Of a stretch of 63,142 bases of DNA, positions 1 through 63,142 are shown piece after piece. This DNA comes from an uncultured Candidatus Saccharibacteria bacterium (lineage in GTDB: Bacteria; Patescibacteriota; Minisyncoccia; Phycocordibacterales; CAIZLB01): assembly GCA_964520545.1 (NCBI GenBank), contig CAZFOD010000006.1, positions 1 to 63,142 on the forward strand, written 5' to 3'. How positions within the stretch are numbered: position 1 is the first letter of the stretch; each line of letters opens with the position of its first letter. The notes under the pieces were generated by a model. The model did no database searches. It saw only the letters and a program-made list of their open reading frames with translations, and had not been told where the DNA came from. The position numbers and the translations under genes are program-made.

Positions 1-66
1 TCGTGCTTTTTCATAAGTACAGACACTTTACTCTTTAATATGAAACTTGGAAAGTGGGAGAATTCA

Positions 67-91
67 AAGACCCGCGGGGTGTGCGGGTCTT
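67..91 (-). terminator. possible terminator hairpin downstream of ORF 121..438
   Basis: Inverted repeat AAGACCCGC / GCGGGTCTT with a 7-nt loop. The tail on the minus strand is only weakly T-rich. Confidence 0.35.
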
Positions 92-120
92 GAGGTTAAA
101 GGTTTTGATTATAGTTAAGG

Positions 121-438
121 CTACTCGCGAAAGGGACTTTGGATGGTAATTTCCACCTCGGTCCTACTGTCGTCGAGAAACTCTACAGTAAACGTGTTCA
201 AGATGATGAGGCGGAAATTTTCTTCCGGCCTATTTGGACTCTTACGGTCAAAATCATCTTGTCCAAGTTGTTGGCAGACTTCTTCTGGGAGGATAAAAGA
301 TTCGTCACTTGCCCACTTATGCAGGTAGTAACAGAATAGCTTCTCTTGCTTGAAAATCTGAACCAATCTCCAATAGTTAACGTAATGAGCACCTTCATTG
401 GCGAGCTCACCACTGCGAAGGAGGCGTGGAGCTTTCAT
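121..438 (-). CDS. hypothetical protein (105 aa)
   Basis: Longest ORF in this interval, TAG stop, followed by a hairpin. No motif recognised. Confidence 0.4.
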   Translation of the reverse strand: MKAPRLLRSGELANEGAHYVNYWRLVQIFKQEKLFCYYLHKWASDESFILPEEVCQQLGQDDFDRKSPNRPEENFRLIILNTFTVEFLDDSRTEVEITIQSPFRE

Positions 439-529
439 ACATTTCTGACGGGAAGTCTAGACCTTTGGGGTAATTAATGCAAGTCAGTATATGAAAAGAA
501 AAAGCCCCTTGGGGCATCTTCTTTTTTTA

Positions 530-1948
530 TTACAATGTCTCTACCATCATCACATTCGATTCTAATACCTTTCCGAATGGAATACCTGAAACTACTACCA
601 CCTTGTCGCCTTTTTTAATAAGCTTTTCTTTCACCAAGACAGGTCGGATGTGCTTAAGTGCTTCATCGAGAGACTTAAACTTTGAAATCATAATTGGGTA
701 GCAACCGAAATACAAAGTTGCTTGCTGATATGTCGTCAAATTAGGAGTAACAACCAAGATAGGCTTAGGACCTCGATGTCTTGAAGTCATACGAGCTCCA
801 TATCCATATTCCGTAAGGGCGACGATATACTTTGCGTCTACTCGCTCAGATGTCTTTACAGCAGCGGAGCAAATTGCTTCGCCAGTTGCAAGGTGATGTC
901 CCTTGTCGCCATTAAGGAGTTGCTTATGAAGATGATCATTCTCAACACGAAGTGCAACTCGTGTCATAACGTCTACACATTCAATTGGAAACTTTCCGAG
1001 TGTTGCTTCCTCTGAAAGCATGACAGCATCTGTACCATCGAGAATTGCGTTCGCAATATCTGAAACTTCAGCTCGTGTAGGAACTGGAGACTGGATCATA
1101 GATTCAAGCATCTGTGTCGCTGTAACGACAGGCTTTCCTGCAGCATTACACTTCTTGATAATCATTTTCTGAACAAGTGGAACATTTTCAGCACCAATTT
1201 CCACCGCCAAGTCTCCTCGAGCCACCATGATTGAGTCAGAGAGTCGAATGATTTCATCAATATTTTCAACAGCTTCCTCTGTCTCGATCTTAGACATGAT
1301 AAGTGCCTTTGATTTTGCCTTGTCGAGAATCTCTCGAAGTTCGATAACATCTTCTGGTCGGCGAACGAATGAGAACGCCATGATGTCTACCTTGTTCTTA
1401 ATACCGAAAGCAATATCTTTCTTATCCTTATCAGTAAGAGAGCTTACTTTAAGATATGCACCTGGAAGGTTAACACCTCGTCGGCCCTTTGTATCACCAC
1501 CGACAATGATTTTACATTTAATTTCCTTGCCTTTGATTTCAACAACTTCAAACTTCTTCTTTCCGTCATCAACCATGATGAGGTTACCTGGCTTCAATTC
1601 CAAGTGAAGTGTTGGGTAGTTAATATTTACACGCTTCTCATCACCAACAATCTTTTCTGGGGTTAGAGTGATAAAATCGCCTGCCTTGAGCTGAACTCGC
1701 TCTTGATAAAACTCACCAATACGAAACTTAGGACCTGAAAGATCCTGCATAATAGCAGCCGGGATTCCAGTTTTCTTGATTGCCTTTCGTAGGTTATCAA
1801 CCTTGTTCTGGTGTTCAGCAAAATCTCCGTGAGAAAAATTCATTCGCATCACATTCATTCCTGCTTTCAACATTCGAACAAGCTGCTCTTCGCTTTCTGT
1901 AGCAGGGCCAATAGTTGCGACGATCTTTGTTTTCTTTCCTAAGTGCAT
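530..1948 (-). CDS. pyk: pyruvate kinase
   Basis: 472 aa. The N-terminal KTKIVATIGPA...MNVMRMNFSHGD and the MVARGDL..E motifs are typical of pyruvate kinase. TAA stop. Confidence 0.95.
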   Translation of the reverse strand: MHLGKKTKIVATIGPATESEEQLVRMLKAGMNVMRMNFSHGDFAEHQNKVDNLRKAIKKTGIPAAIMQDLSGPKFRIGEFYQERVQLKAGDFITLTPEKIVGDEKRVNINYPTLHLELKPGNLIMVDDGKKKFEVVEIKGKEIKCKIIVGGDTKGRRGVNLPGAYLKVSSLTDKDKKDIAFGIKNKVDIMAFSFVRRPEDVIELREILDKAKSKALIMSKIETEEAVENIDEIIRLSDSIMVARGDLAVEIGAENVPLVQKMIIKKCNAAGKPVVTATQMLESMIQSPVPTRAEVSDIANAILDGTDAVMLSEEATLGKFPIECVDVMTRVALRVENDHLHKQLLNGDKGHHLATGEAICSAAVKTSERVDAKYIVALTEYGYGARMTSRHRGPKPILVVTPNLTTYQQATLYFGCYPIMISKFKSLDEALKHIRPVLVKEKLIKKGDKVVVVSGIPFGKVLESNVMMVETL

Positions 1949-2034
1949 ATATATGATGAATTATCTTTTTTTATTTATAAAATTCTACGCGATAGCTGCT
2001 GGCAAAAAAAATCGGCCAGCTGCCGTCGTTCGGG

Positions 2035-2107
2035 TGCGAGTAGTAGGATTCGAACCTACGACCCCATCAGTATCAGTGATGTGCTCTACCAACTGAGCTA
2101 TACTCGC
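2035..2107 (-). tRNA. tRNA-Ile (anticodon GAU)
   Basis: 73-nt cloverleaf read by eye: acceptor GCGAGTA/TACTCGC, D-arm GCTC..GAGC, anticodon stem CATCA/TGATG with loop CTGATAC, T-arm GTAGG TTCGAAT CCTAC. No encoded CCA. Confidence 0.9.
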
Positions 2108-2156
2108 ATATCTATTTGTGTGGGTACTACCTTACCAAAAAACGAGCTAAAAAGAA

Positions 2157-2184
2157 AGAGCGCCACCGTTGTCGGGGACGCTCT
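2157..2184 (-). terminator. rho-independent terminator after the small-ORF pair 2208..2611
   Basis: Stem AGAGCG / CGCTCT followed on the minus strand by TTCTTTTT. Confidence 0.5.
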
Positions 2185-2207
2185 CTTTTGGGTTGATGGT
2201 TGACCTC

Positions 2208-2333
2208 CTATCCCTGCTGACTCCAGCGAAGGATTATAAAGAGGATGATTCCGCAGACCGTAACTGCCAAGCCGATATCGACATTGGAAGTGCTAGTCTC
2301 GGAGTTGGACCGTTTAGATTGGGGAGAGTTCAT
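2208..2333 (-). CDS. small membrane protein (41 aa), below the ORF-track cutoff
   Basis: Translates as MNSPQSKRSNSETSTSNVDIGLAVTVCGIILFIILRWSQQG with one hydrophobic helix. Its ATG overlaps the TGA stop of the upstream ORF (ATGA). Lies in a G+C-richer islet. Confidence 0.35.
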   Translation of the reverse strand: MNSPQSKRSNSETSTSNVDIGLAVTVCGIILFIILRWSQQG

Positions 2334-2611
2334 TTCTGTCCCCCACTTTCTTGACGTGCCCAAGCTTCGGGCGAAGTCCAGACAGTGTTGTAGCGGCCCT
2401 CAGGTAAGGCTGTTGCCAGCCTTTTTCCATCCGCGGAAATGACTCCGAGGATCTGATCTTCGTCTGATGCATAGACGGTTGGAATGTCCGTGACCAAGAC
2501 GAACACGATGTAACTTGCCACCACTGCAACAACTAAGGCTGCCACAGCTAGGGCACTACTGCTGCGCATAATGCGCTGTATCAGGGTTTTCATAAGCGAG
2601 CCATGGCCCAT
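2330..2611 (-). CDS. small membrane-anchored hypothetical protein (93 aa; alternative start M7 at 2593)
   Basis: N-terminal hydrophobic helix ALAVAALVVAVVASYIVFVLV. TGA stop in an ATGA overlap. Local G+C is higher than in flanking genes. Confidence 0.5.
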   Translation of the reverse strand: MGHGSLMKTLIQRIMRSSSALAVAALVVAVVASYIVFVLVTDIPTVYASDEDQILGVISADGKRLATALPEGRYNTVWTSPEAWARQESGGQK

Positions 2612-2714
2612 TTGCTGAGCCGCGATTCGCTTATGGAAGCCCGGTCAAGGTACTTATTTAAGTTACATTATACCATTCCTGATATATAAGTCAATACCCT
2701 ATTCTGACTCTCTA

Positions 2715-3110
2715 CTACTTTTTATCTAAATCCTTCTCTAGGCCCTCTACGAGTGGTGAGTCACCTCGCAGGTCTTGAATATAAAGAATATGGTTTTTGT
2801 TTATAGAAATAGTGTCCCGAGGAGCCTGAACTTGCTCTGTAATGGCTGTGACTACCGGTGAAGAAGACGTCGCCGAATCGACACGGAGTAAATATACATT
2901 CCTTAGCGTTAGCATCGGGGCAACAGGCACATTAACTCCCCTTCCGAAATATATCTGACCATTATCAAGAAACACGGCTTTCCATGAGAGAAGATTTGCA
3001 ACCAGAGAAATGAGTAACCAGGCAACTAGCAAAATTCCTGCAATGAGGGAAATCTTTTTGCCCTTTGTCATCGTAACGTTTGAATCTCCTTTTTTTCTCT
3101 TGAGTTCCAT
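2715..3110 (-). CDS. membrane-anchored hypothetical protein (131 aa)
   Basis: Basic N-terminus followed by a TM helix (ISLIAGILLVAWLLISLVANLL). Lies immediately downstream of the giant surface protein gene. Confidence 0.6.
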   Translation of the reverse strand: MELKRKKGDSNVTMTKGKKISLIAGILLVAWLLISLVANLLSWKAVFLDNGQIYFGRGVNVPVAPMLTLRNVYLLRVDSATSSSPVVTAITEQVQAPRDTISINKNHILYIQDLRGDSPLVEGLEKDLDKK

Positions 3111-3127
3111 AATATTTTAATTATACA

Positions 3128-6100
3128 TTATTCCGCTGATTCTGTGGGAGCAGGGCTAACAGTTGGTATTACTTCTTGAGGCGGGGTTACTACTTCTGCT
3201 GCAGACTCTGTCGTCGGAACTATTTCTGTATTACCTGAACTATCTACATCTACCACCTCAACAATTGAAACCTCTACACTCAATGCTGTGTCGGCAGGCG
3301 TAGCGGGGGTAATAGTTTCGAGAATAACACTTGAGCTAGCTGAATCAGATACTGCCGATGACTCAACAATAGGAGCCTCCATAACATCAACTAGAACTGT
3401 TGTTGTTGTTGTAGTGGTGGTAGCAGCGTTATCCACAACAATCTGTTCTGTTTTATTTTTAGAATTATAAACCTTAACGAAGAACCAATCGAATGAAATA
3501 TCCTCCGTAAAAGGTTTCGCAACTCGCACCACAAAACCTTGCCCTGTTTTCTTTTCAGCCACATAAAGAGGCACTTCGGTTACCGATGTTAGAGTAAGGT
3601 AAATACTTGAATGCGAATCAATTTGGCTATTTGAAATAAATATCTCTGTTTGACCAGCGGGCATCACACCAGATCCAGCAATCTGATTTTCACCACTTGG
3701 CAAGAAAAGATTTCCCCCTGGCAGAATTGTTAAGGTATCAACAAAGAGTTGTTTGATATTCGCAACAAGTGAGACAAGTTTGTTTGTGATAGTGATAGAA
3801 ACGTTATCAGCTTCGTTAATCACCGCTACCGCAATATCAGCAACACTCATTCTGGCCGCATCGATAAGCTGAGTCATTGTATCTTGTGTTTCTGGCTTGG
3901 TGATATCTGTCAGTTCAGACACTGTTTTTGCAGCATCTGTAATATCACTCCAATTGATTGTTTCCACCCCGATAAACACGGTCACCCTTGAGTCTTCCCC
4001 TTCAGCTCCGCTATATGAAGAAAGTGCACGTCCTACTACACGTCCAGGCTTAACCGCCTTTGCAGCGACACCCGGAGCGCTACCTGCGGTAATATAATCA
4101 CCAATTTTTATTGGACCATTTTCAAGAGAAACCTTCACAGGCACACGTCCAGCCAAAGCAATCGGTACAGCACGAGCACCGTCAATGTGCGCATCTTTTT
4201 GACTCAATCGGAGAGCAGGGTTCTCAGAATAAATACCTATAATATCTCTATCATTCTTTCCTACTGATTTTCTTACGAAGCCCTTTTCAGTTGTATCTAA
4301 ACTTACCAAATCTGTAGCAGCAAGCGCATCATCTCTCGTCGGGTAATCTTCAGCGAGGTCGTATGCACCCGTCATAGTATTCACGCCGTGACTAAACACG
4401 AACTTACCAGTACCTTGATTTCCGGTATTATTAAAAGCGGTTTCCTCTGCTTGAAATTCAATCCAGGCTTTATTAGCAAAACCGTTCTGAATACCATCCG
4501 CTTCATCAGAATTTGCAGCAAACTGAAGTGCATAGGACTCTGCCTCAGCACCACCATATGAATATACCTCAGCTGCAGTGGCCTTTGCAGAACCAACCCA
4601 GAGCTCATCATTGTACACGGTCATTGAATGCACACCAGTAATAGAGCTAGTAACACCTCCGAGCGCTCCCGCAGTAGAACTTGAAACCCTGCTCCATGTT
4701 GATCCCACATCAACCTTATATACTTCAGCAATACCAGTTGAATCCACCGTACCGACAAACAAATCATCATTATAGACTGACATCGCACCGATTTGGTCGA
4801 TACCGGTCTGGGCGCCAACGTCTTCTGCAATAATACCTGCGGTGGAGCTCGAAATAGCTTGCCAGTTTGTACCAGTGCTCGGTGGAACTCCATCCCACTT
4901 AACGACACGGGCCGTACCAGCACCATCATTGATACCCGCGTAAAGTCGACCGTTATATACAGCAAGGGTTGTTACGTTGTCAACAGCTGTAATGGTACTA
5001 GCGATACCCAAGGAGTTGGTACCTGAGTATGTACCCGCTGTACCGAGGATCGTGAAGCCGGTTCCCGATGTTCCTTGACCGTCATATCTATAAATACCTC
5101 CTGCATTTGTCTCACTCGTACCGATGTACAAATACCCGTTTAAGGTGGCCATGGCACTTACTCTATCCACATTGGCTGTAGCGCCAATAGTACCAGCGTT
5201 TGCAGGAATGTTACTCACCTTTGTCCAGGAAGCCGCCGAAGGGGTTGTCGTTCCATTGTATCTATAAACCTCCGCTCCGTTCGTTTTTGCAGTACCAATA
5301 TATAGAGACCCGCCAAACACGGTCATCGCCGACACTTCATTTATTGCAGTTGTAGTACCATTTCCTCCAATAGCACCCGCGGTCGAGCTCGAAATTCTCG
5401 TCCATACACTGTTTCCATCATATCGATATACTTCAGCGGCGCCCGTTTCTTTTGTACCAAGATACAATTGCCCATTATAAATATTCATTGTCGAAATACC
5501 GTCGATATTCGCAGTGCCTCCGCTAGCAACAGTACCCGCTGTTGCATTCGAAACCTTTGTCCAATTAGTGCCTCCATCATATCGGTACACTTCAGCTGCG
5601 TTAGCTTTTGTTGTTCCAACATACACAGAACCGTTGAATACTGCCATAGCGGTTGTAGAAGCAATTGAAGCAGTGTCGCCCGTATCAATTGTTCCAGCCG
5701 TACCACTTGACCGAACCGTCCAAACAGGAGCACTGTCAGGTTTTGCTCCGATTAAAATATTTCCAGCGACATGCAATTTTTCTGACGGAGATGTAGTACC
5801 AATTCCAATATTACCATTTACATCAATTCGCATTCTCTCATTCGCAGCCAAAGTTCCACCAGTGTGAAATTTAATAACGCCACTTGAAGAGGTTGTAGCT
5901 GTACCAATGGCGAGGGCTGTTGACTGCGAATATAAATAAGCATCATTCGCCCCTGTTATGGTAAAGGCTGGATCATTATATGTAGAACTATTAATTCCAA
6001 GGTCAACGAAATAACTAGTATCATTACCGTTATCCGCAGTTGCCACAAAATCCGTAGACGCTGATGTTGAGGCAGACTTATTCTGCGCCACTACCTGCAT

Positions 6101-7312
6101 ATAACCCGTAGTGCTTCCTATAAAACTAGCGATTGAATTAGCAAAACCGGAACTACCATAAGAACCAACAATCAAATTTGATGTTGTAGTGGTACCAACA
6201 ACAGACAATGCAGTGTCGGGTGTCGTAGTACCGATACCCACATTTCCTCCATTCAAATATGATACCCCTCCCGGATTCAAAACGTTCTCCAATACACCCG
6301 ATGTATTGTATTGCATCAAACTGTGGTCCGAGCCTAAAAATCTAACTATATAATTACCCGCTCCAACTCCTGCTCCGTCGGTAATATCAACAAAACTATT
6401 TCCACCAAGTCTAAGGCCCCCATTTGCAGACGTCAACCAAGCGGAAGTGTACTGCTCAGCAGAACCTCCTCTTCCATAAAGACTGATTACCGCCTGGGAG
6501 TTTGCCAACGTAGGGGCAACTATCAATCCCCCCGTTTGACCTTGAGGATTAATTTCAGCCAGACCAGAAGCAGCAACCTTAAACAATGTTCCTTCAGAAG
6601 AAGTCGCTACCATAAAAACATTACTCGCTGAACCGCTTGTACCCCTAACCACAAGATTTGCAGAAGGAGTTGTGGTACCCAACCCAATTTTCCCATCGTT
6701 CAATATTGTAAATACACTTGTACCACTACTCTGTATGTCAAAAATCTTTCCGCCTCCTAGCTGGTTAAGCGTAAAGAGCGTACTGGCAGTAGAAGAGGAA
6801 AGTGTCCCAGGCTGATCAGACCGCAAGTATTGTGTTGAGCTTGCAGTGCCGAGATAAAGAGCTTGAATAGCAGCTGGCACCGCGCCAAGCTTCTTTCGAG
6901 GCGACATTTCCCCGTCCCATGATGGAGTAGTTGTTCCGCCAATATTTACACCGAGATAAAGCGTTTGATTAAAATCGACGCTCGTAATTGACGTCACTTC
7001 ACCGAGCATTACAGAAAATAGACCGTTTGTAACTTGAACCTTATCACCACTTGTACGTGTTTCAGTCCAAACAGGAGAACCACCGCTTGATACGGTATAG
7101 AGTTTAAACTCCATATTATATGTACCGTCGGAAACAGAAACCCCCGCATTATTTGTTAATTTCCCCTGATAATTTATTTGTTGGTTTATATCAGCACTTG
7201 CAATAGAACCAAAAGCAAAAAATGAAAACATTGCGATAATAATCAGTAACACAAAAAGCTTTTTAAACACATTGAAACCTATATGTGGATTTTTTAATGT
7301 AGCTCTTATCAT
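3128..7312 (-). CDS. giant secreted/anchored surface fibre protein (1394 aa) with a 7-repeat beta-propeller-like region
   Basis: N-terminal signal/anchor (LFVLLIIIAMFSFFAFGSIASA). An INYQGKLTN..G..V.DGTYNMEFKLY...VWTE...V.V.NGLFSVMLG head module and Gly/Ser/Thr-rich fibre-like segments. Seven ~50-aa repeats (..S.M.V(Y/F)NG.LY.GT....AAEVYRYDG..W..(V/I)S..TAG), a poly-Thr run (ATTTTTTTTV) and a Ser/Thr/Val/Glu-rich C-terminal tail. Its ATG overlaps the stop of the upstream gene (ATGA). Confidence 0.85.
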   Translation of the reverse strand: MIRATLKNPHIGFNVFKKLFVLLIIIAMFSFFAFGSIASADINQQINYQGKLTNNAGVSVSDGTYNMEFKLYTVSSGGSPVWTETRTSGDKVQVTNGLFSVMLGEVTSITSVDFNQTLYLGVNIGGTTTPSWDGEMSPRKKLGAVPAAIQALYLGTASSTQYLRSDQPGTLSSSTASTLFTLNQLGGGKIFDIQSSGTSVFTILNDGKIGLGTTTPSANLVVRGTSGSASNVFMVATSSEGTLFKVAASGLAEINPQGQTGGLIVAPTLANSQAVISLYGRGGSAEQYTSAWLTSANGGLRLGGNSFVDITDGAGVGAGNYIVRFLGSDHSLMQYNTSGVLENVLNPGGVSYLNGGNVGIGTTTPDTALSVVGTTTTSNLIVGSYGSSGFANSIASFIGSTTGYMQVVAQNKSASTSASTDFVATADNGNDTSYFVDLGINSSTYNDPAFTITGANDAYLYSQSTALAIGTATTSSSGVIKFHTGGTLAANERMRIDVNGNIGIGTTSPSEKLHVAGNILIGAKPDSAPVWTVRSSGTAGTIDTGDTASIASTTAMAVFNGSVYVGTTKANAAEVYRYDGGTNWTKVSNATAGTVASGGTANIDGISTMNIYNGQLYLGTKETGAAEVYRYDGNSVWTRISSSTAGAIGGNGTTTAINEVSAMTVFGGSLYIGTAKTNGAEVYRYNGTTTPSAASWTKVSNIPANAGTIGATANVDRVSAMATLNGYLYIGTSETNAGGIYRYDGQGTSGTGFTILGTAGTYSGTNSLGIASTITAVDNVTTLAVYNGRLYAGINDGAGTARVVKWDGVPPSTGTNWQAISSSTAGIIAEDVGAQTGIDQIGAMSVYNDDLFVGTVDSTGIAEVYKVDVGSTWSRVSSSTAGALGGVTSSITGVHSMTVYNDELWVGSAKATAAEVYSYGGAEAESYALQFAANSDEADGIQNGFANKAWIEFQAEETAFNNTGNQGTGKFVFSHGVNTMTGAYDLAEDYPTRDDALAATDLVSLDTTEKGFVRKSVGKNDRDIIGIYSENPALRLSQKDAHIDGARAVPIALAGRVPVKVSLENGPIKIGDYITAGSAPGVAAKAVKPGRVVGRALSSYSGAEGEDSRVTVFIGVETINWSDITDAAKTVSELTDITKPETQDTMTQLIDAARMSVADIAVAVINEADNVSITITNKLVSLVANIKQLFVDTLTILPGGNLFLPSGENQIAGSGVMPAGQTEIFISNSQIDSHSSIYLTLTSVTEVPLYVAEKKTGQGFVVRVAKPFTEDISFDWFFVKVYNSKNKTEQIVVDNAATTTTTTTTVLVDVMEAPIVESSAVSDSASSSVILETITPATPADTALSVEVSIVEVVDVDSSGNTEIVPTTESAAEVVTPPQEVIPTVSPAPTESAE
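4537..5680 (-). repeat. seven tandem ~150-nt coding repeats (beta-propeller blade-like) inside the giant protein
   Basis: Protein-level repeats ending in AEVYRYDG / AEVYRYNG / GGIYRYDG / ARVVKWDG / AEVYKVDV / AEVYSYGG, spaced about 50 aa apart. Coordinates are approximate. Confidence 0.7.
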
Positions 7313-8868
7313 TTTCTAAAAATATTACCTAGCAAACCACTCGCCATGTTCAAAACAATTTCTGCAAATCGAACAAGACCAGTCATAATCTTTACACTGG
7401 ACCCAACGATTATACCAGTAATAACCTTAGCTTTACCGAAAAAACCTCGTTCATCTTGTTTATTACTTTTATTTTCTGAGACAAAAATTCCCCTGGCTAA
7501 CACAATCTCTTTTTGACCGTCTGATCGAGAGGAAATATAGAACTCATATTGCCTTCCTTCATAAAAACTTGGAATAGTTACTTCATATAAATCTGTATTT
7601 TTATTTTTTGTTAAAATAAACCCAAATCGTTGGTCAGTAAGGGTGCCTGCCACACAAAAACCAAGAATATTTTCTTTATATAGATTTTGATCAATACCAT
7701 TTACAACTACAGACACGGGCTTAGAATTATCTATGATGACCTGCCCTTCAAACGAAGGCTTTACTAAGGAGCCTTCCTGGTAAAACTTGATGGTACTATT
7801 ATCGCGAACAAGTTCGGGTGTTGAAATACGATTACCAATTTCTGGAGTAAGTGAGAAGCGACTGACGCAAAATGGCTGATTCTGCTTATCCACAAATGCG
7901 ACCTCTTCATCTCCAGCCCCACCTGAAAAACCTCCGAGCCTTCCAAGATTTTGCATTGAATTTATAGTATTAAACATATAAGGCAAATCATCTTTCAAAA
8001 GGGGGTCAATTTTTTCAGGTATATTATTTTTACTTTGTGGTTTTTTATAGAGTACATGCAAAATTGCAGGTCCCGAGGCGTTACCCGCGCTATCTATTGC
8101 AAAAATCGAATAATAATAAAACTGACCATCTCTTACTGAATCATCTGCTGCATATTGTCCACTTCCTTCGTATACGACCTTACCATCAAGCAAATCCTTT
8201 GGATAAAAGATAGTGGACCTTACTAATCTTACAAAAGCAAAATCAACGGCACTTGGATTATTCCAGCGAAATATTACTCTCTCCTTATCAACCACATTTG
8301 AAAAACCCGAAGGGGCTGATGGAGATGTTGTATCAGGGATGGGAAGCGTCCTGAACTCACCCTCAATGTTAAACCTCTTTCCTCTGCTATCAACCAATGG
8401 TATATGGTAGTAATAAAGAGTAGAAGGATCTAATTTGTCTACCGTAACACTAAAGATATTATGGTACCAAGACTGCGCCAAACTCCCCGCTTCGTATTGA
8501 GGTGTTTTGCCCCAAGAAACAGTTGCGAGCGCTGGATACAAAGTACCAAAAGAAATTAGCGCACTATTTACAGACGGCACCAATGTGACCTTGCTTGAAA
8601 AAAAGTCATTAAACTCTTTTAGTGATGTTGTCGCTGATTGTTGATCTTCAACCGAAGTAAAGAGTGTACCTCGACCGTCAGTAGCAGAACAATCAGAAGG
8701 ACATGATCCATAATTTTCTCCAATCACTGACTCACAAATTGCATTTGAGTTACAAGCTGCAACGTCCAATTGAATCTGTACCGAACCTGCCGTTGCCAAA
8801 TGTCCTGAAAAAAATATAAGTATCAATGTAAAAAAATACAACAATAAATAACTCTGAAAAAACTTCAT
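7309..8868 (-). CDS. secreted protein with Cys-rich N-terminal module, fibronectin-III-like domain(s) and a C-terminal hydrophobic segment (519 aa)
   Basis: Signal peptide (LLLYFFTLILIFFSGHLATA) and a Cys cluster (CNSNAICESVIGENYGSCPSDC). FN3-like strings are PSAPSGFSNVVDKERVIFRWNNPSAVDFAFVRLVRS...YYYSIFAIDSAGN. TGA stop is followed directly by TAA. Confidence 0.8.
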   Translation of the reverse strand: MKFFQSYLLLYFFTLILIFFSGHLATAGSVQIQLDVAACNSNAICESVIGENYGSCPSDCSATDGRGTLFTSVEDQQSATTSLKEFNDFFSSKVTLVPSVNSALISFGTLYPALATVSWGKTPQYEAGSLAQSWYHNIFSVTVDKLDPSTLYYYHIPLVDSRGKRFNIEGEFRTLPIPDTTSPSAPSGFSNVVDKERVIFRWNNPSAVDFAFVRLVRSTIFYPKDLLDGKVVYEGSGQYAADDSVRDGQFYYYSIFAIDSAGNASGPAILHVLYKKPQSKNNIPEKIDPLLKDDLPYMFNTINSMQNLGRLGGFSGGAGDEEVAFVDKQNQPFCVSRFSLTPEIGNRISTPELVRDNSTIKFYQEGSLVKPSFEGQVIIDNSKPVSVVVNGIDQNLYKENILGFCVAGTLTDQRFGFILTKNKNTDLYEVTIPSFYEGRQYEFYISSRSDGQKEIVLARGIFVSENKSNKQDERGFFGKAKVITGIIVGSSVKIMTGLVRFAEIVLNMASGLLGNIFRK

Positions 8869-8928
8869 TACTTCTTAATAATAACACATTTCAAGCTAGA
8901 AGTTATCTACTGGCAATCTGTACAACAA

Positions 8929-9696
8929 CTAAAGTGTTATGGCTGTGACTGTGATTGTTGCGGAATAACCGTCCGCTGCATCCTGTATCTTGGTTGCACC
9001 AATTTCTACCCTATATTTTATTGTGGTTGTCGCTCCACTTGGGGTATTTGGAGATGCTCCAGAAGAAATTACCCTTGGAGTCGTAGAAAGCCCGTCCCAA
9101 CACTTATCGGTGGTATCATTTGTACCAAAATTACAGCTTGCACCATTATCTTTATATCTCCCGACAATATCCGCACCCTCGGGACTAAACCCAAATGCCG
9201 CCGCTGAAGAAGAAACACTGAAGCTATAATCAGGGTCTGCACCGACAGGAACGTAGTCACTAATAGAAGATTGAGCAGCCTTCAATGCAGGAGTAGTGGA
9301 AGCAACAACAGTAAGCTGATACCCTGCTGAACTATTAGTTGTAACAATCCAAGAAGAAGACCCCGTAGCTACACCCCCAGCCAACCCACTGATAGAAGAA
9401 AGCGCCACATCGCTTGCTGAACTGATAGTGATATAAGTAGGAGTTGAAGACCCTACAACTATTCTGTAACCACCGCTCATTTGATAATTTGTACTCGAAG
9501 ATAGCCCTGTTGCAACCTCTCCCACAGTATCACTTAATCCATAATTAGTACTAGTAGACACATCCAGACCGCCAACATTAATACTGTCTGAATCAATTCT
9601 GTAACTAGTGCTTTGCATTACGTATGCGAAGAGAGAAATAGGGGTAATTAAAGTGACGATAATGATTGCTGTATATAATTTAGAAAAAAACTTCAT
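8929..9696 (-). CDS. secreted Ser/Thr-rich beta-rich protein, paralog of 10736..11398 (WxL-domain-like, tentative)
   Basis: Signal peptide. The core SSWIVTTNSSAGYQLTVVASTTPAL..SSISDY and the C-terminus GYSATITVTAITL align by eye with TTWNVKTNSSSGYTLTVQATSTPAM..NSIIDY and GTYTATVTATATAS of the paralog. Confidence 0.75.
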   Translation of the reverse strand: MKFFSKLYTAIIIVTLITPISLFAYVMQSTSYRIDSDSINVGGLDVSTSTNYGLSDTVGEVATGLSSSTNYQMSGGYRIVVGSSTPTYITISSASDVALSSISGLAGGVATGSSSWIVTTNSSAGYQLTVVASTTPALKAAQSSISDYVPVGADPDYSFSVSSSAAAFGFSPEGADIVGRYKDNGASCNFGTNDTTDKCWDGLSTTPRVISSGASPNTPSGATTTIKYRVEIGATKIQDAADGYSATITVTAITL

Positions 9697-9730
9697 ATGT
9701 ATTTACCCCGATTTTCTTTTAAAAAGTCTT

Positions 9731-10684
9731 CTACTTTCTCTTAAGCTCAAACTTCTTTGTGAAGAGATAGAAAAGGAACCAGATAAACATTCCTGCAAGA
9801 GCGATAATCCCCACATAAGTCCAAGGAATAACCCAGAAAGAAATATCTTCTACATCAACAAGATCTCCGTAGCCCCGGTGTAATTCAAGATGAGCTGTGT
9901 ATCTTCCTGCTAAAAACTCCTTTTGCCAAGCTACCTGCCTATACCTTAAAGAGTCAGGTAGGGAAAAATATGCATCCACGGGAAGCTCTGCAACCTTCTG
10001 ACCTAAAACATTTTTTATTGTGATAATACCGTAGGGCACCAAATGCACAGTACCATTATTTCTAAAGAGCATTTCAAATGAAAGCGGGCCTTTTTGTAAA
10101 AATCCCATCCTTTCCCCTGTGACACGAAAATCTTCGAGCTGACCTTCTTCTTTTACTGGACCGTTAATTCTAATGAAAAAAAGTACACCTACTCGAGAAA
10201 TAATTCTTGTATTTGCAGCGGCGCTAATCTCTGAGTCTGAGGGTATGTTTGAAACAATTACCGAAGAATAAAAACCGCCCGGCTGAGCGTCTTTCGGCGC
10301 AGTTACAGTGACAGGAACTTCAATACGCTGACCGAGATCAAGACTGAACTTACTGGTATCTGGTGAAATATTATCTTTAAAAGAGTGCGGGCTTTTATCA
10401 TCACCCAAAAGCACGACTGGTGTCTCTGGGTTTTGCGATCCAATAAAATCCTCAACTTCAATTTTGAAGTCAACCTTTCTATTAATACGACTTATTACAG
10501 AAATATTCTTTGTAACAGTTTCTCCTGGATTTAAAAATATTTCAATTTTACCCGGCTCAAGGACAAAATCACCCTTATTCTCCACCCCCGTATTTGTGAT
10601 AGTGTAGGCGTATACGGGGAAAATAGGAATTAGAATAGCGACTAGGACAATCGCACGCACCGATGTTTTATAAAGAGATTTCAT
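9731..10684 (-). CDS. cell-surface protein with two beta-sandwich-like halves and a C-terminal TM anchor (DUF916/DUF3324-like, tentative)
   Basis: 317 aa with a signal peptide. First half: F.LEPGKIEIFLNPGETVTKNISV....PKDAQPGGFYSSVIV. Second half: FRNNGTVHLVPYGIITIKNVLGQ...GRYTAHLEL. C-terminal TM helix plus a basic tail (IIALAGMFIWFLFYLFTKKFELKRK). Confidence 0.7.
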   Translation of the reverse strand: MKSLYKTSVRAIVLVAILIPIFPVYAYTITNTGVENKGDFVLEPGKIEIFLNPGETVTKNISVISRINRKVDFKIEVEDFIGSQNPETPVVLLGDDKSPHSFKDNISPDTSKFSLDLGQRIEVPVTVTAPKDAQPGGFYSSVIVSNIPSDSEISAAANTRIISRVGVLFFIRINGPVKEEGQLEDFRVTGERMGFLQKGPLSFEMLFRNNGTVHLVPYGIITIKNVLGQKVAELPVDAYFSLPDSLRYRQVAWQKEFLAGRYTAHLELHRGYGDLVDVEDISFWVIPWTYVGIIALAGMFIWFLFYLFTKKFELKRK

Positions 10685-10735
10685 ATCAGACGATTATATA
10701 CGCAACCAGCCTCAGGGTCTAGCCCCTGCAAGATA

Positions 10736-11398
10736 TTAGGAAGCTGTGGCTGTGGCTGTGACTGTTGCGGTGTATGTACCTGAAGGGATGTAAACTCCAT
10801 TTTGTTCAACAGCATAACAAACTGTGGTATCAACACCTGAAGTTGTTGTTGTTGAACTTCTTGTTGAAACCTGAACACCTGAGGTGGTAAAACCTTTATA
10901 TTTTAAAGATGTAGAGATTGAATTCGCGCCACCAGTAGTACAAGTAGAACCGGTACCCCATGTTCCAGTTGGAGTATCTGTACCATAAGCTGAATATCCG
11001 AAATATGCGAAACCTGAAGTTGCAGTCCAAGTATTTGGTGAACCTGTCTGGTAGTCAATAATAGAATTTGATCCTGAAGTCATCGCAGGAGTACTTGTTG
11101 CCTGCACAGTCAGGGTATAACCGCTGGAACTATTTGTCTTAACATTCCAAGTAGTAGTACCTACCGCTGTGTTTTGAGACACACCGAGGGCTACGCTCAT
11201 TGATGCATCTGAGGGGCTAGTGATGGAAACACCTGATGTAACATTGAGTGTAATAACGACGTTGTCAGTTGCTGTCACAGCCTCTGTCGCTGCAGGCTCA
11301 ACAATTGCAAATGTAAGTGCGACTACTAATAGTGTTGCTAAAGAAGAAAAAAATGCTTTTTTTATCAGAACTATATTCATATAGAAACGATTATACAC
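10736..11398 (-). CDS. secreted Ser/Thr-rich beta-rich protein, paralog of 8929..9696 (likely start M7 at 11380)
   Basis: Signal peptide (FFSSLATLLVVALTFAIV). Paralogy with 8929..9696 is described under that feature. TAA stop. Confidence 0.75.
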   Translation of the reverse strand: MYNRFYMNIVLIKKAFFSSLATLLVVALTFAIVEPAATEAVTATDNVVITLNVTSGVSITSPSDASMSVALGVSQNTAVGTTTWNVKTNSSSGYTLTVQATSTPAMTSGSNSIIDYQTGSPNTWTATSGFAYFGYSAYGTDTPTGTWGTGSTCTTGGANSISTSLKYKGFTTSGVQVSTRSSTTTTSGVDTTVCYAVEQNGVYIPSGTYTATVTATATAS

Positions 11399-11799
11399 TT
11401 TTTTTAACTCAATCAGAAATTTTAGTGTGGATAATTTAAATTATTAATCGAATTCGACATTTTAGAAACGCAAGTTATTACCTATATATGAATACGAAAG
11501 ACGTAGCACATATGATTAAAAGATATTACATGGAATATACATCCATACTTTAATTATCGATGAAAAATAAAAAAAGACCTCGCGATGGAGGTGTCATCAG
11601 GGTTTATTCTTTTTTGCATCCTATCATTTTTTTGTCCTGCTTTGAGTCCGGTCTTTCCCGATGTCATCGCCGTATGGTGACGAGTACCCTCTACATTTAA
11701 GGGTAGAGTCCTTGTGTGTCATGTACTGTTAACAGATACACGACGATCGGCCTTGATAAGTTCACGAAGCGTCCGAAGACAACTACGCAAACGGTTTCA

Positions 11800-13310
<1,511 letters not shown>

Positions 13311-13472
13311 AAAACTCAAAACAGAACAAAAAAAGGATATGATGCTGCTAATTCACTGTGCCTGATGCACAATGATTAGCTGTTTAGTTTTCAAAGAAGG
13401 ACCTACTATCCTAAGCTCATTTTTCTTCGGAAATTACCCGAATAAAAATGCCTTCGGTAAGGCGTAGTGGTT

Positions 13473-13500
13473 ATTATAGGCATAATCGTCTTGCCGTCAA
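13473..13500 (-). promoter_or_regulatory. sigma70-type promoter for the 16S gene
   Basis: Minus strand reads TTGACG - 16 nt - TATAAT, about 165 nt upstream of the 16S 5' end. It has the same architecture as the promoter upstream of 23S. Confidence 0.55.
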
Positions 13501-13538
13501 GTGCCTCTATAGAGGGGTAAAAAAGGCCTCTTTTCTAG

Positions 13539-14180
13539 TTATATTCCAACTGAAGGCTCTACCACAACAGGCAGTTCAGCAGCAGTTAAACGGCGGTAAA
13601 TATAGAGTCCCGCGAAGAAGGTTGCCGGGATGGTAAAGAGGAGGCCCACAACCACAGCAAGGACGCCTACAAAATTTATAAGAATAGAAACTGCAAGAAA
13701 ACCAAGCAAATGCCATCTGTGCCCTTTTGTTATAGCAGCACTTTCTTTAAATGACTCGATGACTCCCATATTCTTGTCCACGATAAGAGTGGGTACGAAG
13801 AAATAAACAAGAGACAAGATTACACCTGGAACAATGAGCAGGACAAGACCTACAAGTGTAATAGCACTGAGACAGATATACGCCACAAAGTAAGCAGTGA
13901 ACACACCTCCCATTGTGAAGAGGTCTTTGAACTTCCCCTTACCTTCATCGGCATTAAGGAAAAATCTAGTTATACCTATTCGCAGACAAACACCGATAGC
14001 CAAGGTAACCACAAAAGAAACTATGTTCAGAATAGGATCTGATTTTGCAGCTTCCCCCACTCTTGCCAAGACTATTGAAGCTGCCGCGTAAGCAATAAGC
14101 ACGCCAGCAACTAACCAAAACTGATCTTTAGTTTTTCTCCATCCGTGACTAAACGCGTCGGCAATAGTAAATGTATTCAT
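13539..14180 (-). CDS. integral membrane protein (213 aa, about 5-6 TM helices), function unknown
   Basis: Alternating hydrophobic helices throughout. TAA stop. A TATAAT box lies about 10 nt upstream of the ATG. Confidence 0.7.
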   Translation of the reverse strand: MNTFTIADAFSHGWRKTKDQFWLVAGVLIAYAAASIVLARVGEAAKSDPILNIVSFVVTLAIGVCLRIGITRFFLNADEGKGKFKDLFTMGGVFTAYFVAYICLSAITLVGLVLLIVPGVILSLVYFFVPTLIVDKNMGVIESFKESAAITKGHRWHLLGFLAVSILINFVGVLAVVVGLLFTIPATFFAGLYIYRRLTAAELPVVVEPSVGI

Positions 14181-14237
14181 TGTGTTCTACATTATACCCG
14201 ATTTTGACGCCTTATGATGCTTAAATGTGGAAATCAA

Positions 14238-15149
14238 CTATTTCCCCTTCTGAAATTTCTGCAATGTTACAAGCAATGGACTACCGATGAAGATAGAAGA
14301 ATATGTACCAGTAGCGATACCTATGATAAGCGCGAGAGAGAAAGTACGTGTTGATTCAGGACCGAAAACATACAGTGCAATGAGTGCGAGAATGGTTGTA
14401 AGTGATGTGTTGATTGATCGTGAGAATGTCTGACTGACGCTATCTCCTACAATATGTTCGAATGACTTCTTACCAGTAGCATGTCGGAGATTCTCTCTTG
14501 TTCGATCAAATACCACGATTGTATCGTGCACTGAGAATCCAAGAATAACGAGTAGGGCGGTGATAAACAGGGCATCAATCTCGTAGCCACCTGATCGCCC
14601 GAGAAATGCGAAGATGCCTGTGGGAACGATAACGTCGTGAGCAAGAGCGATAACAGCAACAAACCCATATTTCCATGAAGCTACAGGCTCTGATACTTTA
14701 CGGAATGCAAATGTAATAAAGAGAACGATAGCAAGGATAACGAGAATCATAGACCAGATGGCCTTATTCTGAAGTTCAGCTCCAAGCACAGGGCCGACTG
14801 AATCAAACCTCTTTATCTGTGCCGACACCGTTGAAGTTGATGAATTGCCTATTCCTAGAAGATGAGTTGTAAGTGCCTGTCGTTCAACTTCTGTCAGATT
14901 TCTTGTTCGGATAATATAACTGTCATCTCCTGCAGGTCTAACGAGGGCTTCCCCGAGATTAAGAGTAGAGACGTGGTTCTGAACTTCTTCCTGAGTAGGG
15001 CGTTCTGGACTGTATGCAACTTCAACAATAGATCCACCCTTGAAATCGATACCAAAGTTCAATCCCCAGTGATAGACAGCGAAAAAAGAAAAGGCGATGA
15101 GTAGAACTGATATCGTGTAGAATATTTTTCTGTGTGCGACGACGAACAT
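14238..15149 (-). CDS. secF: protein translocase subunit SecF
   Basis: FGIDFKGGS motif and C-terminal multi-TM region. Lies directly downstream of secD. Confidence 0.9.
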   Translation of the reverse strand: MFVVAHRKIFYTISVLLIAFSFFAVYHWGLNFGIDFKGGSIVEVAYSPERPTQEEVQNHVSTLNLGEALVRPAGDDSYIIRTRNLTEVERQALTTHLLGIGNSSTSTVSAQIKRFDSVGPVLGAELQNKAIWSMILVILAIVLFITFAFRKVSEPVASWKYGFVAVIALAHDVIVPTGIFAFLGRSGGYEIDALFITALLVILGFSVHDTIVVFDRTRENLRHATGKKSFEHIVGDSVSQTFSRSINTSLTTILALIALYVFGPESTRTFSLALIIGIATGTYSSIFIGSPLLVTLQKFQKGK

Positions 15150-15169
15150 GGTATTTTGATTAAATATTA

Positions 15170-16483
15170 TTAATGACTAATGCCGTGACCAAAGAGGAAT
15201 CGACGAACTCCTTCGAACTTTTTTGTACCAATTGCAAGCAAGAATGTACGAGAAACTGTTATCGCTGTAAACATAGAAACGAGTACACCGATAAGGAATA
15301 CGAATGCAAAGCCTTTAATAAGTGATGACGTTGCAAATGTGTACAAGATGACTGCTGTAATGATGCTGGAAAGGTTACTGTCTCTAATTGATAGCCAAGC
15401 TCGATCAAATCCTTCTCGAATACCAGATTCTAGATCAAGACCTTTTTTGAATTCTTCTCTCATTCTTTCAAAGATGAGAATATTTCCGTCAACAGCCATA
15501 CCGATTGAAAGAATAAATCCTGCAAGTCCAGCTGATGTAAGAACGACAGGATAGAGCTTAAATATTGCAAGGTTTATAGCCGTGTAGATAACAAGAGAAA
15601 CAACAGCAACAAGACCTGGTAATCGATACCAGAGGACCAAGAAAAGAGCGATGATTGCGAATCCCCATATACCTGCGTTTACACTCGCAGCAAGTGCGTC
15701 TGCACCCAAAGAAGCTCCGATTGATTGTGTGCCAATAAGCTCTACAGGAACGGGCAACGCTCCATACTTAAGACTACTAGCAAGATCGCGAGCCTCCTGT
15801 GCTGTAAATCTGCCGCTGATAACTGCCTTACCGTTTCGAATCTCATCTCTCACGACTGGTGCTGAAATAATTTCTCCGTCGAGGAAGATTGCTATTGTCT
15901 TACCAATATTTGCTTTTGTAAGTGCCGCGAAAAGATTTGATCCCTCTTCATTGAATGTAAGTGATACCACGGGCTGATTTGTATTTGGGTCAAACTGAAC
16001 CTGAGCACTCTCAAGATAACGACCTGTAAGTTCTGTGTTTTCAAAAAGAGCTGCGACATTTTCTGTACTTGTAGCGGTCTCATAGTTAACACCAGGCTTT
16101 TCTTTCTTGAATTCAAGCACTGGAGTCTGTCCAATTGTTTTAACCGCTTGGTCAATATCTGTAACACCTGGGAGCTCTACAACAAGCTTATGAATCTCTT
16201 GTCCGTTTACAGTCGCCTTCTCTGTTTGAACAATTGTCTCAGAAACACCAGACGGATTCACACGCCTTTCGATAACCTGTCGGAGTGTTTCCATTGCACC
16301 ATCAGTATCAGCAGGAGCTATTTTAGATAGATCGGCTTGATAAACGAGGTGGCTACCTCCGTTCAAATCAAGACCTAGCTTAAAGGGGTATTTTGATTCA
16401 GGAAGCTGTGATTTATATACGAATAAGCTGATAAGGATACCGGCGATGATGAGGCCAAAGGCCCCGAGGCGTGTCTTTGTCAT
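15170..16483 (-). CDS. secD: protein translocase subunit SecD
   Basis: LGLDLNGGSHLVYQAD motif, periplasmic-domain-like middle region and C-terminal multi-TM region. Confidence 0.9.
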   Translation of the reverse strand: MTKTRLGAFGLIIAGILISLFVYKSQLPESKYPFKLGLDLNGGSHLVYQADLSKIAPADTDGAMETLRQVIERRVNPSGVSETIVQTEKATVNGQEIHKLVVELPGVTDIDQAVKTIGQTPVLEFKKEKPGVNYETATSTENVAALFENTELTGRYLESAQVQFDPNTNQPVVSLTFNEEGSNLFAALTKANIGKTIAIFLDGEIISAPVVRDEIRNGKAVISGRFTAQEARDLASSLKYGALPVPVELIGTQSIGASLGADALAASVNAGIWGFAIIALFLVLWYRLPGLVAVVSLVIYTAINLAIFKLYPVVLTSAGLAGFILSIGMAVDGNILIFERMREEFKKGLDLESGIREGFDRAWLSIRDSNLSSIITAVILYTFATSSLIKGFAFVFLIGVLVSMFTAITVSRTFLLAIGTKKFEGVRRFLFGHGISH

Positions 16484-16519
16484 ATTAGTTAAGTGGCGCT
16501 TATTATACCGATATTTACC

Positions 16520-17884
16520 TTAAATACCAGTTCGAGACAAAAGGGTCTTAATCGTCTGAAGACCAATCTTCAAATCGAGGGGGAAGGAACGATGTTTAAG
16601 ATAGTAAAGATCATAAGCAAGTTTTACCTTGGTTTCCTCGACAGAGTGTGGTGGTATATCATGGTGTATTTGTGCCCAACCAGAAAGACCTGGTTTTATG
16701 AGATGTCGAACGTTGTAATATGGTATCTCTGAATTATAGAAGTCTACGAGTTTTGGAAGTTCAGGCCGTGGACCGATAAGGGAAACGTCTCCCTTAATAA
16801 CATTCCATAATTGTGGTAACTCATCGATACGTGACTTGCGCAAAAACCGTCCTACTTTTGTCACTCTGTTATCCTTTGCCTGCTCAGGATTCTTTGTTAA
16901 CTGCATCTTTCCATCATCAACTGCTGTCATAGTGCGAAACTTTACGATACGAATAGGCTCATTGTTCTCCCCTGCTCGCTCTTGAAATATGAAAATTGAG
17001 CCACGATCCTCTATCTTTATCGCCAACCAAACAAATGGATAGAAGATAAGTGAAACAACAGCAAACGGCACTGAAACAACAATATCCATGAGGCGTTTAA
17101 GAATGTCATAGAGAAAGTTTGGAGCAAGAGATATGTGCTCTACAAACCAGCTTTCATCGAGAAGTCCAAGTGGCTCTCGTCCGAAGATGTCTTCGTACAT
17201 TTCATGTATGTCTACAAAACGCACGCCAGAAAACATCAAATCGTATAGGCTAGCGAAGAGAGGTTGAGTACTTGGATTTCGTAAATCTATAGCAATAACA
17301 GCAATTTGATGTGCCACTATCTTCTCTTTAAGATCAACTATTGATTCCTTAGTGGTAAACATTGCAGGGTCGAGCATGAGAACGAAATCAAGACCAGAAA
17401 CAGTAGTACCTGTATTACTAAACCTGTCACGAAGCTCAACTAACTCTGTGCCACTACCTATGATCATGGCATTTACTGGTTTTCTACTTGATATCCTCGG
17501 GTACATCACAAGACGCCATACACCCAAAAGAACTGAAGAAACTAAAAGATACAAGAAAAGATTAGCTTTTGGTGTAATACCAAAATATGGAACAGAGTAG
17601 AAGAATATGAGTGCGATTACAAGGTTTGTAATATGCGCACCAGCAAGTTTTCCTGGCAGCCTGTTCTTAATAAAAAGAATATGCCGCTCATAAAGTCCCA
17701 CAATAAAAAACACGAGTACCCAAACCACATAAAGCAATAGAAAAGGAACCAAATGGTCGATAAAAAGGTCAGTTGCAGGGACCTGCGCATAACGAATTGT
17801 TAAAGTAATCCACAGAGACACAATAAAAACAGCGATATCGCCAGCAACTAGCCCTTCTGATTCCCTTTTACGCAAGCTGTTCAT
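16520..17884 (-). CDS. polyprenyl-phosphate glycosyl-1-phosphate transferase (WbaP/bacterial sugar transferase family)
   Basis: N-terminal TM helices. The C-terminal catalytic block reads EDRGSIFIFQERAGENNEPIRIVKFRTM...DELPQLWNVIKGDVSLIGPRPE. Confidence 0.9.
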   Translation of the reverse strand: MNSLRKRESEGLVAGDIAVFIVSLWITLTIRYAQVPATDLFIDHLVPFLLLYVVWVLVFFIVGLYERHILFIKNRLPGKLAGAHITNLVIALIFFYSVPYFGITPKANLFLYLLVSSVLLGVWRLVMYPRISSRKPVNAMIIGSGTELVELRDRFSNTGTTVSGLDFVLMLDPAMFTTKESIVDLKEKIVAHQIAVIAIDLRNPSTQPLFASLYDLMFSGVRFVDIHEMYEDIFGREPLGLLDESWFVEHISLAPNFLYDILKRLMDIVVSVPFAVVSLIFYPFVWLAIKIEDRGSIFIFQERAGENNEPIRIVKFRTMTAVDDGKMQLTKNPEQAKDNRVTKVGRFLRKSRIDELPQLWNVIKGDVSLIGPRPELPKLVDFYNSEIPYYNVRHLIKPGLSGWAQIHHDIPPHSVEETKVKLAYDLYYLKHRSFPLDLKIGLQTIKTLLSRTGI

Positions 17885-17934
17885 GTTAGGTTATTTTATG
17901 CAATACTATACTACACAATATAGAAAATTACCGC

Positions 17935-19059
17935 ATGACCAAGATCCTTTATGTAATTACCAAATCAAACTTCGGAGGGGCCCAAAGGTATGTATATGAA
18001 CTAGCTACAGGGCTCCCCAAGGAGGCATTTAAGGCCGAAGTTGCCCTAGGAGGCACAGGCCTTTTGAAAACAAAGCTTGCCGAGGCCGGCATCCCAGTCC
18101 ACCAAATCGCTGGGGCAGCACGGGATATAAGCATATTCAAGGAAGTGCAGGTACTAGCGAGTCTGTTTCGAATATTTAGGAAAGTTAAACCGGATGTGGT
18201 TCATCTCAATAGCTCGAAAATCGGAGGATTAGGGGCGCTTGCAGCACGACTTGCTGGAGTTAAGAAAATCATCTTTACAAACCACGGGTGGTCATTCAAA
18301 GAACAGCGCCCAGAGTGGCAGACAGCTGTCATCAAATTCCTTTCTTGGCTTACAGTCTTCTTGTCCAATATAACAATTGTTCTTTCGGAACGGGAGAAAG
18401 ACCACGCCAGCTCATGGCCATTCATAAAAGGTAAACTTAAAGTCATACCCAACGGCCTACTTCCCTTTGAACTACTCTCAAAAGAAGAGGCACTCAGAAA
18501 GCTTGTTGGTGACGATATGTTCTTAAAAATTCAAGAAGAAAAGATCCGTGTACTAGGAACAATTGCCGAGCTAACTAACAACAAAGGCCTCATCTACGCC
18601 ATCGATGGATTAGCGCTACTTAACGATCCTCGCACCATCTTCATTGTAATTGGCGAAGGAGAAGAACGAAAAAACCTAGAGAAAGCAGCTCTCGAAAACG
18701 GGATTAGTGACAAAGTTTTTCTTGTTGGCTCAGTTGCAGAAGCAAGAACATACCTTAGCGCATTCGACTTTTTCATCCTCCCATCGGTTAAGGAGGGTCT
18801 ACCATATGCCATCCTCGAAGCGGGCTATGCAAAACTACCTGTCATTGCAACTCACGTCGGAGGAATTCCCGAAATGATCACAAACATGAATGAAGGGTTC
18901 CTCATTTCACCACGACGCCCTCAAGAGATTAAACATGCACTCATCTACGTAGAAAATCACCCAGAGGATATAAAAGCACTGGCATCTAATTTAAAAAGAA
19001 AAATTGAGACACAGTACAGCTTTGAAGGAATGTTGAATTCTACAAAAAACCTCTACTAG
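17935..19059 (+). CDS. glycosyltransferase, GT4 (GT-B) family
   Basis: GGAQRY near the N-terminus and a C-terminal E(x7)E-type block (PSVKEGLPYAILEAGYAKLPVIATHVGGIPEMI). Confidence 0.85.
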   Translation: MTKILYVITKSNFGGAQRYVYELATGLPKEAFKAEVALGGTGLLKTKLAEAGIPVHQIAGAARDISIFKEVQVLASLFRIFRKVKPDVVHLNSSKIGGLGALAARLAGVKKIIFTNHGWSFKEQRPEWQTAVIKFLSWLTVFLSNITIVLSEREKDHASSWPFIKGKLKVIPNGLLPFELLSKEEALRKLVGDDMFLKIQEEKIRVLGTIAELTNNKGLIYAIDGLALLNDPRTIFIVIGEGEERKNLEKAALENGISDKVFLVGSVAEARTYLSAFDFFILPSVKEGLPYAILEAGYAKLPVIATHVGGIPEMITNMNEGFLISPRRPQEIKHALIYVENHPEDIKALASNLKRKIETQYSFEGMLNSTKNLY

Positions 19060-19060
19060 G

Positions 19061-20182
19061 TTATGTCCCAATAAACTCGTTTTTGATTACTTCGCGATGC
19101 ATTGCCCTCGCGTAATTTTTCATACCCATAAGGATTCCTAGTGCGAGAAACTCGCTCACAAGATGCGAACCTCCGTAACTCATGAACGGAACTGGAATAC
19201 CCGTAACCGGCATAATACCGATATTCATACCGATATTGATCGTAAGGTGTGTCATAAAGAGAATAGCGACACCCGTGCCGTATAGAATTTCAAAGTTGGT
19301 CTCCCCTCTCATTGAGATGGAAAGAATACGCCAGAATACGACTCCATAAAGGAGGAATAAAATGATGACACCAATATACCCCCACTCTTCAGCAAAAGCA
19401 GCAAAAATGAAATCAGTCTCATACTCAGGTAAGAAATTGAGACGTGATTGTGTCCCGTACCCAATACCCTTTCCAAGAGCCTGTCCAGAACCAACCGTAA
19501 TCATTGCCTGGTAAGCGTTGTATCCGCTACCCCGAACATTCGCCAATGGGTGTAAGAAGTTAATAATACGATCCTTTTGATATTGTTTAAAAGCAAAACT
19601 CCACATACCCGCAAACGTTACCGCACATATCATAAAAACAACCGCGAGATGTTTCTTTGAGATACCAGACACAAGCACCATCCCAAACCAAATTGCAAAG
19701 ATGGTAATTGTTGAACCAAAGTCTGGCTGCAGAAGCACAAGTCCACCGACTATGGCGGCATATACACCGGAGACAATGATGTGCTTAAAATGTGCAATCT
19801 CTACATGTCTACGAGAGAAATATTTTGCCAAAAGTAGGATAACTACGATCTTAGCAGGATCTGATGGTTGGATTGAAAACAATCCGAGACGAATCCAACT
19901 TTGTGCTCCCTTTGAAACATGACCGACACCGAAAAGTACTAGTAGACCTAAAACAGCAATACTAAAAAGTGTCATAATCACCGACGTTCTCCTTAGAAAT
20001 CTGAAGTCGATAAAACTACACGCGTAAAAGACAGTAAACCCGATCAATACCCAAATAAACTGTCTTTCAAAAAGATTTCCCTCTCCTGTAAATGAATTCA
20101 TCGTCACAAGACCCGCACCAAGAATTGGAATTAGTGCGCCAGCTAAATACCAGTCAATTCGTGAGAATAACTTTCGAATCAT
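19061..20182 (-). CDS. SEDS-family peptidoglycan polymerase (FtsW/RodA/SpoVE)
   Basis: Ten-TM-like profile with the conserved LQPDFGS and FLPEYETDFIFAAFAEEWGYIG blocks. Confidence 0.9.
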   Translation of the reverse strand: MIRKLFSRIDWYLAGALIPILGAGLVTMNSFTGEGNLFERQFIWVLIGFTVFYACSFIDFRFLRRTSVIMTLFSIAVLGLLVLFGVGHVSKGAQSWIRLGLFSIQPSDPAKIVVILLLAKYFSRRHVEIAHFKHIIVSGVYAAIVGGLVLLQPDFGSTITIFAIWFGMVLVSGISKKHLAVVFMICAVTFAGMWSFAFKQYQKDRIINFLHPLANVRGSGYNAYQAMITVGSGQALGKGIGYGTQSRLNFLPEYETDFIFAAFAEEWGYIGVIILFLLYGVVFWRILSISMRGETNFEILYGTGVAILFMTHLTINIGMNIGIMPVTGIPVPFMSYGGSHLVSEFLALGILMGMKNYARAMHREVIKNEFIGT

Positions 20183-20958
20183 AGAGTGAGCGAGATGGGC
20201 AACTTAGGCACAATCTCGATCTTTGAAACCGATGAAGGGAATGCTTGTGGCCAAGTGAAGATGAGAGGTTCCGTAGCGCTACCATCAAGCTGGTCGACAA
20301 ATGTGCGTGAAGCTGCCATTGCGTTTCCCTTTTCGTCATAGACCACTGCCACAACTTCCACTTTCTTGTACCTATTTATCGTCTTGTTCACAATCTTCGC
20401 CTCAATACGAGGACCTGATACTGGTGTAGAAAGACGTTCATCGATGATGTCCAACTCCGGTTTTACCCCTTCATACTTTTTCCAAGGCACACCTCGAATG
20501 AATTCAAAATAGGTAACAAAAGGAATCCTTTGTCCTGCGTTGAATCCTTGTTCAAATATTGGAAATACTTTTGTTGGAGGAACATCAGCATATCCCTCTC
20601 TAACTCCAATTAACACATTGTCCTTGTCATACACTCTGAAAATATATTTAGTTGGCTCTGCAACATACTCAACGTTTGCATTCTGAACATTAGCAACAAG
20701 ATTGTAGTAACCATTAGTAACAGGAAAAGCTCGTGACCACAAAGTTACAGGAAGAGGTATGACATCTAGAATACAAGCTCGTTCACATACACCTCCGCAG
20801 TCTACACCTGTTTCATTCTGATTCATTTTTCCATCTGCGCACGTTGGTACTCGGTTGTAGAAATTAAGGAAAACTGGAATACCAATGACGAGCAAAACAA
20901 AGAGGACGGCAAACGATCCGAATATTAACTGACGACGTGAGTTCCAAGACATGGACAT
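20179..20958 (-). CDS. membrane-anchored hypothetical protein with a Cys-rich module (259 aa)
   Basis: N-terminal TM helix, then CADGKMNQNETGVDCGGVCERAC. TGA stop overlaps the ATG of the SEDS gene (ATGA). Confidence 0.7.
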   Translation of the reverse strand: MSMSWNSRRQLIFGSFAVLFVLLVIGIPVFLNFYNRVPTCADGKMNQNETGVDCGGVCERACILDVIPLPVTLWSRAFPVTNGYYNLVANVQNANVEYVAEPTKYIFRVYDKDNVLIGVREGYADVPPTKVFPIFEQGFNAGQRIPFVTYFEFIRGVPWKKYEGVKPELDIIDERLSTPVSGPRIEAKIVNKTINRYKKVEVVAVVYDEKGNAMAASRTFVDQLDGSATEPLIFTWPQAFPSSVSKIEIVPKLPISLTL

Positions 20959-20997
20959 AGTATATCAAACCTTGAGAATTTTTTTGCAAACAAAAAA

Positions 20998-21011
20998 GCC
21001 CCTTGCGGAGC
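20998..21011 (-). terminator. rho-independent terminator after 5S rRNA
   Basis: Minus strand reads GCTCC GCAA GGGGC followed by TTTTTTG. Confidence 0.55.
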
Positions 21012-21031
21012 CTTTCTTTGTTGAATACTTT

Positions 21032-21142
21032 GTTCTGGCGACGAGCTACTTTCCCCGTTGCCGAGTATCATCGCCTCTGAAGGGCTTAACTTCTGAGTTC
21101 GGAAAGAGATCAGGTGTGACCCCTTCGATGAATCACCAGAAC
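21032..21142 (-). rRNA. rrf: 5S ribosomal RNA
   Basis: The reverse complement reads GTTCTGGTGATTCATCGAAGGGGTCACACCTGATCTCTTTCCGAACTCAGAAGTTAAGCCCTTCAGAGGCGATGATACTCGGCAACGGGGAAAGTAGCTCGTCGCCAGAAC. It carries the CCGAACTCAGAAGTTAAGC signature and a closing helix GTTCTGG/CCAGAAC. Confidence 0.9.
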
Positions 21143-21230
21143 AAAACATTCAACCAACACTATTGAGAATTGGAAAGAGGACGCGATACACTTGATCGCG
21201 ACATCATCTTGAGTTCACCTAATGGTGAAC

Positions 21231-21303
21231 AGGGCCTAGGAGGACTCGAACCTCCAACCAGTGCTTTTGAAAGCATCGCTCTAACCAATTGAGCTATAGG
21301 CCC
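21231..21303 (-). tRNA. tRNA-like gene with a non-canonical (16-nt) anticodon arm; identity undetermined
   Basis: 73 nt with acceptor GGGCCTA/TAGGCCC and discriminator T. D-arm GCTC AATTGGTTA GAGC, T-arm GGAGG TTCGAGT CCTCC and a 5-nt variable loop. The anticodon arm ATGCT-TTCAAA-AGCAC is one nt short of the canonical 5+7+5. Confidence 0.8.
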
Positions 21304-21916
21304 GTTTTAACGGAAGAACAAAATTGAAGATCTAGTTTTATCATCCACCACAGGCTTTGCCGAGGTGATTTGCGACGAGCGTTCTTCCACAGGGAAGACC
21401 AGTTCCGAATCCGCAGAAGACTCGCCAACGTGTGATTTGTCAGCGTACTCGTTCGCAAGAGCGAAAGAATCCCCGATGTGGATCCCGCGGTGGATGATGA
21501 AACTATACCCTCTTTTCAATTCTCAATATGGTCTTTTCTTCTCAAGTACCAAAAAACAATAAATAAATGACTGTGTGTCTGCGCAGGATTAAAATCCTAA
21601 CGCGGACGTGTGATCTTTATATTTCCTAATAGGAATCGGCGCATTAGTACACCTCGACTGAACACATTACTGTGCTTACATCTAGTGCCTATCAACGTGA
21701 TAATCTCTCACGGGCCTATAACGATACCTAATCTTGAAGCTGGCTTCGCTCTTAGATGCTTTCAGAGCTTATCCATTCCCGACATAGCTACCCTGCAATG
21801 CCACGGGCGTGACAACAGGTACACCAGAGGTCAGTTCACCCCGGTCCTCTCGTACTAAGGGCAAATCTTCTCAAGTATCAACGCCTACAGTAGATAGGAG
21901 ACCAACCTGTCTCACG

Positions 21917-22303
21917 CATGTTTTCACACATTCCTGTGTGCATTGGACTATATCTTCATTCTTTTCAGAACTCAATCAAAGTATAAATGGAACTCATACT
22001 TTAACTGAAGTCTAAAAGTCGAATGGTTTACGTGTAGTCTCTACGGGTACCTTTCACTCTCGAAAGAGTTTGGGCTTCCCTCGGTATTATCCTCGCAAAC
22101 TGTTTAGTTGTCAGTTTCCGTTGGGATTCTACCGAAATCAGTAAACTAAGTCATCGTATATTTCTATACGCGACCGCCGTGATGTTGACCCATTATTGGG
22201 TCAATAAGTTGTCATAACAGTGTTCATGTTTCTCACATGTTTTTAAGCCTCGAGGATTCAGACGGTTCAATGATCAAATTACTTGCGTAAATATAATCTC
22301 TGA
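21917..22303 (-). mobile_element. ORF-less intron-like insertion (probable group I intron) in 23S domain V
   Basis: The universally conserved string ...GGGTTCAGACCGT|CGTGAGACAGGTTGG (E. coli ...GGGUUUAGAACGUCGUGAGACAGUUCGG) is interrupted by 387 nt. The 5' exon ends in U and the insert ends in G. The insert contains GNRA-capped hairpins and a GUCUGAA segment complementary to the 5' exon end. Confidence 0.65.
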
Positions 22304-22330
22304 ACGGTCTGAACCCAGCTCGCGTAACTT

Positions 22331-22363
<33 letters not shown>

Positions 22364-22966
22364 TCTCCAGCCCCAGGATAAGTTGAGCCGACATCGAGGT
22401 GCCGAACTGTATCGTCGATATGGACTCTTAGATACAACCAGCCTGTTATCCCCAGAGTAGCTTTTGTCAGATAATCTTCCGCCGCGTCTAACGCGAACGG
22501 TCGGTTCACTATGTTCTGCTTTCGCATCTGCTCGACACTGACGTCTTACAGTTAAGCCAGCTTATGCCATTGCACTATCGGCACGGTTTCCATTCGCGCC
22601 TAGCTGACCTTAATAAACTCCTCCGTTACTTTTTGGGAGGATAGCGCCCCACTAAAACTGCCCATCAGATACTGTCTCTCGCGGTTTTTTCCCTCGAGGT
22701 TAGAATGTATATTTTTACAGATTGGTATTTCACTGACGAGTCCATCCCGACCGAAACCGGAATCTCAACCTCTCCCAACTATGCTACGCAGTAAAAACAT
22801 ACACCCAATATCAAATTGCAGTGAAGCTTCTGGGGTCTTTTCGTCTAGCTGCAGGTAAGCGGCATCTTCACCGCTATTGCATTTTCACCGAGCGAGTCTC
22901 CGAGACAGTTCCCCAGTCATTACACCATTCGTGCGCGTCAGAACTTACCTGACAAGGAATTTCGCT

Positions 22967-23188
22967 CTTCTATTCCTCAAAGAAGGACTCTATCTTAATC
23001 CACTCTTGCGAGTTGGGATCATGGTAGTTGGTACTCTTTTTAAACCATTTTGGACCATCAATGCATTACGGCATTGGAGGTAGCTTCCTCATGGGTGTAA
23101 TTTAAACTGTGCTGTTCATCTGATTACTTTTTCAAAAACACTACTGTAACAGTCCTAGTCCTTCAGCATTCATTTGCATGAATGCTGA
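22967..23188 (-). mobile_element. ORF-less intron-like insertion (probable small group I intron) in 23S domain IV
   Basis: The conserved string CGGTCCTAAGGT|AGCGAAATTCCTTGTC is interrupted by 222 nt. The 5' exon ends in U and the insert ends in G. The insert begins with a perfect 11-bp hairpin capped by GCAA. Confidence 0.6.
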
Positions 23189-23223
<35 letters not shown>

Positions 23224-24639
23224 CAGGGCTTACAACAGTCAGCCACATATTGCTATGCTACCGCCGTCGTTTGACCTTCTGGCATTGGTCAGGTGTCACC
23301 CCCTATACATCGTCTTGCGACTTCGCAGGGAGCTGTGTTTTTGGTAAACAGTTGCCAGGGATACTTTTGTTGCAGCCCTCATTGCTGAGGGCGAGCCTTA
23401 TTCCGAAGTTACGGCTGCTTTTTTGCCGAGTTCCTTGGAGACCTCTCACTCGTTCGTCTTGGTCTACTCGACCTGATCACCTGTGTCGGTTTGCGGTACG
23501 GTTTTCGCGTATATAAGTTTAGAAGATTTTCTCGGAAGCGTGCTTTGTAGAATTATCAGGGAACGAATCCCCTGCGTCTCCACTCACCTTGCAAGTACCA
23601 TTAAAGGTAGTTCCCGGATTTTCCTGGAAACCTCACTCAGCGCATGGACAGAAATCCAATAATCCGCTCTACATACTACCCTTCGTCCCTTCATCACTAT
23701 ACGCAAAAGTCATGGAATATTAACCATGTGTCCATCAGGTACGGTTCTCACCATCCCCTTAGGCCCGACTAACCCTTGGATGACAATCATTGCCAAGGAA
23801 ACCTTGATCTTTCGACGTCGAAGTTTTTCACTTCGATTGTGGTTACTTGTGCCAACATTCTTACTTCTTGACGCTCCAGCATGGGTCACCCCTTTGCCTT
23901 CATCGCGGACAAGAACACTCTCCTACCGCGTGAAATGTCCGAAGACAAATCACACCCTCAGTTTCGGTACTATGTTTTAACCCCGTTTATTTGCGGCGCG
24001 AAATCTCTCGATGAGTGAGCTGTTACGCTATCTTTCAAGGATTGCTGCTTCTAAGCAAACCTCCTCATTGTCTCAGAAACTTCACCACCTTAAGTGTACT
24101 TAACATAGATTTAGGGACCTTAAATTGAGATCAGGGCTGTTTCCCTTTTGTCTAGTGGAGCTTAGCCCCCACAGACTAACTGCCATGTTCTTGACCTCCA
24201 GTATTCGGAGTTTGATAGGACTCGCGAGATTTCTCCCTGTCGAGTCCTTCCAGTGCTCTACCCCTGGAGGGAACACATGACGCTAACCCAAAAGCTATTT
24301 CGGAGAGAACCAGCTATTACCAGGCTCGATTAGCTTTTCACTTCGACCCACATGTCATCCGAATGCGTTGTACGACAAACCGGTTCGGTCCTCCATCTGT
24401 CTTTCGACAAACTTCAACCTGCACATGGGTAGCTCGCTCTGGCTTCGGGTCTAATGAATACTACGTACGCACTATTAATACTCGGTTTCCCTATGGCTCC
24501 ATCCTCGCGGACTTAGCCGAGCAGTATTCATTAACTCGTTGGCTCATTCTTCAATAGGCACGCCGTGACGGATCGCATAAATGCGTCCGCGCCGACTCCT
24601 TGTAGGCGTATGGTTTCAGATCTATTTCACTCCCCTCTC

Positions 24640-24682
<43 letters not shown>

Positions 24683-25511
24683 ATCATAAAATGTATTTAG
24701 CCTTGCCGGTTAGTTCCGGCGGATTCCTCCGAGCCATTCGTGTCTCGAAGTACTCAAGAATGACAGTAAGAGATATTTCGTTTTCACATACAGGGCTATT
24801 ACCTTCTTGGGCCGTGCTTCCCAGCACGTTCTGTTAACGAAACATTTTGTAACTCTTTGAATAATAAATTATTCTACTGTCACCTTACAACCCCGAGCTA
24901 CCCAATGGAGTGCAGCATTGCTGCTACCTTCCATTGGAAAGCTCGGTTTGGGCTCATTCGTTTTCGCTCGCCGCTACTTACGAAATGTTTCTCTTGCGAG
25001 ATTGTTTTCTTTTCCACCAGGTACTGAAATGTTTTACTTCCCTGGGTGCGCATCTTAGTTAAGACTAAGATTACAGATCAAGTCTGTAGGGTTTCCCCAT
25101 TCGGAAATCTTCGGATCAAAGGTTACTAGGCACCTCCCCGAAGCATATCGCCGCCATGTCGCGTCCTTCATCGCCATTTTATGTCTAGGCATCCACCATA
25201 CGCCCTTATATTTCCTATTAGGAAATATAAAGACCACAATCATTTTTCTATTGCTTTCCTACCTGCCCACCGCGTCATCTTGAGAAATGACATTGCGGTG
25301 GTTGTCATGCAGACAATCGGCCAGCTTGAAGATTGCTCTTCTTACCTACCGACCATCACCACATGACATCTGCCCTCGGTGTTGAAAAGACCAAATGAGC
25401 AATCTAGGTAACTGCTTGCGCAATCATTCTAGATCGTTCATACCGGGGCAGAATTAAATTATCAAATTGCAGTCGTTCGGTATTCGTCTTATGAAAGTGG
25501 CTTTCTCTAAC

Positions 25512-25541
25512 GAGAAGACCGCTCTTTCGAGCGGTCTTCTC
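25512..25541 (-). other. perfect 13-bp GAAA-capped hairpin in the 23S leader transcript
   Basis: Reads GAGAAGACCGCTC GAAA GAGCGGTCTTCTC. It lies between the predicted promoter and the 23S 5' end and has no U-tract, so it is not a terminator. Confidence 0.5.
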
Positions 25542-25609
25542 AAATACCCCTTTGTCAGGGCTATTAGAGTTCCGCTTTAAGACGAGTCAACATATTTGTC
25601 GTAGTGGTC

Positions 25610-25637
25610 ATTATACAGACAGCGAGAGGGTTGTCAA
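25610..25637 (-). promoter_or_regulatory. consensus sigma70-type promoter for the 23S-tRNA-5S unit
   Basis: Minus strand reads TTGACA - 16 nt - TATAAT. It starts immediately after the upstream gene's terminator, about 390 nt upstream of the 23S 5' end. Confidence 0.6.
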
Positions 25638-25645
25638 CAACAAAA

Positions 25646-25676
25646 GGCGGCCTCAGATATCGCTATCGAGACCGCC
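25646..25676 (-). terminator. rho-independent terminator of gene 25710..26435
   Basis: Minus strand reads GGCGGTCTC ... GAGGCCGCC (9 bp including one G-U) followed by TTTTGTTGTTG. Confidence 0.55.
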
Positions 25677-25709
25677 CCCTGTTTACCTATTTAAGGCTAT
25701 AAATAAAGA

Positions 25710-26435
25710 CTATCGACGAGTGTAGACCTCCTCTTCAGCCTTCTGAATAAGGCGGGCTGCAGCGTCACGTCCACCGAGTCCGAATGCAAGACCGAAAGCG
25801 AGGGCAAAAGCCACTACAATTCCCATGAGAACTGTCTGGAAGAATGCAGGAGCAATGTCGAGCTGAAGGAACGCAGCGAATACTGCGAATACAATAATCG
25901 CAGCTTTTGAGATTGTTCCAAGAGCTTTAGCTGAACGAATGTTTGCAGCTCCAGCGCTTGCTGTAACTACATGCTTTACCGCATCAGCAATAACAATCGA
26001 CACCACGAGGATGAGGATAGCTACAATGACACGCGGCAAGTAATTAACGATAACAGCCTGAAGGAACAATGTAACAGGTTCAAGTCCTAGAACTTGAAGT
26101 GCAGCAAGGAAGAACACAGCGATGATAAACCATTTTACCAAGCCGCCAATAAAGGCACCTGAGTTCAATTTAACTCCACCTCTTTGTAGTGCATTTTCGA
26201 CGCCAGCCTGTCGAAGTGCTGCATCGATCTTAGCTGTCTTGAAAAGCTTTTCTACAAGTGAATCTGCCAACGATCCAACAACCCAACCAATTGCGAAGAT
26301 AACAAGCGCAACGAGAAGCGCAACGCCTAACTGAATAACTCCTGGCCAAAGCGTAAGGAATGAATCACCGATTGCCTGACCCCAAGTGTTAAAAATCATA
26401 TCGAATATTAAGGTTATAACTGGCAAGGGCGACAT
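25710..26435 (-). CDS. multi-pass membrane protein (241 aa), function unknown
   Basis: Repeated hydrophobic helices with short amphipathic linkers. It is the only gene in the window with a strong GGAGGTG motif upstream of the ATG. Confidence 0.65.
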   Translation of the reverse strand: MSPLPVITLIFDMIFNTWGQAIGDSFLTLWPGVIQLGVALLVALVIFAIGWVVGSLADSLVEKLFKTAKIDAALRQAGVENALQRGGVKLNSGAFIGGLVKWFIIAVFFLAALQVLGLEPVTLFLQAVIVNYLPRVIVAILILVVSIVIADAVKHVVTASAGAANIRSAKALGTISKAAIIVFAVFAAFLQLDIAPAFFQTVLMGIVVAFALAFGLAFGLGGRDAAARLIQKAEEEVYTRR

Positions 26436-26461
26436 CCCTCACCTCCCCTTAATTATATCAC

Positions 26462-27040
26462 TTAGAATAAGTTAAGGCGGTCCAAAGCGACCTCATGTGG
26501 ATAGTCCAAAACATCCCGCACAAGTCTATCTCCAACGCTCAAACGATACTTAAAATCCTCTGACTCTAATACTGCATAACGAATCTCCTTACCTATCTCA
26601 GCTTCAATTGTCGACATGACAGATTCAACTGTTCCCTTCTTTGCCTTATCTGTAACCACAAGCATATCAAGTCTTTCCTCATCCCATTGTTCCTTAAAAA
26701 GACCAGAGAGAATAAGAAGCTTAGGGCGTCCAAACTTTGAAAGCCTCTTTATAATAGTATGCGGAGTAATTAAACTAGTCTGCAAAAGAAGACGTTGGAA
26801 CTCTCCCAAATAAGGAAAATTGTCATTAAGGTGCCAAACACTACGCCCTCTCGGACCAGCGCGCTTCTTAGCAAGTCCCACCTTCACAAGGAAGTTCAAC
26901 TCACGTCTCATCCGTGCCACATCTACTTTTGCTCTTGTTGATATTTCTTCAGAATTAAAAGCTGACTTTGGGTTAAATAAAAAAAGACGCATCAGCTTTA
27001 CGCGCGCAGCTCCTCCAAATATCTTTTCGAGTGTATCCAT
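26462..27040 (-). CDS. winged-helix (ArsR-like) DNA-binding protein with an uncharacterised C-terminal domain
   Basis: The N-terminal ARVKLMRLFLFNP...FNSEEISTRAKVDVARMRRELNFLVKVGLAKKR reads as an HTH plus wing. Confidence 0.65.
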   Translation of the reverse strand: MDTLEKIFGGAARVKLMRLFLFNPKSAFNSEEISTRAKVDVARMRRELNFLVKVGLAKKRAGPRGRSVWHLNDNFPYLGEFQRLLLQTSLITPHTIIKRLSKFGRPKLLILSGLFKEQWDEERLDMLVVTDKAKKGTVESVMSTIEAEIGKEIRYAVLESEDFKYRLSVGDRLVRDVLDYPHEVALDRLNLF

Positions 27041-27119
27041 ACATTTAATGTACCATTTTTAAGCTCTCCTCACAAAGTGAGATTGCGGGGAAAAAGTCCT
27101 AAATATCCCCAATAAAAAA

Positions 27120-27157
27120 ACACCAACCTCTTGGTCTCGAAAGACCGCAATTGGTGT
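27120..27157 (-). terminator. rho-independent terminator after rplL
   Basis: Nested hairpin ACACCAA..GGTCT TTCG AGACC..TTGGTGT followed by TTTTTTT on the minus strand. Confidence 0.65.
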
Positions 27158-27169
27158 TTTTTTATAAGC

Positions 27170-27571
27170 TTACTTAAGCTCTACCTTTCCACCAGCAGTT
27201 TCAACTGCTGCCTTCAAAGCGTCAGCGTCTTCCTTCTTCATTCCTTCCTTGATAACTGAAGGGGCTGCATCAACGAGATCCTTAGCTTCCTTAAGACCGA
27301 GGCCGAGGACTTCTTTTACAACCTTGATGATAGCGATCTTGTTCGCTCCAGCATCTGTAAGGTGGACGTTAAAGCTTGTCTTTTCTTCAGCGGCAGGACC
27401 AGCGGCAGGACCAGCTACTGCAACAGCAGCAGCTGATACTCCGAATTTCTTTTCAAGAAACTTCACGAGCTCGTGGAGTTCAATAACTGTCATCTTCTCA
27501 ATAGACTCTACGAGAGCCTTGAAATGTGAAGGTGTTTCGACAACTTCTGTTGTCTGTGTTTCGTCTGTCAT
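27170..27571 (-). CDS. rplL: 50S ribosomal protein L7/L12
   Basis: Ala-rich hinge ([18 protein letters not shown]) and a C-terminal domain ([24 protein letters not shown]...GGKVELK). Confidence 0.95.
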
Positions 27572-27608
27572 AAATTTAATTAATTATTTTAAACCGATTA
27601 ATGTGTAA

Positions 27609-28097
27609 CTAGCCTTTCTTCTCTGCGATAGCATTGAGCGCCAATACCAATCCCTGAATAGGTGAATTGATGAGATTGACGAACTGAGCGTGGAGAGTCT
27701 TTTGTGAAGGAATAGAAGCGATTGAAATCATCTCTTCCATTGTCTTGTATGTTCCGTCGAAGATTCCACCGAGGACAGAAACACGTCCATCAAGCTTCTT
27801 CTGGAACTCATAGATCTCACGAGCAGGAGCGATGATGTCTGTTCCGTAGACAAGCGCTAGCTCGCCTTCAAGTACAGGCATGTCGCCTTTGTATGCTCCT
27901 TCGTTCAAAGCTCGCTTAGCGAGTGTCTTCTTTGCAACTAAGTAACCTAGATCTTTTGATCGAAGTTCCTTTCGAATGCTAGTAGTCTCAGAAACAGGAA
28001 GTTTGTGAAATTTCACAAACACTACTGTCTTTGCCTTTGAAAGAACATCCTTTACCGCAGATACAATCTCATTCTTTTTTGCTTTGTTAATAGCCAT
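27609..28097 (-). CDS. rplJ: 50S ribosomal protein L10
   Basis: 162 aa, directly upstream of rplL, with an L10-like N-terminal block (KKNEIVSAVKDVLSKAKTVVFVKFHKL). Confidence 0.93.
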   Translation of the reverse strand: MAINKAKKNEIVSAVKDVLSKAKTVVFVKFHKLPVSETTSIRKELRSKDLGYLVAKKTLAKRALNEGAYKGDMPVLEGELALVYGTDIIAPAREIYEFQKKLDGRVSVLGGIFDGTYKTMEEMISIASIPSQKTLHAQFVNLINSPIQGLVLALNAIAEKKG

Positions 28098-28099
28098 AG

Positions 28100-28300
28100 C
28101 AATTTGTATAAGTTCTGTTATTTTTTAGTTTCGACCGGGGCCTGAATGACGAAGTCCGCACTATATAGTGCGGACTTCAAAGGAGGGTTGAAATACAGCA
28201 GGCATTACTGCCAGTCCATATTCCGACCTCTGCGCAGGGCTTAATGGGTGCCTGCGGTCTTTGAAGCCTTACCGAGAGATTAACACAGACAATAGGTTCT
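28100..28300 (-). promoter_or_regulatory. possible structured L10 (rplJL) leader
   Basis: A 200-nt G+C-richer untranslated stretch upstream of rplJ contains several hairpins, e.g. GAAGTCCGCACTATATAGTGCGGACTTC. The assignment rests on position only. Confidence 0.3.
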
Positions 28301-28307
28301 GCCAAGC

Positions 28308-31300
28308 CTATTGAGACTCAGCTAGAATACCAACTTCTGAACTAAGCCTCTGGAATTGATAGAAAAGAATGGTGGTATCACGCACGACGGGCTCCACCAA
28401 TTTCCCCACCCTTAGATTCCTTTGTAAATGATTATATACCTTTAAAGCCTTTGATAGTCGCTCCACCTCAGAGGCGAGCTGCTTTGCAACCCTTTGAATA
28501 TTTCCCTTCTTCAAAAGAAGCGTCGCATCATCCAGTTTCTTAAGATATATTTCGCGAATAATTCGACTTTGTATCTTACTAGAGATTACACGTCGTGCGG
28601 AAGCAATGGATTCATTAATATTAGATTCTCTGGATTGTGTATCTGGAGAAATCTGTTCATCGATCTTGCCGTCGGCATTGTAATCAATCGTCATAACGCT
28701 CGACGAGGCTGGAATGAATTCAGCGGTCATACCTTCAATGGTTGGAACATTCGAATATTCAACATCCTTCAACTCAGTGTCTCCTTGAAACTCTGTTGCG
28801 TTAAACCTGAATGTTCCTGTATCTAACCCTTGAAGGACAATTTTACTTGGAAGTTCAGAGGTTATTACAGTCTTCGCTTCACCAAAGTTCACATACTGAC
28901 TGCCAGGTATTTCTTCAACGCTTACACCCACCTCATCCTCAGTCGCTTCTTTTAACAATCCTGTTCTGTTTCCATCAGAATCATATACCAATATGGAAAC
29001 GGGTGAATGTACAATGAACTCATATCGCTTCCAAGAGTTTGTTGACGTCGCTCGTTTACTTACAAAAGGTGGCAAGACTGTAAGATCTTTTTTCACAAGC
29101 AAGGATATCATCTGCTGAATTGATGATGCATTCAAGATGTTTGCATGTCGATAGTTTTTCTTATCCCACAAACTTAGCGATCGGAGATCCACTGAGTAAA
29201 CATTTCCACTTCTAACAACCGGGTCTCCTGCTAGGACAACACCGTCTCCGTCTCGAGAGGTTATCCTACTTCTCTCAAGCTCCGTCTTTTTTCCTTTCTT
29301 TCCATACTCGTAGGTAATCCCCTTTAAAGTTTCATTACCTACTCCCACCAGACTTGTCACTTCGAGTAGTCCACTGAGTGGTGTATTGAAAAGATCATCG
29401 ATACGCCCATGTATTTCTTCTGACTTCTTTAATAGTCCGGTATTTAAAACCGCGGGCTCATCAACTTTTGTGGATGATTTTCTGTCTCCACCAGAAGCCA
29501 TCAAGAAACTTGCCAATCCTTGCCTAGTCTTTAGTGCATTACCATATTTTATTGCCAAGTCAGAATCTGTAGGAAAAGTAACCACAGGGGAAGATAATGA
29601 ACCGAAAAACTTTTGAGCCGGAAGCAATTCATACGCTGACGGCATATTCATTCCTAAATTTCGAGCTGTAGATTTACTAAGAATTATGCCTCCTAAAATA
29701 CTTTGACTATCTCCATGGAGAAGATCTGCGACGGCCTGCGGAGTTCCAAACTCTGGAACCGCCACCATAATCAGCTGGTCAACTTTGTCCACCTTTCCAG
29801 CGGCTATCAAACTATTTACAAAGTTTTTTGCAACAAGTCCGCCATTGCTATGCGCCACAATAGAAACTTTCCCCGTCTTTGATTCTTTAACTAAACCATC
29901 AAACATCGACCCTAGAGACGTTGTCGCCCCTTTGTCTAAATATATTGTCTCATTTGCAATGTTTAGAGAGGAACGACGCCAGTCATATGGAAACGGTTTC
30001 CACGCAGTAATTACGCCGCTAGAAACTAGATTCTTTAGAAAATCAGTAAAGCCTCCATACACATCAAACTGGAACAGTGGACCTACGATATTTGTCTTCC
30101 CGACCACATCACGTGTATATATGTTTTTTTCTAAACTAATACCACTACTATCGAGAAAAAGCTTTTTAACATCGGCGTTCGTGTTTGGCTCCCATAGCTG
30201 ATTTTCTGATCTACTTTTTACATATAACCGGCTACCCTCTAAACCTGGGAGGAATAAGATACTGGAACAACATTTTTTCTTACTAGGCTTTTGCTTCAAC
30301 CATGGCGAAAAGACAACATCGTCTGTAACTGATTGCCCCTTTCCGGTAGCATTTGCCCTCTCGTTATACGGGCCCGTTTCACTCCCCCACCAATTCGTAA
30401 AAGCATTCACAGAACTACCATGTGCGATAATTCCTGCAGAAATATTCTTCTCCACACTGCTACTAGCTAAAAAGACGGAAGACCTGTAAGCCTCAATACC
30501 AATATCATTTCCCTCAAGAGAACTGTTCTTCACCGTCACATTCCCGTTGTCGTACGACAAAATGGCACCAGCTCCGCCTTCAGAGATTAAAACATCATCA
30601 AGCATTACTGATGCACCACTAAACACTTCTACCCCTGTAGCTGAAGAATGTTTAAACACAGTGTCAGAGATAGAGACACTGCTGTTCTCATTTACCCCCG
30701 AACTATCAAAAATACTGATTACGCTTTGATTCCCAGAATTGGTAAATATGTTTTGAGTTATCATCCCCTGAGAATTGTTGTAAACCTCCAGAACGTGAGG
30801 GGTTCTAATTCTTGAAAAAGAATTATCCACTAGAGATAGTGTACTGCTAGCATATGATGCGATGAGGGTCTTCCCTGACTCTACGTCTTCAAAATGTGAA
30901 TGGAGAACTTCGACGATTCCGCCGACAGACTCAATTACAGAATCTGTTCCAGATACATTAGCAAAATTCATATGAATCCCTCCCCCAAGAACATTTATCG
31001 CGGCGCCTAAATTACTCGAACCCACTAACTCAAGCCGAACGGGTTTTGAAGCGCTACCATTTATCTTCAAATTTCCATGTACCCTCATCTGCCCTCCAGT
31101 AAACTGTAATGTCGTCCCAGCTTCAATAGACAGTTCCTTCCCGGGAGGAATAATAATTTCATCTGATAACAGGTACGGACCAAGAGAAGCGGGAACTAAT
31201 GAATGTTCATCTATAAAAGATTGGGTTATTTCTGTCGAAGCAAGAGCACGCTGTACCGATCCAAACAAAATGAATGCAATAACTACAAAGATGATGGTGT

Positions 31301-31325
31301 TTAATTTCATACCACCATTATCCAA
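28308..31325 (-). CDS. secreted right-handed beta-helix + LCAT-like alpha/beta-hydrolase (lipase/acyltransferase) protein (likely start M6 at 31310)
   Basis: Signal peptide. Parallel beta-helix-type repeats (aa ~60-310) end in NWWGSETGP. The hydrolase core follows: LFLPGLEGSRL, PYDWRRS and the nucleophile elbow IVAHSNGGLVA. The C-terminal ~380 aa are unassigned. Confidence 0.8.
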   Translation of the reverse strand: MDNGGMKLNTIIFVVIAFILFGSVQRALASTEITQSFIDEHSLVPASLGPYLLSDEIIIPPGKELSIEAGTTLQFTGGQMRVHGNLKINGSASKPVRLELVGSSNLGAAINVLGGGIHMNFANVSGTDSVIESVGGIVEVLHSHFEDVESGKTLIASYASSTLSLVDNSFSRIRTPHVLEVYNNSQGMITQNIFTNSGNQSVISIFDSSGVNENSSVSISDTVFKHSSATGVEVFSGASVMLDDVLISEGGAGAILSYDNGNVTVKNSSLEGNDIGIEAYRSSVFLASSSVEKNISAGIIAHGSSVNAFTNWWGSETGPYNERANATGKGQSVTDDVVFSPWLKQKPSKKKCCSSILFLPGLEGSRLYVKSRSENQLWEPNTNADVKKLFLDSSGISLEKNIYTRDVVGKTNIVGPLFQFDVYGGFTDFLKNLVSSGVITAWKPFPYDWRRSSLNIANETIYLDKGATTSLGSMFDGLVKESKTGKVSIVAHSNGGLVAKNFVNSLIAAGKVDKVDQLIMVAVPEFGTPQAVADLLHGDSQSILGGIILSKSTARNLGMNMPSAYELLPAQKFFGSLSSPVVTFPTDSDLAIKYGNALKTRQGLASFLMASGGDRKSSTKVDEPAVLNTGLLKKSEEIHGRIDDLFNTPLSGLLEVTSLVGVGNETLKGITYEYGKKGKKTELERSRITSRDGDGVVLAGDPVVRSGNVYSVDLRSLSLWDKKNYRHANILNASSIQQMISLLVKKDLTVLPPFVSKRATSTNSWKRYEFIVHSPVSILVYDSDGNRTGLLKEATEDEVGVSVEEIPGSQYVNFGEAKTVITSELPSKIVLQGLDTGTFRFNATEFQGDTELKDVEYSNVPTIEGMTAEFIPASSSVMTIDYNADGKIDEQISPDTQSRESNINESIASARRVISSKIQSRIIREIYLKKLDDATLLLKKGNIQRVAKQLASEVERLSKALKVYNHLQRNLRVGKLVEPVVRDTTILFYQFQRLSSEVGILAESQ

Positions 31326-31370
31326 AACACTTCTTAAGTGAAGATCAATGATCTATAAAGAAAAAGTTCT

Positions 31371-31517
31371 TTATTTCCCCTTGATTATCTCGCCTCCAAT
31401 CGCATTACCCGCTTCAACTGGAACCTGAAAATAACTAGAAACAAAAAGCACAACAAAGGCAAAAATAAGAATGCCCAGAAATCCACATATTAGTTTGAAG
31501 GCTGTTGTGTCGAACAT
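31371..31517 (-). CDS. small membrane protein (48 aa), below the ORF-track cutoff
   Basis: Translates as MFDTTAFKLICGFLGILIFAFVVLFVSSYFQVPVEAGNAIGGEIIKGK with a single TM helix. Lies between a terminator and the lipase gene. Confidence 0.3.
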   Translation of the reverse strand: MFDTTAFKLICGFLGILIFAFVVLFVSSYFQVPVEAGNAIGGEIIKGK

Positions 31518-31558
31518 ATTGATAGGCTAATTCTATATCATTCTTCCAAAATAAAAAA

Positions 31559-31576
31559 CCACTCCTTGCGGAGTGG
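31559..31576 (-). terminator. rho-independent terminator after 31639..33438
   Basis: CCACTCC GCAA GGAGTGG followed by TTTTTT. The hairpin is palindromic, with A- and T-tracts on both sides. Confidence 0.7.
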
Positions 31577-31638
31577 TTTTTTACTATCTCATTAATCTTT
31601 CGATTAATTTTGATATTAGGTTCTAACTAAGACCGATA

Positions 31639-33438
31639 TTATCGGAGGAAGTTAGCAGCACCAGGTGTCTTGAAATCATCAAGACCCCATGTCTGTGTCT
31701 GACCTGTTACGTTTCCTACAGCCCAGTTAATCTGAGCGATGTAAGCGTTGTAAAGACCAGAACCAACAGTACCGTCGTTTGTCTTTGTTGCTGTAACTGT
31801 TACGTCAGCAGTTGAGCCTTCAGCGACATTGTTATCTGGGTTTACAGTAACGTTAACGCTAGAAGCTGTTGTTGAAGCAGAAGTTGTTGAAGCAAATCGG
31901 ACAGCGAAGTCTGAAGCAACAGGCTTTGTCATAGAACCACCCAAGGCAGTTACCTTGAACTTGAATTCTGCGATCATAGCTGTTGATGTACCAGTCTGGC
32001 TTGTACCTGAGATAACCACTGTAGGTGTAGAAGCAAGTACAAACTGAGGAGCAGCAGAGTAAACATACTGTGCTACGCCGTTAACAGCTGTAGAATTTGT
32101 AGCTGAAGAGCCGTTTGGCTTGTCATATGTTACAGATGTTACAGATGTTGTTGCAATCTGAGCCAATGTAGCAGAAGAAGTTGTAGCAGGGAATCCTATC
32201 TTTACAGTAAGAGTCTTAGTTACATCCTGTCCTACGTTGATTGACAAGTTGCTGAATGTTACAGAAGAGCTACCAGTCTTTGAGTCCAAAAGAGTAGATC
32301 CATCGTAAAGATAAACTACTGCATTTGTAACTGTAAGATTGCTAACTGATGTTGTAGCTGTGATGTCAGTAATCTTTGAAGCACCAGTTTCTGACTTAAC
32401 GTTGAAGTTAAGAACAGGAACAACTACAGCGTCAGTTGTGTTAACTCGGTAGTTCTGTGATCGAAGTGGGCTTGAAGCTGCTGAAACAGTCAAAGTAGAT
32501 GTACCAGGCTTCTTGAAGACGTGAGTTCTTGTGTAAGAAGTACCGTCGATTGAGTAGAAGCTGCTGATGTTATTACCTGAAACCGCTCGAACAGATGATG
32601 AGCCGTAACCATCGATAGTAACAGTTCGGTCAGAGTCAATAGAATTTGTACTGAATGAAACAGTAAGATTCTTAGTTGCATCCTTAGGAACAAGGAAGTT
32701 CAAACCTGAAAGTCGTACGTAGTACACTGAGTTTGAATCCTTTACGAATGTTGATGAGTTTACAGGGAATGTAGCCACAACGTTTGAGCCGTCCCAAACC
32801 TTGATTGTGTTAATCAAAGTTGATGGGTTTTCAGCTGAACCGCTGAGTACAACTGAAACCTGAAGGTCAACAGTCTGAACTACAGAGTCTGCAATCTTAC
32901 CCTTGAATTCAATTCCGTATACAGGAACATCTGAAGATGTCTGTACATTAGAGTTGTTTACAGGAGAAGAACCGAGGTTCACAGTCAATGATCCTTCAAC
33001 GCCTGATGTTGTATTAGGTGTTGATGGGTTTGAAGGTGTAGCGCAAGGCTGACCTGTCATTGAGTTGTAAGCTGCACCTGCTGAGCATCCAGGAACTGAA
33101 GGTGTTGAACCCATCATGTCAGCCTGAACTGCAGCACGAGTGATCGCACCGAAGTATCCAGCGACTGGAGTGATTCCCTTCATTGACTGGTAAGCCTTAA
33201 CAGCTGTTCGTGTAAGAGCACCGAAGTATCCCTTAGCTACGCCAGCTGGCATGGTGAGGAGGCCCTTAGACTCAAGGAAAGTCTGGAGAGCAACCACGTC
33301 TGCACCTCGGCTTCCAATCGTAAGATTAGAAGAGAAGGTGTAGGCTGAAGTTGAAGTCTGCGCTGATGTTGCTACTGGAGCAACGATAGTCAACGCGAGA
33401 GCAAGAGCAACAACAGCAGAAACAATTTTCTTTGTCAT
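31639..33438 (-). CDS. cell-wall-bound surface protein: two peptidoglycan-binding (PG_binding_1-like) repeats + Ser/Thr-rich beta-rich body (S-layer-like)
   Basis: Signal peptide. LTIGSRGADVVALQTFLESKGLL...GYFGALTRTAVKAYQSMKGI..GYFGAITRAAV, then about 480 aa rich in S/T/V/N. Confidence 0.85.
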   Translation of the reverse strand: MTKKIVSAVVALALALTIVAPVATSAQTSTSAYTFSSNLTIGSRGADVVALQTFLESKGLLTMPAGVAKGYFGALTRTAVKAYQSMKGITPVAGYFGAITRAAVQADMMGSTPSVPGCSAGAAYNSMTGQPCATPSNPSTPNTTSGVEGSLTVNLGSSPVNNSNVQTSSDVPVYGIEFKGKIADSVVQTVDLQVSVVLSGSAENPSTLINTIKVWDGSNVVATFPVNSSTFVKDSNSVYYVRLSGLNFLVPKDATKNLTVSFSTNSIDSDRTVTIDGYGSSSVRAVSGNNISSFYSIDGTSYTRTHVFKKPGTSTLTVSAASSPLRSQNYRVNTTDAVVVPVLNFNVKSETGASKITDITATTSVSNLTVTNAVVYLYDGSTLLDSKTGSSSVTFSNLSINVGQDVTKTLTVKIGFPATTSSATLAQIATTSVTSVTYDKPNGSSATNSTAVNGVAQYVYSAAPQFVLASTPTVVISGTSQTGTSTAMIAEFKFKVTALGGSMTKPVASDFAVRFASTTSASTTASSVNVTVNPDNNVAEGSTADVTVTATKTNDGTVGSGLYNAYIAQINWAVGNVTGQTQTWGLDDFKTPGAANFLR

Positions 33439-33537
33439 ATATATGTTGTTTGAATAATTTAAAAAATAATCTACCCACTTAATTAATAATCATTTAGTAA
33501 TGTGTGGGGTCCACTATTTTTCGGGTTAATACTTACT

Positions 33538-33607
33538 TTGCGAACCCGTAATGATTCTGGTGAGAAAGGAAATTTTCTTTTCTTCCAGTACCATTACGGG
33601 TTCGCAA
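33538..33607 (-). promoter_or_regulatory. 70-nt long hairpin in the putative 5' UTR of the surface-protein gene
   Basis: A perfect 16-bp outer inverted repeat TTGCGAACCCGTAATG / CATTACGGGTTCGCAA encloses a second imperfect stem. It lies about 100 nt upstream of the ATG at 33438 and has no U-tract. Confidence 0.45.
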
Positions 33608-33975
33608 TTTTCTAACTATGTATCCATCCTTACGGGCAGATACATACCACTCCCCCGCCTCATATGTTATCGACACGAGGCAAGGAAAAGTTGTTGAGTT
33701 TAAGAGGACATTCAGATAGTCGGATAATAAGGAAAAATACAGAATTTCTGCGGAACCAAAATTGCTATGTGGTTGTCAAAGTCCGATCTATTCAGAAATT
33801 ATAGTATGGGCCTTATCCTAAGCCTAATTTTCTTGTGGATAAGTAGGGCTATCAAAAGCCCTGCCCCGGTCTTTCTGGTGATACACCTGATGACGGCGTA
33901 CAATCGGATATATTACAGAAAATAGGCCCTATAGTCAATAAAACCATACTGTTGTGTAATTTTTACCCCTCAGAC

Positions 33976-34839
33976 CTAAGAGGCGAAAGAATATCGACTC
34001 CACCGCCTCTCACCAACCTTATTTAGCACCCCCTGATCAACCAAGACCAACAATTCGCGTTGAATTGTCTTCTCACTGCAACCTTTTATGACCCCGGTAA
34101 GGTCTTTAATGGATAGCTCACCCTTAGCCTTAATTACAGCCAATATAGCCTCCTGTCGTTCCGATTTTCTATTACTTTTCTCTATTCTATCTATAGCAGG
34201 AATTTGCTTTCTTTCTTTAGGCACAGCAATACTTTGGGTTGATGTCTGTGTTCGAGCTGTTTCTGGCCGAAACCCTGCAGACACACGATTCGATAGCTCA
34301 TTTTTAACGAAATCGTCATTGAGAACAAAGTGTCTACCCAGCTTTTGTGGCAACTCTCTATTTTCAATTGTCCTTATAAACTGTTCCAGTTCTGACTTTA
34401 ATATCTGGTGATTCATAACAGACTCAATGCCAGCCCTTGTCGCAATCTCAGAATATGAGATGACCGATAAAGCCTGCTTCACAATATTATTCAAAAGATC
34501 CTTTCGGTCAGGAGATGCTGTTGTGTTTAAAGAAAGGCTCATGTCTATAAGACACAAAGAAGCGGATCTAATATTTGTCTTTAAAGGCTCTCTGTCCGAG
34601 AAAAAGTCGCTAATCATGTACACTGCAGCAGTTATCTTCTCTGCCTTTTTATAAACATAAACAAAATAATCATCTCCTTCAAAGATGCTGAGGCTTTTCT
34701 GCTGATTATCGAACGCTTCCACGTTCGATTGAGAGATCTTGTCTTTTTCCATATAAATTGTCTTTAAATAAAACCTAGTAAAGTGACCTATAAAATATTG
34801 ATTCGTTCTTGTCCGAAAGAGATGTCCTTCAGACTTCAA
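33976..34839 (-). CDS. DNA-binding protein with a C-terminal winged helix (DeoR/MarR-like HTH); likely start M30 at 34752
   Basis: The C-terminus RQEAILAVIKAKGELSIKDLTGVIKGCSEKTIQRELLVLVDQGVLNKVGERRWSRYS is a classic wHTH. The N-terminal helical domain is unassigned. Confidence 0.7.
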   Translation of the reverse strand: MKSEGHLFRTRTNQYFIGHFTRFYLKTIYMEKDKISQSNVEAFDNQQKSLSIFEGDDYFVYVYKKAEKITAAVYMISDFFSDREPLKTNIRSASLCLIDMSLSLNTTASPDRKDLLNNIVKQALSVISYSEIATRAGIESVMNHQILKSELEQFIRTIENRELPQKLGRHFVLNDDFVKNELSNRVSAGFRPETARTQTSTQSIAVPKERKQIPAIDRIEKSNRKSERQEAILAVIKAKGELSIKDLTGVIKGCSEKTIQRELLVLVDQGVLNKVGERRWSRYSFAS

Positions 34840-34932
34840 AAAGGTCAGAGATGATTTCGAATCAATTATATATAAGACAATATTAAAAGCAACTTCTTTT
34901 CAACTCAAAGTGCATGATAAAATGTTTCCATT

Positions 34933-37212
34933 ATGGCAAAGAAAGATCGAAAGAAATCCTTAGAGACATCCTCTGGTAATCGTGTTGTTTTCAAAGACCT
35001 ACAGGACAGTACAATGCAAAGCGTTTTCGGCATCCTTTTCATGGTTGCTGCAGTCTTCTTCTTGCTAGCCGCTTTTAACAAGGGTGGACTGGTGGGTAAT
35101 ACAGTATATGGCTGGCTTAACACCCTTCTAGGGCTCGGATACTATCTACTTCCTCTTCTTCTACTGATGCTTTCAATCTCGTTCTTCAGCGCAAAGGAAC
35201 GACGTTTCCCTTTATCAAAGACAATTGGGTCTCTAATGTTCTTTCTCTCCGGCTTAGGAATATTCAGCCTCATAAAAGCTGGTAGTGGTGGAATCATCGG
35301 CAACCTTATCTCTAATCCCTTGGTGAAGCTTTTTGAACTCACAAACAGCTATATCATCCTCTTTGCTTTGCTCATCATTTCAATATTAATCATCTTTGAT
35401 TCAGCCCTCCGTCTAAACCATGTTCTTTTCTGGAGGATGTTTAAGAAAGAAACTGAAGAAGATGACGAATACGAAGAAGCCACTGTAATTGAAAATTCGA
35501 AGCTAAAGAAACCTGAATTAGAAACCGAAGCAGAACCACAAGGAATGCTAGCTGCGATTCGAGGAAAGATTGCAAGTATCGATAAAGGACAAAAGGACAA
35601 TGAGGAAGAACCTGTCCCTGTACCCCCAGACGATATGATAAAGGTCTCAAAGAAAAGCCTCCTTCTAGGAAAGAGTTTCGTTGCTCCACCTCTTTCACTT
35701 CTTGAAAATGATAAGGGTAAGCCTGGTGTGGGAGATATCAAAGCAAATGCGAACATCATCAAGCGAACACTTCAAAATTTCGGAATTGATGTCGAGATGG
35801 ATGAAATCTCAATTGGACCTTCTGTTACAAGATACGCACTCAAGCCTGCGGAAGGTGTTAAGTTGTCTCGTATCTTGGGACTACAGAACAATCTTGCCCT
35901 CGCCCTCGCTGCCCACCCTATTCGTATAGAAGCTCCAATCCCGGGTAAATCTCTTGTTGGAATCGAGATTCCAAACAGTGTCAAAACCACTGTTGGATTG
36001 GGTACACTTCTAGCTCACGATGAATATCAGAAATCTGAGAAACCTCTCATGGTTGCACTTGGTAAAGGCATCTCTGGTAAGTCCTACTTTGAAAACCTTG
36101 CTAAGATGCCGCACATGCTCGTTGCTGGTGCCACAGGTTCCGGTAAGTCTGTTACCATCCATGCAATAATCACATCTCTCCTCTATCGTAATTCCCCAGA
36201 CAATCTTCGGTTCATCATGGTCGATCCAAAGAGAGTTGAACTTACACTGTATGACAAGATTCCTCATCTTTTAACACCGGTTATTAAAGATGCAAAAAAG
36301 GCCATCCTATCCCTCAAGTGGGCAGCTAAAGAAATGGATCGGAGATACGATATTCTCGAGAAGAACTCTGTAAGAGACATCGATTCTTACCACAAGAATG
36401 TCCTTATGCCAGCACTAGAAAAGGCAAAAGGACAAAAGGACAATCCAGAGGATACAGAACTCCCTGACACCATGCCGTATATCGTTATCATCATCGATGA
36501 ATTAGCGGACATTATGCAGACCTTCCCTCGAGAACTCGAATCAGCAATTGTTCGTTTAGCACAGATGAGTCGAGCTGTCGGTATCCACCTCATTCTTTCA
36601 ACTCAACGACCTTCCGTAAACGTCATCACCGGTCTCATCAAAGCGAACGTTCCTGCTCGAGTCGCACTCCAAGTAGCTTCACAAATTGACTCTCGAACCA
36701 TCCTCGACACACGTGGCGCCGAAGAGTTGCTTGGTGCCGGTGACATGCTCTACTTCTCAGGTCAGATGTCAGCCCCTGTTCGAATCCAGTCTGCATATAT
36801 TACTGAGAACGAGATAAAGAAAGTTGTTAAACACCTCATTGATAACGCGGATGAACTTCCTTCGGAAATTACCATTACAGGCGATTCAGTGACAAATACA
36901 AGCGGGGTCAATGATCCAGTTTTCAATTCTTCATTCGATGACATGGGCGATCCAGCTGACGACGATGATTTGTATGAAGAAGCAAAAGATACTGTTATAA
37001 AAGCTGGTAAAGCTTCCACTTCCTACATACAAAGAAAGCTACGAGTTGGCTATGCACGAGCAGCTCGACTCATGGATATATTGGAGGAGCGTGGAGTCAT
37101 AGGGCCTGCAGACGGATCAAAACCTCGCGAAGTTATAAACAGCGCAGGGACACCTGTAAGTGTCGGCGAGGTAATGGAAAGTCTGCATACCGAAGAGGAG
37201 GAAAAGTTTTAG
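34933..37212 (+). CDS. ftsK: DNA translocase FtsK/SpoIIIE
   Basis: N-terminal TM helices, Walker A (GATGSGKS), a Walker B-like IIIDELADIM, and a C-terminal gamma wHTH (ASTSYIQRKLRVGYARAARLMDILEERGVIGP). Confidence 0.95.
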   Translation: MAKKDRKKSLETSSGNRVVFKDLQDSTMQSVFGILFMVAAVFFLLAAFNKGGLVGNTVYGWLNTLLGLGYYLLPLLLLMLSISFFSAKERRFPLSKTIGSLMFFLSGLGIFSLIKAGSGGIIGNLISNPLVKLFELTNSYIILFALLIISILIIFDSALRLNHVLFWRMFKKETEEDDEYEEATVIENSKLKKPELETEAEPQGMLAAIRGKIASIDKGQKDNEEEPVPVPPDDMIKVSKKSLLLGKSFVAPPLSLLENDKGKPGVGDIKANANIIKRTLQNFGIDVEMDEISIGPSVTRYALKPAEGVKLSRILGLQNNLALALAAHPIRIEAPIPGKSLVGIEIPNSVKTTVGLGTLLAHDEYQKSEKPLMVALGKGISGKSYFENLAKMPHMLVAGATGSGKSVTIHAIITSLLYRNSPDNLRFIMVDPKRVELTLYDKIPHLLTPVIKDAKKAILSLKWAAKEMDRRYDILEKNSVRDIDSYHKNVLMPALEKAKGQKDNPEDTELPDTMPYIVIIIDELADIMQTFPRELESAIVRLAQMSRAVGIHLILSTQRPSVNVITGLIKANVPARVALQVASQIDSRTILDTRGAEELLGAGDMLYFSGQMSAPVRIQSAYITENEIKKVVKHLIDNADELPSEITITGDSVTNTSGVNDPVFNSSFDDMGDPADDDDLYEEAKDTVIKAGKASTSYIQRKLRVGYARAARLMDILEERGVIGPADGSKPREVINSAGTPVSVGEVMESLHTEEEEKF

Positions 37213-37245
37213 CAATTATTTATCGAAATTTAATCTCAAACATCT

Positions 37246-37614
37246 ATGATACGAGTATACGAAGATGGAAAATTGATGGTAAGAGTTCTCATCACTATCC
37301 TCTTTGTATTTGTTATCGTGGGTTATAGCGTCTTTCAAGCTCATAATATTATGACAGGGCCAGAAATCGCACTGGCTTCTTCTCAAACAGGAGAAGTCGT
37401 AACAGACCCTACCTTCAATATTAATGGCAAAGCTAAAAACATATCCTTCATAAGCGTCGATGACCGCCCTATCTACATCGACGAAAGCGGTCAATTTAAT
37501 GAAAAATTGCTCCTGTATCCGGGCTATAATATAATTCGAATATACGCACGGGATAAGTTCGGCACCGAGACCGAGAAAAAAATAGAACTCGTTTATCAAC
37601 CCCAACTAAACTAG
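37246..37614 (+). CDS. membrane-anchored small protein (122 aa), function unknown
   Basis: An N-terminal TM helix (VLITILFVFVIVGYSVF) followed by a beta-rich domain. Preferred over the antisense ORF 37216..37605. Confidence 0.55.
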   Translation: MIRVYEDGKLMVRVLITILFVFVIVGYSVFQAHNIMTGPEIALASSQTGEVVTDPTFNINGKAKNISFISVDDRPIYIDESGQFNEKLLLYPGYNIIRIYARDKFGTETEKKIELVYQPQLN

Positions 37615-37646
37615 TCTTTAGATAACAGGGATACTAACTAATACAT

Positions 37647-38756
37647 ATGGCAAAGAAAGCAAAACCGCAGAAACAGACAAAGACAGGGGTAAGTAGTGCA
37701 GCCACAGACGCAGCGTTAGAAAATAATCTTGAAGAGATCCAGACCGATGACTCCCCTAAAGGCAACGCCAAGCAAGATGGTCGAGCAATCGAAGATACAA
37801 TTGCACAGATCAAAACAAAATTCGGCGATGATTCAATAATGAAACTCGGCGACAAGCCAAAGGTTAACATTGATGCCATCTCAACGGGCTCAATAGGACT
37901 TGATGCAGCGCTTGGAGTTGGTGGTCTTCCCCGTGGAAGAATAATCGAAATCTTTGGACCTGAATCCTCAGGTAAGACGACTCTCGCACTCCACGTAACA
38001 GCTGAGGCACAAAAGAAAGGTGGGGTCTGCGCATATATCGACGCAGAACATGCAATGGATCCTGACTATGCAAAAAAACTCGGTGTAAAAATAGATCAGC
38101 TCCTCATATCACAGCCTGATACAGGAGAACAAGCACTTGAAATAGTAGAAAGTCTTGTTCGATCAGGAAAGATTGATGTAATTGTCATCGACTCAGTTGC
38201 CGCCTTAACACCAAAAGATGAAATCGAAGGAGATATGGGAGCCTCTCATATGGGTAAGCAGGCTCGCCTCATGTCTCAAGCTCTTCGAAAGCTTACAAGT
38301 ATCGTTGCAAAATCAAAGACAATTGTTATCTTCATCAACCAAATCCGTATGCAGATTGGTGTGATGTTCGGTAATCCGGAAACTACTCCGGGTGGAAAGG
38401 CACTTAAGTTCTACACCTCTGTACGACTCGACATTCGACGAATAGCACAAATTAAAAAAGGTGAAGAGATCATGGGAGGAAGATGCCGTGTCAAAGTCGT
38501 CAAGAACAAGGTAGCAGCCCCATTTAAACAGACCGAATTCGATCTCATGTACAACGAGGGTATTTCTCGTGAGGGAGAACTCATCGCACTTGGTGAAAAG
38601 ATGGGAATCATCACAAAATCAGGCGTCTCATACAGCTACGGAGACACTAAACTTGGCCGAGGATATGATGCCACAAGACAATTCCTAAAAGAGAATACTA
38701 AGATAGGAAATGACGTCTTGAAAGACATTCGAGCAAAGCTAAAGGCGCAAGATTAA
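37647..38756 (+). CDS. recA: recombinase RecA (with about 40-aa Lys-rich N-terminal extension)
   Basis: [17 protein letters not shown] (Walker A), [25 protein letters not shown]. Confidence 0.97.
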
Positions 38757-38782
38757 TAGACCTTTTAAGTTAAGGAAGGCAA

Positions 38783-38810
38783 CAGCCGCGTATATATGGA
38801 CACGCGGCTG
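38783..38810 (+). terminator. rho-independent terminator after recA
   Basis: CAGCCGCGT ... ACGCGGCTG followed by TTTCTGG. Confidence 0.55.
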
Positions 38811-38834
38811 TTTCTGGTCTAGAATGGCCCTACC

Positions 38835-39401
38835 GTGCTTGAATACAACGAAATCACATTACGAAAATACATCATTTTTGAAAAAGAACCCTATGAAGTC
38901 CTAGACTCTCATGTGTTCCGAAAACAGCAGCGAAAGCCAGTAAACGCCACAAAGCTTCGCAATCTTCTCAATGGACGAATTGTTGAGCATTCCTTCCACG
39001 TTTCCGACAAAGTAGACGAGGCTGAGATTGAGAACAAGGATGTTAAGTATCTCTACAACAACAAAGGTGAGTGGTGGTTTTGTGAAGAAAGCGACCCATC
39101 AAATCGATTCACCATTGCAGAATCCATGCTTGGATCTAGTGCGAAGTTCATCAAAACGAATTCCATTGTTGAAGCAAAGTTGTATGATGAGAAAATCTTT
39201 GGCATCAACATGCCAGTAAAGGTGGATCTATTGGTTACCGAAGCCCCTCCTGCTGTTAGAGGAGACACTGCCAAAGGAGGAAACAAAATTATCACACTCG
39301 AGACAGGAGCAACTATTAACTCCCCCCTATTCGTCGAACCGGGCGATGTGGTTCGAATCAATACAGAAACAGGTCAGTATGTAGAACGAGTTGGGAAATA
39401 A
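38835..39401 (+). CDS. efp: elongation factor P
   Basis: 188 aa with an apparent GTG start. EPYEVLDSHVFRKQQRKPVNATKLRNLLNG and a C-terminal OB-fold-like region (ETGATINSPLFVEPGDVVRINTETGQYVERV). Confidence 0.9.
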   Translation: MLEYNEITLRKYIIFEKEPYEVLDSHVFRKQQRKPVNATKLRNLLNGRIVEHSFHVSDKVDEAEIENKDVKYLYNNKGEWWFCEESDPSNRFTIAESMLGSSAKFIKTNSIVEAKLYDEKIFGINMPVKVDLLVTEAPPAVRGDTAKGGNKIITLETGATINSPLFVEPGDVVRINTETGQYVERVGK

Positions 39402-39431
39402 AGGAAAAGCCCGATGGGTTGAACATCGGAC

Positions 39432-39686
39432 TTAAACTGACACCAAATATAGCTGACCACTGTGTGGGAAAAGCAACTCGAGATCTCCACGATTTTCTGG
39501 AGTAAGCAGAATTATCAAAGTTGTAACGCTTTCATCAGTCATTTGCACTGATGTTATTTTACCAACAATGTACTTCTCACCTACATCCCACACAAAGAGC
39601 GCCTTAGTCTTTAAAAATCCCAGCAGTTCCCACTCACTAAGATTAATATTGATCTCCAACTTACTGTCTAGTGTTCTAAATTTCAA
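39432..39686 (-). CDS. hypothetical protein (84 aa)
   Basis: Isolated ORF with a hairpin (CCGATG/CATCGG plus T-rich tail) at its 3' end. No motif recognised. Confidence 0.4.
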   Translation of the reverse strand: MKFRTLDSKLEININLSEWELLGFLKTKALFVWDVGEKYIVGKITSVQMTDESVTTLIILLTPENRGDLELLFPHSGQLYLVSV

Positions 39687-39760
39687 AATGTTTCCTTTCT
39701 GTTTGATTGTTCGACCCGAAGTATACTAGTTTTTATATAAATACCAAATACAAAAGAAAA

Positions 39761-39780
39761 GACCCACCAAGTGGTGGGTC
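39761..39780 (-). terminator. rho-independent terminator after rpsR
   Basis: GACCCACC ACTT GGTGGGTC flanked by A- and T-tracts (bidirectional form). Confidence 0.7.
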
Positions 39781-39795
39781 TTTTCTTTTGTGTCT

Positions 39796-40008
39796 CTACT
39801 CCGCTACGTAAGGGAGGAGAGCCATGAAACGAGCCCGCTTCACTGCTGTTGCAAGCTTTCGCTGGTTCTTAGCAGTAACGCCTGTTCGCTTTCGAGCCAT
39901 CAATCGTGCGTGTGGATTGAGGAACTTCTTCAAGACTTCAACATCCTTGTAATCAACATGTTGGATGTTGTTCTGAGAGAAGTAGCACTGTTTTAAACTA
40001 TTCTGCAT
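39796..40008 (-). CDS. rpsR: 30S ribosomal protein S18
   Basis: DYKDVEVLKKFLNPHARLMARKRTGVTAKNQRKLATAVKRARFMALLPY. Confidence 0.92.
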   Translation of the reverse strand: MQNSLKQCYFSQNNIQHVDYKDVEVLKKFLNPHARLMARKRTGVTAKNQRKLATAVKRARFMALLPYVAE

Positions 40009-40055
40009 GTTAGTAAATTTACTATTTGTTATTAATTGGAATGTAATATGACCGA

Positions 40056-40544
40056 CTAGAAAGGAATATCTTCAGGGTTGATCTCTTCTTCTGGGTATGA
40101 GATGGAATCGAGCTGTTCAAGAGCGTTCTTGCCGCTCTTTTTTTCAGCACCTTCTTCATCTCCCGCTTTCTTTACTGAAGAAGGACTAAATGAACCACCG
40201 GAAGCCGGAGCCGTACCAGGACGGCTGCCGAACTGTACACGGTCAGCAACAACTTCTGTTCGATATTGTTTCTTACCATCCTGACCGTCCCAGCTTCGTG
40301 TCTGCATTCTTCCTTCAACCAAAACCGAACTTCCCTTCTTAAGGTACTGTGCGGCTGTTTCTGCTTGTCGGCCGAAAACAACTACGTTGTGGTAATCAGT
40401 AGCTTCCTGCTTCGCACCGTTCTGATCTTTCCAGACTCGATTCGTTGCGACAGAAAGGCTTGCTACTTGGATGCCTGACGGTAGAGCCTTCAACTCGGGA
40501 TCCCGAGTGAGGTTGCCGATGATGATTGCTTTGTTTAGGTACAT
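40056..40544 (-). CDS. ssb: single-stranded DNA-binding protein
   Basis: MYLNKAIIIGNLTRDPEL... OB fold, a Gly/Ser-rich linker and an acidic tail ending in DIPF. Confidence 0.95.
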   Translation of the reverse strand: MYLNKAIIIGNLTRDPELKALPSGIQVASLSVATNRVWKDQNGAKQEATDYHNVVVFGRQAETAAQYLKKGSSVLVEGRMQTRSWDGQDGKKQYRTEVVADRVQFGSRPGTAPASGGSFSPSSVKKAGDEEGAEKKSGKNALEQLDSISYPEEEINPEDIPF

Positions 40545-40560
40545 ATTTTGATTTACTTTG

Positions 40561-41028
40561 TTACGCTGCCAACTCCTCTATCTTCTTATCAAGTTGCGCT
40601 TCACTGACTTCACCTTCTACTTTCTCCTTTCTTTCATCCCTTTCTTTTGGACCCACTAGTGTGCTCTCTTTTACGGTGCTGATTACGAGGTATCGAAGTA
40701 CTGGTTCAAAGGCTTTCACCTCTTTTTCCAAATCCACGATCTGATCCGCTGCGAGAGTGAACTTGACCCATCCGAAGTACGCATCTGTATAGCGCTTCTT
40801 CTGAGCCTTTACTGTTTTCGAAATCTCGTATGCCAACGGAATCATTTTTGGGAAATCTTCGGAAATGAACTCGCCTCCTCGTTTCTCAATCATCGATTTA
40901 AGATGAGAAAACTGTACAGGCACATCGTCTTCGGCAATTGTCGGCACGAAATGAAAGCCGATTTCATATACCTTTGACGCTGTATCCTGTTCTGTGTGGT
41001 CGATTTGCTGTTCTTTTGACATGGGCAA
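40561..41028 (-). CDS. rpsF: 30S ribosomal protein S6 (with acidic/Lys-rich C-terminal extension)
   Basis: YEIGFHFVP... an S6-like fold, in the conserved rpsF-ssb-rpsR arrangement. Confidence 0.85.
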   Translation of the reverse strand: MPMSKEQQIDHTEQDTASKVYEIGFHFVPTIAEDDVPVQFSHLKSMIEKRGGEFISEDFPKMIPLAYEISKTVKAQKKRYTDAYFGWVKFTLAADQIVDLEKEVKAFEPVLRYLVISTVKESTLVGPKERDERKEKVEGEVSEAQLDKKIEELAA

Positions 41029-41118
41029 AGGTTAACACGCCAAAGAGCAGAAAGCAAGCTGTAAAAGGCCTGAATTTGGCCATATATGGGCAAACTAGGG
41101 GTTCTTGGTGCGACTTTG

Positions 41119-41994
41119 TTATCCTAGTCGAAACATCGCAAAAGCGTTGTCTACCAAGGCTTTTTTGACAACCTCGATATCTAAACCCTTGATTTCAGCT
41201 ATCTTCGCAGCTACCTCCCTGACGTAGATAGGTTCATTTCTCCGGCCTCTGTATGGCACAGGCGCCACATACGGGCAGTCTGTCTCAGCCATGATCTTAT
41301 CAAGAGGTGTCATTTCGATGAGCTTACGATATGGGTTCTCTCCTCCTTTACCGAAAGTGATAACTCCAGTGAATGAAAGAGTAAACCCCCTATCTAGAAA
41401 CGCCTTTGCTTCTTCGACGGTGCCTGCAAAGAAGTGTGCGTTCCCCCTTAATTTTCCCTTATTCGTCTTCAAATATTCATCAAGTATTTTTAAAATTTCT
41501 CGGTAGGAGTCACGAGCATGTATCATAATTGGTTTATCGAACTCAATGGCCATTTCTATCTGGGCTCGAAAAGCAGCTTCTTGTCTTTCAATTGCATTAG
41601 CTTCCAAATCCTTATGCTCTGGTAGTCGAAAGAAATCGAGACCGCACTCACCAATACCTACGACACGTGGATTCTTCAAAAGTTCCCGAAATGCTTCTTT
41701 ATCAAATGCCTCACCTGTTTCATACACCTTTAGCTGATTACTAGATTCTTTCGGATCTGCATGAGTTACAGAAAGCGGTGAAGTGTGTATTGGATGTAGC
41801 CCTACTATCGCATACATACCTTCGTTCTCATTCGCCAATTTCACAACTTCTTTAGAAGTTTCATAATGGGTTCCCACATTTATCATCCATACACCAGCTT
41901 CACGTGCGCGTTTCAAGACTTCAGCTCGATCAATATCAAAAGCTTCAAAGTTTACATGCGCGTGTATATCAATGTATTCAGGTCTCAACGTCAT
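41119..41994 (-). CDS. TatD-family metal-dependent hydrolase
   Basis: IDIHAHVNF near the N-terminus, GECGLDF, MIHARDS and ETDCPY motifs. Confidence 0.9.
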   Translation of the reverse strand: MTLRPEYIDIHAHVNFEAFDIDRAEVLKRAREAGVWMINVGTHYETSKEVVKLANENEGMYAIVGLHPIHTSPLSVTHADPKESSNQLKVYETGEAFDKEAFRELLKNPRVVGIGECGLDFFRLPEHKDLEANAIERQEAAFRAQIEMAIEFDKPIMIHARDSYREILKILDEYLKTNKGKLRGNAHFFAGTVEEAKAFLDRGFTLSFTGVITFGKGGENPYRKLIEMTPLDKIMAETDCPYVAPVPYRGRRNEPIYVREVAAKIAEIKGLDIEVVKKALVDNAFAMFRLG

Positions 41995-41997
41995 TAA

Positions 41998-43422
41998 TTA
42001 ATCCTTTCGGAGGAATAGGGGTTGTTCAGGAGACTTATTCTCCATAATGCATGCATTAATCTTTTCAGCAGTTCTCGGAAGAAATGGTGTAAGCATAGCT
42101 GTGATTGAGTACAGTCTTCGAACTAAATCTTCAATCTGCTTTTTTCCAGTATCTGGGTCAGTCTTTACCGTTTTAAATGGCTGTGTATCTTGAATCAACT
42201 TATCAGCCTCCCCTATATACTGCCAAACAATATTTATCGCCTTATGCAAATCATAATTATCAAACGCTTGCTTATATTCTTCAGATATATTTTCTTTCAA
42301 ATCAAGAACAGGACCTGGAAGATTTGTCTCCGACATCTTCATCACTCGAGAAACAAGATTCCCCAAACCATTTGCAAGATTTCCGTTAAATGCTTTTTTA
42401 AAATTCTCAAGAGTAAAGTCACCGTCTTCAAAAGAAGTAATCTCTCTGAGTAAGTAATATCGGAGAGGATCTTCTCCATATTCGCTGACAATATCGGCTG
42501 GGTTAATAACATTACCTAAGCTCTTACTCATCTTCTGTCCTCCGCTTGTAATAAAACCGTTAATTACAACCTTTTTAGAAGTAGGAAGTCCTGCGGACAT
42601 AAGCATCACCTGCCATGTTGCAGACTGTTGTCGAAGATTGTCTTTACCGGCGTACTGAACTCCAGGCCACCAAGATTCAAAAGTTGAAATATCATTAGGC
42701 CAACCAATGGCTGCAATATAGTTCACCAAGGCATCAAACCATACATACATGACTTGATTTGAGTCTCCGGGAACTTCAATGCCCCAAGGCATCTTCTCTT
42801 TTAGACGGGAAATACTGAAGTCCTCAAGACCTCGTTCTACAAACTTAATTATTTCATTAAAACGGAATGCTGGAGTTACGAACTCAGGATCCTTTTTATA
42901 TAAATCTAAAAGTTTCTGCTGGTACTTCGAGCATTTGAAGAAATAGTTTTCCTCTTCGATAATCTCCACCTCCCTTTCTGGGTGTAATGGACATCTGCCA
43001 TTAACAAGTTCAGAATCTGTCTTTTCAAGCTCACAACCGACACAGTATTTTGTCTTATACTGCTTCTTGTAAATATCCCCTGCATCAAAACAACGCTTCC
43101 AAAACTCTTGCGCCGCAGCGATATGGTGAGCATCAGTTGTTCTCGTAAAGCTGTTGTAGCTTAAATTTAAACTTTCCTTAAGCTCCTTAAATTTCAAAGC
43201 ATAACGATCAACATACTGTTGAGGTGTTTCATTGTTCTCTAAGGCCTTCTGATATATTTTAAGCCCGTGCTCGTCGGTACCAGTATTGAAAAATACATCG
43301 TCGCCTTTCAAACGATGATATCTCGCAACTGCATCAGCACGAATGATCTCCATAGCAAAACCGACATGCGGGTCGCTGTTAACATACGGAAGTGTTGTAG
43401 TGATGTAGAATTTTTCTGACAT
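41998..43422 (-). CDS. metG: methionyl-tRNA synthetase (minimal form)
   Basis: TTTLPYVNSDPHVGFA (HIGH-type), a CXXC...C Zn knuckle (YCVGCELEK...GRCPLH) and KMSKSLGN. Confidence 0.95.
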   Translation of the reverse strand: MSEKFYITTTLPYVNSDPHVGFAMEIIRADAVARYHRLKGDDVFFNTGTDEHGLKIYQKALENNETPQQYVDRYALKFKELKESLNLSYNSFTRTTDAHHIAAAQEFWKRCFDAGDIYKKQYKTKYCVGCELEKTDSELVNGRCPLHPEREVEIIEEENYFFKCSKYQQKLLDLYKKDPEFVTPAFRFNEIIKFVERGLEDFSISRLKEKMPWGIEVPGDSNQVMYVWFDALVNYIAAIGWPNDISTFESWWPGVQYAGKDNLRQQSATWQVMLMSAGLPTSKKVVINGFITSGGQKMSKSLGNVINPADIVSEYGEDPLRYYLLREITSFEDGDFTLENFKKAFNGNLANGLGNLVSRVMKMSETNLPGPVLDLKENISEEYKQAFDNYDLHKAINIVWQYIGEADKLIQDTQPFKTVKTDPDTGKKQIEDLVRRLYSITAMLTPFLPRTAEKINACIMENKSPEQPLFLRKD

Positions 43423-43432
43423 GGTATTAAAA

Positions 43433-44509
43433 CTATTTCGCCTGTACTATCCCTATTCTCTTCCTTTTTTCGAAGTCATCAAGGTATTCCATTAATGCTA
43501 CTGATATTGGGACAGCAAGCAAGGCCCCCACAAGCCCTGCTAGTTCCGCTCCTGCCACTAATGCAACAATCACAAGAAGAGGCGGAACTCCGATAATCTT
43601 CTTTACGACAATAGGATATATGACATGTGCCTCTATTTGCTGAATGAAAAGATAAATTGCTAGTACCAAAATACCGAGCCCAAGTCCCCCATCGAGGAAT
43701 GCAAGAAAGAATGCAGGGATAACGGAGATGACGAGACCTACGACAGGAATGATTTCAAACATTCCGGCAACAAAGGCAAGTAGAAATGGATGCGGAACTC
43801 CGATGATAAGGAGTCCGATGTAAGTAAGTACACCAATACCAAGACCAAGAAGAAGTTGTCCTTGCATCCATCTTCCAATCTTGTTCTGTGACCGTCGCCA
43901 AAGACCACGTACATATGGTTCATACTCGATCGGGGTAATAATACCAAGAAATTCCCCCACCCCATCTTCGCGTACAGAAAGATAAAAAGAAAGAACGATT
44001 ACAAGCACGAAGCTTATAACACCACCAAAGAAATTACTTACCGTATCAAATATTCCACCAGAAAAAGTAGATATCGTACGAGTGAGCTCAGCGGCAAGAT
44101 CCCCGATAGAAATAGTTGAGGGTAAACCTGGGAACAAAGTTTCAACTCCCGTAAACCACTGATCATGAAATGGGGCTAAGACATCGATTGTCTTTATATA
44201 CTTCGGTAACCCATTCATTGCTTCAATTGTCTGCCCAAATAACGGCGGCAATACAAATGTAAATGTCCCCGTAATAATAAGGGCGATGAGGAGGTACATA
44301 ATAATGACAGAAACAGTACGAGGAATCTTCCTTTGAATAAACCATCGCGTCCCTGGCTCAATAACTGAAGCTATAACAACAGCAATGAGTAATACCAAAA
44401 TAAGACCTCGGAGGCGGTATGCGAGAATAGCAGCCAAAACTGCAAGAGCCAGTTTAAGCATGCTACCGAAGTTAATATTTATTGAGAGAGTGTTCTTATC
44501 CATTGACAC
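43433..44509 (-). CDS. AI-2E family (PerM/UPF0118) transporter
   Basis: 358 aa with about 8 TM helices and typical length and topology. The C-terminal half carries IPVVGLVISVIPAFFLAF... blocks. Confidence 0.8.
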   Translation of the reverse strand: MSMDKNTLSININFGSMLKLALAVLAAILAYRLRGLILVLLIAVVIASVIEPGTRWFIQRKIPRTVSVIIMYLLIALIITGTFTFVLPPLFGQTIEAMNGLPKYIKTIDVLAPFHDQWFTGVETLFPGLPSTISIGDLAAELTRTISTFSGGIFDTVSNFFGGVISFVLVIVLSFYLSVREDGVGEFLGIITPIEYEPYVRGLWRRSQNKIGRWMQGQLLLGLGIGVLTYIGLLIIGVPHPFLLAFVAGMFEIIPVVGLVISVIPAFFLAFLDGGLGLGILVLAIYLFIQQIEAHVIYPIVVKKIIGVPPLLVIVALVAGAELAGLVGALLAVPISVALMEYLDDFEKRKRIGIVQAK

Positions 44510-44543
44510 TACAATACCATTCTCATTAAGAAATATCTAATAC

Positions 44544-45884
44544 CTAAAAGGTCAAAAGTTCGAGCAATTTCTTTGTATTCTTATGTGGCCCTACAATTGC
44601 CAAATTGGCCTTAGATGACTGAAAGATGTCCCTTGCAGCTTCTCTCACCTGCTCTGGAGTCACACGCTCTATTCGTCTTGTAGACTCCTCAATTGTCCTG
44701 ATTCGCTTATGATATAGCTCCTGGAAGGCACACCTGTCCGCAACAGCGTTAGATGTTTCTAAACCGAGTACTAAGCCTGAGAGGCGCAGATTCTTACACC
44801 GGCGAAACTCCTTCTTACTCGCTAACTCCTCTTTTACCAAACGCAATTCAGTGACAATCCCATGAATTGCCTCTTCCAGTCTGTCATTCGCAACTCCAGC
44901 ATAGATTGCAAAAGCTCCACTTTCCATTCCCGCCTGAAATGAACTGCCGATATAGTAACAAATGCCAAGCTCCTCTCGCATCTTCTTAAAAAGCCTTGAG
45001 CTGCTACTCTCCCCGAGAACTGTTGAAAGCGTTGCGACGGCTGAATTTCCTTTTGTAAACATTGTTGGAGCATGAAAAGAAAGTATAAAATGTGTCTGAT
45101 CAGTTTCTTTATAATGAACCTTTATTGCAGGATCTTTTTGTTTAATTACCGTAGGCTGAAGAACAGGAGGTTTCGTTTTCTTCATCACCGAAAAAAGACT
45201 CTTGATTTGCTCTGCTACCACATCCTCTTTAAATGAACCCGCAACCACAACGAGTGTGTTTTCTGGGGTGTAGTGAGTATTCCTATACCTAATGAGATCT
45301 TCTCGTTTGAAAGACGCAACAGACTTTTTTGTACCAGCAATCTCTCTTCCTGCTGCTTGATCACCGTACATAAGGTAACCTGCCACTTGAGAGACCTTCG
45401 CTGATGGATCATCCTCATACATATTTATTTCCTGTATGACCACTCCCTTTTCTTTTTCAATTTCTCCTTCGGGGAATGTAGGGTTCAGGTATACGTCTGA
45501 AATGAGATCAATGAGTTCACTTACATTCTTTTTGTGTCCCTTTGCCCAGTACCCTGTTGAATAGCTACCGGTGAACGCATTGTGTCTCGCACCAAGCGTA
45601 TCTATTTCCTCAGCAATGTGACTCGATGTAGGTCGCATTTTTGTTCCCTTGAAACACATATGCTCGAGAAAATGAGCAAGACCATTCTCTTCCTTCTTTT
45701 CATACATAAGACCAGTACCAACAAGAACCATGACAGAAACTGCCTGCGTGTTTCGCATCGGGGCGAGGATATATCGAAGACCATTCTTTAATTTATGTTT
45801 CGTGAATTTCATAGGTAATTTGAGACATTGAGTGTACCTAAAAGGATGGATAAATGAAAGCGGTACTTTTAAAATACAAAGCAC
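44544..45884 (-). CDS. M16-family zinc peptidase (likely start M25 at 45812)
   Basis: Inverted zincin motif HFLEHMCFKGT, followed by an E in a conserved downstream block. Confidence 0.85.
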   Translation of the reverse strand: MLCILKVPLSFIHPFRYTQCLKLPMKFTKHKLKNGLRYILAPMRNTQAVSVMVLVGTGLMYEKKEENGLAHFLEHMCFKGTKMRPTSSHIAEEIDTLGARHNAFTGSYSTGYWAKGHKKNVSELIDLISDVYLNPTFPEGEIEKEKGVVIQEINMYEDDPSAKVSQVAGYLMYGDQAAGREIAGTKKSVASFKREDLIRYRNTHYTPENTLVVVAGSFKEDVVAEQIKSLFSVMKKTKPPVLQPTVIKQKDPAIKVHYKETDQTHFILSFHAPTMFTKGNSAVATLSTVLGESSSSRLFKKMREELGICYYIGSSFQAGMESGAFAIYAGVANDRLEEAIHGIVTELRLVKEELASKKEFRRCKNLRLSGLVLGLETSNAVADRCAFQELYHKRIRTIEESTRRIERVTPEQVREAARDIFQSSKANLAIVGPHKNTKKLLELLTF

Positions 45885-45909
45885 CCACCGCTATGAAGCA
45901 GAGTGGGTG
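45882..45909 (-). terminator. rho-independent terminator after the VOC-like gene
   Basis: CACCCAC ... GTGGGTG followed by CTTTGTATTTT on the minus strand. Confidence 0.5.
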
Positions 45910-45932
45910 TTGTAAATACTGACCTAGCGGGA

Positions 45933-46409
45933 CTATCCCGTAAACGCGGAACTTGGGAGCCAGAACGGCGGCCTTACCGGCTGGATGACACTGAGGGACA
46001 ACCCGCAAGTTGTCGTCAGGAGCACTGACTTATTCCCAGCATCATCGGTGACGACCGGTCCAACAACAACTCCGTCGCCGGAAAAGCTTGGGAGATATTT
46101 CGTGACCAGAAAATCGAGATCGTCCGTCTCGAGTGTTACGAGGGATTTCGAACCGCTTGATTTGGCGCAGGGAATTTGCGTAAAGAGGCGGAATTGCGAG
46201 AAGCCGTCTGGTCCAACCAGATCTCTTCCGTCGCAACTCCCCACCCTCGATCGTCCAAGGATCTTGAAGCCAAACTTTTCGAGAAAGGCTGCGGCATCCT
46301 TGGCGTTACTGACGCCCAAACAGATTCCGCGAAGCCTGAATGAAGGCAGGTTTCCATTAAACATAATCTTGCTGACTGCAAAGAACCATTCACCCCCGTC
46401 GAGAGGCAA
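45933..46409 (-). CDS. glyoxalase/VOC-superfamily-like protein (G+C-rich cassette; possible start M16 at 46364)
   Basis: A beta-alpha-beta-beta-beta-like pattern: FRLRGICLGVSNAKDAAAFLEKFGFKILG ... LVTLETDDLDFLVTKYL...GPVVTDDAGNKSVLLTTTCGLSLSVIQ. Local G+C is clearly above the neighbours. Confidence 0.55.
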   Translation of the reverse strand: MPLDGGEWFFAVSKIMFNGNLPSFRLRGICLGVSNAKDAAAFLEKFGFKILGRSRVGSCDGRDLVGPDGFSQFRLFTQIPCAKSSGSKSLVTLETDDLDFLVTKYLPSFSGDGVVVGPVVTDDAGNKSVLLTTTCGLSLSVIQPVRPPFWLPSSAFTG

Positions 46410-46498
46410 TAGCTCTCATTGGTTGTTGGTTGGTGATGAATCGCAACTCTAAGTTACCTTAAAGTGACGTGCGAAAACTGCGCATATAATGCCACAGA

Positions 46499-47884
46499 CT
46501 ATATATTCTGTCCAATCTTCTCAGCAAGGTCTGCTATCGCTACTCTCTCCTGATTTCCAGTATCACGATCTCGCAATGTAACCATTCCATCCTTTTCAAT
46601 AGTGTCAAAATCTACAGTGACACAGTATGGAGTTCCTATTTCATCCTGTCGTCGATATCGTTTTCCAATATTTCCATTATCATCAAAAGCAACGCGTCCG
46701 AATTTCTTCTTAAGATCTGTAAACACTTCACGTGCTTTCTCTATGAGCGCTGGCTTATTCTTTAGCAATGGAAAAACCGCAACAAGGACAGGTGCAACCT
46801 TAGGAGAAAGTTTGAGGAAAGTTCGAACCTCTCCATCGTCAGCAGAACCAAGACTATCTTCAGTATAGGCATCGCTTATAACAGCAAGAAGTGTTCGTCC
46901 AACTCCAAAAGATGGCTCGATACAATGTGGAGTAATTCTTTCTTTTGTTTCTTCATCAAAATAACTAAGGTCCACTTTTGATCCTTCAGTGTGACTCTTA
47001 AGATCGAAATCAGTTCGATATGCAAGGCCGTAAAGCTCTTTTCGGCCGAATGAATAATCAAATTCAAAGTCGATTGTCCTTTTTGAATAGTGTGCGCGAT
47101 CAGCATCAGCAACCTCAAGCTCGTGAATCTTTCCCTGATTAAGACCAATGTCCTGAGTAAATTCCCATACCTGTTTTCGAAAATGTTCAAATACCTGTTC
47201 CCATTCACTTGGCTTTACAAAATATTCTATTTCCATCTGTTCAAGTTCTCGAACGCGGAATATAAAATCACGAGGTGCAATCTCATTTCTAAATGCCTTC
47301 CCTATTTGCGCCATACCGAAAGGAAGTTTTGGATGAAATGAATCAATAACATTCTTGAAGTTCACGAACATACCACCAGCCGTTTCAGGTCGTAGATATG
47401 AAATCGATGATTCATCTTCAGTCGCACCAATATTCGTTTTGAACATCATGTTAAACTGTCGAACATCTCCAAGTGGATTCCCTTCAGGACTCTTCAACCC
47501 CTTTTCTTTTATAACCCTATCAAGATCAGGAAGTTTCATTCCCTTAGGATCAACACCGGCTTCCTCAAGCAAATGGTCAGCGCGATACCTCTTCTTTGTC
47601 TTCAAATCTTCAACAAGTGGATCAGCAAAACCTGCAACGTGCCCTGAAGACTTCCAAACTTCCTGATTCATTAAAATGGCAGCGTCGATACCGTACATAT
47701 CCTCACGATCGGTAACAAATCTTTTCCACCATATATTTTCAATATTCTTCTTAAGAGCAACTCCAAGTGGACCGTAATCCCATGTTCCAGCTAAACCTCC
47801 GTAGATTTCTGAGCCTTGGTATATAAATCCGCGACGCTTGCAAAGCGAGATAATTTTCTCCATCTGCGACATTTCAGTAGCCAT
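46499..47884 (-). CDS. glyQS: glycyl-tRNA synthetase (alpha2 dimer type)
   Basis: RRGFIYQGSEIYGGLAGTWDYGPLG, FRNEIAPR and the class II motif 3 region (IEPSFGVGR). C-terminal anticodon-binding domain. Confidence 0.95.
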   Translation of the reverse strand: MATEMSQMEKIISLCKRRGFIYQGSEIYGGLAGTWDYGPLGVALKKNIENIWWKRFVTDREDMYGIDAAILMNQEVWKSSGHVAGFADPLVEDLKTKKRYRADHLLEEAGVDPKGMKLPDLDRVIKEKGLKSPEGNPLGDVRQFNMMFKTNIGATEDESSISYLRPETAGGMFVNFKNVIDSFHPKLPFGMAQIGKAFRNEIAPRDFIFRVRELEQMEIEYFVKPSEWEQVFEHFRKQVWEFTQDIGLNQGKIHELEVADADRAHYSKRTIDFEFDYSFGRKELYGLAYRTDFDLKSHTEGSKVDLSYFDEETKERITPHCIEPSFGVGRTLLAVISDAYTEDSLGSADDGEVRTFLKLSPKVAPVLVAVFPLLKNKPALIEKAREVFTDLKKKFGRVAFDDNGNIGKRYRRQDEIGTPYCVTVDFDTIEKDGMVTLRDRDTGNQERVAIADLAEKIGQNI

Positions 47885-47934
47885 AATAGAACAACTATAC
47901 GGCCTTTTGACCCTTAAATCAATAAATTCATTCC

Positions 47935-49875
47935 TTACTGGCTTACCACCTTATCCTGCCCGTATTGGAAGTTAGGATCACTTGATATCTGTGTATCTAG
48001 AGGAGGCTGGACATTCTGGACAATAGTATCGGTAAAATTGTCCTTGCCTGCCACCCTCTGAGAATTAACAACTGTCGGTGATTGTCCAAGATGACTAATA
48101 CTTGGTTGTAATATAACCTGGAATGCAAACTGCTTAGGACTTGAATTGTATCCCGTACCAGCTGGGATGTCGCCAAGTGGCCAACTAACCTCTCGCTTGT
48201 CCGCGCTATATGCCACTCCTGGTGTACTTGGATTTGTAACACCTGCCCATTTAACATACGAAGGGAGTGTTGTCGTAAAGACAGCGTCTTTGACGGTATT
48301 AAATGAATTCGAAACACTCACGAGTACGGTGTAAGTAGAATCTTTGTCTACAGCTGGAGGCAATGGCCCTGTGTTTACAAAAGGACCAGTGGTTCGCACG
48401 AGTCGAGTCTCCATCGCTAATCCTGACTGAACTTTTATTTTCCTCGATACATTTGAGGTTACAGTTTCAGGCACTCGATTCTCATTTAATCGCTTTGCTT
48501 TAATAGTGAGCTCGAGAGTAAGCTCTGGTCTACGGAATGTCGTATTATTCTGATCCGTTGACGGAAGTGGCGCAAAAGCAAACTGAATTCTACCAACATC
48601 TCCAGGACCTACTTCTTTGAGATCTGACAAAGTACTTCTATCCCAAAGGATAGTGCTATCTATTGATCGGTAGAAGCCTTGATCACCACTTACAAGCTTC
48701 TTATCGAGCATTGAACCAGTTATTTTCGCCTCCATGACAACGTCATTTACAGGTACGTCCAGATTATTCTGCCAAGTAATTTCTCCCTGCACCGCCTGGC
48801 CAGCATCGACAACTATCGTGTCTTTACTTTCACCATTTAAAGATATATCAGCACTTAAGAACGGCTGACGTACAGCAACGGTTGCAGAAGAACTTATGAA
48901 TACTGATTTTATCGATGTCGTATTCTGCGGGTCTTCAGTACCTGCAGAGAAATTAAGAACGCGCTCATCATTGTTCTCCCCTATTATAGTTCCCACAATT
49001 GTTATTTCCCTTCTCCCTCCAGGCTCTAGATCGCCGAGAGACCATGTGTCATTACCTGAAAGTGCTACAGGTGTTGCGTTGGTAAATTTAAAGCCAAATG
49101 GATATTCAGCTTTGAGTAAAAGACCTTTAATGACTGATGTTGAATTTGATACCAGAGTAACCTTAAATGTCGCTGGCTGGTTTGCAGTAATCTCACCTAA
49201 CGTATCAATTGTCATGGTGACAGGAGAAGACCCAATGAAAATCGGATAGTCTTTGCTTTTTGTAAATATACTGTCTGAACCTGAAACTCTGTATTCGATG
49301 GTTACTTTAATATTCTTCTTTACATTCTCTTCACCAAAGAGAACCGACTTTACGGTCCTACGAACAGTTTGACCGGGACGAATAGTGCCAACAGGTACCC
49401 GCTCAGTAACAAGCTGTGTGATGCCGTCAGTCGCACTCCTTGTGCCTTCAGGATATGTAACAACGAGATCCGCGAGATTAATATCTGCAGTATTATTATT
49501 CTTCACATCGATATCAACAGAAAGCACCTCCCCTGCAGGGCTTGCTACGGGACCGAGCATTTTAATATCAATGTTGTTTGGAGAAACTACATTAGTTCCT
49601 TTTATAAAAACATATCCGGTAACTCCCGCTGCGATGACCAAGAAAGCCACAGCACCGAGAAGAACCTTCTTAAATATAGAACCAAAACCTGTATACGTTC
49701 CAGCGCGATCTTCATAATCAACCTTAGGTAGTTCCTCCCCGCCGTCCCATGAACTCTTTACAATCTGTGCATGCGGATGAAGCCGGCCTCGATGTGGCTT
49801 CAGTGGTTCCTCTGTGTTTGAATAGAGCGTTTTTTTTAGCTGTTCGATCTTGCTGTCGTCTTGTGACATATTCAC
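47935..49875 (-). CDS. large membrane-anchored extracytoplasmic protein (646 aa), function unknown
   Basis: Cytoplasmic N-terminus, one TM helix (LLGAVAFLVIAAGVTGYVFI), then about 550 aa of beta-rich repeats. An ATG at 49869 is a plausible true start, with TATAAT 8 nt upstream. Confidence 0.75.
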   Translation of the reverse strand: MNMSQDDSKIEQLKKTLYSNTEEPLKPHRGRLHPHAQIVKSSWDGGEELPKVDYEDRAGTYTGFGSIFKKVLLGAVAFLVIAAGVTGYVFIKGTNVVSPNNIDIKMLGPVASPAGEVLSVDIDVKNNNTADINLADLVVTYPEGTRSATDGITQLVTERVPVGTIRPGQTVRRTVKSVLFGEENVKKNIKVTIEYRVSGSDSIFTKSKDYPIFIGSSPVTMTIDTLGEITANQPATFKVTLVSNSTSVIKGLLLKAEYPFGFKFTNATPVALSGNDTWSLGDLEPGGRREITIVGTIIGENNDERVLNFSAGTEDPQNTTSIKSVFISSSATVAVRQPFLSADISLNGESKDTIVVDAGQAVQGEITWQNNLDVPVNDVVMEAKITGSMLDKKLVSGDQGFYRSIDSTILWDRSTLSDLKEVGPGDVGRIQFAFAPLPSTDQNNTTFRRPELTLELTIKAKRLNENRVPETVTSNVSRKIKVQSGLAMETRLVRTTGPFVNTGPLPPAVDKDSTYTVLVSVSNSFNTVKDAVFTTTLPSYVKWAGVTNPSTPGVAYSADKREVSWPLGDIPAGTGYNSSPKQFAFQVILQPSISHLGQSPTVVNSQRVAGKDNFTDTIVQNVQPPLDTQISSDPNFQYGQDKVVSQ

Positions 49876-49895
49876 AAATTATACCACAGAGAAAA

Positions 49896-50519
49896 TTAAA
49901 GATGACTCTCTCGTATTGCACGAGCAACCTCAGATCTCGCTCGTTCCATGTCACCAAGCATCCCCTCTAAAAGTGGAAGTGGCCATTCATAGGTAATCTT
50001 CCCGTCTAATACCTGTCGTGTCATATATTTTTGTAGATTGGAATCGGATGTAGCATATCCAAGCACATCAAGAATTCTCAATTGCGCGATTAACTCAACC
50101 GCTTCTATACCCTCTTTTGTTTTAAATTGATTTCTTTCCGAAAAACAAAATGCTGCCAAGCTAGAAAGTGCGGCAAAAAGTTCTGCATTAGGTGACTCCC
50201 CGGTTACCATTCGCTTTACGAAAGCAAGTACCCTTGCCATCATCATGCGACCACCCACAGGAATACGTCGGTCATAGAGTGAAATTAGTTTTCTTGCGCT
50301 AGTTACCCTCCAAATTTCTTTTCCTCGGACAAGAGCCAAAGATGCAAATGACAAATCTTGAAGTGATTGTCGCAACTTTGACTGCTGAACTCGAACTCCT
50401 TGTGCTAAAGCATTCACCAACCCGAGGTCCGCGGTAAAAAGCGTCACCATTTTATTTGCCTCACCTGTATCGATGCTGTCGATGATGAAGCCTTCTGTCT
50501 GATATATGTGGTATGACAC
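49896..50519 (-). CDS. recO: DNA repair protein RecO (short form)
   Basis: N-terminal OB-fold-like TEGFIIDSIDTGEANKMVTLFTADLGLV and a helical C-terminal half. Size and position are compatible with RecO. Confidence 0.7.
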   Translation of the reverse strand: MSYHIYQTEGFIIDSIDTGEANKMVTLFTADLGLVNALAQGVRVQQSKLRQSLQDLSFASLALVRGKEIWRVTSARKLISLYDRRIPVGGRMMMARVLAFVKRMVTGESPNAELFAALSSLAAFCFSERNQFKTKEGIEAVELIAQLRILDVLGYATSDSNLQKYMTRQVLDGKITYEWPLPLLEGMLGDMERARSEVARAIRESHL

Positions 50520-50529
50520 AACTTTTATC

Positions 50530-53500
50530 TTACTCCCGACCTTTCACGATGGCGATCTTTGCTGAGAGCCCATCAGCGTGTATTTCTTCTGCCTCAACTG
50601 AGCCGTACACAATTGACGTAGCCTGCACAGCTTTTGTGAACATTGCACTATGAGCATCAATTACATTCTTTCCGACTGAATCAGTCTCTATATTCAAGAC
50701 GATTTCGTCTGAAGGAGAAAGCCCAGCATTTTTACGCATCTCTTGCACAGCACGCATTAATTCTCGTACCTGTCCTTCAGATTTAAGTTCTGGTGTTATA
50801 TTCAGGTCAATTGCTATTACATCGCCTTTCTCTACTTTTTTAACATTAAGTTCATCTGCAATGATTGCAGCTAATTCATCAGACAATGTTACCGAAGCAT
50901 CATATGTGAAGCTAGAGAGTGGCTGTCGAACTTTAATACCAGCCTTTGATCGTAGTGCGAGACCAGCTTCAACTAATTTACGTGCAGTAGACATTGAATC
51001 AAGAAGTACTCCGTCAACCTCACCTGGCTCTGGCCAATCTTCCAAATGAACACTCAAGGCAGCATTAGATGGCTTTACCTTCTGATATATTTCTTCAGCT
51101 ATAAATGGTACAAATGGAGCCATTACTTTCGCAAGTGTAGCTAAAACATATTGAGTTGTTGCAAGCGCTTCCCGCTTATCCCCTTCATCATCTCCCTTAA
51201 ATCGATCTCTTGATCGGCGAAGATACCAAGTTGAAAGTTCATCAATGAAATCTGCGATTGGACGTGCTGCCTTATCGAGCTGATATGCATCAAGTGCGTT
51301 TGTGACATCAGAGATGAGTTTATTTAACTCAAAAACTATCCACTTATCAAGCACATGGTTATTCTTTGGTAATGCTCCGTCCGACACAACTCCTGTAGCG
51401 TAGGTATTGTAAAACACATATACGTTTTCTAACCTGTTAAACAATTTCTTATTGACTTCATCTAGTGATTTCTCTGAAAAAGCTACCTCTTCTCCGTGTA
51501 CAGCAGGTGATGATATGAGGAAATACCGGAGCGCATCAGCACCGTACTTTTCTACCGTTGGTAAAAGATCGGGGTAGTTGTTAAGACTCTTACTCATCTT
51601 GCGCCCATCCTCAGCAAGAATGAGACCGTTCACGATTACGTTCTTGTATGCTGACTTATCAAAAAGAGCCTTAGAGAGATTAAGGAGTGAATAAAACCAA
51701 CCTCTGGTCTGGTCGAGTCCTTCAGCGATAAAGTCCGCAGGAAAGATTGCATTATTCTCAGCAAGCATCTCTTCTTTGTGCTCGAATGGATAATGATTCT
51801 GTGCGAAGGACATTGATCCTGAGTCATACCAAACATCAAACACCTCTGGTACACGTCGCATAACTTCACCAGTATCATTTTTCCATGTCACTGCATCAAT
51901 ATATGGGCGATGGAGATCGAGTTCAAAACTTTCATTACATGGAAGTGGTACAAAATCACAAACATGAACAGATGCTGTTGGATCAGATACGTCAGCCCAA
52001 CCGTATCGAGTGAGATCCCTCATTGTTATTCCCTTCGCCACGTTAAGTGACAGTCGAAGTGGAAGACCATGAGTAACAACAAGAACCCTCGCACCTTTAT
52101 GTTTAGTTTCAATGTCATAAAAGAATTCCGCTATTCTCTTTTTTACATCTTCGACAGACTCTCCGTTAGGCACAGGTTTGTATAGGTGATCAAAAAGATT
52201 GTTGAAATAATTAGTTCGGCTACCCCAGTCGCTACCGTCAAAATCACCCGCGTTAATCTCTCGGAGACGCTTATCAAAAATAATACTGGTCTTTTCATAG
52301 CCAATAACTCCAGCTACAATCTCTGCTGTTTCCTTGGTACGTGAAAAGTCTGATGCATAAATGACTACATTTTCTACAGGACCAAGTCGAGCCTTCATAG
52401 CCTCAGCACTTACTCGCACCTCTTCCTTGCCCGCATCAGTAAGCGTAGATTCATCTAGCTTCTTCGAACTTATTGTATTTGTCAGGTTGCATGTTGCCTG
52501 TCCGTGACGCATAACAAAGAATTCATTTCCTCTTCCATCCTTCCTTATTTTATCCTTGAGTTCCTCAACTGAACTTATGAATTCTGTCTTTCCTGTCTTT
52601 TCCCCTTTCCACACAGGTATTGGTGATCCCCAATATCGAGAACGAGATACAGCCCAGTCTCGAGCACCTTCAAGCCATTTACCGAATCGTCCTTCTCCAA
52701 TTTCTTTTGGTACCCACGAGATTTTCTTGTTTTCTTCAACGAGTCTATCCTTCAAATCTGTAATCTTCACGAACCATGATGAAGTTGCATAGTTAAGAAG
52801 CGGTGTATTACATCGCCAACAATGAGGATATGAGTGGATATATTTCTCTTTCTTAAAAAGAGCAATGTACTCCTCTCGATCGCCATGCTTGTGAGCTAAA
52901 TATTTAATTATCTCAATATCACCTTTCTGGTGGTCATCGATTGGTTTTGCTGACTGTCCAGCAAAATCAGTCACAGCCGGAACGAAAAGTCCGTCAGTTC
53001 CAACATGGTGTATGACAGGAAGATTTTCCCTTCGTGCCAAGTTCATGTCATCTTCCCCATACGCTGGAGCAATATGGACAATTCCTGTACCGTCTTCAGC
53101 AGTTACAAAGTCGCCAGCATATATTTTCCATGCATTGTCTCTCCGATCCTCATTGTCGCCGACCATGGTTCCTTTTACTGCGTAATATGGAAATACAGGT
53201 AGATATGACTTCCCTACTAAAGCAGATCCTTTGGCTTCTTCTAAAATCTTTACTCCCTCCACTGTCCCAAAAACTTTTTCAATCAATCCACGAGTTACCC
53301 AATATTTGGAATTTTCAAATTCCACTTTTACATAGTCGAGATCTGCATTAACAGCAAGTGCAACATTTCCAGGCAGAGTCCATGGTGTTGTAGTCCACGC
53401 TAATACATATGTACCGAGTTCATCTTTTAATTCAAACTTTACGAACGCAGAAATATCCGTTATATCCTTGTACCCCTGCGCAACTTCAAAGTTAGAAAGT

Positions 53501-54090
53501 GATGTTCCGCATCGAGGACAGAATGGCATAACTTTGTAGCTTTCATACACCAAACCTTTTTTGTTAAGTTCGGAGAAAGACCACATAACAGATTCCATGT
53601 ATGAGGCATCCATAGTGCGATAGTCATTGTCCATATCCACCCATCTACCCAATCGAGGAATGATTTGTTTCCACTCATCTGCATACGTAAGTACACTCTC
53701 ACGTGCCTCCTTGTTAAACTTCCCGACACCAATCTCCTCAATATCTTTCTTGTTCTTGAGACCTAGTTTCTTTTCGATCAAGTTCTCAATTGGTAGACCG
53801 TGACAGTCCCATCCCCACCGACGAGGTACATTGTATCCGCGCATCGTCTTGTATCGAGGGATGGCATCTTTAACAGTTGTTGGTAACACATGTCCGTAGT
53901 GAGGTAGGCCTGTTGCGTATGGTGGACCATCATAAAATACAAAATTGCCCTTCGGCGAAGGCTTGTTCAAACTCTTCTGGAATATGTCGTTCTCTTTCCA
54001 GAATGCTAGGATCCTGTTTTCTCGTTCGTGCATGGTTGAAACTTCTAGTAGCAACAAATATAGCCACTGTTTGTAGGCATATAGTAGCAT
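50530..54090 (-). CDS. ileS: isoleucyl-tRNA synthetase (type 2) with an inserted histidine-phosphatase domain; likely start M20 at 54033
   Basis: PPYATGLPHYGH (HIGH), the editing domain TTTPWTLPGN, WAVSRSRYWGSPIPVW, DVWYDSGS and KMSKSL. About 195 extra residues between PIPVW and DLHRPYID carry RHG...R...E...H motifs. Confidence 0.95.
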   Translation of the reverse strand: MLLYAYKQWLYLLLLEVSTMHERENRILAFWKENDIFQKSLNKPSPKGNFVFYDGPPYATGLPHYGHVLPTTVKDAIPRYKTMRGYNVPRRWGWDCHGLPIENLIEKKLGLKNKKDIEEIGVGKFNKEARESVLTYADEWKQIIPRLGRWVDMDNDYRTMDASYMESVMWSFSELNKKGLVYESYKVMPFCPRCGTSLSNFEVAQGYKDITDISAFVKFELKDELGTYVLAWTTTPWTLPGNVALAVNADLDYVKVEFENSKYWVTRGLIEKVFGTVEGVKILEEAKGSALVGKSYLPVFPYYAVKGTMVGDNEDRRDNAWKIYAGDFVTAEDGTGIVHIAPAYGEDDMNLARRENLPVIHHVGTDGLFVPAVTDFAGQSAKPIDDHQKGDIEIIKYLAHKHGDREEYIALFKKEKYIHSYPHCWRCNTPLLNYATSSWFVKITDLKDRLVEENKKISWVPKEIGEGRFGKWLEGARDWAVSRSRYWGSPIPVWKGEKTGKTEFISSVEELKDKIRKDGRGNEFFVMRHGQATCNLTNTISSKKLDESTLTDAGKEEVRVSAEAMKARLGPVENVVIYASDFSRTKETAEIVAGVIGYEKTSIIFDKRLREINAGDFDGSDWGSRTNYFNNLFDHLYKPVPNGESVEDVKKRIAEFFYDIETKHKGARVLVVTHGLPLRLSLNVAKGITMRDLTRYGWADVSDPTASVHVCDFVPLPCNESFELDLHRPYIDAVTWKNDTGEVMRRVPEVFDVWYDSGSMSFAQNHYPFEHKEEMLAENNAIFPADFIAEGLDQTRGWFYSLLNLSKALFDKSAYKNVIVNGLILAEDGRKMSKSLNNYPDLLPTVEKYGADALRYFLISSPAVHGEEVAFSEKSLDEVNKKLFNRLENVYVFYNTYATGVVSDGALPKNNHVLDKWIVFELNKLISDVTNALDAYQLDKAARPIADFIDELSTWYLRRSRDRFKGDDEGDKREALATTQYVLATLAKVMAPFVPFIAEEIYQKVKPSNAALSVHLEDWPEPGEVDGVLLDSMSTARKLVEAGLALRSKAGIKVRQPLSSFTYDASVTLSDELAAIIADELNVKKVEKGDVIAIDLNITPELKSEGQVRELMRAVQEMRKNAGLSPSDEIVLNIETDSVGKNVIDAHSAMFTKAVQATSIVYGSVEAEEIHADGLSAKIAIVKGRE

Positions 54091-54103
54091 TCAGGAATGC
54101 AAA

Positions 54104-54135
54104 AGGCCATCTGAACGGATTCGTTCAGATGGCCT
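54104..54135 (-). terminator. rho-independent terminator after ORF 54155..54652
   Basis: A perfect 13-bp stem AGGCCATCTGAAC / GTTCAGATGGCCT followed by TTTTG on the minus strand. Confidence 0.65.
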
Positions 54136-54154
54136 CTGGATTAGAACTGCCCCC

Positions 54155-54652
54155 CTAGAATTGAAAGGCGAGTTCTTCACTGACTGTGTGGGGGAGCGTT
54201 TCGAGAGGAGATGTTTTGAGTTGTTCCCCTTCATCAAGCGGTGGTAGCTCCGGCGGCTGACGGAAGTCAAAATACCGGATCATCAACACGGCACCGTTTG
54301 GCAACCGGAGGTACAGCGCCCCATCTTTGCCGACTTCGGCGCTGACACTTGGTTTCTTTGAATCCTGCTCTGTGGAAACAGCGTGACGTTTCATCCCGAC
54401 AAGACTCACTTCTTCTCTGTCTCCGAGAGGTTCTTCATCACGAGCCTCATCGCCGGAGGGGGTGTCATCCTCAGCGTTCACAGCACTCGGTCGGTCGTAA
54501 TTAAACACCATCTGCATAAAACCAACCCGAGTGTAAACCGAACTTGTCGGTGACGATGTGCGGAGAAGATCTCCGAAGAACGAATCGAGGGCGTACATCA
54601 GCGTACACACCGATACGGTCGCCGCGAATATAACTGCAACTGGATTTTTCAT
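54155..54652 (-). CDS. secreted orphan protein (165 aa) in a G+C-rich cassette
   Basis: Signal-like N-terminus (MKNPVAVIFAATVSVCTLMYA), an acidic middle, and its own terminator. Confidence 0.55.
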   Translation of the reverse strand: MKNPVAVIFAATVSVCTLMYALDSFFGDLLRTSSPTSSVYTRVGFMQMVFNYDRPSAVNAEDDTPSGDEARDEEPLGDREEVSLVGMKRHAVSTEQDSKKPSVSAEVGKDGALYLRLPNGAVLMIRYFDFRQPPELPPLDEGEQLKTSPLETLPHTVSEELAFQF

Positions 54653-54762
54653 GTGCTGGTTGTTGGGTTGCGTACGGAGAGGCTCTCCTCTTCGGACTGG
54701 ATTTACTGGACTCTATTGAGAAGCCTAGCTCTGCCCCCTGACGTTGTCAATCAAAAAGAAAT

Positions 54763-54797
54763 CTAGCCTCCCTCACGCAGGGCATGAGGGAGGCTAG
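54763..54797 (-). terminator. rho-independent terminator after ORF 54817..55353
   Basis: A perfect 13-bp stem CTAGCCTCCCTCA / TGAGGGAGGCTAG followed by ATTTCTTTTTG on the minus strand. Confidence 0.65.
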
Positions 54798-54816
54798 TGT
54801 TTTTCATGATGACCGA

Positions 54817-55353
54817 CTACGAATGCCGACAACCGTATCGGCTCCCCATGCCACCGCCAGTGCTGAAGGCGATAATGCGGGGCAACGAGGATGGGACAGG
54901 CTTAATCTTCTTGCCAACGACTTGAAACTGCGGGGCGGGAGTGACCTTCGCCGGCGCGTCACGCTTTTGTTTGGGCGGGTCAGACAAGAGGCGAAAGATG
55001 CCAATCGAAGACTTCTGCGTGGGGGTCTTGGGCAAAACATTTTTCTGCCAATCTGGGTGCGGCACGACTGGCGGATCTGAAACGCCGAGATTGTCTCGCG
55101 CGATGCATTGGGCCAGCTGCCTCTTCGCACGCACGAGATCCGGTGTCATTCCGGGAACTGCATGGATGTTGGAATCATCCGTGCCGACTAACGGGTCTAT
55201 GTACTTCATGGTATGGGACTCTAGTTTGGTTGTTCTTGGTTTTCTCAACCCACATGCGTTTTCAAACGCATACCTTCTGGACCAAACCATATCATGCGTA
55301 AATATATGCGTCAACATCATCTTCTTGTAACATGGTAGTAGTTCAGACGTCAT
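54817..55353 (-). CDS. orphan protein in a G+C-rich cassette (178-aa ORF; alternative start MKYIDPL at 55209 gives 130 aa)
   Basis: Longest of several overlapping ORFs here and the only one followed by a matching terminator. Pro/Lys-rich with no motif recognised. Confidence 0.4.
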   Translation of the reverse strand: MTSELLPCYKKMMLTHIFTHDMVWSRRYAFENACGLRKPRTTKLESHTMKYIDPLVGTDDSNIHAVPGMTPDLVRAKRQLAQCIARDNLGVSDPPVVPHPDWQKNVLPKTPTQKSSIGIFRLLSDPPKQKRDAPAKVTPAPQFQVVGKKIKPVPSSLPRIIAFSTGGGMGSRYGCRHS

Positions 55354-55566
55354 AGGAAGTGGGCAAGTATAGATCGAACAAGCGTTGTGTCGAGCTTCAA
55401 TAAGGCTTCAGTTTTCCGATGTTTTGCACCGCAAAACTTCAACCTCAAACACCTTATTGACCTCTCGTCACACAACCCTTCTTCCTTCTACTTCCCTCGT
55501 TCTTTCAGACCGGCCGCTTTGCATCACGCAGGCGGCTTTTCGTTTACATTAAATTTAAAGAAAAAA

Positions 55567-55589
55567 TCTCTCCCTGGGGTGGGGAGAGA
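55567..55589 (-). terminator. rho-independent terminator after small ORF 55610..55786
   Basis: TCTCTCCC / GGGAGAGA stem followed by TTTTTT on the minus strand. Confidence 0.6.
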
Positions 55590-55609
55590 GTTTCATTTCC
55601 AAAGTGAGG

Positions 55610-55786
55610 CTAGCGACCTCGGCGAGACTTGAACTTCTTTCGTTTGTACCGATATACTCGTCGCCGAGCATTTCCAAAAAGAAAATGTCCGGTATTCATT
55701 CTTCGCCCGCGTTCTGCTTCATCGTCATCGTCATCGTCGTGTAAATCAGGATCGACGAGTCCTTCTTCGTTTGGATTAACTTTCAT
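55610..55786 (-). CDS. small bipolar protein (58 aa): poly-Asp N-terminal half, Arg/Lys-rich C-terminal half
   Basis: Translates as MKVNPNEEGLVDPDLHDDDDDDEAERGRRMNTGHFLFGNARRRVYRYKRKKFKSRRGR. Below the ORF-track cutoff. Followed by its own terminator. Confidence 0.4.
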   Translation of the reverse strand: MKVNPNEEGLVDPDLHDDDDDDEAERGRRMNTGHFLFGNARRRVYRYKRKKFKSRRGR

Positions 55787-55879
55787 AGGCTGGGTGTTCT
55801 GTGCTGTGATCGCTACTCGTCACATGAATTGTGGCGTGCAACCTATGGCCATCATCCTCAAAATGATACGGCTTGTCAA

Positions 55880-56782
55880 TTACACACGCGCCGTCACTTT
55901 CCTGCAGTCATATATACAGTACGTCACTCCTTCTCTTTCTTTATCGCAAGCTTCACAGCAAATGAAGTGCAGATGACACTCATCATTTGGACAATTTACA
56001 TATCTCTCATTTGCAACACCACAATATTCACAAGAACCGACAACAGGACGATCCTTTGTCGTATCCATAGTGATACGGTCATCAAAGACATACAGTGCTC
56101 CATCGAAATCTTTTCCTGGAAACTTTTGCATGTATGTAGCCATACCTCCATCCAATTGATATACATCTTTGAATCCTTTCTTTATCAAATATCCCGAAGC
56201 TTTTTCGCATCGTACTCCGCCAGTACAAACTGTAAGTACTTTCTTGTTTTTCAAATGTTCGAAATTTTCAGTAACCTCCTTAAGCTGTCTGAAATACCTC
56301 ATACCCGCATCAGTTGAACCTTTAAATCGGCCAACTTTGAATTCATACGTATTGCGCATATCGATGATGTGAAAATCTTTTCCAGCTTCTCCAGTTTCAA
56401 ACCACTTACGAAGTTCCTCAGGAGGAAGATGCGTTCCGGTTGTAACATTTGGGTCAACATCATCTTCACCCAGCTTTGCTGCTACGATTTCTGTTCTTAC
56501 TTTCACAACTAATTTAGGAAATGACTTCCCTGTTCCCTCGCTTCTTTTAAAAACAACATCTGCAAAGTTTCCAAAAGTGCATTGTGTTAGAAGCTTGCAA
56601 TATTCATCAACTGATTCAGGTGCTCCCTCGAGAGTTCCATTGATACCTTCTTTTGCAATGAGTACACGGCCCTTAAGGTTTAGTTTCGTGCACACATCCT
56701 TATGCCAGAGCATAAAAGCCTCCGGATCTGCTACGGTGGTGTATTTATAGTAAAGGATGATATCGAATCGATTGTCGATCAT
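55880..56782 (-). CDS. trhO: rhodanese-domain protein of the UPF0176/YceA (TrhO, tRNA U34 hydroxylase) family
   Basis: ILYYKYT......H...C..L.LKGRVLIAKEGINGTLEG, the rhodanese active-site loop CTGGVRCEKAS, and a C-terminal Cys cluster (CEYCG...CPNDECHLHFICCEAC). Confidence 0.85.
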   Translation of the reverse strand: MIDNRFDIILYYKYTTVADPEAFMLWHKDVCTKLNLKGRVLIAKEGINGTLEGAPESVDEYCKLLTQCTFGNFADVVFKRSEGTGKSFPKLVVKVRTEIVAAKLGEDDVDPNVTTGTHLPPEELRKWFETGEAGKDFHIIDMRNTYEFKVGRFKGSTDAGMRYFRQLKEVTENFEHLKNKKVLTVCTGGVRCEKASGYLIKKGFKDVYQLDGGMATYMQKFPGKDFDGALYVFDDRITMDTTKDRPVVGSCEYCGVANERYVNCPNDECHLHFICCEACDKEREGVTYCIYDCRKVTARV

Positions 56783-56820
56783 GTGGCTACGATGACATAT
56801 TTTAGACTAAGTTTCAACAA

Positions 56821-58638
56821 CTACATCTTCTTCGGAACCTGTATACCGAGAAGCCAGAGACCTCCTGACATGACACGGGTAAAAGCACTTACAAGCGCCA
56901 CCTTATATGGCGCAAACTTATCCTCCTCGTTCACCACTTGCGTTGAGTTATAGAAAGAGTTGAATTCTCCAGCAAGTTCCATGAGATAGTTAGCAACATG
57001 GTGTGGTGCTCTTTCAATCTCTGCCCGAGCGGCTGTTTCTGGGAATCTAACAAGTAGGCGCTCTAGTTTTCCACCAGGCCACTGCAATGTTCCAGCTTCA
57101 AGTTCTGGACTCCATTCAATATCAGTAGACGGCAAGATATTTACAGCTGAAGCTTTTCCTAAAATTGAATTTGCTCTTACAACTGAATATTGAAGATATG
57201 GACCAGAGTCACCTTCAAATGATAGAGACTTTTCAGCGTCAAAGATGATGTCCTTACCCGAAGCTTGTCGTAGCACTGTGTATTTTATAGCAGCAACTCC
57301 GACCTGGTCCGCAGCAATTTTCTTGTCTTCCTCATCCATTTCCCTTTCTTTCATTCGCTCTAGCGCCATTTCTCGCATATCGTTAATGAGAGATTCACCG
57401 GTAATGACATCACCTGTTCGCGATGACATCTTTCCTGTTGGTAATCTGAGCATTCCATGAGAAATGTGCTCGGCTTTTGTTCCAATTTCTGGGAAAAGCA
57501 ATTCTGTGAGTTTCAAGATAACTCTAAAGTAATCATTCTGCTCGTTTCCAGAGACAGTAATACCCTTGTCGTATTGGTAAGCTTCGTACTTCATTTTCGC
57601 CAAACCAATTTCTTTTCCATCGTAGGTTGGTAAATTATCACGCGTTATGAATACACGAGTATGGAGTGGAGCTCCTTTTCTATCTGTATATTCCTCGCCT
57701 GGAAAGATGACAGCACCTTCACTTTCTTTAAAAAGTTTCAAACCGTTTGGATCTGTATTTGCTCGCACAATCTCAAGACCTGGAGCTGTAGCCTGACTCT
57801 CAAAGAAATATCTATCGAATGTTGTTCCGAGAATTTTGTACAACTCTTCAAAATGCTCAAGGCTCCACTCTTTTCCCTTATCATATATTCCATTTACCTC
57901 ATCATCGCTTCTGTCATATATCTTCTTGTTTATCTCCTTCACCTCTGTTTCAGCTTTTGTAAATTCACTCTTTACATCATCAGAAGATCCTTCTGCCTTT
58001 GCAGCCATCTCAAGCTTCTTATATGCCTGTGCTCCTTTTGCATATGCCTCACCTAGAAATGTAACCTTTTCAGTCAATGTAACATCGTCTGAAGGAAACG
58101 ATTTGTCCATAAATCTCAACCCCCACAGTGTGAGTGCAACATGTCTACCGACATCTCCTTGATAGCAGAAACGTTTTATCTCTGCACCAGTGTATTCCCC
58201 CAAACGGCTCAATGACTCGCCGATGGTATTAGCCATGAGGTGCCCAATGTGAAATTGTTTGAACGGATTTGGATCTGTATATTCAAAAGCAAACTTCTTT
58301 CCAGTATTTACGTTACTTCTTCCGTACTGATCGTTTTGTAGAATCTCAGCAATACCATTTTTTATGGTAACGCTTGTTTGATAGAAATTGATGAAGCCTG
58401 GACCCGCAACCTCAACCTTCTCTATACCTGGAATACCCTGAGCTTTAATGGCTTCCACTAACTGAAGCGCTAGTGTCACAGGATTTACCTTCATAAACTT
58501 AGACAATGCGAGAGCAATATTTGTAGAGAAATCTCCATGCAGCATGTCAGACGGACGCTCAATAACGATCCTTTCAGGTACTTCTATATTTAGACTTGCC
58601 AATGTGGTCTTGATGGCAGCGATGAGAATGTCTTGCAT
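56821..58638 (-). CDS. argS: arginyl-tRNA synthetase
   Basis: N-terminal Arg-tRNA-binding domain, DPNPFKQFHIGH (HIGH), MSSRTG (the KMSKS equivalent) and a C-terminal DALR-type helical domain. Confidence 0.95.
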   Translation of the reverse strand: MQDILIAAIKTTLASLNIEVPERIVIERPSDMLHGDFSTNIALALSKFMKVNPVTLALQLVEAIKAQGIPGIEKVEVAGPGFINFYQTSVTIKNGIAEILQNDQYGRSNVNTGKKFAFEYTDPNPFKQFHIGHLMANTIGESLSRLGEYTGAEIKRFCYQGDVGRHVALTLWGLRFMDKSFPSDDVTLTEKVTFLGEAYAKGAQAYKKLEMAAKAEGSSDDVKSEFTKAETEVKEINKKIYDRSDDEVNGIYDKGKEWSLEHFEELYKILGTTFDRYFFESQATAPGLEIVRANTDPNGLKLFKESEGAVIFPGEEYTDRKGAPLHTRVFITRDNLPTYDGKEIGLAKMKYEAYQYDKGITVSGNEQNDYFRVILKLTELLFPEIGTKAEHISHGMLRLPTGKMSSRTGDVITGESLINDMREMALERMKEREMDEEDKKIAADQVGVAAIKYTVLRQASGKDIIFDAEKSLSFEGDSGPYLQYSVVRANSILGKASAVNILPSTDIEWSPELEAGTLQWPGGKLERLLVRFPETAARAEIERAPHHVANYLMELAGEFNSFYNSTQVVNEEDKFAPYKVALVSAFTRVMSGGLWLLGIQVPKKM

Positions 58639-58653
58639 GGAAAGAGTGTAGCA

Positions 58654-59121
58654 TTACTTTCCCGTCGAACCAAAACTTCCGGCACCCCTTTCTGTATCTC
58701 CAAGGTCATCCGTTTCAGTGATCTCGGCATGTAGTCGTTCTTGAATTATCATCTGTGCAACTTTGTGTCCTTTTTCAAAGGTGTACCCCTTTTCTGAAAG
58801 ATTCACGACTCCGACAATGATTTCTCCTCGGTATCCTGCATCGATAACTCCTCCCATTGTTTTTATACCCTCCCTAATACCAATACTGCTCTTGTCCCAA
58901 ATCAGACCGACGAAACCCTCTGGAATTGCCATTGCAATACCCGTTGGAACTTGAGCTTGTTTTCCAGGGGGTACACTTACAGCATTCTGAGCATACAAAT
59001 CAAACGCCGCGTCTCCAGGGAGAGCATACTTTGGCACAACAGCATCTGGATATAGCTTTTTTATTTTAAGATTAACTGGCATGTGAGTAGATAATATCAT
59101 AAAGAAAACCCCGCGATGCAC
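58654..59121 (-). CDS. dut: dUTP pyrophosphatase (trimeric dUTPase); likely start MPVNLKI at 59082
   Basis: GDAAFDLYA, GLIWDKSSIG, GVIDAGYRGEI and a C-terminal RGAGSFGSTG. Confidence 0.92.
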   Translation of the reverse strand: MHRGVFFMILSTHMPVNLKIKKLYPDAVVPKYALPGDAAFDLYAQNAVSVPPGKQAQVPTGIAMAIPEGFVGLIWDKSSIGIREGIKTMGGVIDAGYRGEIIVGVVNLSEKGYTFEKGHKVAQMIIQERLHAEITETDDLGDTERGAGSFGSTGK

Positions 59122-59135
59122 ATGGCACCGCGGGG
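59109..59135 (-). terminator. rho-independent terminator after the MazG-like gene
   Basis: CCCCGCG ... CGCGGGG followed by TTTTCTTT on the minus strand. It lies between the MazG-like stop and the probable dut start. Confidence 0.6.
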
Positions 59136-59154
59136 CTTCGTTTCTTTGTCGGCT

Positions 59155-59862
59155 TTACTCAGTAGCGCGAGCCACGACGAGCGAATTGACATGCCGATGA
59201 GTTGGAACAAAGGAAGGACAGGTGCAACTAAACTCACTGCATCCTGGGCAACCCTTTTCGAACACTCTCGAGAACTCCTCGATAAGGCTAAACTGGAAGG
59301 TATTCGCAATCGCCAGGCAGTGTGCCAAGACGTCGATCAGTTCCTCCTCGAGATTGGCGAATGCGTCTCTGTCACCGTGTTCAATCACCTGCAACGCAGC
59401 GTCACCAAACTCTGCAGTTTCCTGCACCAGATGGCGCATGGAGCTTTCGAAGGTGTTTCCTGGGTAGATGCTTGCCATCATCCGCTGATTATCCGCAATC
59501 GACGCCTGGAACAGTCCCAGGGTTGGGATTGGGAGTTTGGAACGACTGTCAGCTCTGCTACCAGGCTTACATCCACAAGGTGCACCAACGCAGTACGGGC
59601 ACACCCCCGGGAACTTCCACACAAGCCTGTCGCTAATGAGGAGACCCAGCGAATTCGCAGCGCCAATTCCCCACGCAGCAACAAGGACTACCGCATTGAT
59701 GATGAGCGCGGGGTCTTTCCCACCTGACTTTTCCGCGATGGTTGCGTGACGCGCCATCTTGATTGCCGCTGTCCGCAGATCGAAATTTCGATTCTGACGG
59801 TTGTAGATCCAAGACAGGTGCTGTTGCAACTGCACGAATCTCCAAGCTTTTGAGATTTTCAT
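59155..59862 (-). CDS. internally duplicated all-alpha MazG-like NTP pyrophosphohydrolase-like protein with two CPxC-x5-CxC knuckles (G+C-rich cassette)
   Basis: The second half reads LVQETAEFGDAAL...NLEEELIDVLAHCLAIAN (an EXXE...EXXD pattern). Each helical half ends in a Cys knuckle: CPYCVGAPCGC and CPGCSEFSCTC. Preferred over the + strand ORF 59116..59727. Confidence 0.55.
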   Translation of the reverse strand: MKISKAWRFVQLQQHLSWIYNRQNRNFDLRTAAIKMARHATIAEKSGGKDPALIINAVVLVAAWGIGAANSLGLLISDRLVWKFPGVCPYCVGAPCGCKPGSRADSRSKLPIPTLGLFQASIADNQRMMASIYPGNTFESSMRHLVQETAEFGDAALQVIEHGDRDAFANLEEELIDVLAHCLAIANTFQFSLIEEFSRVFEKGCPGCSEFSCTCPSFVPTHRHVNSLVVARATE

Positions 59863-59938
59863 AGGTTGGTACCTCTCTTTCTGTCACTGACCATACCACA
59901 TTTTATAGATAAATCAAGAATACTTTGTTTTAGAATGA

Positions 59939-60619
59939 TTACCCGAGCTTAGCTGTAACCGCTGCCCATACGAGTTTCTCAACCTCTTCGATTGATAGGA
60001 GTTTTCCATTTGGGGCGCACTCGATTGTTGTCCAACCGAACTTCTTAGCAACATAGAGATATGCTTCTGAAGCTTTCTGAAGGTGGTCGAGATCTGCTTC
60101 ATGTATGTCCCGTTTTTTACCAGCAGTATATTCACGAGCAGATTTCTTATCAACCAACGCTTGCCCAATCTCTGGAGGAACAAAGAGGAAAATAGTCATA
60201 TCAGGTTCAGGACTTCCAAGAACCTTGTACTCGAGATTAGCCAACCAATCTAGATACGTATCTCGTTCATTGAGATCAGAAATCTTTCCCGCTTGATGAC
60301 CCATGTTCGCGGAAACATATCGATTACTTATGACATGCTTTCCTTCGCTCAACCATTTCTTCATGTCGAAAGAACGATCATATCTGTCGAGAGCATAGAA
60401 AAGTGATCCTGTGTACGGACCAACACTTTCTGCTGTTCCATATTCTCCACGTAAATATTTTTCTACAAAAAAGGAAGATGGATTTCCATACTGTGGAAAG
60501 TCCGTTGTTTCAAATGAAATATTTGTTGCTCTAAGCCTATCTGTTAAAAGCTTAACTTGCGTTCCCTTTCCAGAGCCATCCGTTCCTTCAATGACAATAA
60601 ATTTTCCTTTTGTTGTCAT
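59939..60619 (-). CDS. tmk: thymidylate kinase
   Basis: GKFIVIEGTDGSGKGTQ (P-loop), DRY motif and a lid region. Confidence 0.93.
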   Translation of the reverse strand: MTTKGKFIVIEGTDGSGKGTQVKLLTDRLRATNISFETTDFPQYGNPSSFFVEKYLRGEYGTAESVGPYTGSLFYALDRYDRSFDMKKWLSEGKHVISNRYVSANMGHQAGKISDLNERDTYLDWLANLEYKVLGSPEPDMTIFLFVPPEIGQALVDKKSAREYTAGKKRDIHEADLDHLQKASEAYLYVAKKFGWTTIECAPNGKLLSIEEVEKLVWAAVTAKLG

Positions 60620-60624
60620 ATAAA

Positions 60625-61824
60625 TTATTTCCTTAATACCATATCAATCTTCTCCGCAATCTTCTTAAAGTCCTTTTCCTTTCTTCCCCGTGTTGTTTCA
60701 GCTGCAGAACCAAGTCGAATTCCTGAAGGATCAAAGGCTGTTCGAGTTTCTCCTGGAATCGTATTCTTGTTAACGATGATGCCTGCTTTCTCTAATCTGT
60801 CACTTGCGTCTGTTCCAGAAATCCCCTTTCCATCCATCCAAACATCTACCAGCACCAAATGCGTATCTGTTCCTCCTGAAATGATTTTCCAACCGAGTCT
60901 TTGTAACTCTTTTGCAAGCACAGCTGCATTCTTGATGACTTGTTTCGCGTAAGACTTGAACGCAGGTGTTGAAGCTTCTTTTAATGCGATTGCAACCGCT
61001 GCAATTTGATTCACATGAGGGCCACCCTGAAGACCCGGAAATATTGCCTTGTCGATAAGCTCTCCAAAAGAACGCTCTTTTCCTTTTTCATCTTTCTGAG
61101 TTCTCGATTGATGTGTAAAGATGAGAGCGCTTCTTGGACCTCGGAGTGTCTTATGCACCGTGGTTGTCACAACATCTGCATATGTAAAAGGCGAACCATA
61201 TTGCTTGCCAGCAACGAGCCCAGCAAAGTGAGACATATCAACCATCATGATTGCTCCGCACGCATCACATATTTCACGGAACTTTTTAAAATCAACCTTG
61301 CGTGGATATGCCGTGAATCCACAAACAATTAATTTTGGCTTTTCTTTAATTGCCAATGCTTTAACTGCAGCGTAATCAATCATCTCTGTCTTTGGGTCTA
61401 CTCCGTAAGGAATCTGCTCCCAGAATTTTCCAGTCGCTGAAACTTTGTGTCCGTGTGTAAGGTGTCCACCATGTGAAAGTGACATTCCCATTATCTTCTC
61501 CCCTTTCGGAACAAGAGCAACATATACAGCAAGGTTTGCTGGTGAACCAGAAAGAGGTTGCACATTAACACGCCATTCATTCGCCTTTAGTCCGAAAGCT
61601 TTGATCGCTCTCTCCTGTGCTGTAACTTCTATCTTGTCTATGAATTCATTACCGCCGTAATATCGTGCTCCTGGATATCCTTCTGCGTACTTGTTTGTGA
61701 GTTCAGAACCGAGAGCTTCAAGTACATCTTTTGAAACATAGTTTTCAGACGCGATGAGATTGATAACTTTCTTCTGTCGTGCTTTTTCGAGGGTGATTAG
61801 TTTCTTGATTTGGGCGTCTTTCAT
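60625..61824 (-). CDS. glyA: serine hydroxymethyltransferase
   Basis: INLIASENY, YAEGYPGARYYGG, the PLP-lysine block TTTVHKTLRGPR, and LQGGPH. Confidence 0.95.
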   Translation of the reverse strand: MKDAQIKKLITLEKARQKKVINLIASENYVSKDVLEALGSELTNKYAEGYPGARYYGGNEFIDKIEVTAQERAIKAFGLKANEWRVNVQPLSGSPANLAVYVALVPKGEKIMGMSLSHGGHLTHGHKVSATGKFWEQIPYGVDPKTEMIDYAAVKALAIKEKPKLIVCGFTAYPRKVDFKKFREICDACGAIMMVDMSHFAGLVAGKQYGSPFTYADVVTTTVHKTLRGPRSALIFTHQSRTQKDEKGKERSFGELIDKAIFPGLQGGPHVNQIAAVAIALKEASTPAFKSYAKQVIKNAAVLAKELQRLGWKIISGGTDTHLVLVDVWMDGKGISGTDASDRLEKAGIIVNKNTIPGETRTAFDPSGIRLGSAAETTRGRKEKDFKKIAEKIDMVLRK

Positions 61825-61879
61825 GGTTTTAAGGTTAGTAAGGTAATTATACGTAAAAGTATTAAAAGGGCGAAATTGA

Positions 61880-63007
61880 CTAATCTATCAAATCTGTGAG
61901 GTATTTAGGCACATCAATAAACCCTTTTTCATCAATTTTATGAGTGGCCGCGTGAATGGTTGAACCAAAAAGCAAAGACATCGTACGTTCCATCTCAGCG
62001 GGCGTTGCACCATTTCTCTTGCCTTTAAATGTTATCGGAAATCCGTTATTTGCCACTGTTATGTTTTCAAACGTCATATCATCATGCGTAGCCTGCTGTT
62101 TAAAAAGATCTCTCATTTTCCACAGTTCGAATTCACGATCAGAAGATGACATTGAAACAAAATACAATTTCTTATCAGTCTTTTTATTTAAATCAACCAA
62201 CTGCTCGTGATTGAGCACTTGATAGCCAGTGCTACCAATAACAATATCGCAACCAGTTGAAAGAATTAGTTGGACCGGGTCATATTCTCCCTGATTTCTA
62301 TCGTAGGTAGATGTTTCAAACTCCTGACCAAGAACTTTAGACATTTCAATCCCAATTGGGCCTTGCCCGAGAACAAGAAACTTTGGCTGTTTTAAATCCC
62401 ACTTGATCAATGACTCTCGGAGATTCTCAATTGCCACACGAATGACAAAGGGTGTTTCTTTTTGCAACTTTATCATTGATCGAGCAACATTCAGTACTGG
62501 AAACTTTAAATCCACATGCTCGAGCTTTCTAAAACCTGAGGAGGTTTGTTCCACTCCAGCAATGGGATATTTTCCAATGTCAGCTGAAACTTTGAGAACC
62601 TCGGCACCATCATCTAGAATTACAAAGGTGTCATAATTCACACCTTTGTTTTCCAAAAGCTTCTGTGCGTGCGCGCGGTGTTGTTCATCAAAAGATTTCG
62701 AGAAATCAAAGAGTGGTTGTTCCACATCAATTCCAACAACCTTCATCTCGTCTGCAACATCAAAACTTGTAGAATATATTTTTCCCAATACGTGAATATT
62801 TTCTGGTCTAACACCCAATTGAATCATTTGTTCATACATCACAAGCTGAGGTTCGAGGATATGCTGACACGCTACTATATGTATTTTGGAAAGGGTGCTT
62901 TTTTGTTCTAATGTTAAATTCTTCTCAAAAAATTCTGTTACCCTTTTAAGCCCTCCATACAGGAAGGGTTTTACTGTTGACTCTTTGGTTTGGATGTTTT
63001 CTGACAT
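61880..63007 (-). CDS. divergent S-adenosylhomocysteine-hydrolase-fold NAD-binding protein (375 aa)
   Basis: Collinear with SAHH blocks but degenerate. IHIVACQHILEPQLVMYEQMIQLG corresponds to ..LH.T..TA.LIETL..LGA. ILDDGAEV corresponds to DDGGD. GVEQTSSGFRKL corresponds to EETTTGV. LNVARSMIKLQKET corresponds to NVNDSVTKSKFDN. VLGQGPIGIEMSKVL corresponds to GYGDVGKG. Confidence 0.6.
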   Translation of the reverse strand: MSENIQTKESTVKPFLYGGLKRVTEFFEKNLTLEQKSTLSKIHIVACQHILEPQLVMYEQMIQLGVRPENIHVLGKIYSTSFDVADEMKVVGIDVEQPLFDFSKSFDEQHRAHAQKLLENKGVNYDTFVILDDGAEVLKVSADIGKYPIAGVEQTSSGFRKLEHVDLKFPVLNVARSMIKLQKETPFVIRVAIENLRESLIKWDLKQPKFLVLGQGPIGIEMSKVLGQEFETSTYDRNQGEYDPVQLILSTGCDIVIGSTGYQVLNHEQLVDLNKKTDKKLYFVSMSSSDREFELWKMRDLFKQQATHDDMTFENITVANNGFPITFKGKRNGATPAEMERTMSLLFGSTIHAATHKIDEKGFIDVPKYLTDLID

Positions 63008-63142
63008 AGCCTTTATATGGCTTAAAAGAAGTGGATTTACTTTTATACACTACCAGATGTCTATAAATATAGAAACTCTACTGGCTATGATAAAATTACT
63101 CTATGAAAAATCCCCACGATGAAACCTACCTTGATATCCTCC

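Follow-up and report, generated by a model that had tools for sequence, protein, structure and literature searches.

Five consecutive minus-strand genes of the window (i.e. the whole 63,142-nt stretch of DNA that was analysed) form a genuine operon that is conserved across the Paceibacteria, ultrasmall CPR bacteria, and whose most likely product is a pilus-like appendage on the cell surface that bears a giant adhesive fibre. The favoured reading, to which we assign a probability of roughly 0.55, is that of an usher-less, chaperone-assisted adhesive appendage related to the Pam pili and to the WxL/WxLIP complexes. The genes, numbered g1 to g5 from the upstream end, encode two small paralogs (g1 and g3) on either side of a membrane-anchored, chaperone-like protein (g2), followed by an FN3 protein (g4) and the giant fibre (g5). 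All five reading frames reported in a sequence-only reading of this DNA are present, as is the ATGA stop/start overlap that couples g5 to g4 (7309-7312), and all five products carry Sec-type signal sequences, each with the N-terminal hydrophobic segment that had been taken for a signal peptide.

The arrangement recurs in relatives, which are Paceibacteria/Parcubacteria MAGs. The core order g2-g3-g4 (chaperone-like, PamT-like, FN3) is kept in 74 of 80 GTDB species representatives, and in part at the remaining six species-level loci, and it persists despite differing flanks. Of the 69 relatives whose contig leaves room on that side, 51 have a pilin paralog immediately before the chaperone-like gene, and of the 50 with room at the other end, 44 have a giant g5-like gene downstream. 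In addition, g2 and g3 are fused into a single ORF with clean junctions in 15 of the top 150 cluster representatives (15 independent protein clusters); a signal-peptide-like segment remains between the two parts of these fusions, which could therefore be cleaved apart. The sequence-only reading had allowed that the genes might be orphan secreted proteins juxtaposed by chance, should their order not be conserved in relatives; the order was checked and is conserved, and synteny together with the g2-g3 fusions refutes chance juxtaposition. That explanation, taken jointly with its variant of a degraded prophage tail-fibre region, draws on the resemblance of g5 to tail fibres and on the near absence of Pfam matches to single window proteins, but besides the synteny and the fusions it is opposed by the lack of PHROG matches for any of the five proteins and by the housekeeping flanks of the cluster (SecDF, 16S rRNA, pyruvate kinase-like), and is highly improbable. 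Pfam, PHROG and PDB searches with the five single sequences gave nothing useful, and family-level scans were therefore required. Promoter and terminator scans gave signals not above shuffled expectation, and no RNA-seq runs containing the locus were found. Directly after g5 a small bitopic membrane protein of 131 aa is encoded (g6; 2715..3110, minus strand); it was rejected as a sixth core gene, following g5 in only 3 of 18 relatives with contig room, and is a lineage-specific neighbor that probably lies outside the core. The upstream 16S rRNA gene (11800-13312) is adjacent in 4 of 86 loci, and since these are confined to close relatives a functional link with the cluster was likewise rejected.

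The connection to a known appendage comes through g3 (8929..9696, minus strand; 255 aa), which consists of a signal peptide, a conserved segment with a triple S-x-N-Y repeat (residues 28-85, DNA 9442-9615) and a beta-sandwich (residues 88-255, DNA 8932-9435) with the cysteine pair C188/C199. The Pam pilus of Candidatus Mycosynbacter amalyticus (Saccharimonadia), whose cryo-EM structure is given in a preprint of 2026, is a donor-strand-exchange filament with the tip pilin PamT, two-domain major pilins PamA/B/E (NTD, linker donor strand and truncated Ig CTD), PapD/FimC-like chaperones PamC and PamD that are anchored by a C-terminal TM helix, and PamR, a ~33 kDa protein with two FnIII domains, a TM helix and an N-terminal strand that is proposed as terminator/tether (bioRxiv 10.64898/2026.03.03.709456). 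Cys pairs are reported in the Pam pilins, pam operons have a conserved tail-fibre-like neighbor and are reported to co-localize with ATP synthase genes, and the Paceibacteria go unmentioned in the text of the preprint (10.64898/2026.03.03.709456). The NCBIfam PamT model NF058579 matches g3 at 42.2 bits (E=5.9e-11), far under its 240-bit equivalog cutoff, and matches all 55 members of the g3 family (best E=2.6e-17). The similarity resides in the S-x-N-Y repeat segment of ~50 aa: a 63-aa repeat fragment alone matches the model (E=5.6e-8), and the beta-sandwich alone does not. Judged by sequence, g3 is a distant PamT homolog and not an equivalog. The view that the system had not been characterised is superseded, since the nearest sequence relative of g3 belongs to a pilus of solved structure. 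An exhaustive search places the PamT-like module in 2,537 protein clusters at 50% identity, and the g3 module also forms the C-terminus of lectin-domain proteins, in which the passengers include Laminin_G_3 (14/33), DUF2341 (6/33), CBM and toxin receptor-binding domains.

The other small protein, g1 (10736..11398, minus strand; 220 aa), is annotated from a GTG start, and an ATG 18 nt downstream, at 11380, may be the true start. Its signal peptide is followed by a short extension in which hydrophobic residues alternate (TDNVVITLNVTSG) and then by a single beta-rich domain with the conserved cysteine pair C153/C194. The paralogy of g1 and g3 held up, with 40% BLASTP identity over 83 aa (E=7e-13) exactly across the core that had been quoted for it, and members of both families show the C-terminal Y.AT.TVTA ending; the two paralogs are built as beta-sandwiches. 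The pilin C-terminal model NF058581 (CPR_Pam_pilin_C) weakly matches 2 of 43 g1 family members (E=1.2e-3) and no g3 relatives. In the AF2 model of g3 the domain has a pLDDT >90 and the repeat segment <50, and the top of its Foldseek list consists mostly of donor-strand fibre subunits, none of them at E<1e-3 (best E=6e-3, TM 0.25-0.55); the top neighbors of this pilin model include TasA, CfaB, CS20, the PapG pilin domain, Csu and FimA/G, as well as cannulae.

The chaperone-like g2 protein (9731..10684, minus strand; 317 aa) has an N-terminal signal peptide, and its AF2 model (pLDDT 89.3) bears out the earlier description of two domains, a TM helix and a basic tail: two Ig-like beta-sandwiches (residues 28-147, DNA 10244-10603; residues 164-285, DNA 9830-10195) precede a helix at residues 288-311 (DNA 9752-9823; hydrophobic segment 281-311) and the tail KKFELKRK. 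The protein also contains a variable loop and the conserved strand TRIISRVGVLFF. The best PDB match in Foldseek is 9i25_C, "WxLIP bound to long WxL" of E. faecium (E=1e-11; 9i1y, E~1e-11), followed by RbmA, CfaA, CsuC, Caf1M, DraB and FimC at E values of 1e-10 to 1e-7, with the chaperone-usher (CU) chaperones at 1e-9 to 1e-7. The top PDB sequence match of the g2 family profile is EfmWxLIP1 (E=7e-4), hhalign against nine genuine WxLIPs gives a probability of 91.7% (E=7.6e-7) over 121 columns, and PF06030 (DUF916) matches 13 of 58 family members (best E=1.4e-8) and gives no match in the window g2 alone. The hhalign match ends after domain 1; the Foldseek alignment spans ~270 columns and both domains. 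With WxLIP as the closest solved structure, the proposal of a DUF916-like anchor is supported, and the relation of g2 to WxLIP is one of remote homology, not of Pfam-threshold membership. The DUF3324 part of the proposal found no support in sequence, PF11797 being unmatched in the 58 family members. The fold of g2 and the sequence of its N-terminal domain match WxLIP and the CU chaperones.

An improbable alternative makes g2 a structural tether, the equivalent of PamR or RbmA, with subunits that self-assemble chaperone-free like TasA, archaeal threads or cannulae. RbmA does rank fifth in the g2 Foldseek list (E=3.6e-10), so that g2 could correspond to PamR rather than to PamC/D, PamR with its two FnIII domains and TM helix is close to g2 in size, and TasA and cannulae do occur among the neighbors of the pilin model. 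However, RbmA superposes poorly on the model (TM 0.25-0.34, rmsd ~15 A) and the CU chaperones and WxLIP do so better (TM up to 0.56), the homology of g2 at the sequence level is to the DUF916 domain of WxLIP, and an architecture of two FN3 domains plus a TM helix is already provided by g4.

The secreted FN3 protein g4 (7309..8868, minus strand; 519 aa) has a possible N-terminal beta-strand (SVQIQLDVAA), a Cys-rich motif CN.N..CE...GE....CP.DC (DNA 8689-8754), two FN3-like domains (about DNA 8059-8586) and a variable C-terminal half. Its assignment as an FN3 protein holds for the family, in which, of 41 relatives, 35 match fn3 and 37 match Pur_ac_phosph_N, and is sub-threshold for the window protein itself; likewise the C-terminal hydrophobic segment that had been noted is present but weak in the window copy (KD 1.5), whereas in 36 of 41 relatives the protein closes with a strong TM helix and a basic tail. 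A TM helix hidden in another reading frame was searched for and not found, and the NCBIfam Pam models gave no matches to g4. We infer that g4 is a PamR-like base or tether.

Taken as a whole the operon resembles the Pam system in that it is CPR-specific with all components Sec-exported, in its ~25-kDa subunit (g3) with the same triple S-x-N-Y repeat, in the paired cysteines of its subunits, and in the giant tail-fibre-like protein that adjoins. To this can be added, at the level of architecture and fold and by comparison with the published descriptions, the match of g2 (two Ig domains, C-terminal TM, CU-chaperone-like fold) to PamC/D. The g4 family, with two FN3 domains and in most relatives a C-terminal TM helix, may be the counterpart of PamR. 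It differs from the Pam system in the low score of g3 against the PamT cutoff (42 vs 240 bits), in having one chaperone-like gene rather than two, in a g4 of ~520 aa that far exceeds PamR in size and carries an N-terminal Cys-rich motif, in the absence of ATP synthase genes from the 63-kb window, and in the host class, Paceibacteria. Also, the cluster contains no two-domain pilin of the PamA/B/E type, and a long filament is therefore not assured.

The second comparison is with WxL/csc clusters, defined as groups of a few neighboring genes that include one or more for WxLIP and two or more for WxL proteins, of which the commonest layout is one WxLIP and two small WxL proteins (PMC10599100). WxLIP consists of DUF916, DUF3324 and a TM helix and is reported or predicted to supply a strand that completes the WxL sandwich, and the clusters hold both small and large WxL proteins (PMC10599100). 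The sequence-only reading had likened the operon to these clusters, and with its one WxLIP-like protein, two small paralogs and big adhesin the composition is indeed similar: g2 has WxLIP as its closest structural and profile match, with the same domain order and a TM anchor, large adhesins whose N-terminal domains are lectin-like can likewise end in the g3-type module, and g2 may complete a partner sandwich by strand insertion as is predicted for WxLIP:WxL. The further claim that g1 and g3 are themselves WxL-like fails at the sequence level: none of 55 members matches Pfam WxL, there is no W-x-L motif, and homology was rejected by hhalign against 12 genuine WxL domains, with probabilities of 1.3% for the g3 family and 3.0% for the g1 family. 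The sole resemblance is that of GY.L.V in g1/g3 to GW.L.V in WxL. Other differences are that DUF3324 is undetectable by sequence in g2, that no LPXTG or sortase motif occurs in the coding frames of the 63-kb window whereas Firmicutes clusters often include a small LPXTG protein, that the hosts are Paceibacteria and not Firmicutes (Lactobacillales, Bacillales), and that FN3/TM and MAT-fibre genes are added to this operon.

These comparisons bear on an alternative to which we give appreciable but minor weight, namely a non-filamentous platform of the WxL type, in which g2 remains in 1:1 complexes with g1 and g3 at the membrane or the cell wall, just as WxLIP does with WxL, and no polymer arises; the g3-type module would do no more than anchor adhesins by their C-terminus, and g4 and g5 would be adhesins displayed alongside. 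It accords with the closest solved structure to g2 being a WxLIP in complex with a WxL protein, with the operon having the commonest WxL cluster layout, with large passenger-domain proteins whose C-terminal g3 module mirrors the large WxL proteins, with g2-g3 fusions that suit a permanent 1:1 complex, and with the missing two-domain major pilin. On the other hand, g1 and g3 lack a sequence relation to WxL, the sole named relative of g3 is a tip pilin whose filament has been proven by cryo-EM, the alternating-hydrophobic N-terminal extension of g1 is typical of donor strands, and the separator retained in the fusions would allow the parts to be cleaved.

The giant protein g5 (3128..7312, minus strand; 1394 aa) is a secreted fibre adhesin with a signal peptide, a MAT-like domain conserved at the N-terminus (about DNA 6563-7192), three shaft motifs G(N/K)(I/V)G(I/L)GTT.P...L.V.G (residues 207, 356 and 500), an array of ~50-aa repeats AEVYRYDG..W..VS (DNA 4433-5680; six clear and about eight likely), and a C-terminal region with a Thr/Ser/Val/Pro-rich tail. 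It matches the Bdello_MAT_N model NF053851 under the 60-bit cutoff (E=3.7e-4 and 4.5e-5), and through the shaft motif it matches the Bdellovibrio fibres 8ond, 8ol4 and 8oml in the PDB (E 2e-8 to 1e-6), which bears out its labelling as a fibre; the repeat array and the C-terminal region gave no matches in PDB sequence searches, and the beta-propeller that the sequence-only reading had seen in g5 is no more than consistent with the array. Among 50 relatives only the first ~250 residues are conserved, and the distal part of this MAT/tail-fibre-like fibre is variable. It shares with the MAT fibres of Bdellovibrio bacteriovorus the N-terminal MAT domain motif, the repeated shaft motif ERMRI..(N)GN(V/I)GIGT..P..KL.V.G and a conserved base with a variable tip, and differs from them in having pilin and chaperone-like genes as operon partners, in its distal part of repeats (possibly a propeller) and unknown C-terminal region, and in its lack of PHROG matches. 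At its end one relative carries a tail-fibre chaperone domain, Peptidase_S74. The gene for the Saccharimonadales fibre homolog P0415 sits at a contig end.

A further comparison is with CU pili of Gram-negative bacteria (Fim, Pap, Csu, CFA/I, Caf1). PapD donates a strand to pilins; g2 has the two-domain chaperone fold of CfaA, CsuC, Caf1M, DraB and FimC, CU pilins are neighbors of the g3 subunit model in Foldseek at non-significant scores, and proteins that join a lectin domain to the pilin-type module resemble FimH and PapG. Unlike the CU pili, this system has no usher, no outer membrane and no detectable sequence homology to CU proteins, and its chaperone-like protein is membrane-tethered. 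For the appendage that we favour it can be proposed that, after export, g2 would donate a strand and so hold the incomplete beta-sandwiches of g1 and g3, as in the WxLIP-WxL and PapD-pilin pairs. The PamT-like g3 would be the distal or adaptor subunit, and the short N-terminal strand of g1, the putative repeating or connecting subunit, would enter a neighboring subunit by donor-strand exchange; the outcome would be a short fibre of polymerised subunits or, at the least, a stalk of g3 and g1. The g4 protein would end the structure and tether it to the membrane, as proposed for PamR, and the secreted g5 fibre, a putative trimer that by conjecture is attached to the appendage, would be displayed on it and bind a host cell or substrate.

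A wider reading, which is tentative and which we hold rather doubtful, would make the Paceibacteria operon, the Saccharimonadia Pam system and the Firmicutes WxL/csc clusters branches of one ancient usher-less chaperone-subunit system of monoderms, with as hallmark a membrane-tethered two-Ig protein of DUF916 type that completes subunit folds, and with the PamT-type module ([S-x-N-Y]x3 plus beta-sandwich) as a general plug in the Paceibacteria by which lectins and giant trimeric fibres are fixed to the cell surface to attach the cell to its host. In that case WxL complexes, too, might be donor-strand assemblies of short length. Few CPR lineages are as abundant or as little understood as the Paceibacteria, of which to our knowledge none is in pure culture. 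For these bacteria the operon is a concrete and widespread candidate attachment machine whose parts can be expressed and imaged. It would extend the Pam-type appendage past the Saccharimonadia and Microgenomatia, in simpler form, and through both sequence and structure it ties this appendage to WxLIP/DUF916 proteins of Gram-positive bacteria from the gut, suggesting that bacteria that lack an outer membrane share a principle of assembly. Host range may well be determined by the variable tip of the fibre and by those variants of the module that bear lectins, both of them natural candidates for this role.

The surface-protein cluster of this CPR bacterium from a freshwater metagenome comprises five minus-strand genes, designated g1 to g5 in order of transcription: g1 (10736-11398, 220 aa), g2 (9731-10684, 317 aa), g3 (8929-9696, 255 aa), g4 (7309-8868, 519 aa) and g5 (3128-7312, 1394 aa). 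The open reading frames lie exactly where the sequence-only reading placed them, and several of its other observations hold as well: a hydrophobic, signal-type stretch opens each of the five products, g4 ends and g5 begins within a shared ATGA indicative of translational coupling, no enzymatic Pfam match is found in the cluster region, and g1 and g3 are paralogous (40% identity over 83 residues, E=7e-13, spanning the core W.V.TNSS.GY.LTV.A..TPA). The closest relatives of the cluster proteins carry the names Paceibacterota, Parcubacteria or Taylorbacteria.

Gene order in relatives, which that reading proposed to check, proves to be conserved. Relatives in a 90%-clustered protein collection number 376 for g2 and 832 for g3, and when ORFs of 80 species-representative loci from GTDB genomes were labelled with profiles of the four smaller families, the order g2 (chaperone-like), g3 (PamT-like), g4 (FN3) was found in 74, the other six showing partial order (four without g2, two without g4). 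The pilin paralog lies immediately upstream in 51 of the 69 loci with room for it, and a g5-like giant gene downstream in 44 of 50. Two distant relatives repeat the whole series of ~215 aa, ~320 aa, ~255 aa, 440-513 aa and giant proteins, in one case between wholly different flanks. Chance juxtaposition of the genes is excluded by the order in 74/80 loci together with the g2-g3 fusions described below. In some relatives a second giant fibre gene of the g5 type precedes the cluster (L013, L020, L072), or the g1-type pilin gene is present as a tandem pair (L021, L027, L034, L052, L081), suggesting that the system expands in a modular way. About 17 relatives have a non-pilin gene upstream of the chaperone-like gene (L042, L050, L056, L064, L069, L080, L083 and L085 among them), mostly for a protein of 330-520 aa whose N-terminus bears a conserved HTH-like motif, DLYFDGKKYISSSRAAKISGY..DYIGQLCRDGKL.CRMVGRSWYV; this protein could be a dedicated regulator and has no counterpart in the window.

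Some 400 bp separate the 16S rRNA gene (11800-13312) from the start of the cluster downstream of it, an adjacency kept in close relatives only. The 16S and 23S (21624-25221) genes are unlinked, with about 8 kb of protein-coding genes in between. The 23S gene contains a group I intron (21924-22215) and spans ~3.6 kb as against the 2.9-kb model, so that additional insertions are likely. Between the 5S (21033-21140) and 23S genes Rfam predicts a tRNA (21231-21303, 60 bits); in the ARAGORN prediction its anticodon loop is odd ('ca') and it is given no definite identity. Large minus-strand ORFs are also found at 28308-31325 (1005 aa) and 50530-54090 (1186 aa).

The g2 protein is modelled by AlphaFold2 (pLDDT 89) as two beta-sandwich domains followed by a C-terminal helix and a basic tail. 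Its top Foldseek match in the PDB is the E. faecium locus A WxLIP bound to long WxL (9i25_C, E=1e-11), with the apo WxLIP 9i1y also leading the ranking, followed by RbmA and then many chaperone-usher chaperones (CfaA, CsuC, Caf1M, DraB and FimC at E 1e-10 to 1e-7). At the family level, 13 of 58 members match PF06030 (DUF916/WxLIP_PGBD), the only significant PDB matches of the family profile are two EfmWxLIP1 chains, and hhalign against nine genuine WxLIPs, taken from plasmid-borne WxL clusters, gives 91.7% probability across the DUF916 domain. Thus of the DUF916/DUF3324-like anchor originally suggested, the DUF916 part is borne out, while DUF3324 is not detected in g2 at the sequence level. 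The WxL sandwich is predicted to be completed by a WxLIP strand (PMC10599100), the same principle as in chaperone-subunit complementation.

The proposal that g1 and g3 are themselves WxL-like is not sustained: the Pfam WxL model matches none of the 55 family members tested, hhalign against 12 WxL domains gives 1.3% probability for the g3 family and 3.0% for the g1 family, and the W-x-L motif is absent from both sequences. Instead, the NCBIfam model for "CPR-type pilus protein PamT" (NF058579) matches g3 (E=5.9e-11) and every one of the 55 relatives examined (best E=2.6e-17), though far under the 240-bit equivalog cutoff. Ca. Mycosynbacter amalyticus has a Pam pilus, a donor-strand-exchange filament with a cryo-EM structure, and PamT is proposed to be its tip pilin (10.64898/2026.03.03.709456). 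The similarity is localised to a conserved triple repeat immediately behind the signal peptide (S..Y.I.SDSIN.GG / STNY.L.DT.GE..TG / STNY...AGY); this 63-residue fragment alone scores E=5.6e-8, and the beta-sandwich alone does not score against NF058579. In the AF2 monomer the repeat segment has pLDDT <50 and the sandwich >90. Foldseek neighbours of the sandwich, all at E>=1e-3, are mostly donor-strand fibre subunits (neighbours include TasA, CfaB, CS20, the PapG pilin domain, Csu, FimA/G and cannulae). By these profile matches g3 is PamT-like, and neither g1 nor g3 is a WxL protein.

The g3 profile, run exhaustively with HMMER, recovered 2,537 representatives of protein clusters at E<=1e-3. 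Among the best 150 of these, 15 are single-ORF g2-g3 fusions with clean junctions (including P0254, P0260, P0263, P0269, P0270, P0276-P0278, P0283, P0284, P0286, P0340 and P0370), in which the g2 TM helix is followed by a short basic loop and the g3 signal sequence; as independent Rosetta-stone evidence, these indicate that g2 and g3 work together. In another 33 of the best 150 the repeat and sandwich are C-terminal to other regions, namely Laminin_G_3 (14), DUF2341 (6), and glycine-rich, toxin receptor-binding, CBM or FN3 domains. FimH and PapG, which join a lectin domain to a pilin domain, have this architecture, as do "large WxL" proteins, and the g3 module is, as far as domain order indicates, a portable mounting domain.

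The g4 family combines a Cys-rich N-terminal motif with two FN3-like domains, and in 36 of 41 relatives the C-terminus is formed by a strong TM helix and a basic tail. The C-terminal hydrophobic segment noted earlier is present but only weakly hydrophobic in the window copy, and a frameshifted TM segment, looked for at 7312-7440, is not present; this variant of g4 is possibly secreted or only loosely anchored. g5, conserved among relatives only in its first ~250 residues, matches the N-terminal model of the Bdellovibrio mosaic adhesive trimer and, via a shaft motif present in three copies, the solved MAT fibres 8ond, 8ol4 and 8oml; in one relative of g5 the C-terminus is a Peptidase_S74 tail-fibre chaperone domain. 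Relatives of its distal ~50-aa repeats are now and then tagged as propeller families, and a beta-propeller is a plausible guess. The repeat array (4433-5680) also adjoins Laminin_G_3 domains in ~550-aa proteins (P0439-P0482), one of them annotated Pirellulales, and another match is annotated Anaerolineales; the array thus looks like a mobile binding module.

Export signals, folds, homologies, synteny and fusions form the established basis for a mechanism in which g2 would be a membrane-tethered chaperone or holder of g1 and g3, its strand around TRIISRVGVLFF being a candidate for insertion into their grooves. g1, which may repeat, would provide the donor strand (TD.V.VTL.VT), g3 would act as distal adaptor, g4 would tether the base and g5 would be the displayed adhesin. 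The main rival, a realistic alternative on this evidence, is a non-polymeric WxL-type platform in place of a pilus-like polymer. A smaller one makes g2 a PamR-like tether rather than a chaperone; the Pam operon encodes both PapD-like chaperones with C-terminal TM helices and PamR, an FnIII/TM tether, and has a conserved tail-fibre-like neighbour (10.64898/2026.03.03.709456). In M. amalyticus the accessions are WP_260763277 for PamC, WP_260763284 for PamD, WP_260763282 for PamR and WP_260763289 for PamT.

Strictly, the cluster is neither a Pam pilus, since the PamT score of g3 is far under the cutoff and two-domain Pam pilins are lacking, nor a WxL cluster, since it has no WxL domains; its defining architecture is, however, common to both systems. 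It is rated as the CPR Pam-type appendage in a compact form belonging to Paceibacteria, with a holder protein demonstrably related to WxLIP/DUF916. The Pam preprint mentions neither WxL, DUF916 nor Paceibacteria (10.64898/2026.03.03.709456), and the link between Pam-type appendages and WxLIP/DUF916 is, to our reading, drawn neither there nor in PMC10599100.

Follow-up and report, generated by a model that had tools for sequence, protein, structure and literature searches.

The ileS gene of the 63,142-nucleotide stretch of DNA analysed here (the window) encodes a type-2 isoleucyl-tRNA synthetase (IleRS) with a histidine-phosphatase domain nested in its catalytic core, at the tip of the CP3 subdomain, within the second Rossmann-fold segment and between its halves. 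The insert corresponds to a whole free-standing phosphatase of ~190 aa, from first to last residue, and is joined to the synthetase by very short connectors of about 4-6 residues per side. The same insertion was found at no fewer than 134 separate loci, almost all of them from GTDB species representatives of Patescibacteria, and is present in the complete genomes CP179887.1, OZ246398.1 and OZ246416.1. The architecture appears not to have been described previously, as the initial sequence-only reading had supposed: no description of it was found in literature searches on phosphatase- or PGM-carrying IleRS, on aaRS insertions in Patescibacteria and on ValRS-PGM fusions, phosphatases are absent from the AARS Online domain catalogue, and no IleRS entry with such an insert was found in the PDB. 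Its wide occurrence in Patescibacteria lowers the uniqueness of the window protein, yet does not make the insertion a described feature.

The host synthetase

The assignment of the host to type-2 IleRS, first made from its motifs, is borne out by profile, alignment and structural comparisons. TIGR00392 (ileS) scored 897.4 bits (cutoff 621.4), its match falling into two segments that flank the insert, and the best PDB sequence matches were 1ILE, 8C8U and the yeast/Candida IleRS at ~700 bits, versus ~300 bits for the type-1 enzyme 1FFY. The full-length model superposes on IleRS2 structures with TM scores of 0.8-0.9 (Foldseek), and all domains and motifs align end to end with T. thermophilus IleRS (1ILE) and Priestia megaterium IleRS2 (8C8U/8C8V). 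The window protein contains HYGH (aa 64-67), TTTPWTLPGN, GTGIVH and KMSKS (aa 831-835), and the corresponding HxGH, TTTPWT, GTGxVH and KMSKS motifs are invariant among 67 aligned homologues; the anticodon-binding domain PF08264 spans aa 915-1059 and PF19302 matches at the C-terminus. Judged by these signatures, the synthetase half would be a normal, editing-competent type-2 IleRS. Two special identities were rejected, namely a MupA/MupB mupirocin-resistance IleRS (747-766 against an 'exception' cutoff of 1900) and NF040702, the IleRS + GNAT family (340 vs 1999 bits). The latter shows that curators already recognise a category of IleRS with an additional catalytic domain, there a GNAT acetyltransferase; no paper on an IleRS with a GNAT domain was found.

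The open reading frame probably starts upstream of the true protein. Homologues and 1ILE align only from ~aa 20-23 onward, residues 1-20 have pLDDT values of 55-61 in the full-length AF2 model, and codons 1-19 show zero substitutions relative to a closely related locus (L069), though dS is ~0.5 elsewhere. The true IleRS start is probably M20 (window 54033) and not the upstream ATG, and the 19 codons before it are probably 5' leader or promoter sequence. A GC-rich island located upstream of ileS gave no match in Rfam.

Table 1. Features of the ileS gene and its nested phosphatase, in window coordinates.
Feature	Position	Strand	Basis or remark
Whole ileS ORF (type-2 IleRS with nested histidine-phosphatase domain)	50530..54090	-	1186 aa + stop, uninterrupted
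Probable true start codon, M20	54031..54033	-	Homologue alignment, pLDDT, substitution pattern
IleRS N-terminal part, aa 20-494	52609..54033	-	First Rossmann half, CP1 editing domain, CP2, strand ending WGSPIPVW
HYGH motif	53890-53901	-	In IleRS N-terminal part
CP3 N-terminal arm, aa 495-517, KGEKTGKTEFISSVEELKDKIRK	52540..52608	-	Alignment; CP3 definition from PMC7191050
Inserted histidine-phosphatase (His_Phos_1, branch 1), aa 518-716	51943..52539	-	Profile search, alignment, model
R528-H529 codons, RHG motif	52504..52509	-	H529 is the predicted phospho-accepting nucleophile; invariant 121/121
R584, second phosphate-binding arginine	52339..52341	-	Invariant
E611, predicted general acid/base	52258..52260	-	Invariant 121/121
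H674, second catalytic histidine	52069..52071	-	Invariant
CP3 C-terminal arm, aa 717-750, PCNESFELDLHRPYIDAVTWKNDTGEVMRRVPEV	51841..51942	-	Alignment
IleRS C-terminal part, aa 751-1186	50533..51840	-	Second Rossmann half, VFDVWYDSG, anticodon-binding domain, DUF5915 type-2 C-terminal domain
KMSKS motif	51586-51600	-	In IleRS C-terminal part

Site and boundaries of the insert

The sequence-only reading had proposed a full histidine-phosphatase domain, with all its catalytic signatures, inside the synthetase core and not in a neighbouring gene. In a Pfam search of the whole, continuous ORF, tRNA-synt_1 was indeed split into two stretches with His_Phos_1 (PF00300) between them at aa 525-699 (E=1.2e-30; 107 bits, gathering score 21.7); the segment 51946-52533 alone (196 aa) gave E=5.6e-32, the PF00300 scores ranging from 107 to 111 bits. 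The four motifs on which the proposal was based lie at FFVMRHGQ (aa 524-531), ASDFSRTKETAEIV (579-592), LREINAGDFDG (609-619) and VLVVTHGLPLR (669-679). In the alignment to 1ILE, residues 23-517 of the window protein correspond to 13-482 and residues 724-1052 to 488-821, so that ~200-205 residues stand in place of a linker of ~5 residues. Known IleRS2 enzymes have at this point a ~5-residue loop, which in T. thermophilus lies within a zinc knuckle, whereas the window protein has the ~200-aa phosphatase. The CxxC half of the zinc knuckle on the N-terminal arm of CP3 is carried by 28 members of the 121-sequence set formed by the window protein and its 120 best homologues; in the window protein these cysteines are lost.

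The full-length AF2 model has a pLDDT of 90.3 and a pTM of 0.83, with connectors at pLDDT >=85 and helix 508-518 leading straight into strand 523-528, and the phosphatase domain modelled alone reached a pLDDT of 95.4, a confident prediction. Among the CP elements of IleRS, CP3 varies most in structure, and in the Candida enzyme it is located on the side opposite CP2 (PMC7191050); by analogy, the phosphatase pocket may face away from the tRNA acceptor stem. A precedent for a hydrolytic domain nested in the Rossmann fold through two short connectors is provided by the CP1 editing domain of IleRS, ValRS and LeuRS (PMC7191050). CP1, however, is universal and ancient and cleaves mischarged aminoacyl-tRNA or adenylate, whereas the present insert occurs in certain lineages only, lies in CP3 and is a member of a phosphomonoesterase superfamily with no relation to CP1.

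That the insert is an artefact, whether of chimeric assembly, of a frameshifted neighbour gene or of an intein-like element left unspliced, is refuted by the data; nothing was found in favour of this idea, which was considered solely on account of the window being a metagenome-type contig. The ORF is unbroken, GC content is even across the insert (0.40-0.43), and all 120 best database homologues, drawn from independent NCBI, JGI, ENA and Logan assemblies and extending down to 52% identity, are IleRS with the insert; the identical architecture is shared by no fewer than 134 loci and by over 120 protein clusters of independent projects. A 96%-identical copy on an assembly of another sample has the identical in-frame insert, and codon-level purifying selection runs across the junctions in this comparison. 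Misassembly and frameshift are thereby excluded. No Hint-family domain was matched in Pfam, and the junction residues are D518 and P717, not the Cys, Ser or Thr required for splicing.

Catalytic residues, selection and subfamily

The residues R528, H529, R584, E611 and H674 are invariant in the window protein and its 120 best homologues (121/121). In a wider set of 201 IleRS-embedded copies, R528-H529 is kept in 198, the other three being gapped there, and the position of E611 is occupied by E in 199 and D in two; the catalytic set is intact in 198 of these 201 copies and in 25 of 26 ValRS-embedded copies, all tandem copies included. Against the 96%-identical copy (dS ~0.5), dN/dS was 0.041 for the insert and 0.035 and 0.055 for the two synthetase flanks; purifying selection on the insert is as strong as on the synthetase body. 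The invariant catalytic residues and this equal constraint suggest that the phosphatase is probably active, in line with what had first been surmised from its motifs. Residues lining the presumed substrate pocket vary among lineages, and two loci (L056 and L064) encode cap-deleted variants.

The initial label, 'PGAM-like' or 'mutase-type', needs narrowing, the insert falling on the PhoE/PspA/CobC-like phosphatase side of the superfamily. Foldseek searches with the domain model returned PspA, PhoE, Rv2419c, dPGM and TIGAR at probability 1.0 and TM ~0.7, with HFP also among the nearest at TM ~0.7; the model is closest to PhoE and PspA. The best PDB sequence match was PhoE (YhfR) of Geobacillus stearothermophilus (1EBB/1H2E; E=3e-15, ~30% identity, TM ~0.7), with which the insert has in common the fold, the ~200-aa size and the catalytic set. 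The catalytic Glu of PhoE is followed by the phosphatase-type motif LREixxGdWEG, and that of the insert similarly by LREixxGxFxG. PhoE, PspA (4IJ5/4IJ6), HFP (9MMH) and Rv2419c are free-standing soluble proteins, whereas the insert is nested or gene-coupled. No curated subfamily model was passed at NCBIfam cutoffs: CobC (TIGR03162) scored 75.6 against 162.9, PspA (NF045917) 65 against 350, GpmB (NF002901) 59.8 against 261, dPGM (TIGR01258) 31-37 bits against 81.7, and dPGM_arch (NF038349) 63-66 bits against 225. The best NCBIfam match, the RNase H/acid phosphatase PRK07238 (Rv2228c/SCO2299 type; E=8e-22, but 78 vs a cutoff of 326), likewise joins a branch-1 phosphatase to a nucleic-acid enzyme, although as an end-to-end fusion with RNase H, whereas the window phosphatase is nested in IleRS. 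The dPGM substrate residues Y92, K100, R116/R117 and N186 (E. coli/S. pombe) are replaced by F/A/G/V, W/I/F, E/D (117 being only partly R/K) and L/G/D, and are not conserved among copies. From its sequence, the insert is probably a catalytically competent branch-1 phosphatase of the PhoE/PspA/CobC-like group, and would not be a phosphoglycerate mutase.

Distribution and gene context

The phosphatase is also found as a separate gene. In 38 related species, a free phosphatase gene of ~190 aa directly adjoins, or overlaps, the beginning of an ileS that lacks the insert, as part of a conserved ArgRS-HP-IleRS-RecO block, and among 61 patescibacterial species loci the free form lies directly before ileS in 38 and the inserted form occurs in 18. 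The distance to the insert-free ileS is -10 to +10 nt for four free His_Phos genes (P0170, P0162, P0184 and P0146), and the contigs of three of them also carry the upstream ArgRS gene; two of the six free-standing relatives checked (P0398 and P0190) do not adjoin ileS. The window itself has the order ArgRS...IleRS-RecO-DUF11-class II aaRS. A second free copy is retained nearby in only one insertion-type locus. Many 'free' matches came from contigs of <1 kb and are likely IleRS gene fragments, and context was therefore taken from long contigs only.

In a different patescibacterial group, the phosphatase occupies the topologically equivalent CP3 site of ValRS, and some enzymes carry 2-4 tandem phosphatase copies, on independent contigs. 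Among the 150 best representatives, the long multidomain hosts were all IleRS or ValRS, two shorter multidomain matches (P0214 and P0225) being left unclassified in this count. An alignment-based scan of genome contigs recovered three ValRS fusions; a single-sequence scan with the ValRS insert region recovered none, its patterns being too specific. No free phosphatase gene was present beside insert-free valS at the three loci L145-L147. A simple N-terminal HP-IleRS fusion was likewise absent among the 150 representatives and ~200 loci. Such a fusion could arise from the overlapping genes simply by losing a stop codon, whereas CP3 insertion, mechanistically harder, is common and recurs in ValRS; the position of the phosphatase in CP3 thus appears to be selected.

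In a neighbour-joining tree of the ~190-aa domain, ValRS inserts formed one main clade of 13, and IleRS inserts were interleaved with 'free' sequences, the deep branches being poorly separated. Insertion-type and adjacent-type lineages were also interleaved in a neighbour-joining tree of the IleRS body (60 bootstraps), in which most larger groupings had bootstrap values of 0.05-0.7 and a few smaller clades 0.9-1.0.

Possible functions of the nested phosphatase

We see about an even chance that the domain is an active phosphomonoesterase and a dedicated partner of the Ile- and Val-tRNA synthetases. A single polypeptide would then combine two enzymes, an editing-competent type-2 IleRS and a branch-1 histidine phosphatase which, by family precedent, would hydrolyse phosphomonoesters via a phospho-histidine on H529, with R528, R584 and H674 holding the phosphate and E611 donating a proton. 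The phosphatase would bind the Ile and Val synthetases physically, probably even when separately encoded, and its substrate may be a phosphorylated small molecule, a nucleotide or an RNA end tied to the reaction of these synthetases. Its support comes from the integrity of both active sites, the equal constraint on insert and synthetase, the linkage to ileS, the recurrence at CP3 of ValRS, the tandem arrays and the apparent selection of position. Several observations sit less easily with such a partnership. The copy number of 1-4 and the cap-deleted variants fit a precisely positioned catalytic role only loosely, pocket-residue variation is more typical of a broad-specificity phosphatase, adjacency within a synthetase-gene cluster could mean co-expression only, the two free relatives mentioned above lie away from ileS, and the pocket may, as noted, face away from the acceptor stem.

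It is tentatively suggested, as a possibility and not as the probable case, that the phosphatase constitutes a fourth catalytic activity of class Ia synthetases, coupled to aminoacylation and docked at CP3 either covalently or as a separate subunit. It would then remove phosphate from something entering or leaving the synthetic site. Candidates would be a phosphorylated tRNA terminus that is repaired ahead of charging; an antimetabolite, either a phosphorylated nucleotide or adenylate-like, that would otherwise poison IleRS or ValRS; pyrophosphate or a nucleotide by-product; or a phospho-residue put on the synthetase by a toxin kinase.

The rival explanation that survives best, itself rather unlikely in our estimate, is that of a broad-specificity metabolic phosphomonoesterase which was an operon neighbour of ileS and was later captured into a permissive CP3 loop, the essential and constitutively expressed synthetase ensuring that it is expressed and retained while the genome shrinks. 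Such a history accords with the small-molecule activities of its nearest solved relatives (PhoE, PspA, HFP and Rv2419c), with pocket-lining positions that differ between lineages, with one to four copies per enzyme, with the structural variability of CP3 in IleRS (PMC7191050), with the insert being an entire free protein, connectable at both ends through short linkers, and with the location of some free relatives away from ileS. It does not readily account for the linkage to ileS being kept over very divergent IleRS lineages, in genomes whose gene order is otherwise fluid, for the arrival of the same domain, in another lineage, at CP3 of ValRS, the closest paralogue, for the restriction of long multidomain hosts to IleRS and ValRS among the 150 best representatives (P0214 and P0225 unclassified), or for the lack of end-to-end fusions, the easiest to generate.

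There is a small probability that the domain is a non-hydrolytic module that binds a phosphorylated ligand and serves IleRS and ValRS in tRNA binding or allostery; the ligand could be the tRNA 5'-phosphate or a phospho-metabolite reporting the energy state. The strictly conserved residues are exactly the phosphate binders while the rest of the pocket is variable, cap-deleted variants persist, and the domain is predicted to be rigidly mounted on the catalytic domain. However, E611 as general acid and H529 as nucleophile, which binding alone would not need, are also invariant, and tandem arrays fit poorly with a single docking role. No branch-1 member is known to be non-catalytic while keeping its catalytic set complete.

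Slightly less probable still is a divergent dPGM that fills a gap in glycolysis and is linked to the synthetase for expression only. A PGM gap has been reported for some Parcubacteria, and a passage in Jaffe et al. was counted in favour of this proposal, as was membership of the same superfamily; one free relative (P0122, which may be a gene fragment) is labelled K15634/gpmB by one source. Enolase and two iPGM genes lie just upstream of insert-free valS at two loci (L145 and L147), and the ValRS-phosphatase locus L148 is without enolase and iPGM genes at that position. The window encodes pyruvate kinase, so that lower glycolysis is at least partly present. Against a mutase stand the failure of every curated dPGM model (TIGR01258 37 vs 81.7; dPGM_arch 65 vs 225), the replacement and variability of the mutase-specific substrate residues and the phosphatase-type motif after the catalytic Glu. 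An artefact of assembly or splicing, discussed above, has a negligible probability.

Significance

The aminoacyl-tRNA synthetases belong to the most thoroughly studied enzymes, yet modules added to them, whether for editing, tRNA binding or signalling, have repeatedly brought new biology to light. Patescibacteria (CPR) account for a large share of bacterial diversity and have minimal genomes thought to retain little that is dispensable. In these bacteria the tie between the phosphatase and a synthetase takes three forms, a translationally coupled gene upstream, a domain nested in IleRS and a domain nested in ValRS, and it spans well over a hundred species; three such arrangements are classic 'Rosetta-stone' evidence of a functional link. 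In automated annotation the fused genes are reduced to a 'class I tRNA ligase family protein' or a 'hypothetical protein', and genomes can consequently look as though they lack IleRS or ValRS. If the link is metabolic, a conserved phosphatase would be hidden in a synthetase and missed by metabolic reconstructions. If it is mechanistic, it would add a hitherto unrecognised step to the charging of tRNA or to the protection of that process, and, should the phosphatase be a fourth activity of these enzymes, a quality-control, repair or self-defence step in the translation of ultra-small symbiotic bacteria.

The nested domain in the window IleRS

The ileS ORF contains tRNA-synt_1 as two stretches, together with Anticodon_1 and DUF5915, and His_Phos_1 (PF00300) was detected between both tRNA-synt_1 stretches at aa 525-699 (E=1.2e-30, 107 bits; gathering score 21.7). 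The sequence-only reading had placed a complete histidine-phosphatase domain inside a type-2 IleRS, and this split of tRNA-synt_1 bears it out; the motifs and coordinates it quoted are exact, and the 196-aa segment it named, searched alone, matched His_Phos_1 with E=5.6e-32. The host is an IleRS by NCBIfam (TIGR00392, 897 bits vs a cutoff of 621) and, by all sequence tests applied, belongs to IleRS type 2. Alignment to the Thermus thermophilus IleRS (1ILE) paired residues 23-517 with 13-482 and 724-1052 with 488-821, so that ~205 residues stand in for a linker of ~5. Domain definitions from the Candida albicans IleRS put the insertion point in the CP3 connective-peptide subdomain, whose topology varies among IleRS structures and which bears a zinc motif in the T. 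thermophilus enzyme (PMC7191050). A CxxC...CxC pair flanking the insert is retained in 28 of 121 aligned sequences, consistent with a CP3 location having a zinc motif; the window protein lacks these cysteines. The GC content stays even over the length of the insert.

The full-length AlphaFold2 model of the window IleRS (pLDDT 90.3, pTM 0.83, every insert block >=85) superposes on IleRS2 structures with TM 0.8-0.9, and comparison of this model with known structures found the extra domain in no PDB entry. The insert is predicted to fold (pLDDT 95.4 when modelled alone) and has very short connectors, namely helix 508-518, four residues and strand 523-528. Its nearest structures are PspA, PhoE, HFP, Rv2419c, Rv3214 and dPGMs (TM ~0.7), and PhoE is the nearest solved protein by sequence (E=3e-15). 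By HMM match, catalytic set and fold, the insert is a member of branch 1 of the histidine phosphatase superfamily. Assignment as a dPGM, CobC, PspA or GpmB equivalog was rejected, since the insert misses the curated cutoffs and thus lies outside these families.

Codons 1-19 of the ileS ORF are probably untranslated, as homologues begin around M20 and the model has a pLDDT of 55-61 over this stretch. The corresponding 57 nt carry zero substitutions relative to the 96%-identical gene of an independent assembly (L069), despite a dS of ~0.5 over the remaining gene, suggesting that a promoter or leader element is conserved here. Elsewhere in the window, the adjoining 1394- and 519-aa ORFs gave zero Pfam matches at E<=1e-5.

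Features of the window discussed in the text
Feature	Coordinates	Strand	Remarks
tRNA-Ile(GAT)	2032-2108		normal
Large ORF, 1394 aa	3128-7312	-	adjoins 519-aa ORF
Large ORF, 519 aa	7309-8868	-	adjoins 1394-aa ORF
tRNA, atypical anticodon loop	21231-21303	-	two-base anticodon '(ca)' at position 35; identity undetermined by ARAGORN
ileS ORF (IleRS + nested phosphatase)	50530..54090	-	uninterrupted, 1186 aa
ileS codons 1-19	54034-54090
GC-rich island	54150-55350		~1.2 kb; GC 0.53-0.57 vs ~0.42 around; between ileS and TrhO-like rhodanese gene

Conservation and selection

PF00300 and IleRS domains occur together in 120/120 best database homologues, with identity from 96% down to 52% (NCBI, JGI, ENA and Logan assemblies), and the L069 gene has the same structure as that of the window. 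Between these two genes, omega (Nei-Gojobori) is 0.041 for the insert, 0.035 for the N-terminal and 0.055 for the C-terminal synthetase part, indicating that the insert is constrained as strongly as the essential enzyme. Across the 121 aligned sequences, R528, H529, G530, R584, E611 and H674 never vary and N535 is kept in 120, at a mean pairwise identity of 0.42 for the insert vs 0.65-0.68 for the Rossmann halves. The catalytic pentad is complete in 198 of 201 IleRS-embedded copies, the RHG segment being missing from the alignment in the other three, and in 25 of 26 ValRS-embedded copies, all tandem copies among them; Asp replaces the catalytic Glu in 2/201 IleRS-embedded copies. Together with the low omega, the invariant catalytic residues favour the earlier proposal of a probably active domain. 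The synthetase motifs HxGH, KMSKS, TTTPWT and GTGxVH are likewise invariant within the family, and the host should therefore be a working, editing-competent IleRS. As read from its residues, the single polypeptide is bifunctional, with both active sites intact and both under selection.

Shortened inserts were observed in the IleRS of Zambryskibacteria RIFCSPHIGHO2_01_FULL_46_25 (L056, 4579-7866) and of locus L064 (4516-7905). In both, the substrate 'cap' that links the catalytic Glu to the second His has lost ~30 residues, and the catalytic residues are kept; L064 reads LRD where others have LRE. These may be decaying domains or SixA-like minimal versions.

Distribution of the nested form

The insertion recurs in the IleRS of relatives, with at least 134 distinct embedded copies in Patescibacteria recovered by three scans of one-genome-per-species contigs. 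Named carriers include Nomura-, Zambryski-, Kaiser-, Portnoy-, Nealson-, Yanofsky-, Sung-, Terry-, Vogel-, Taylor-, Lipton-, Doudna- and Moranii-bacteria and 'Paceibacterota/Minisyncoccia', and two tandem domains are present in 5 of these loci. An exhaustive HMMER search with the insert only returned 8588 matches at E<=1e-3; among the 150 best, for which hosts were inspected, all long multidomain hosts were IleRS, with the domain in the same position, or ValRS, shorter multidomain matches such as P0214 (568 aa) and P0225 (387 aa) falling outside this tally.

The NCBI pipeline names insert-bearing IleRS and ValRS 'class I tRNA ligase family protein' or 'hypothetical protein' and gives insert-free relatives the specific synthetase name, so that genomes can seem to be without IleRS or ValRS in automated surveys. 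Many 'binchicken'/SRP-co-assembly MAGs (L005, L029, L078, L157 and others) are titled 'uncultured Candidatus Saccharibacteria', 'Gammaproteobacteria' or 'Peribacteria'; their IleRS/ValRS-phosphatase genes are otherwise hosted by named Parcubacteria/Paceibacterota-type lineages, in some cases with shared synteny (e.g. L078), and these taxon labels look unreliable.

The same domain is found in ValRS. P0215 scores 956 bits and P0268 1018 bits against the ValRS equivalog model, above its cutoff of 704, and in both proteins His_Phos_1 lies at ~aa 452-626. Alignment of P0215 to the T. thermophilus ValRS (1GAX; 3-448 with 2-423, 643-1066 with 440-859) places the domain between the halves of the ValRS CP3 zinc knuckle, topologically the same site as in IleRS. 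ValRS fusions are patchy and occur in a different part of Patescibacteria (Falkow-, Kuenen- and Uhrbacteria); the domain is present in ~20/120 best ValRS matches and in 3 species representatives, and near relatives of ~880 aa are without it. At two loci with insert-free valS (L145 1-3596, L147 1-2811), enolase and two tandem cofactor-independent PGM genes lie upstream, past a divergent DHH-like gene, and at the ValRS-phosphatase locus L148 unrelated genes occupy this place; the difference could be coincidence or a hint at PGM replacement.

Arrays of 2-4 tandem phosphatase domains were seen in P0175, P0240/P0393, P0264, P0130 and P0245 and at loci L202, L219 and L230. P0175 consists of a ValRS N-half followed by four phosphatase domains, which cluster together and thereby indicate lineage-specific duplication; the P0240 cluster includes a 1484-aa member, and P0264 (1468-1489 aa) was found on six contigs. 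The second copy of P0245 (1419 aa) seems to have a different location, past the KMSKS region and immediately before the anticodon-binding domain. Free ~445-aa proteins with two tandem His_Phos domains occur in Prochlorococcus single-cell genomes (L140, L142-L144, about 4400-5740), with 27-30% identity to the query and no adjacent ileS, showing that tandem duplication of this fold occurs outside synthetases too.

A free phosphatase gene beside ileS

Genomic context was read for free-standing close relatives on long contigs. The gene for P0170 (189 aa) precedes, by 1 nt, an ileS that encodes an insert-free IleRS of 931 aa, in a neighbourhood matching that of the window (ArgRS - [phosphatase] - IleRS - small ORF - RecO - DUF11/CLIPPER protein - class II aaRS). 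P0162 and its ileS overlap by 10 nt, P0184 is separated from its ileS by 1 nt and P0146 from the IleRS N-terminus by 10 nt; P0398 and P0190 are free phosphatases located away from ileS. Scanning with the four ileS-linked proteins as an alignment yielded 61 patescibacterial species loci. In 38 of them, a free phosphatase ORF of 186-213 aa (246 aa in one case) is followed directly by an insert-free ileS (930-1016 aa where the contig holds the complete gene); 18 have the nested form and about 4 a free copy without adjacent ileS. Among complete genomes, CP179887.1, OZ246398.1 and OZ246416.1 carry the fusion, and CP179888.1 and OZ246412.1 a free homologue together with its insert-free IleRS. By alignment, the nested segment equals the whole free protein, from ~4 residues ahead of the conserved Asn through the C-terminal Asn. 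Only one nested-type locus has an extra free copy nearby, so the nested and free states are complementary, and in a neighbour-joining tree of the IleRS body, with weak deep support, they interleave. No simple N-terminal phosphatase-IleRS fusion was found among representatives or loci. Starting from overlapping genes, losing one stop codon would suffice for such a fusion, whereas the nested arrangement is harder, yet common, and recurs in ValRS.

In the window, the GC-rich island occupies the site of the free phosphatase gene in adjacent-gene relatives. It contains two ORFs (165 and 178 aa) without Pfam matches, and gave no Rfam match; L069 has 165- and 162-aa ORFs in the corresponding interval.

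Function of the nested phosphatase

Branch-1 histidine phosphatases act through a transient phospho-histidine. On this family precedent, H529 would be transiently phosphorylated, the phosphate would be bound by R528, R584 and H674, and E611 would protonate the leaving group.

Members of this phosphatase subfamily persistently accompany ileS as a gene or sit inside IleRS/ValRS as a domain. The best explanation, to which we give about an even chance, is a dedicated partnership, in which the phosphatase probably associates physically with the Ile and Val synthetases and its place on CP3 was probably favoured by selection. This view draws on the genes being neighbours or fused, on the domain recurring at a single structural site in both of the closest class Ia paralogues, and on the lack of trivial end fusions. 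Tight mechanistic coupling is disfavoured by the variable copy number, the cap-deleted variants, the variation of pocket-lining residues and the description of CP3 as opposite CP2 (PMC7191050). Copy-number variation, together with the PhoE-like character of the insert, would also suit a passenger metabolic phosphatase caught in a permissive loop; we regard this as possible but doubtful, the association with IleRS and ValRS being specific and persistent. A non-hydrolytic phosphate reader or allosteric module is improbable given the invariant general acid and nucleophile. A divergent glycolytic PGM would accord with the absence of PGM noted in some Parcubacteria (Jaffe et al.) and with the enolase and two iPGM genes just upstream at insert-free valS loci and missing there at the ValRS-fusion locus, but it is likewise improbable: the insert fails every curated dPGM cutoff, and mutase-specific substrate residues are missing, their replacements not being conserved either. 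An artefact or intein is refuted.

Conceptual precedents are the CP1 editing domain, likewise a hydrolase and set within the same Rossmann fold, the NCBI curated 'IleRS with GNAT domain' family, a synthetase with an extra domain, and RNase H/acid-phosphatase fusions, the best NCBIfam match of the insert, far under cutoff; in none of them is a phosphatase joined to a synthetase. No published description of a phosphatase-bearing IleRS or ValRS was found in the literature searched, and the AARS Online domain catalogue has no phosphatase among its entries. The interpretation given by the sequence-only reading finds support and is extended considerably. In kind, the protein is a synthetase that has acquired an accessory catalytic domain; what distinguishes this family is its breadth, a second active site that is intact, and genetic linkage to the Ile and Val synthetases along three independent lines.
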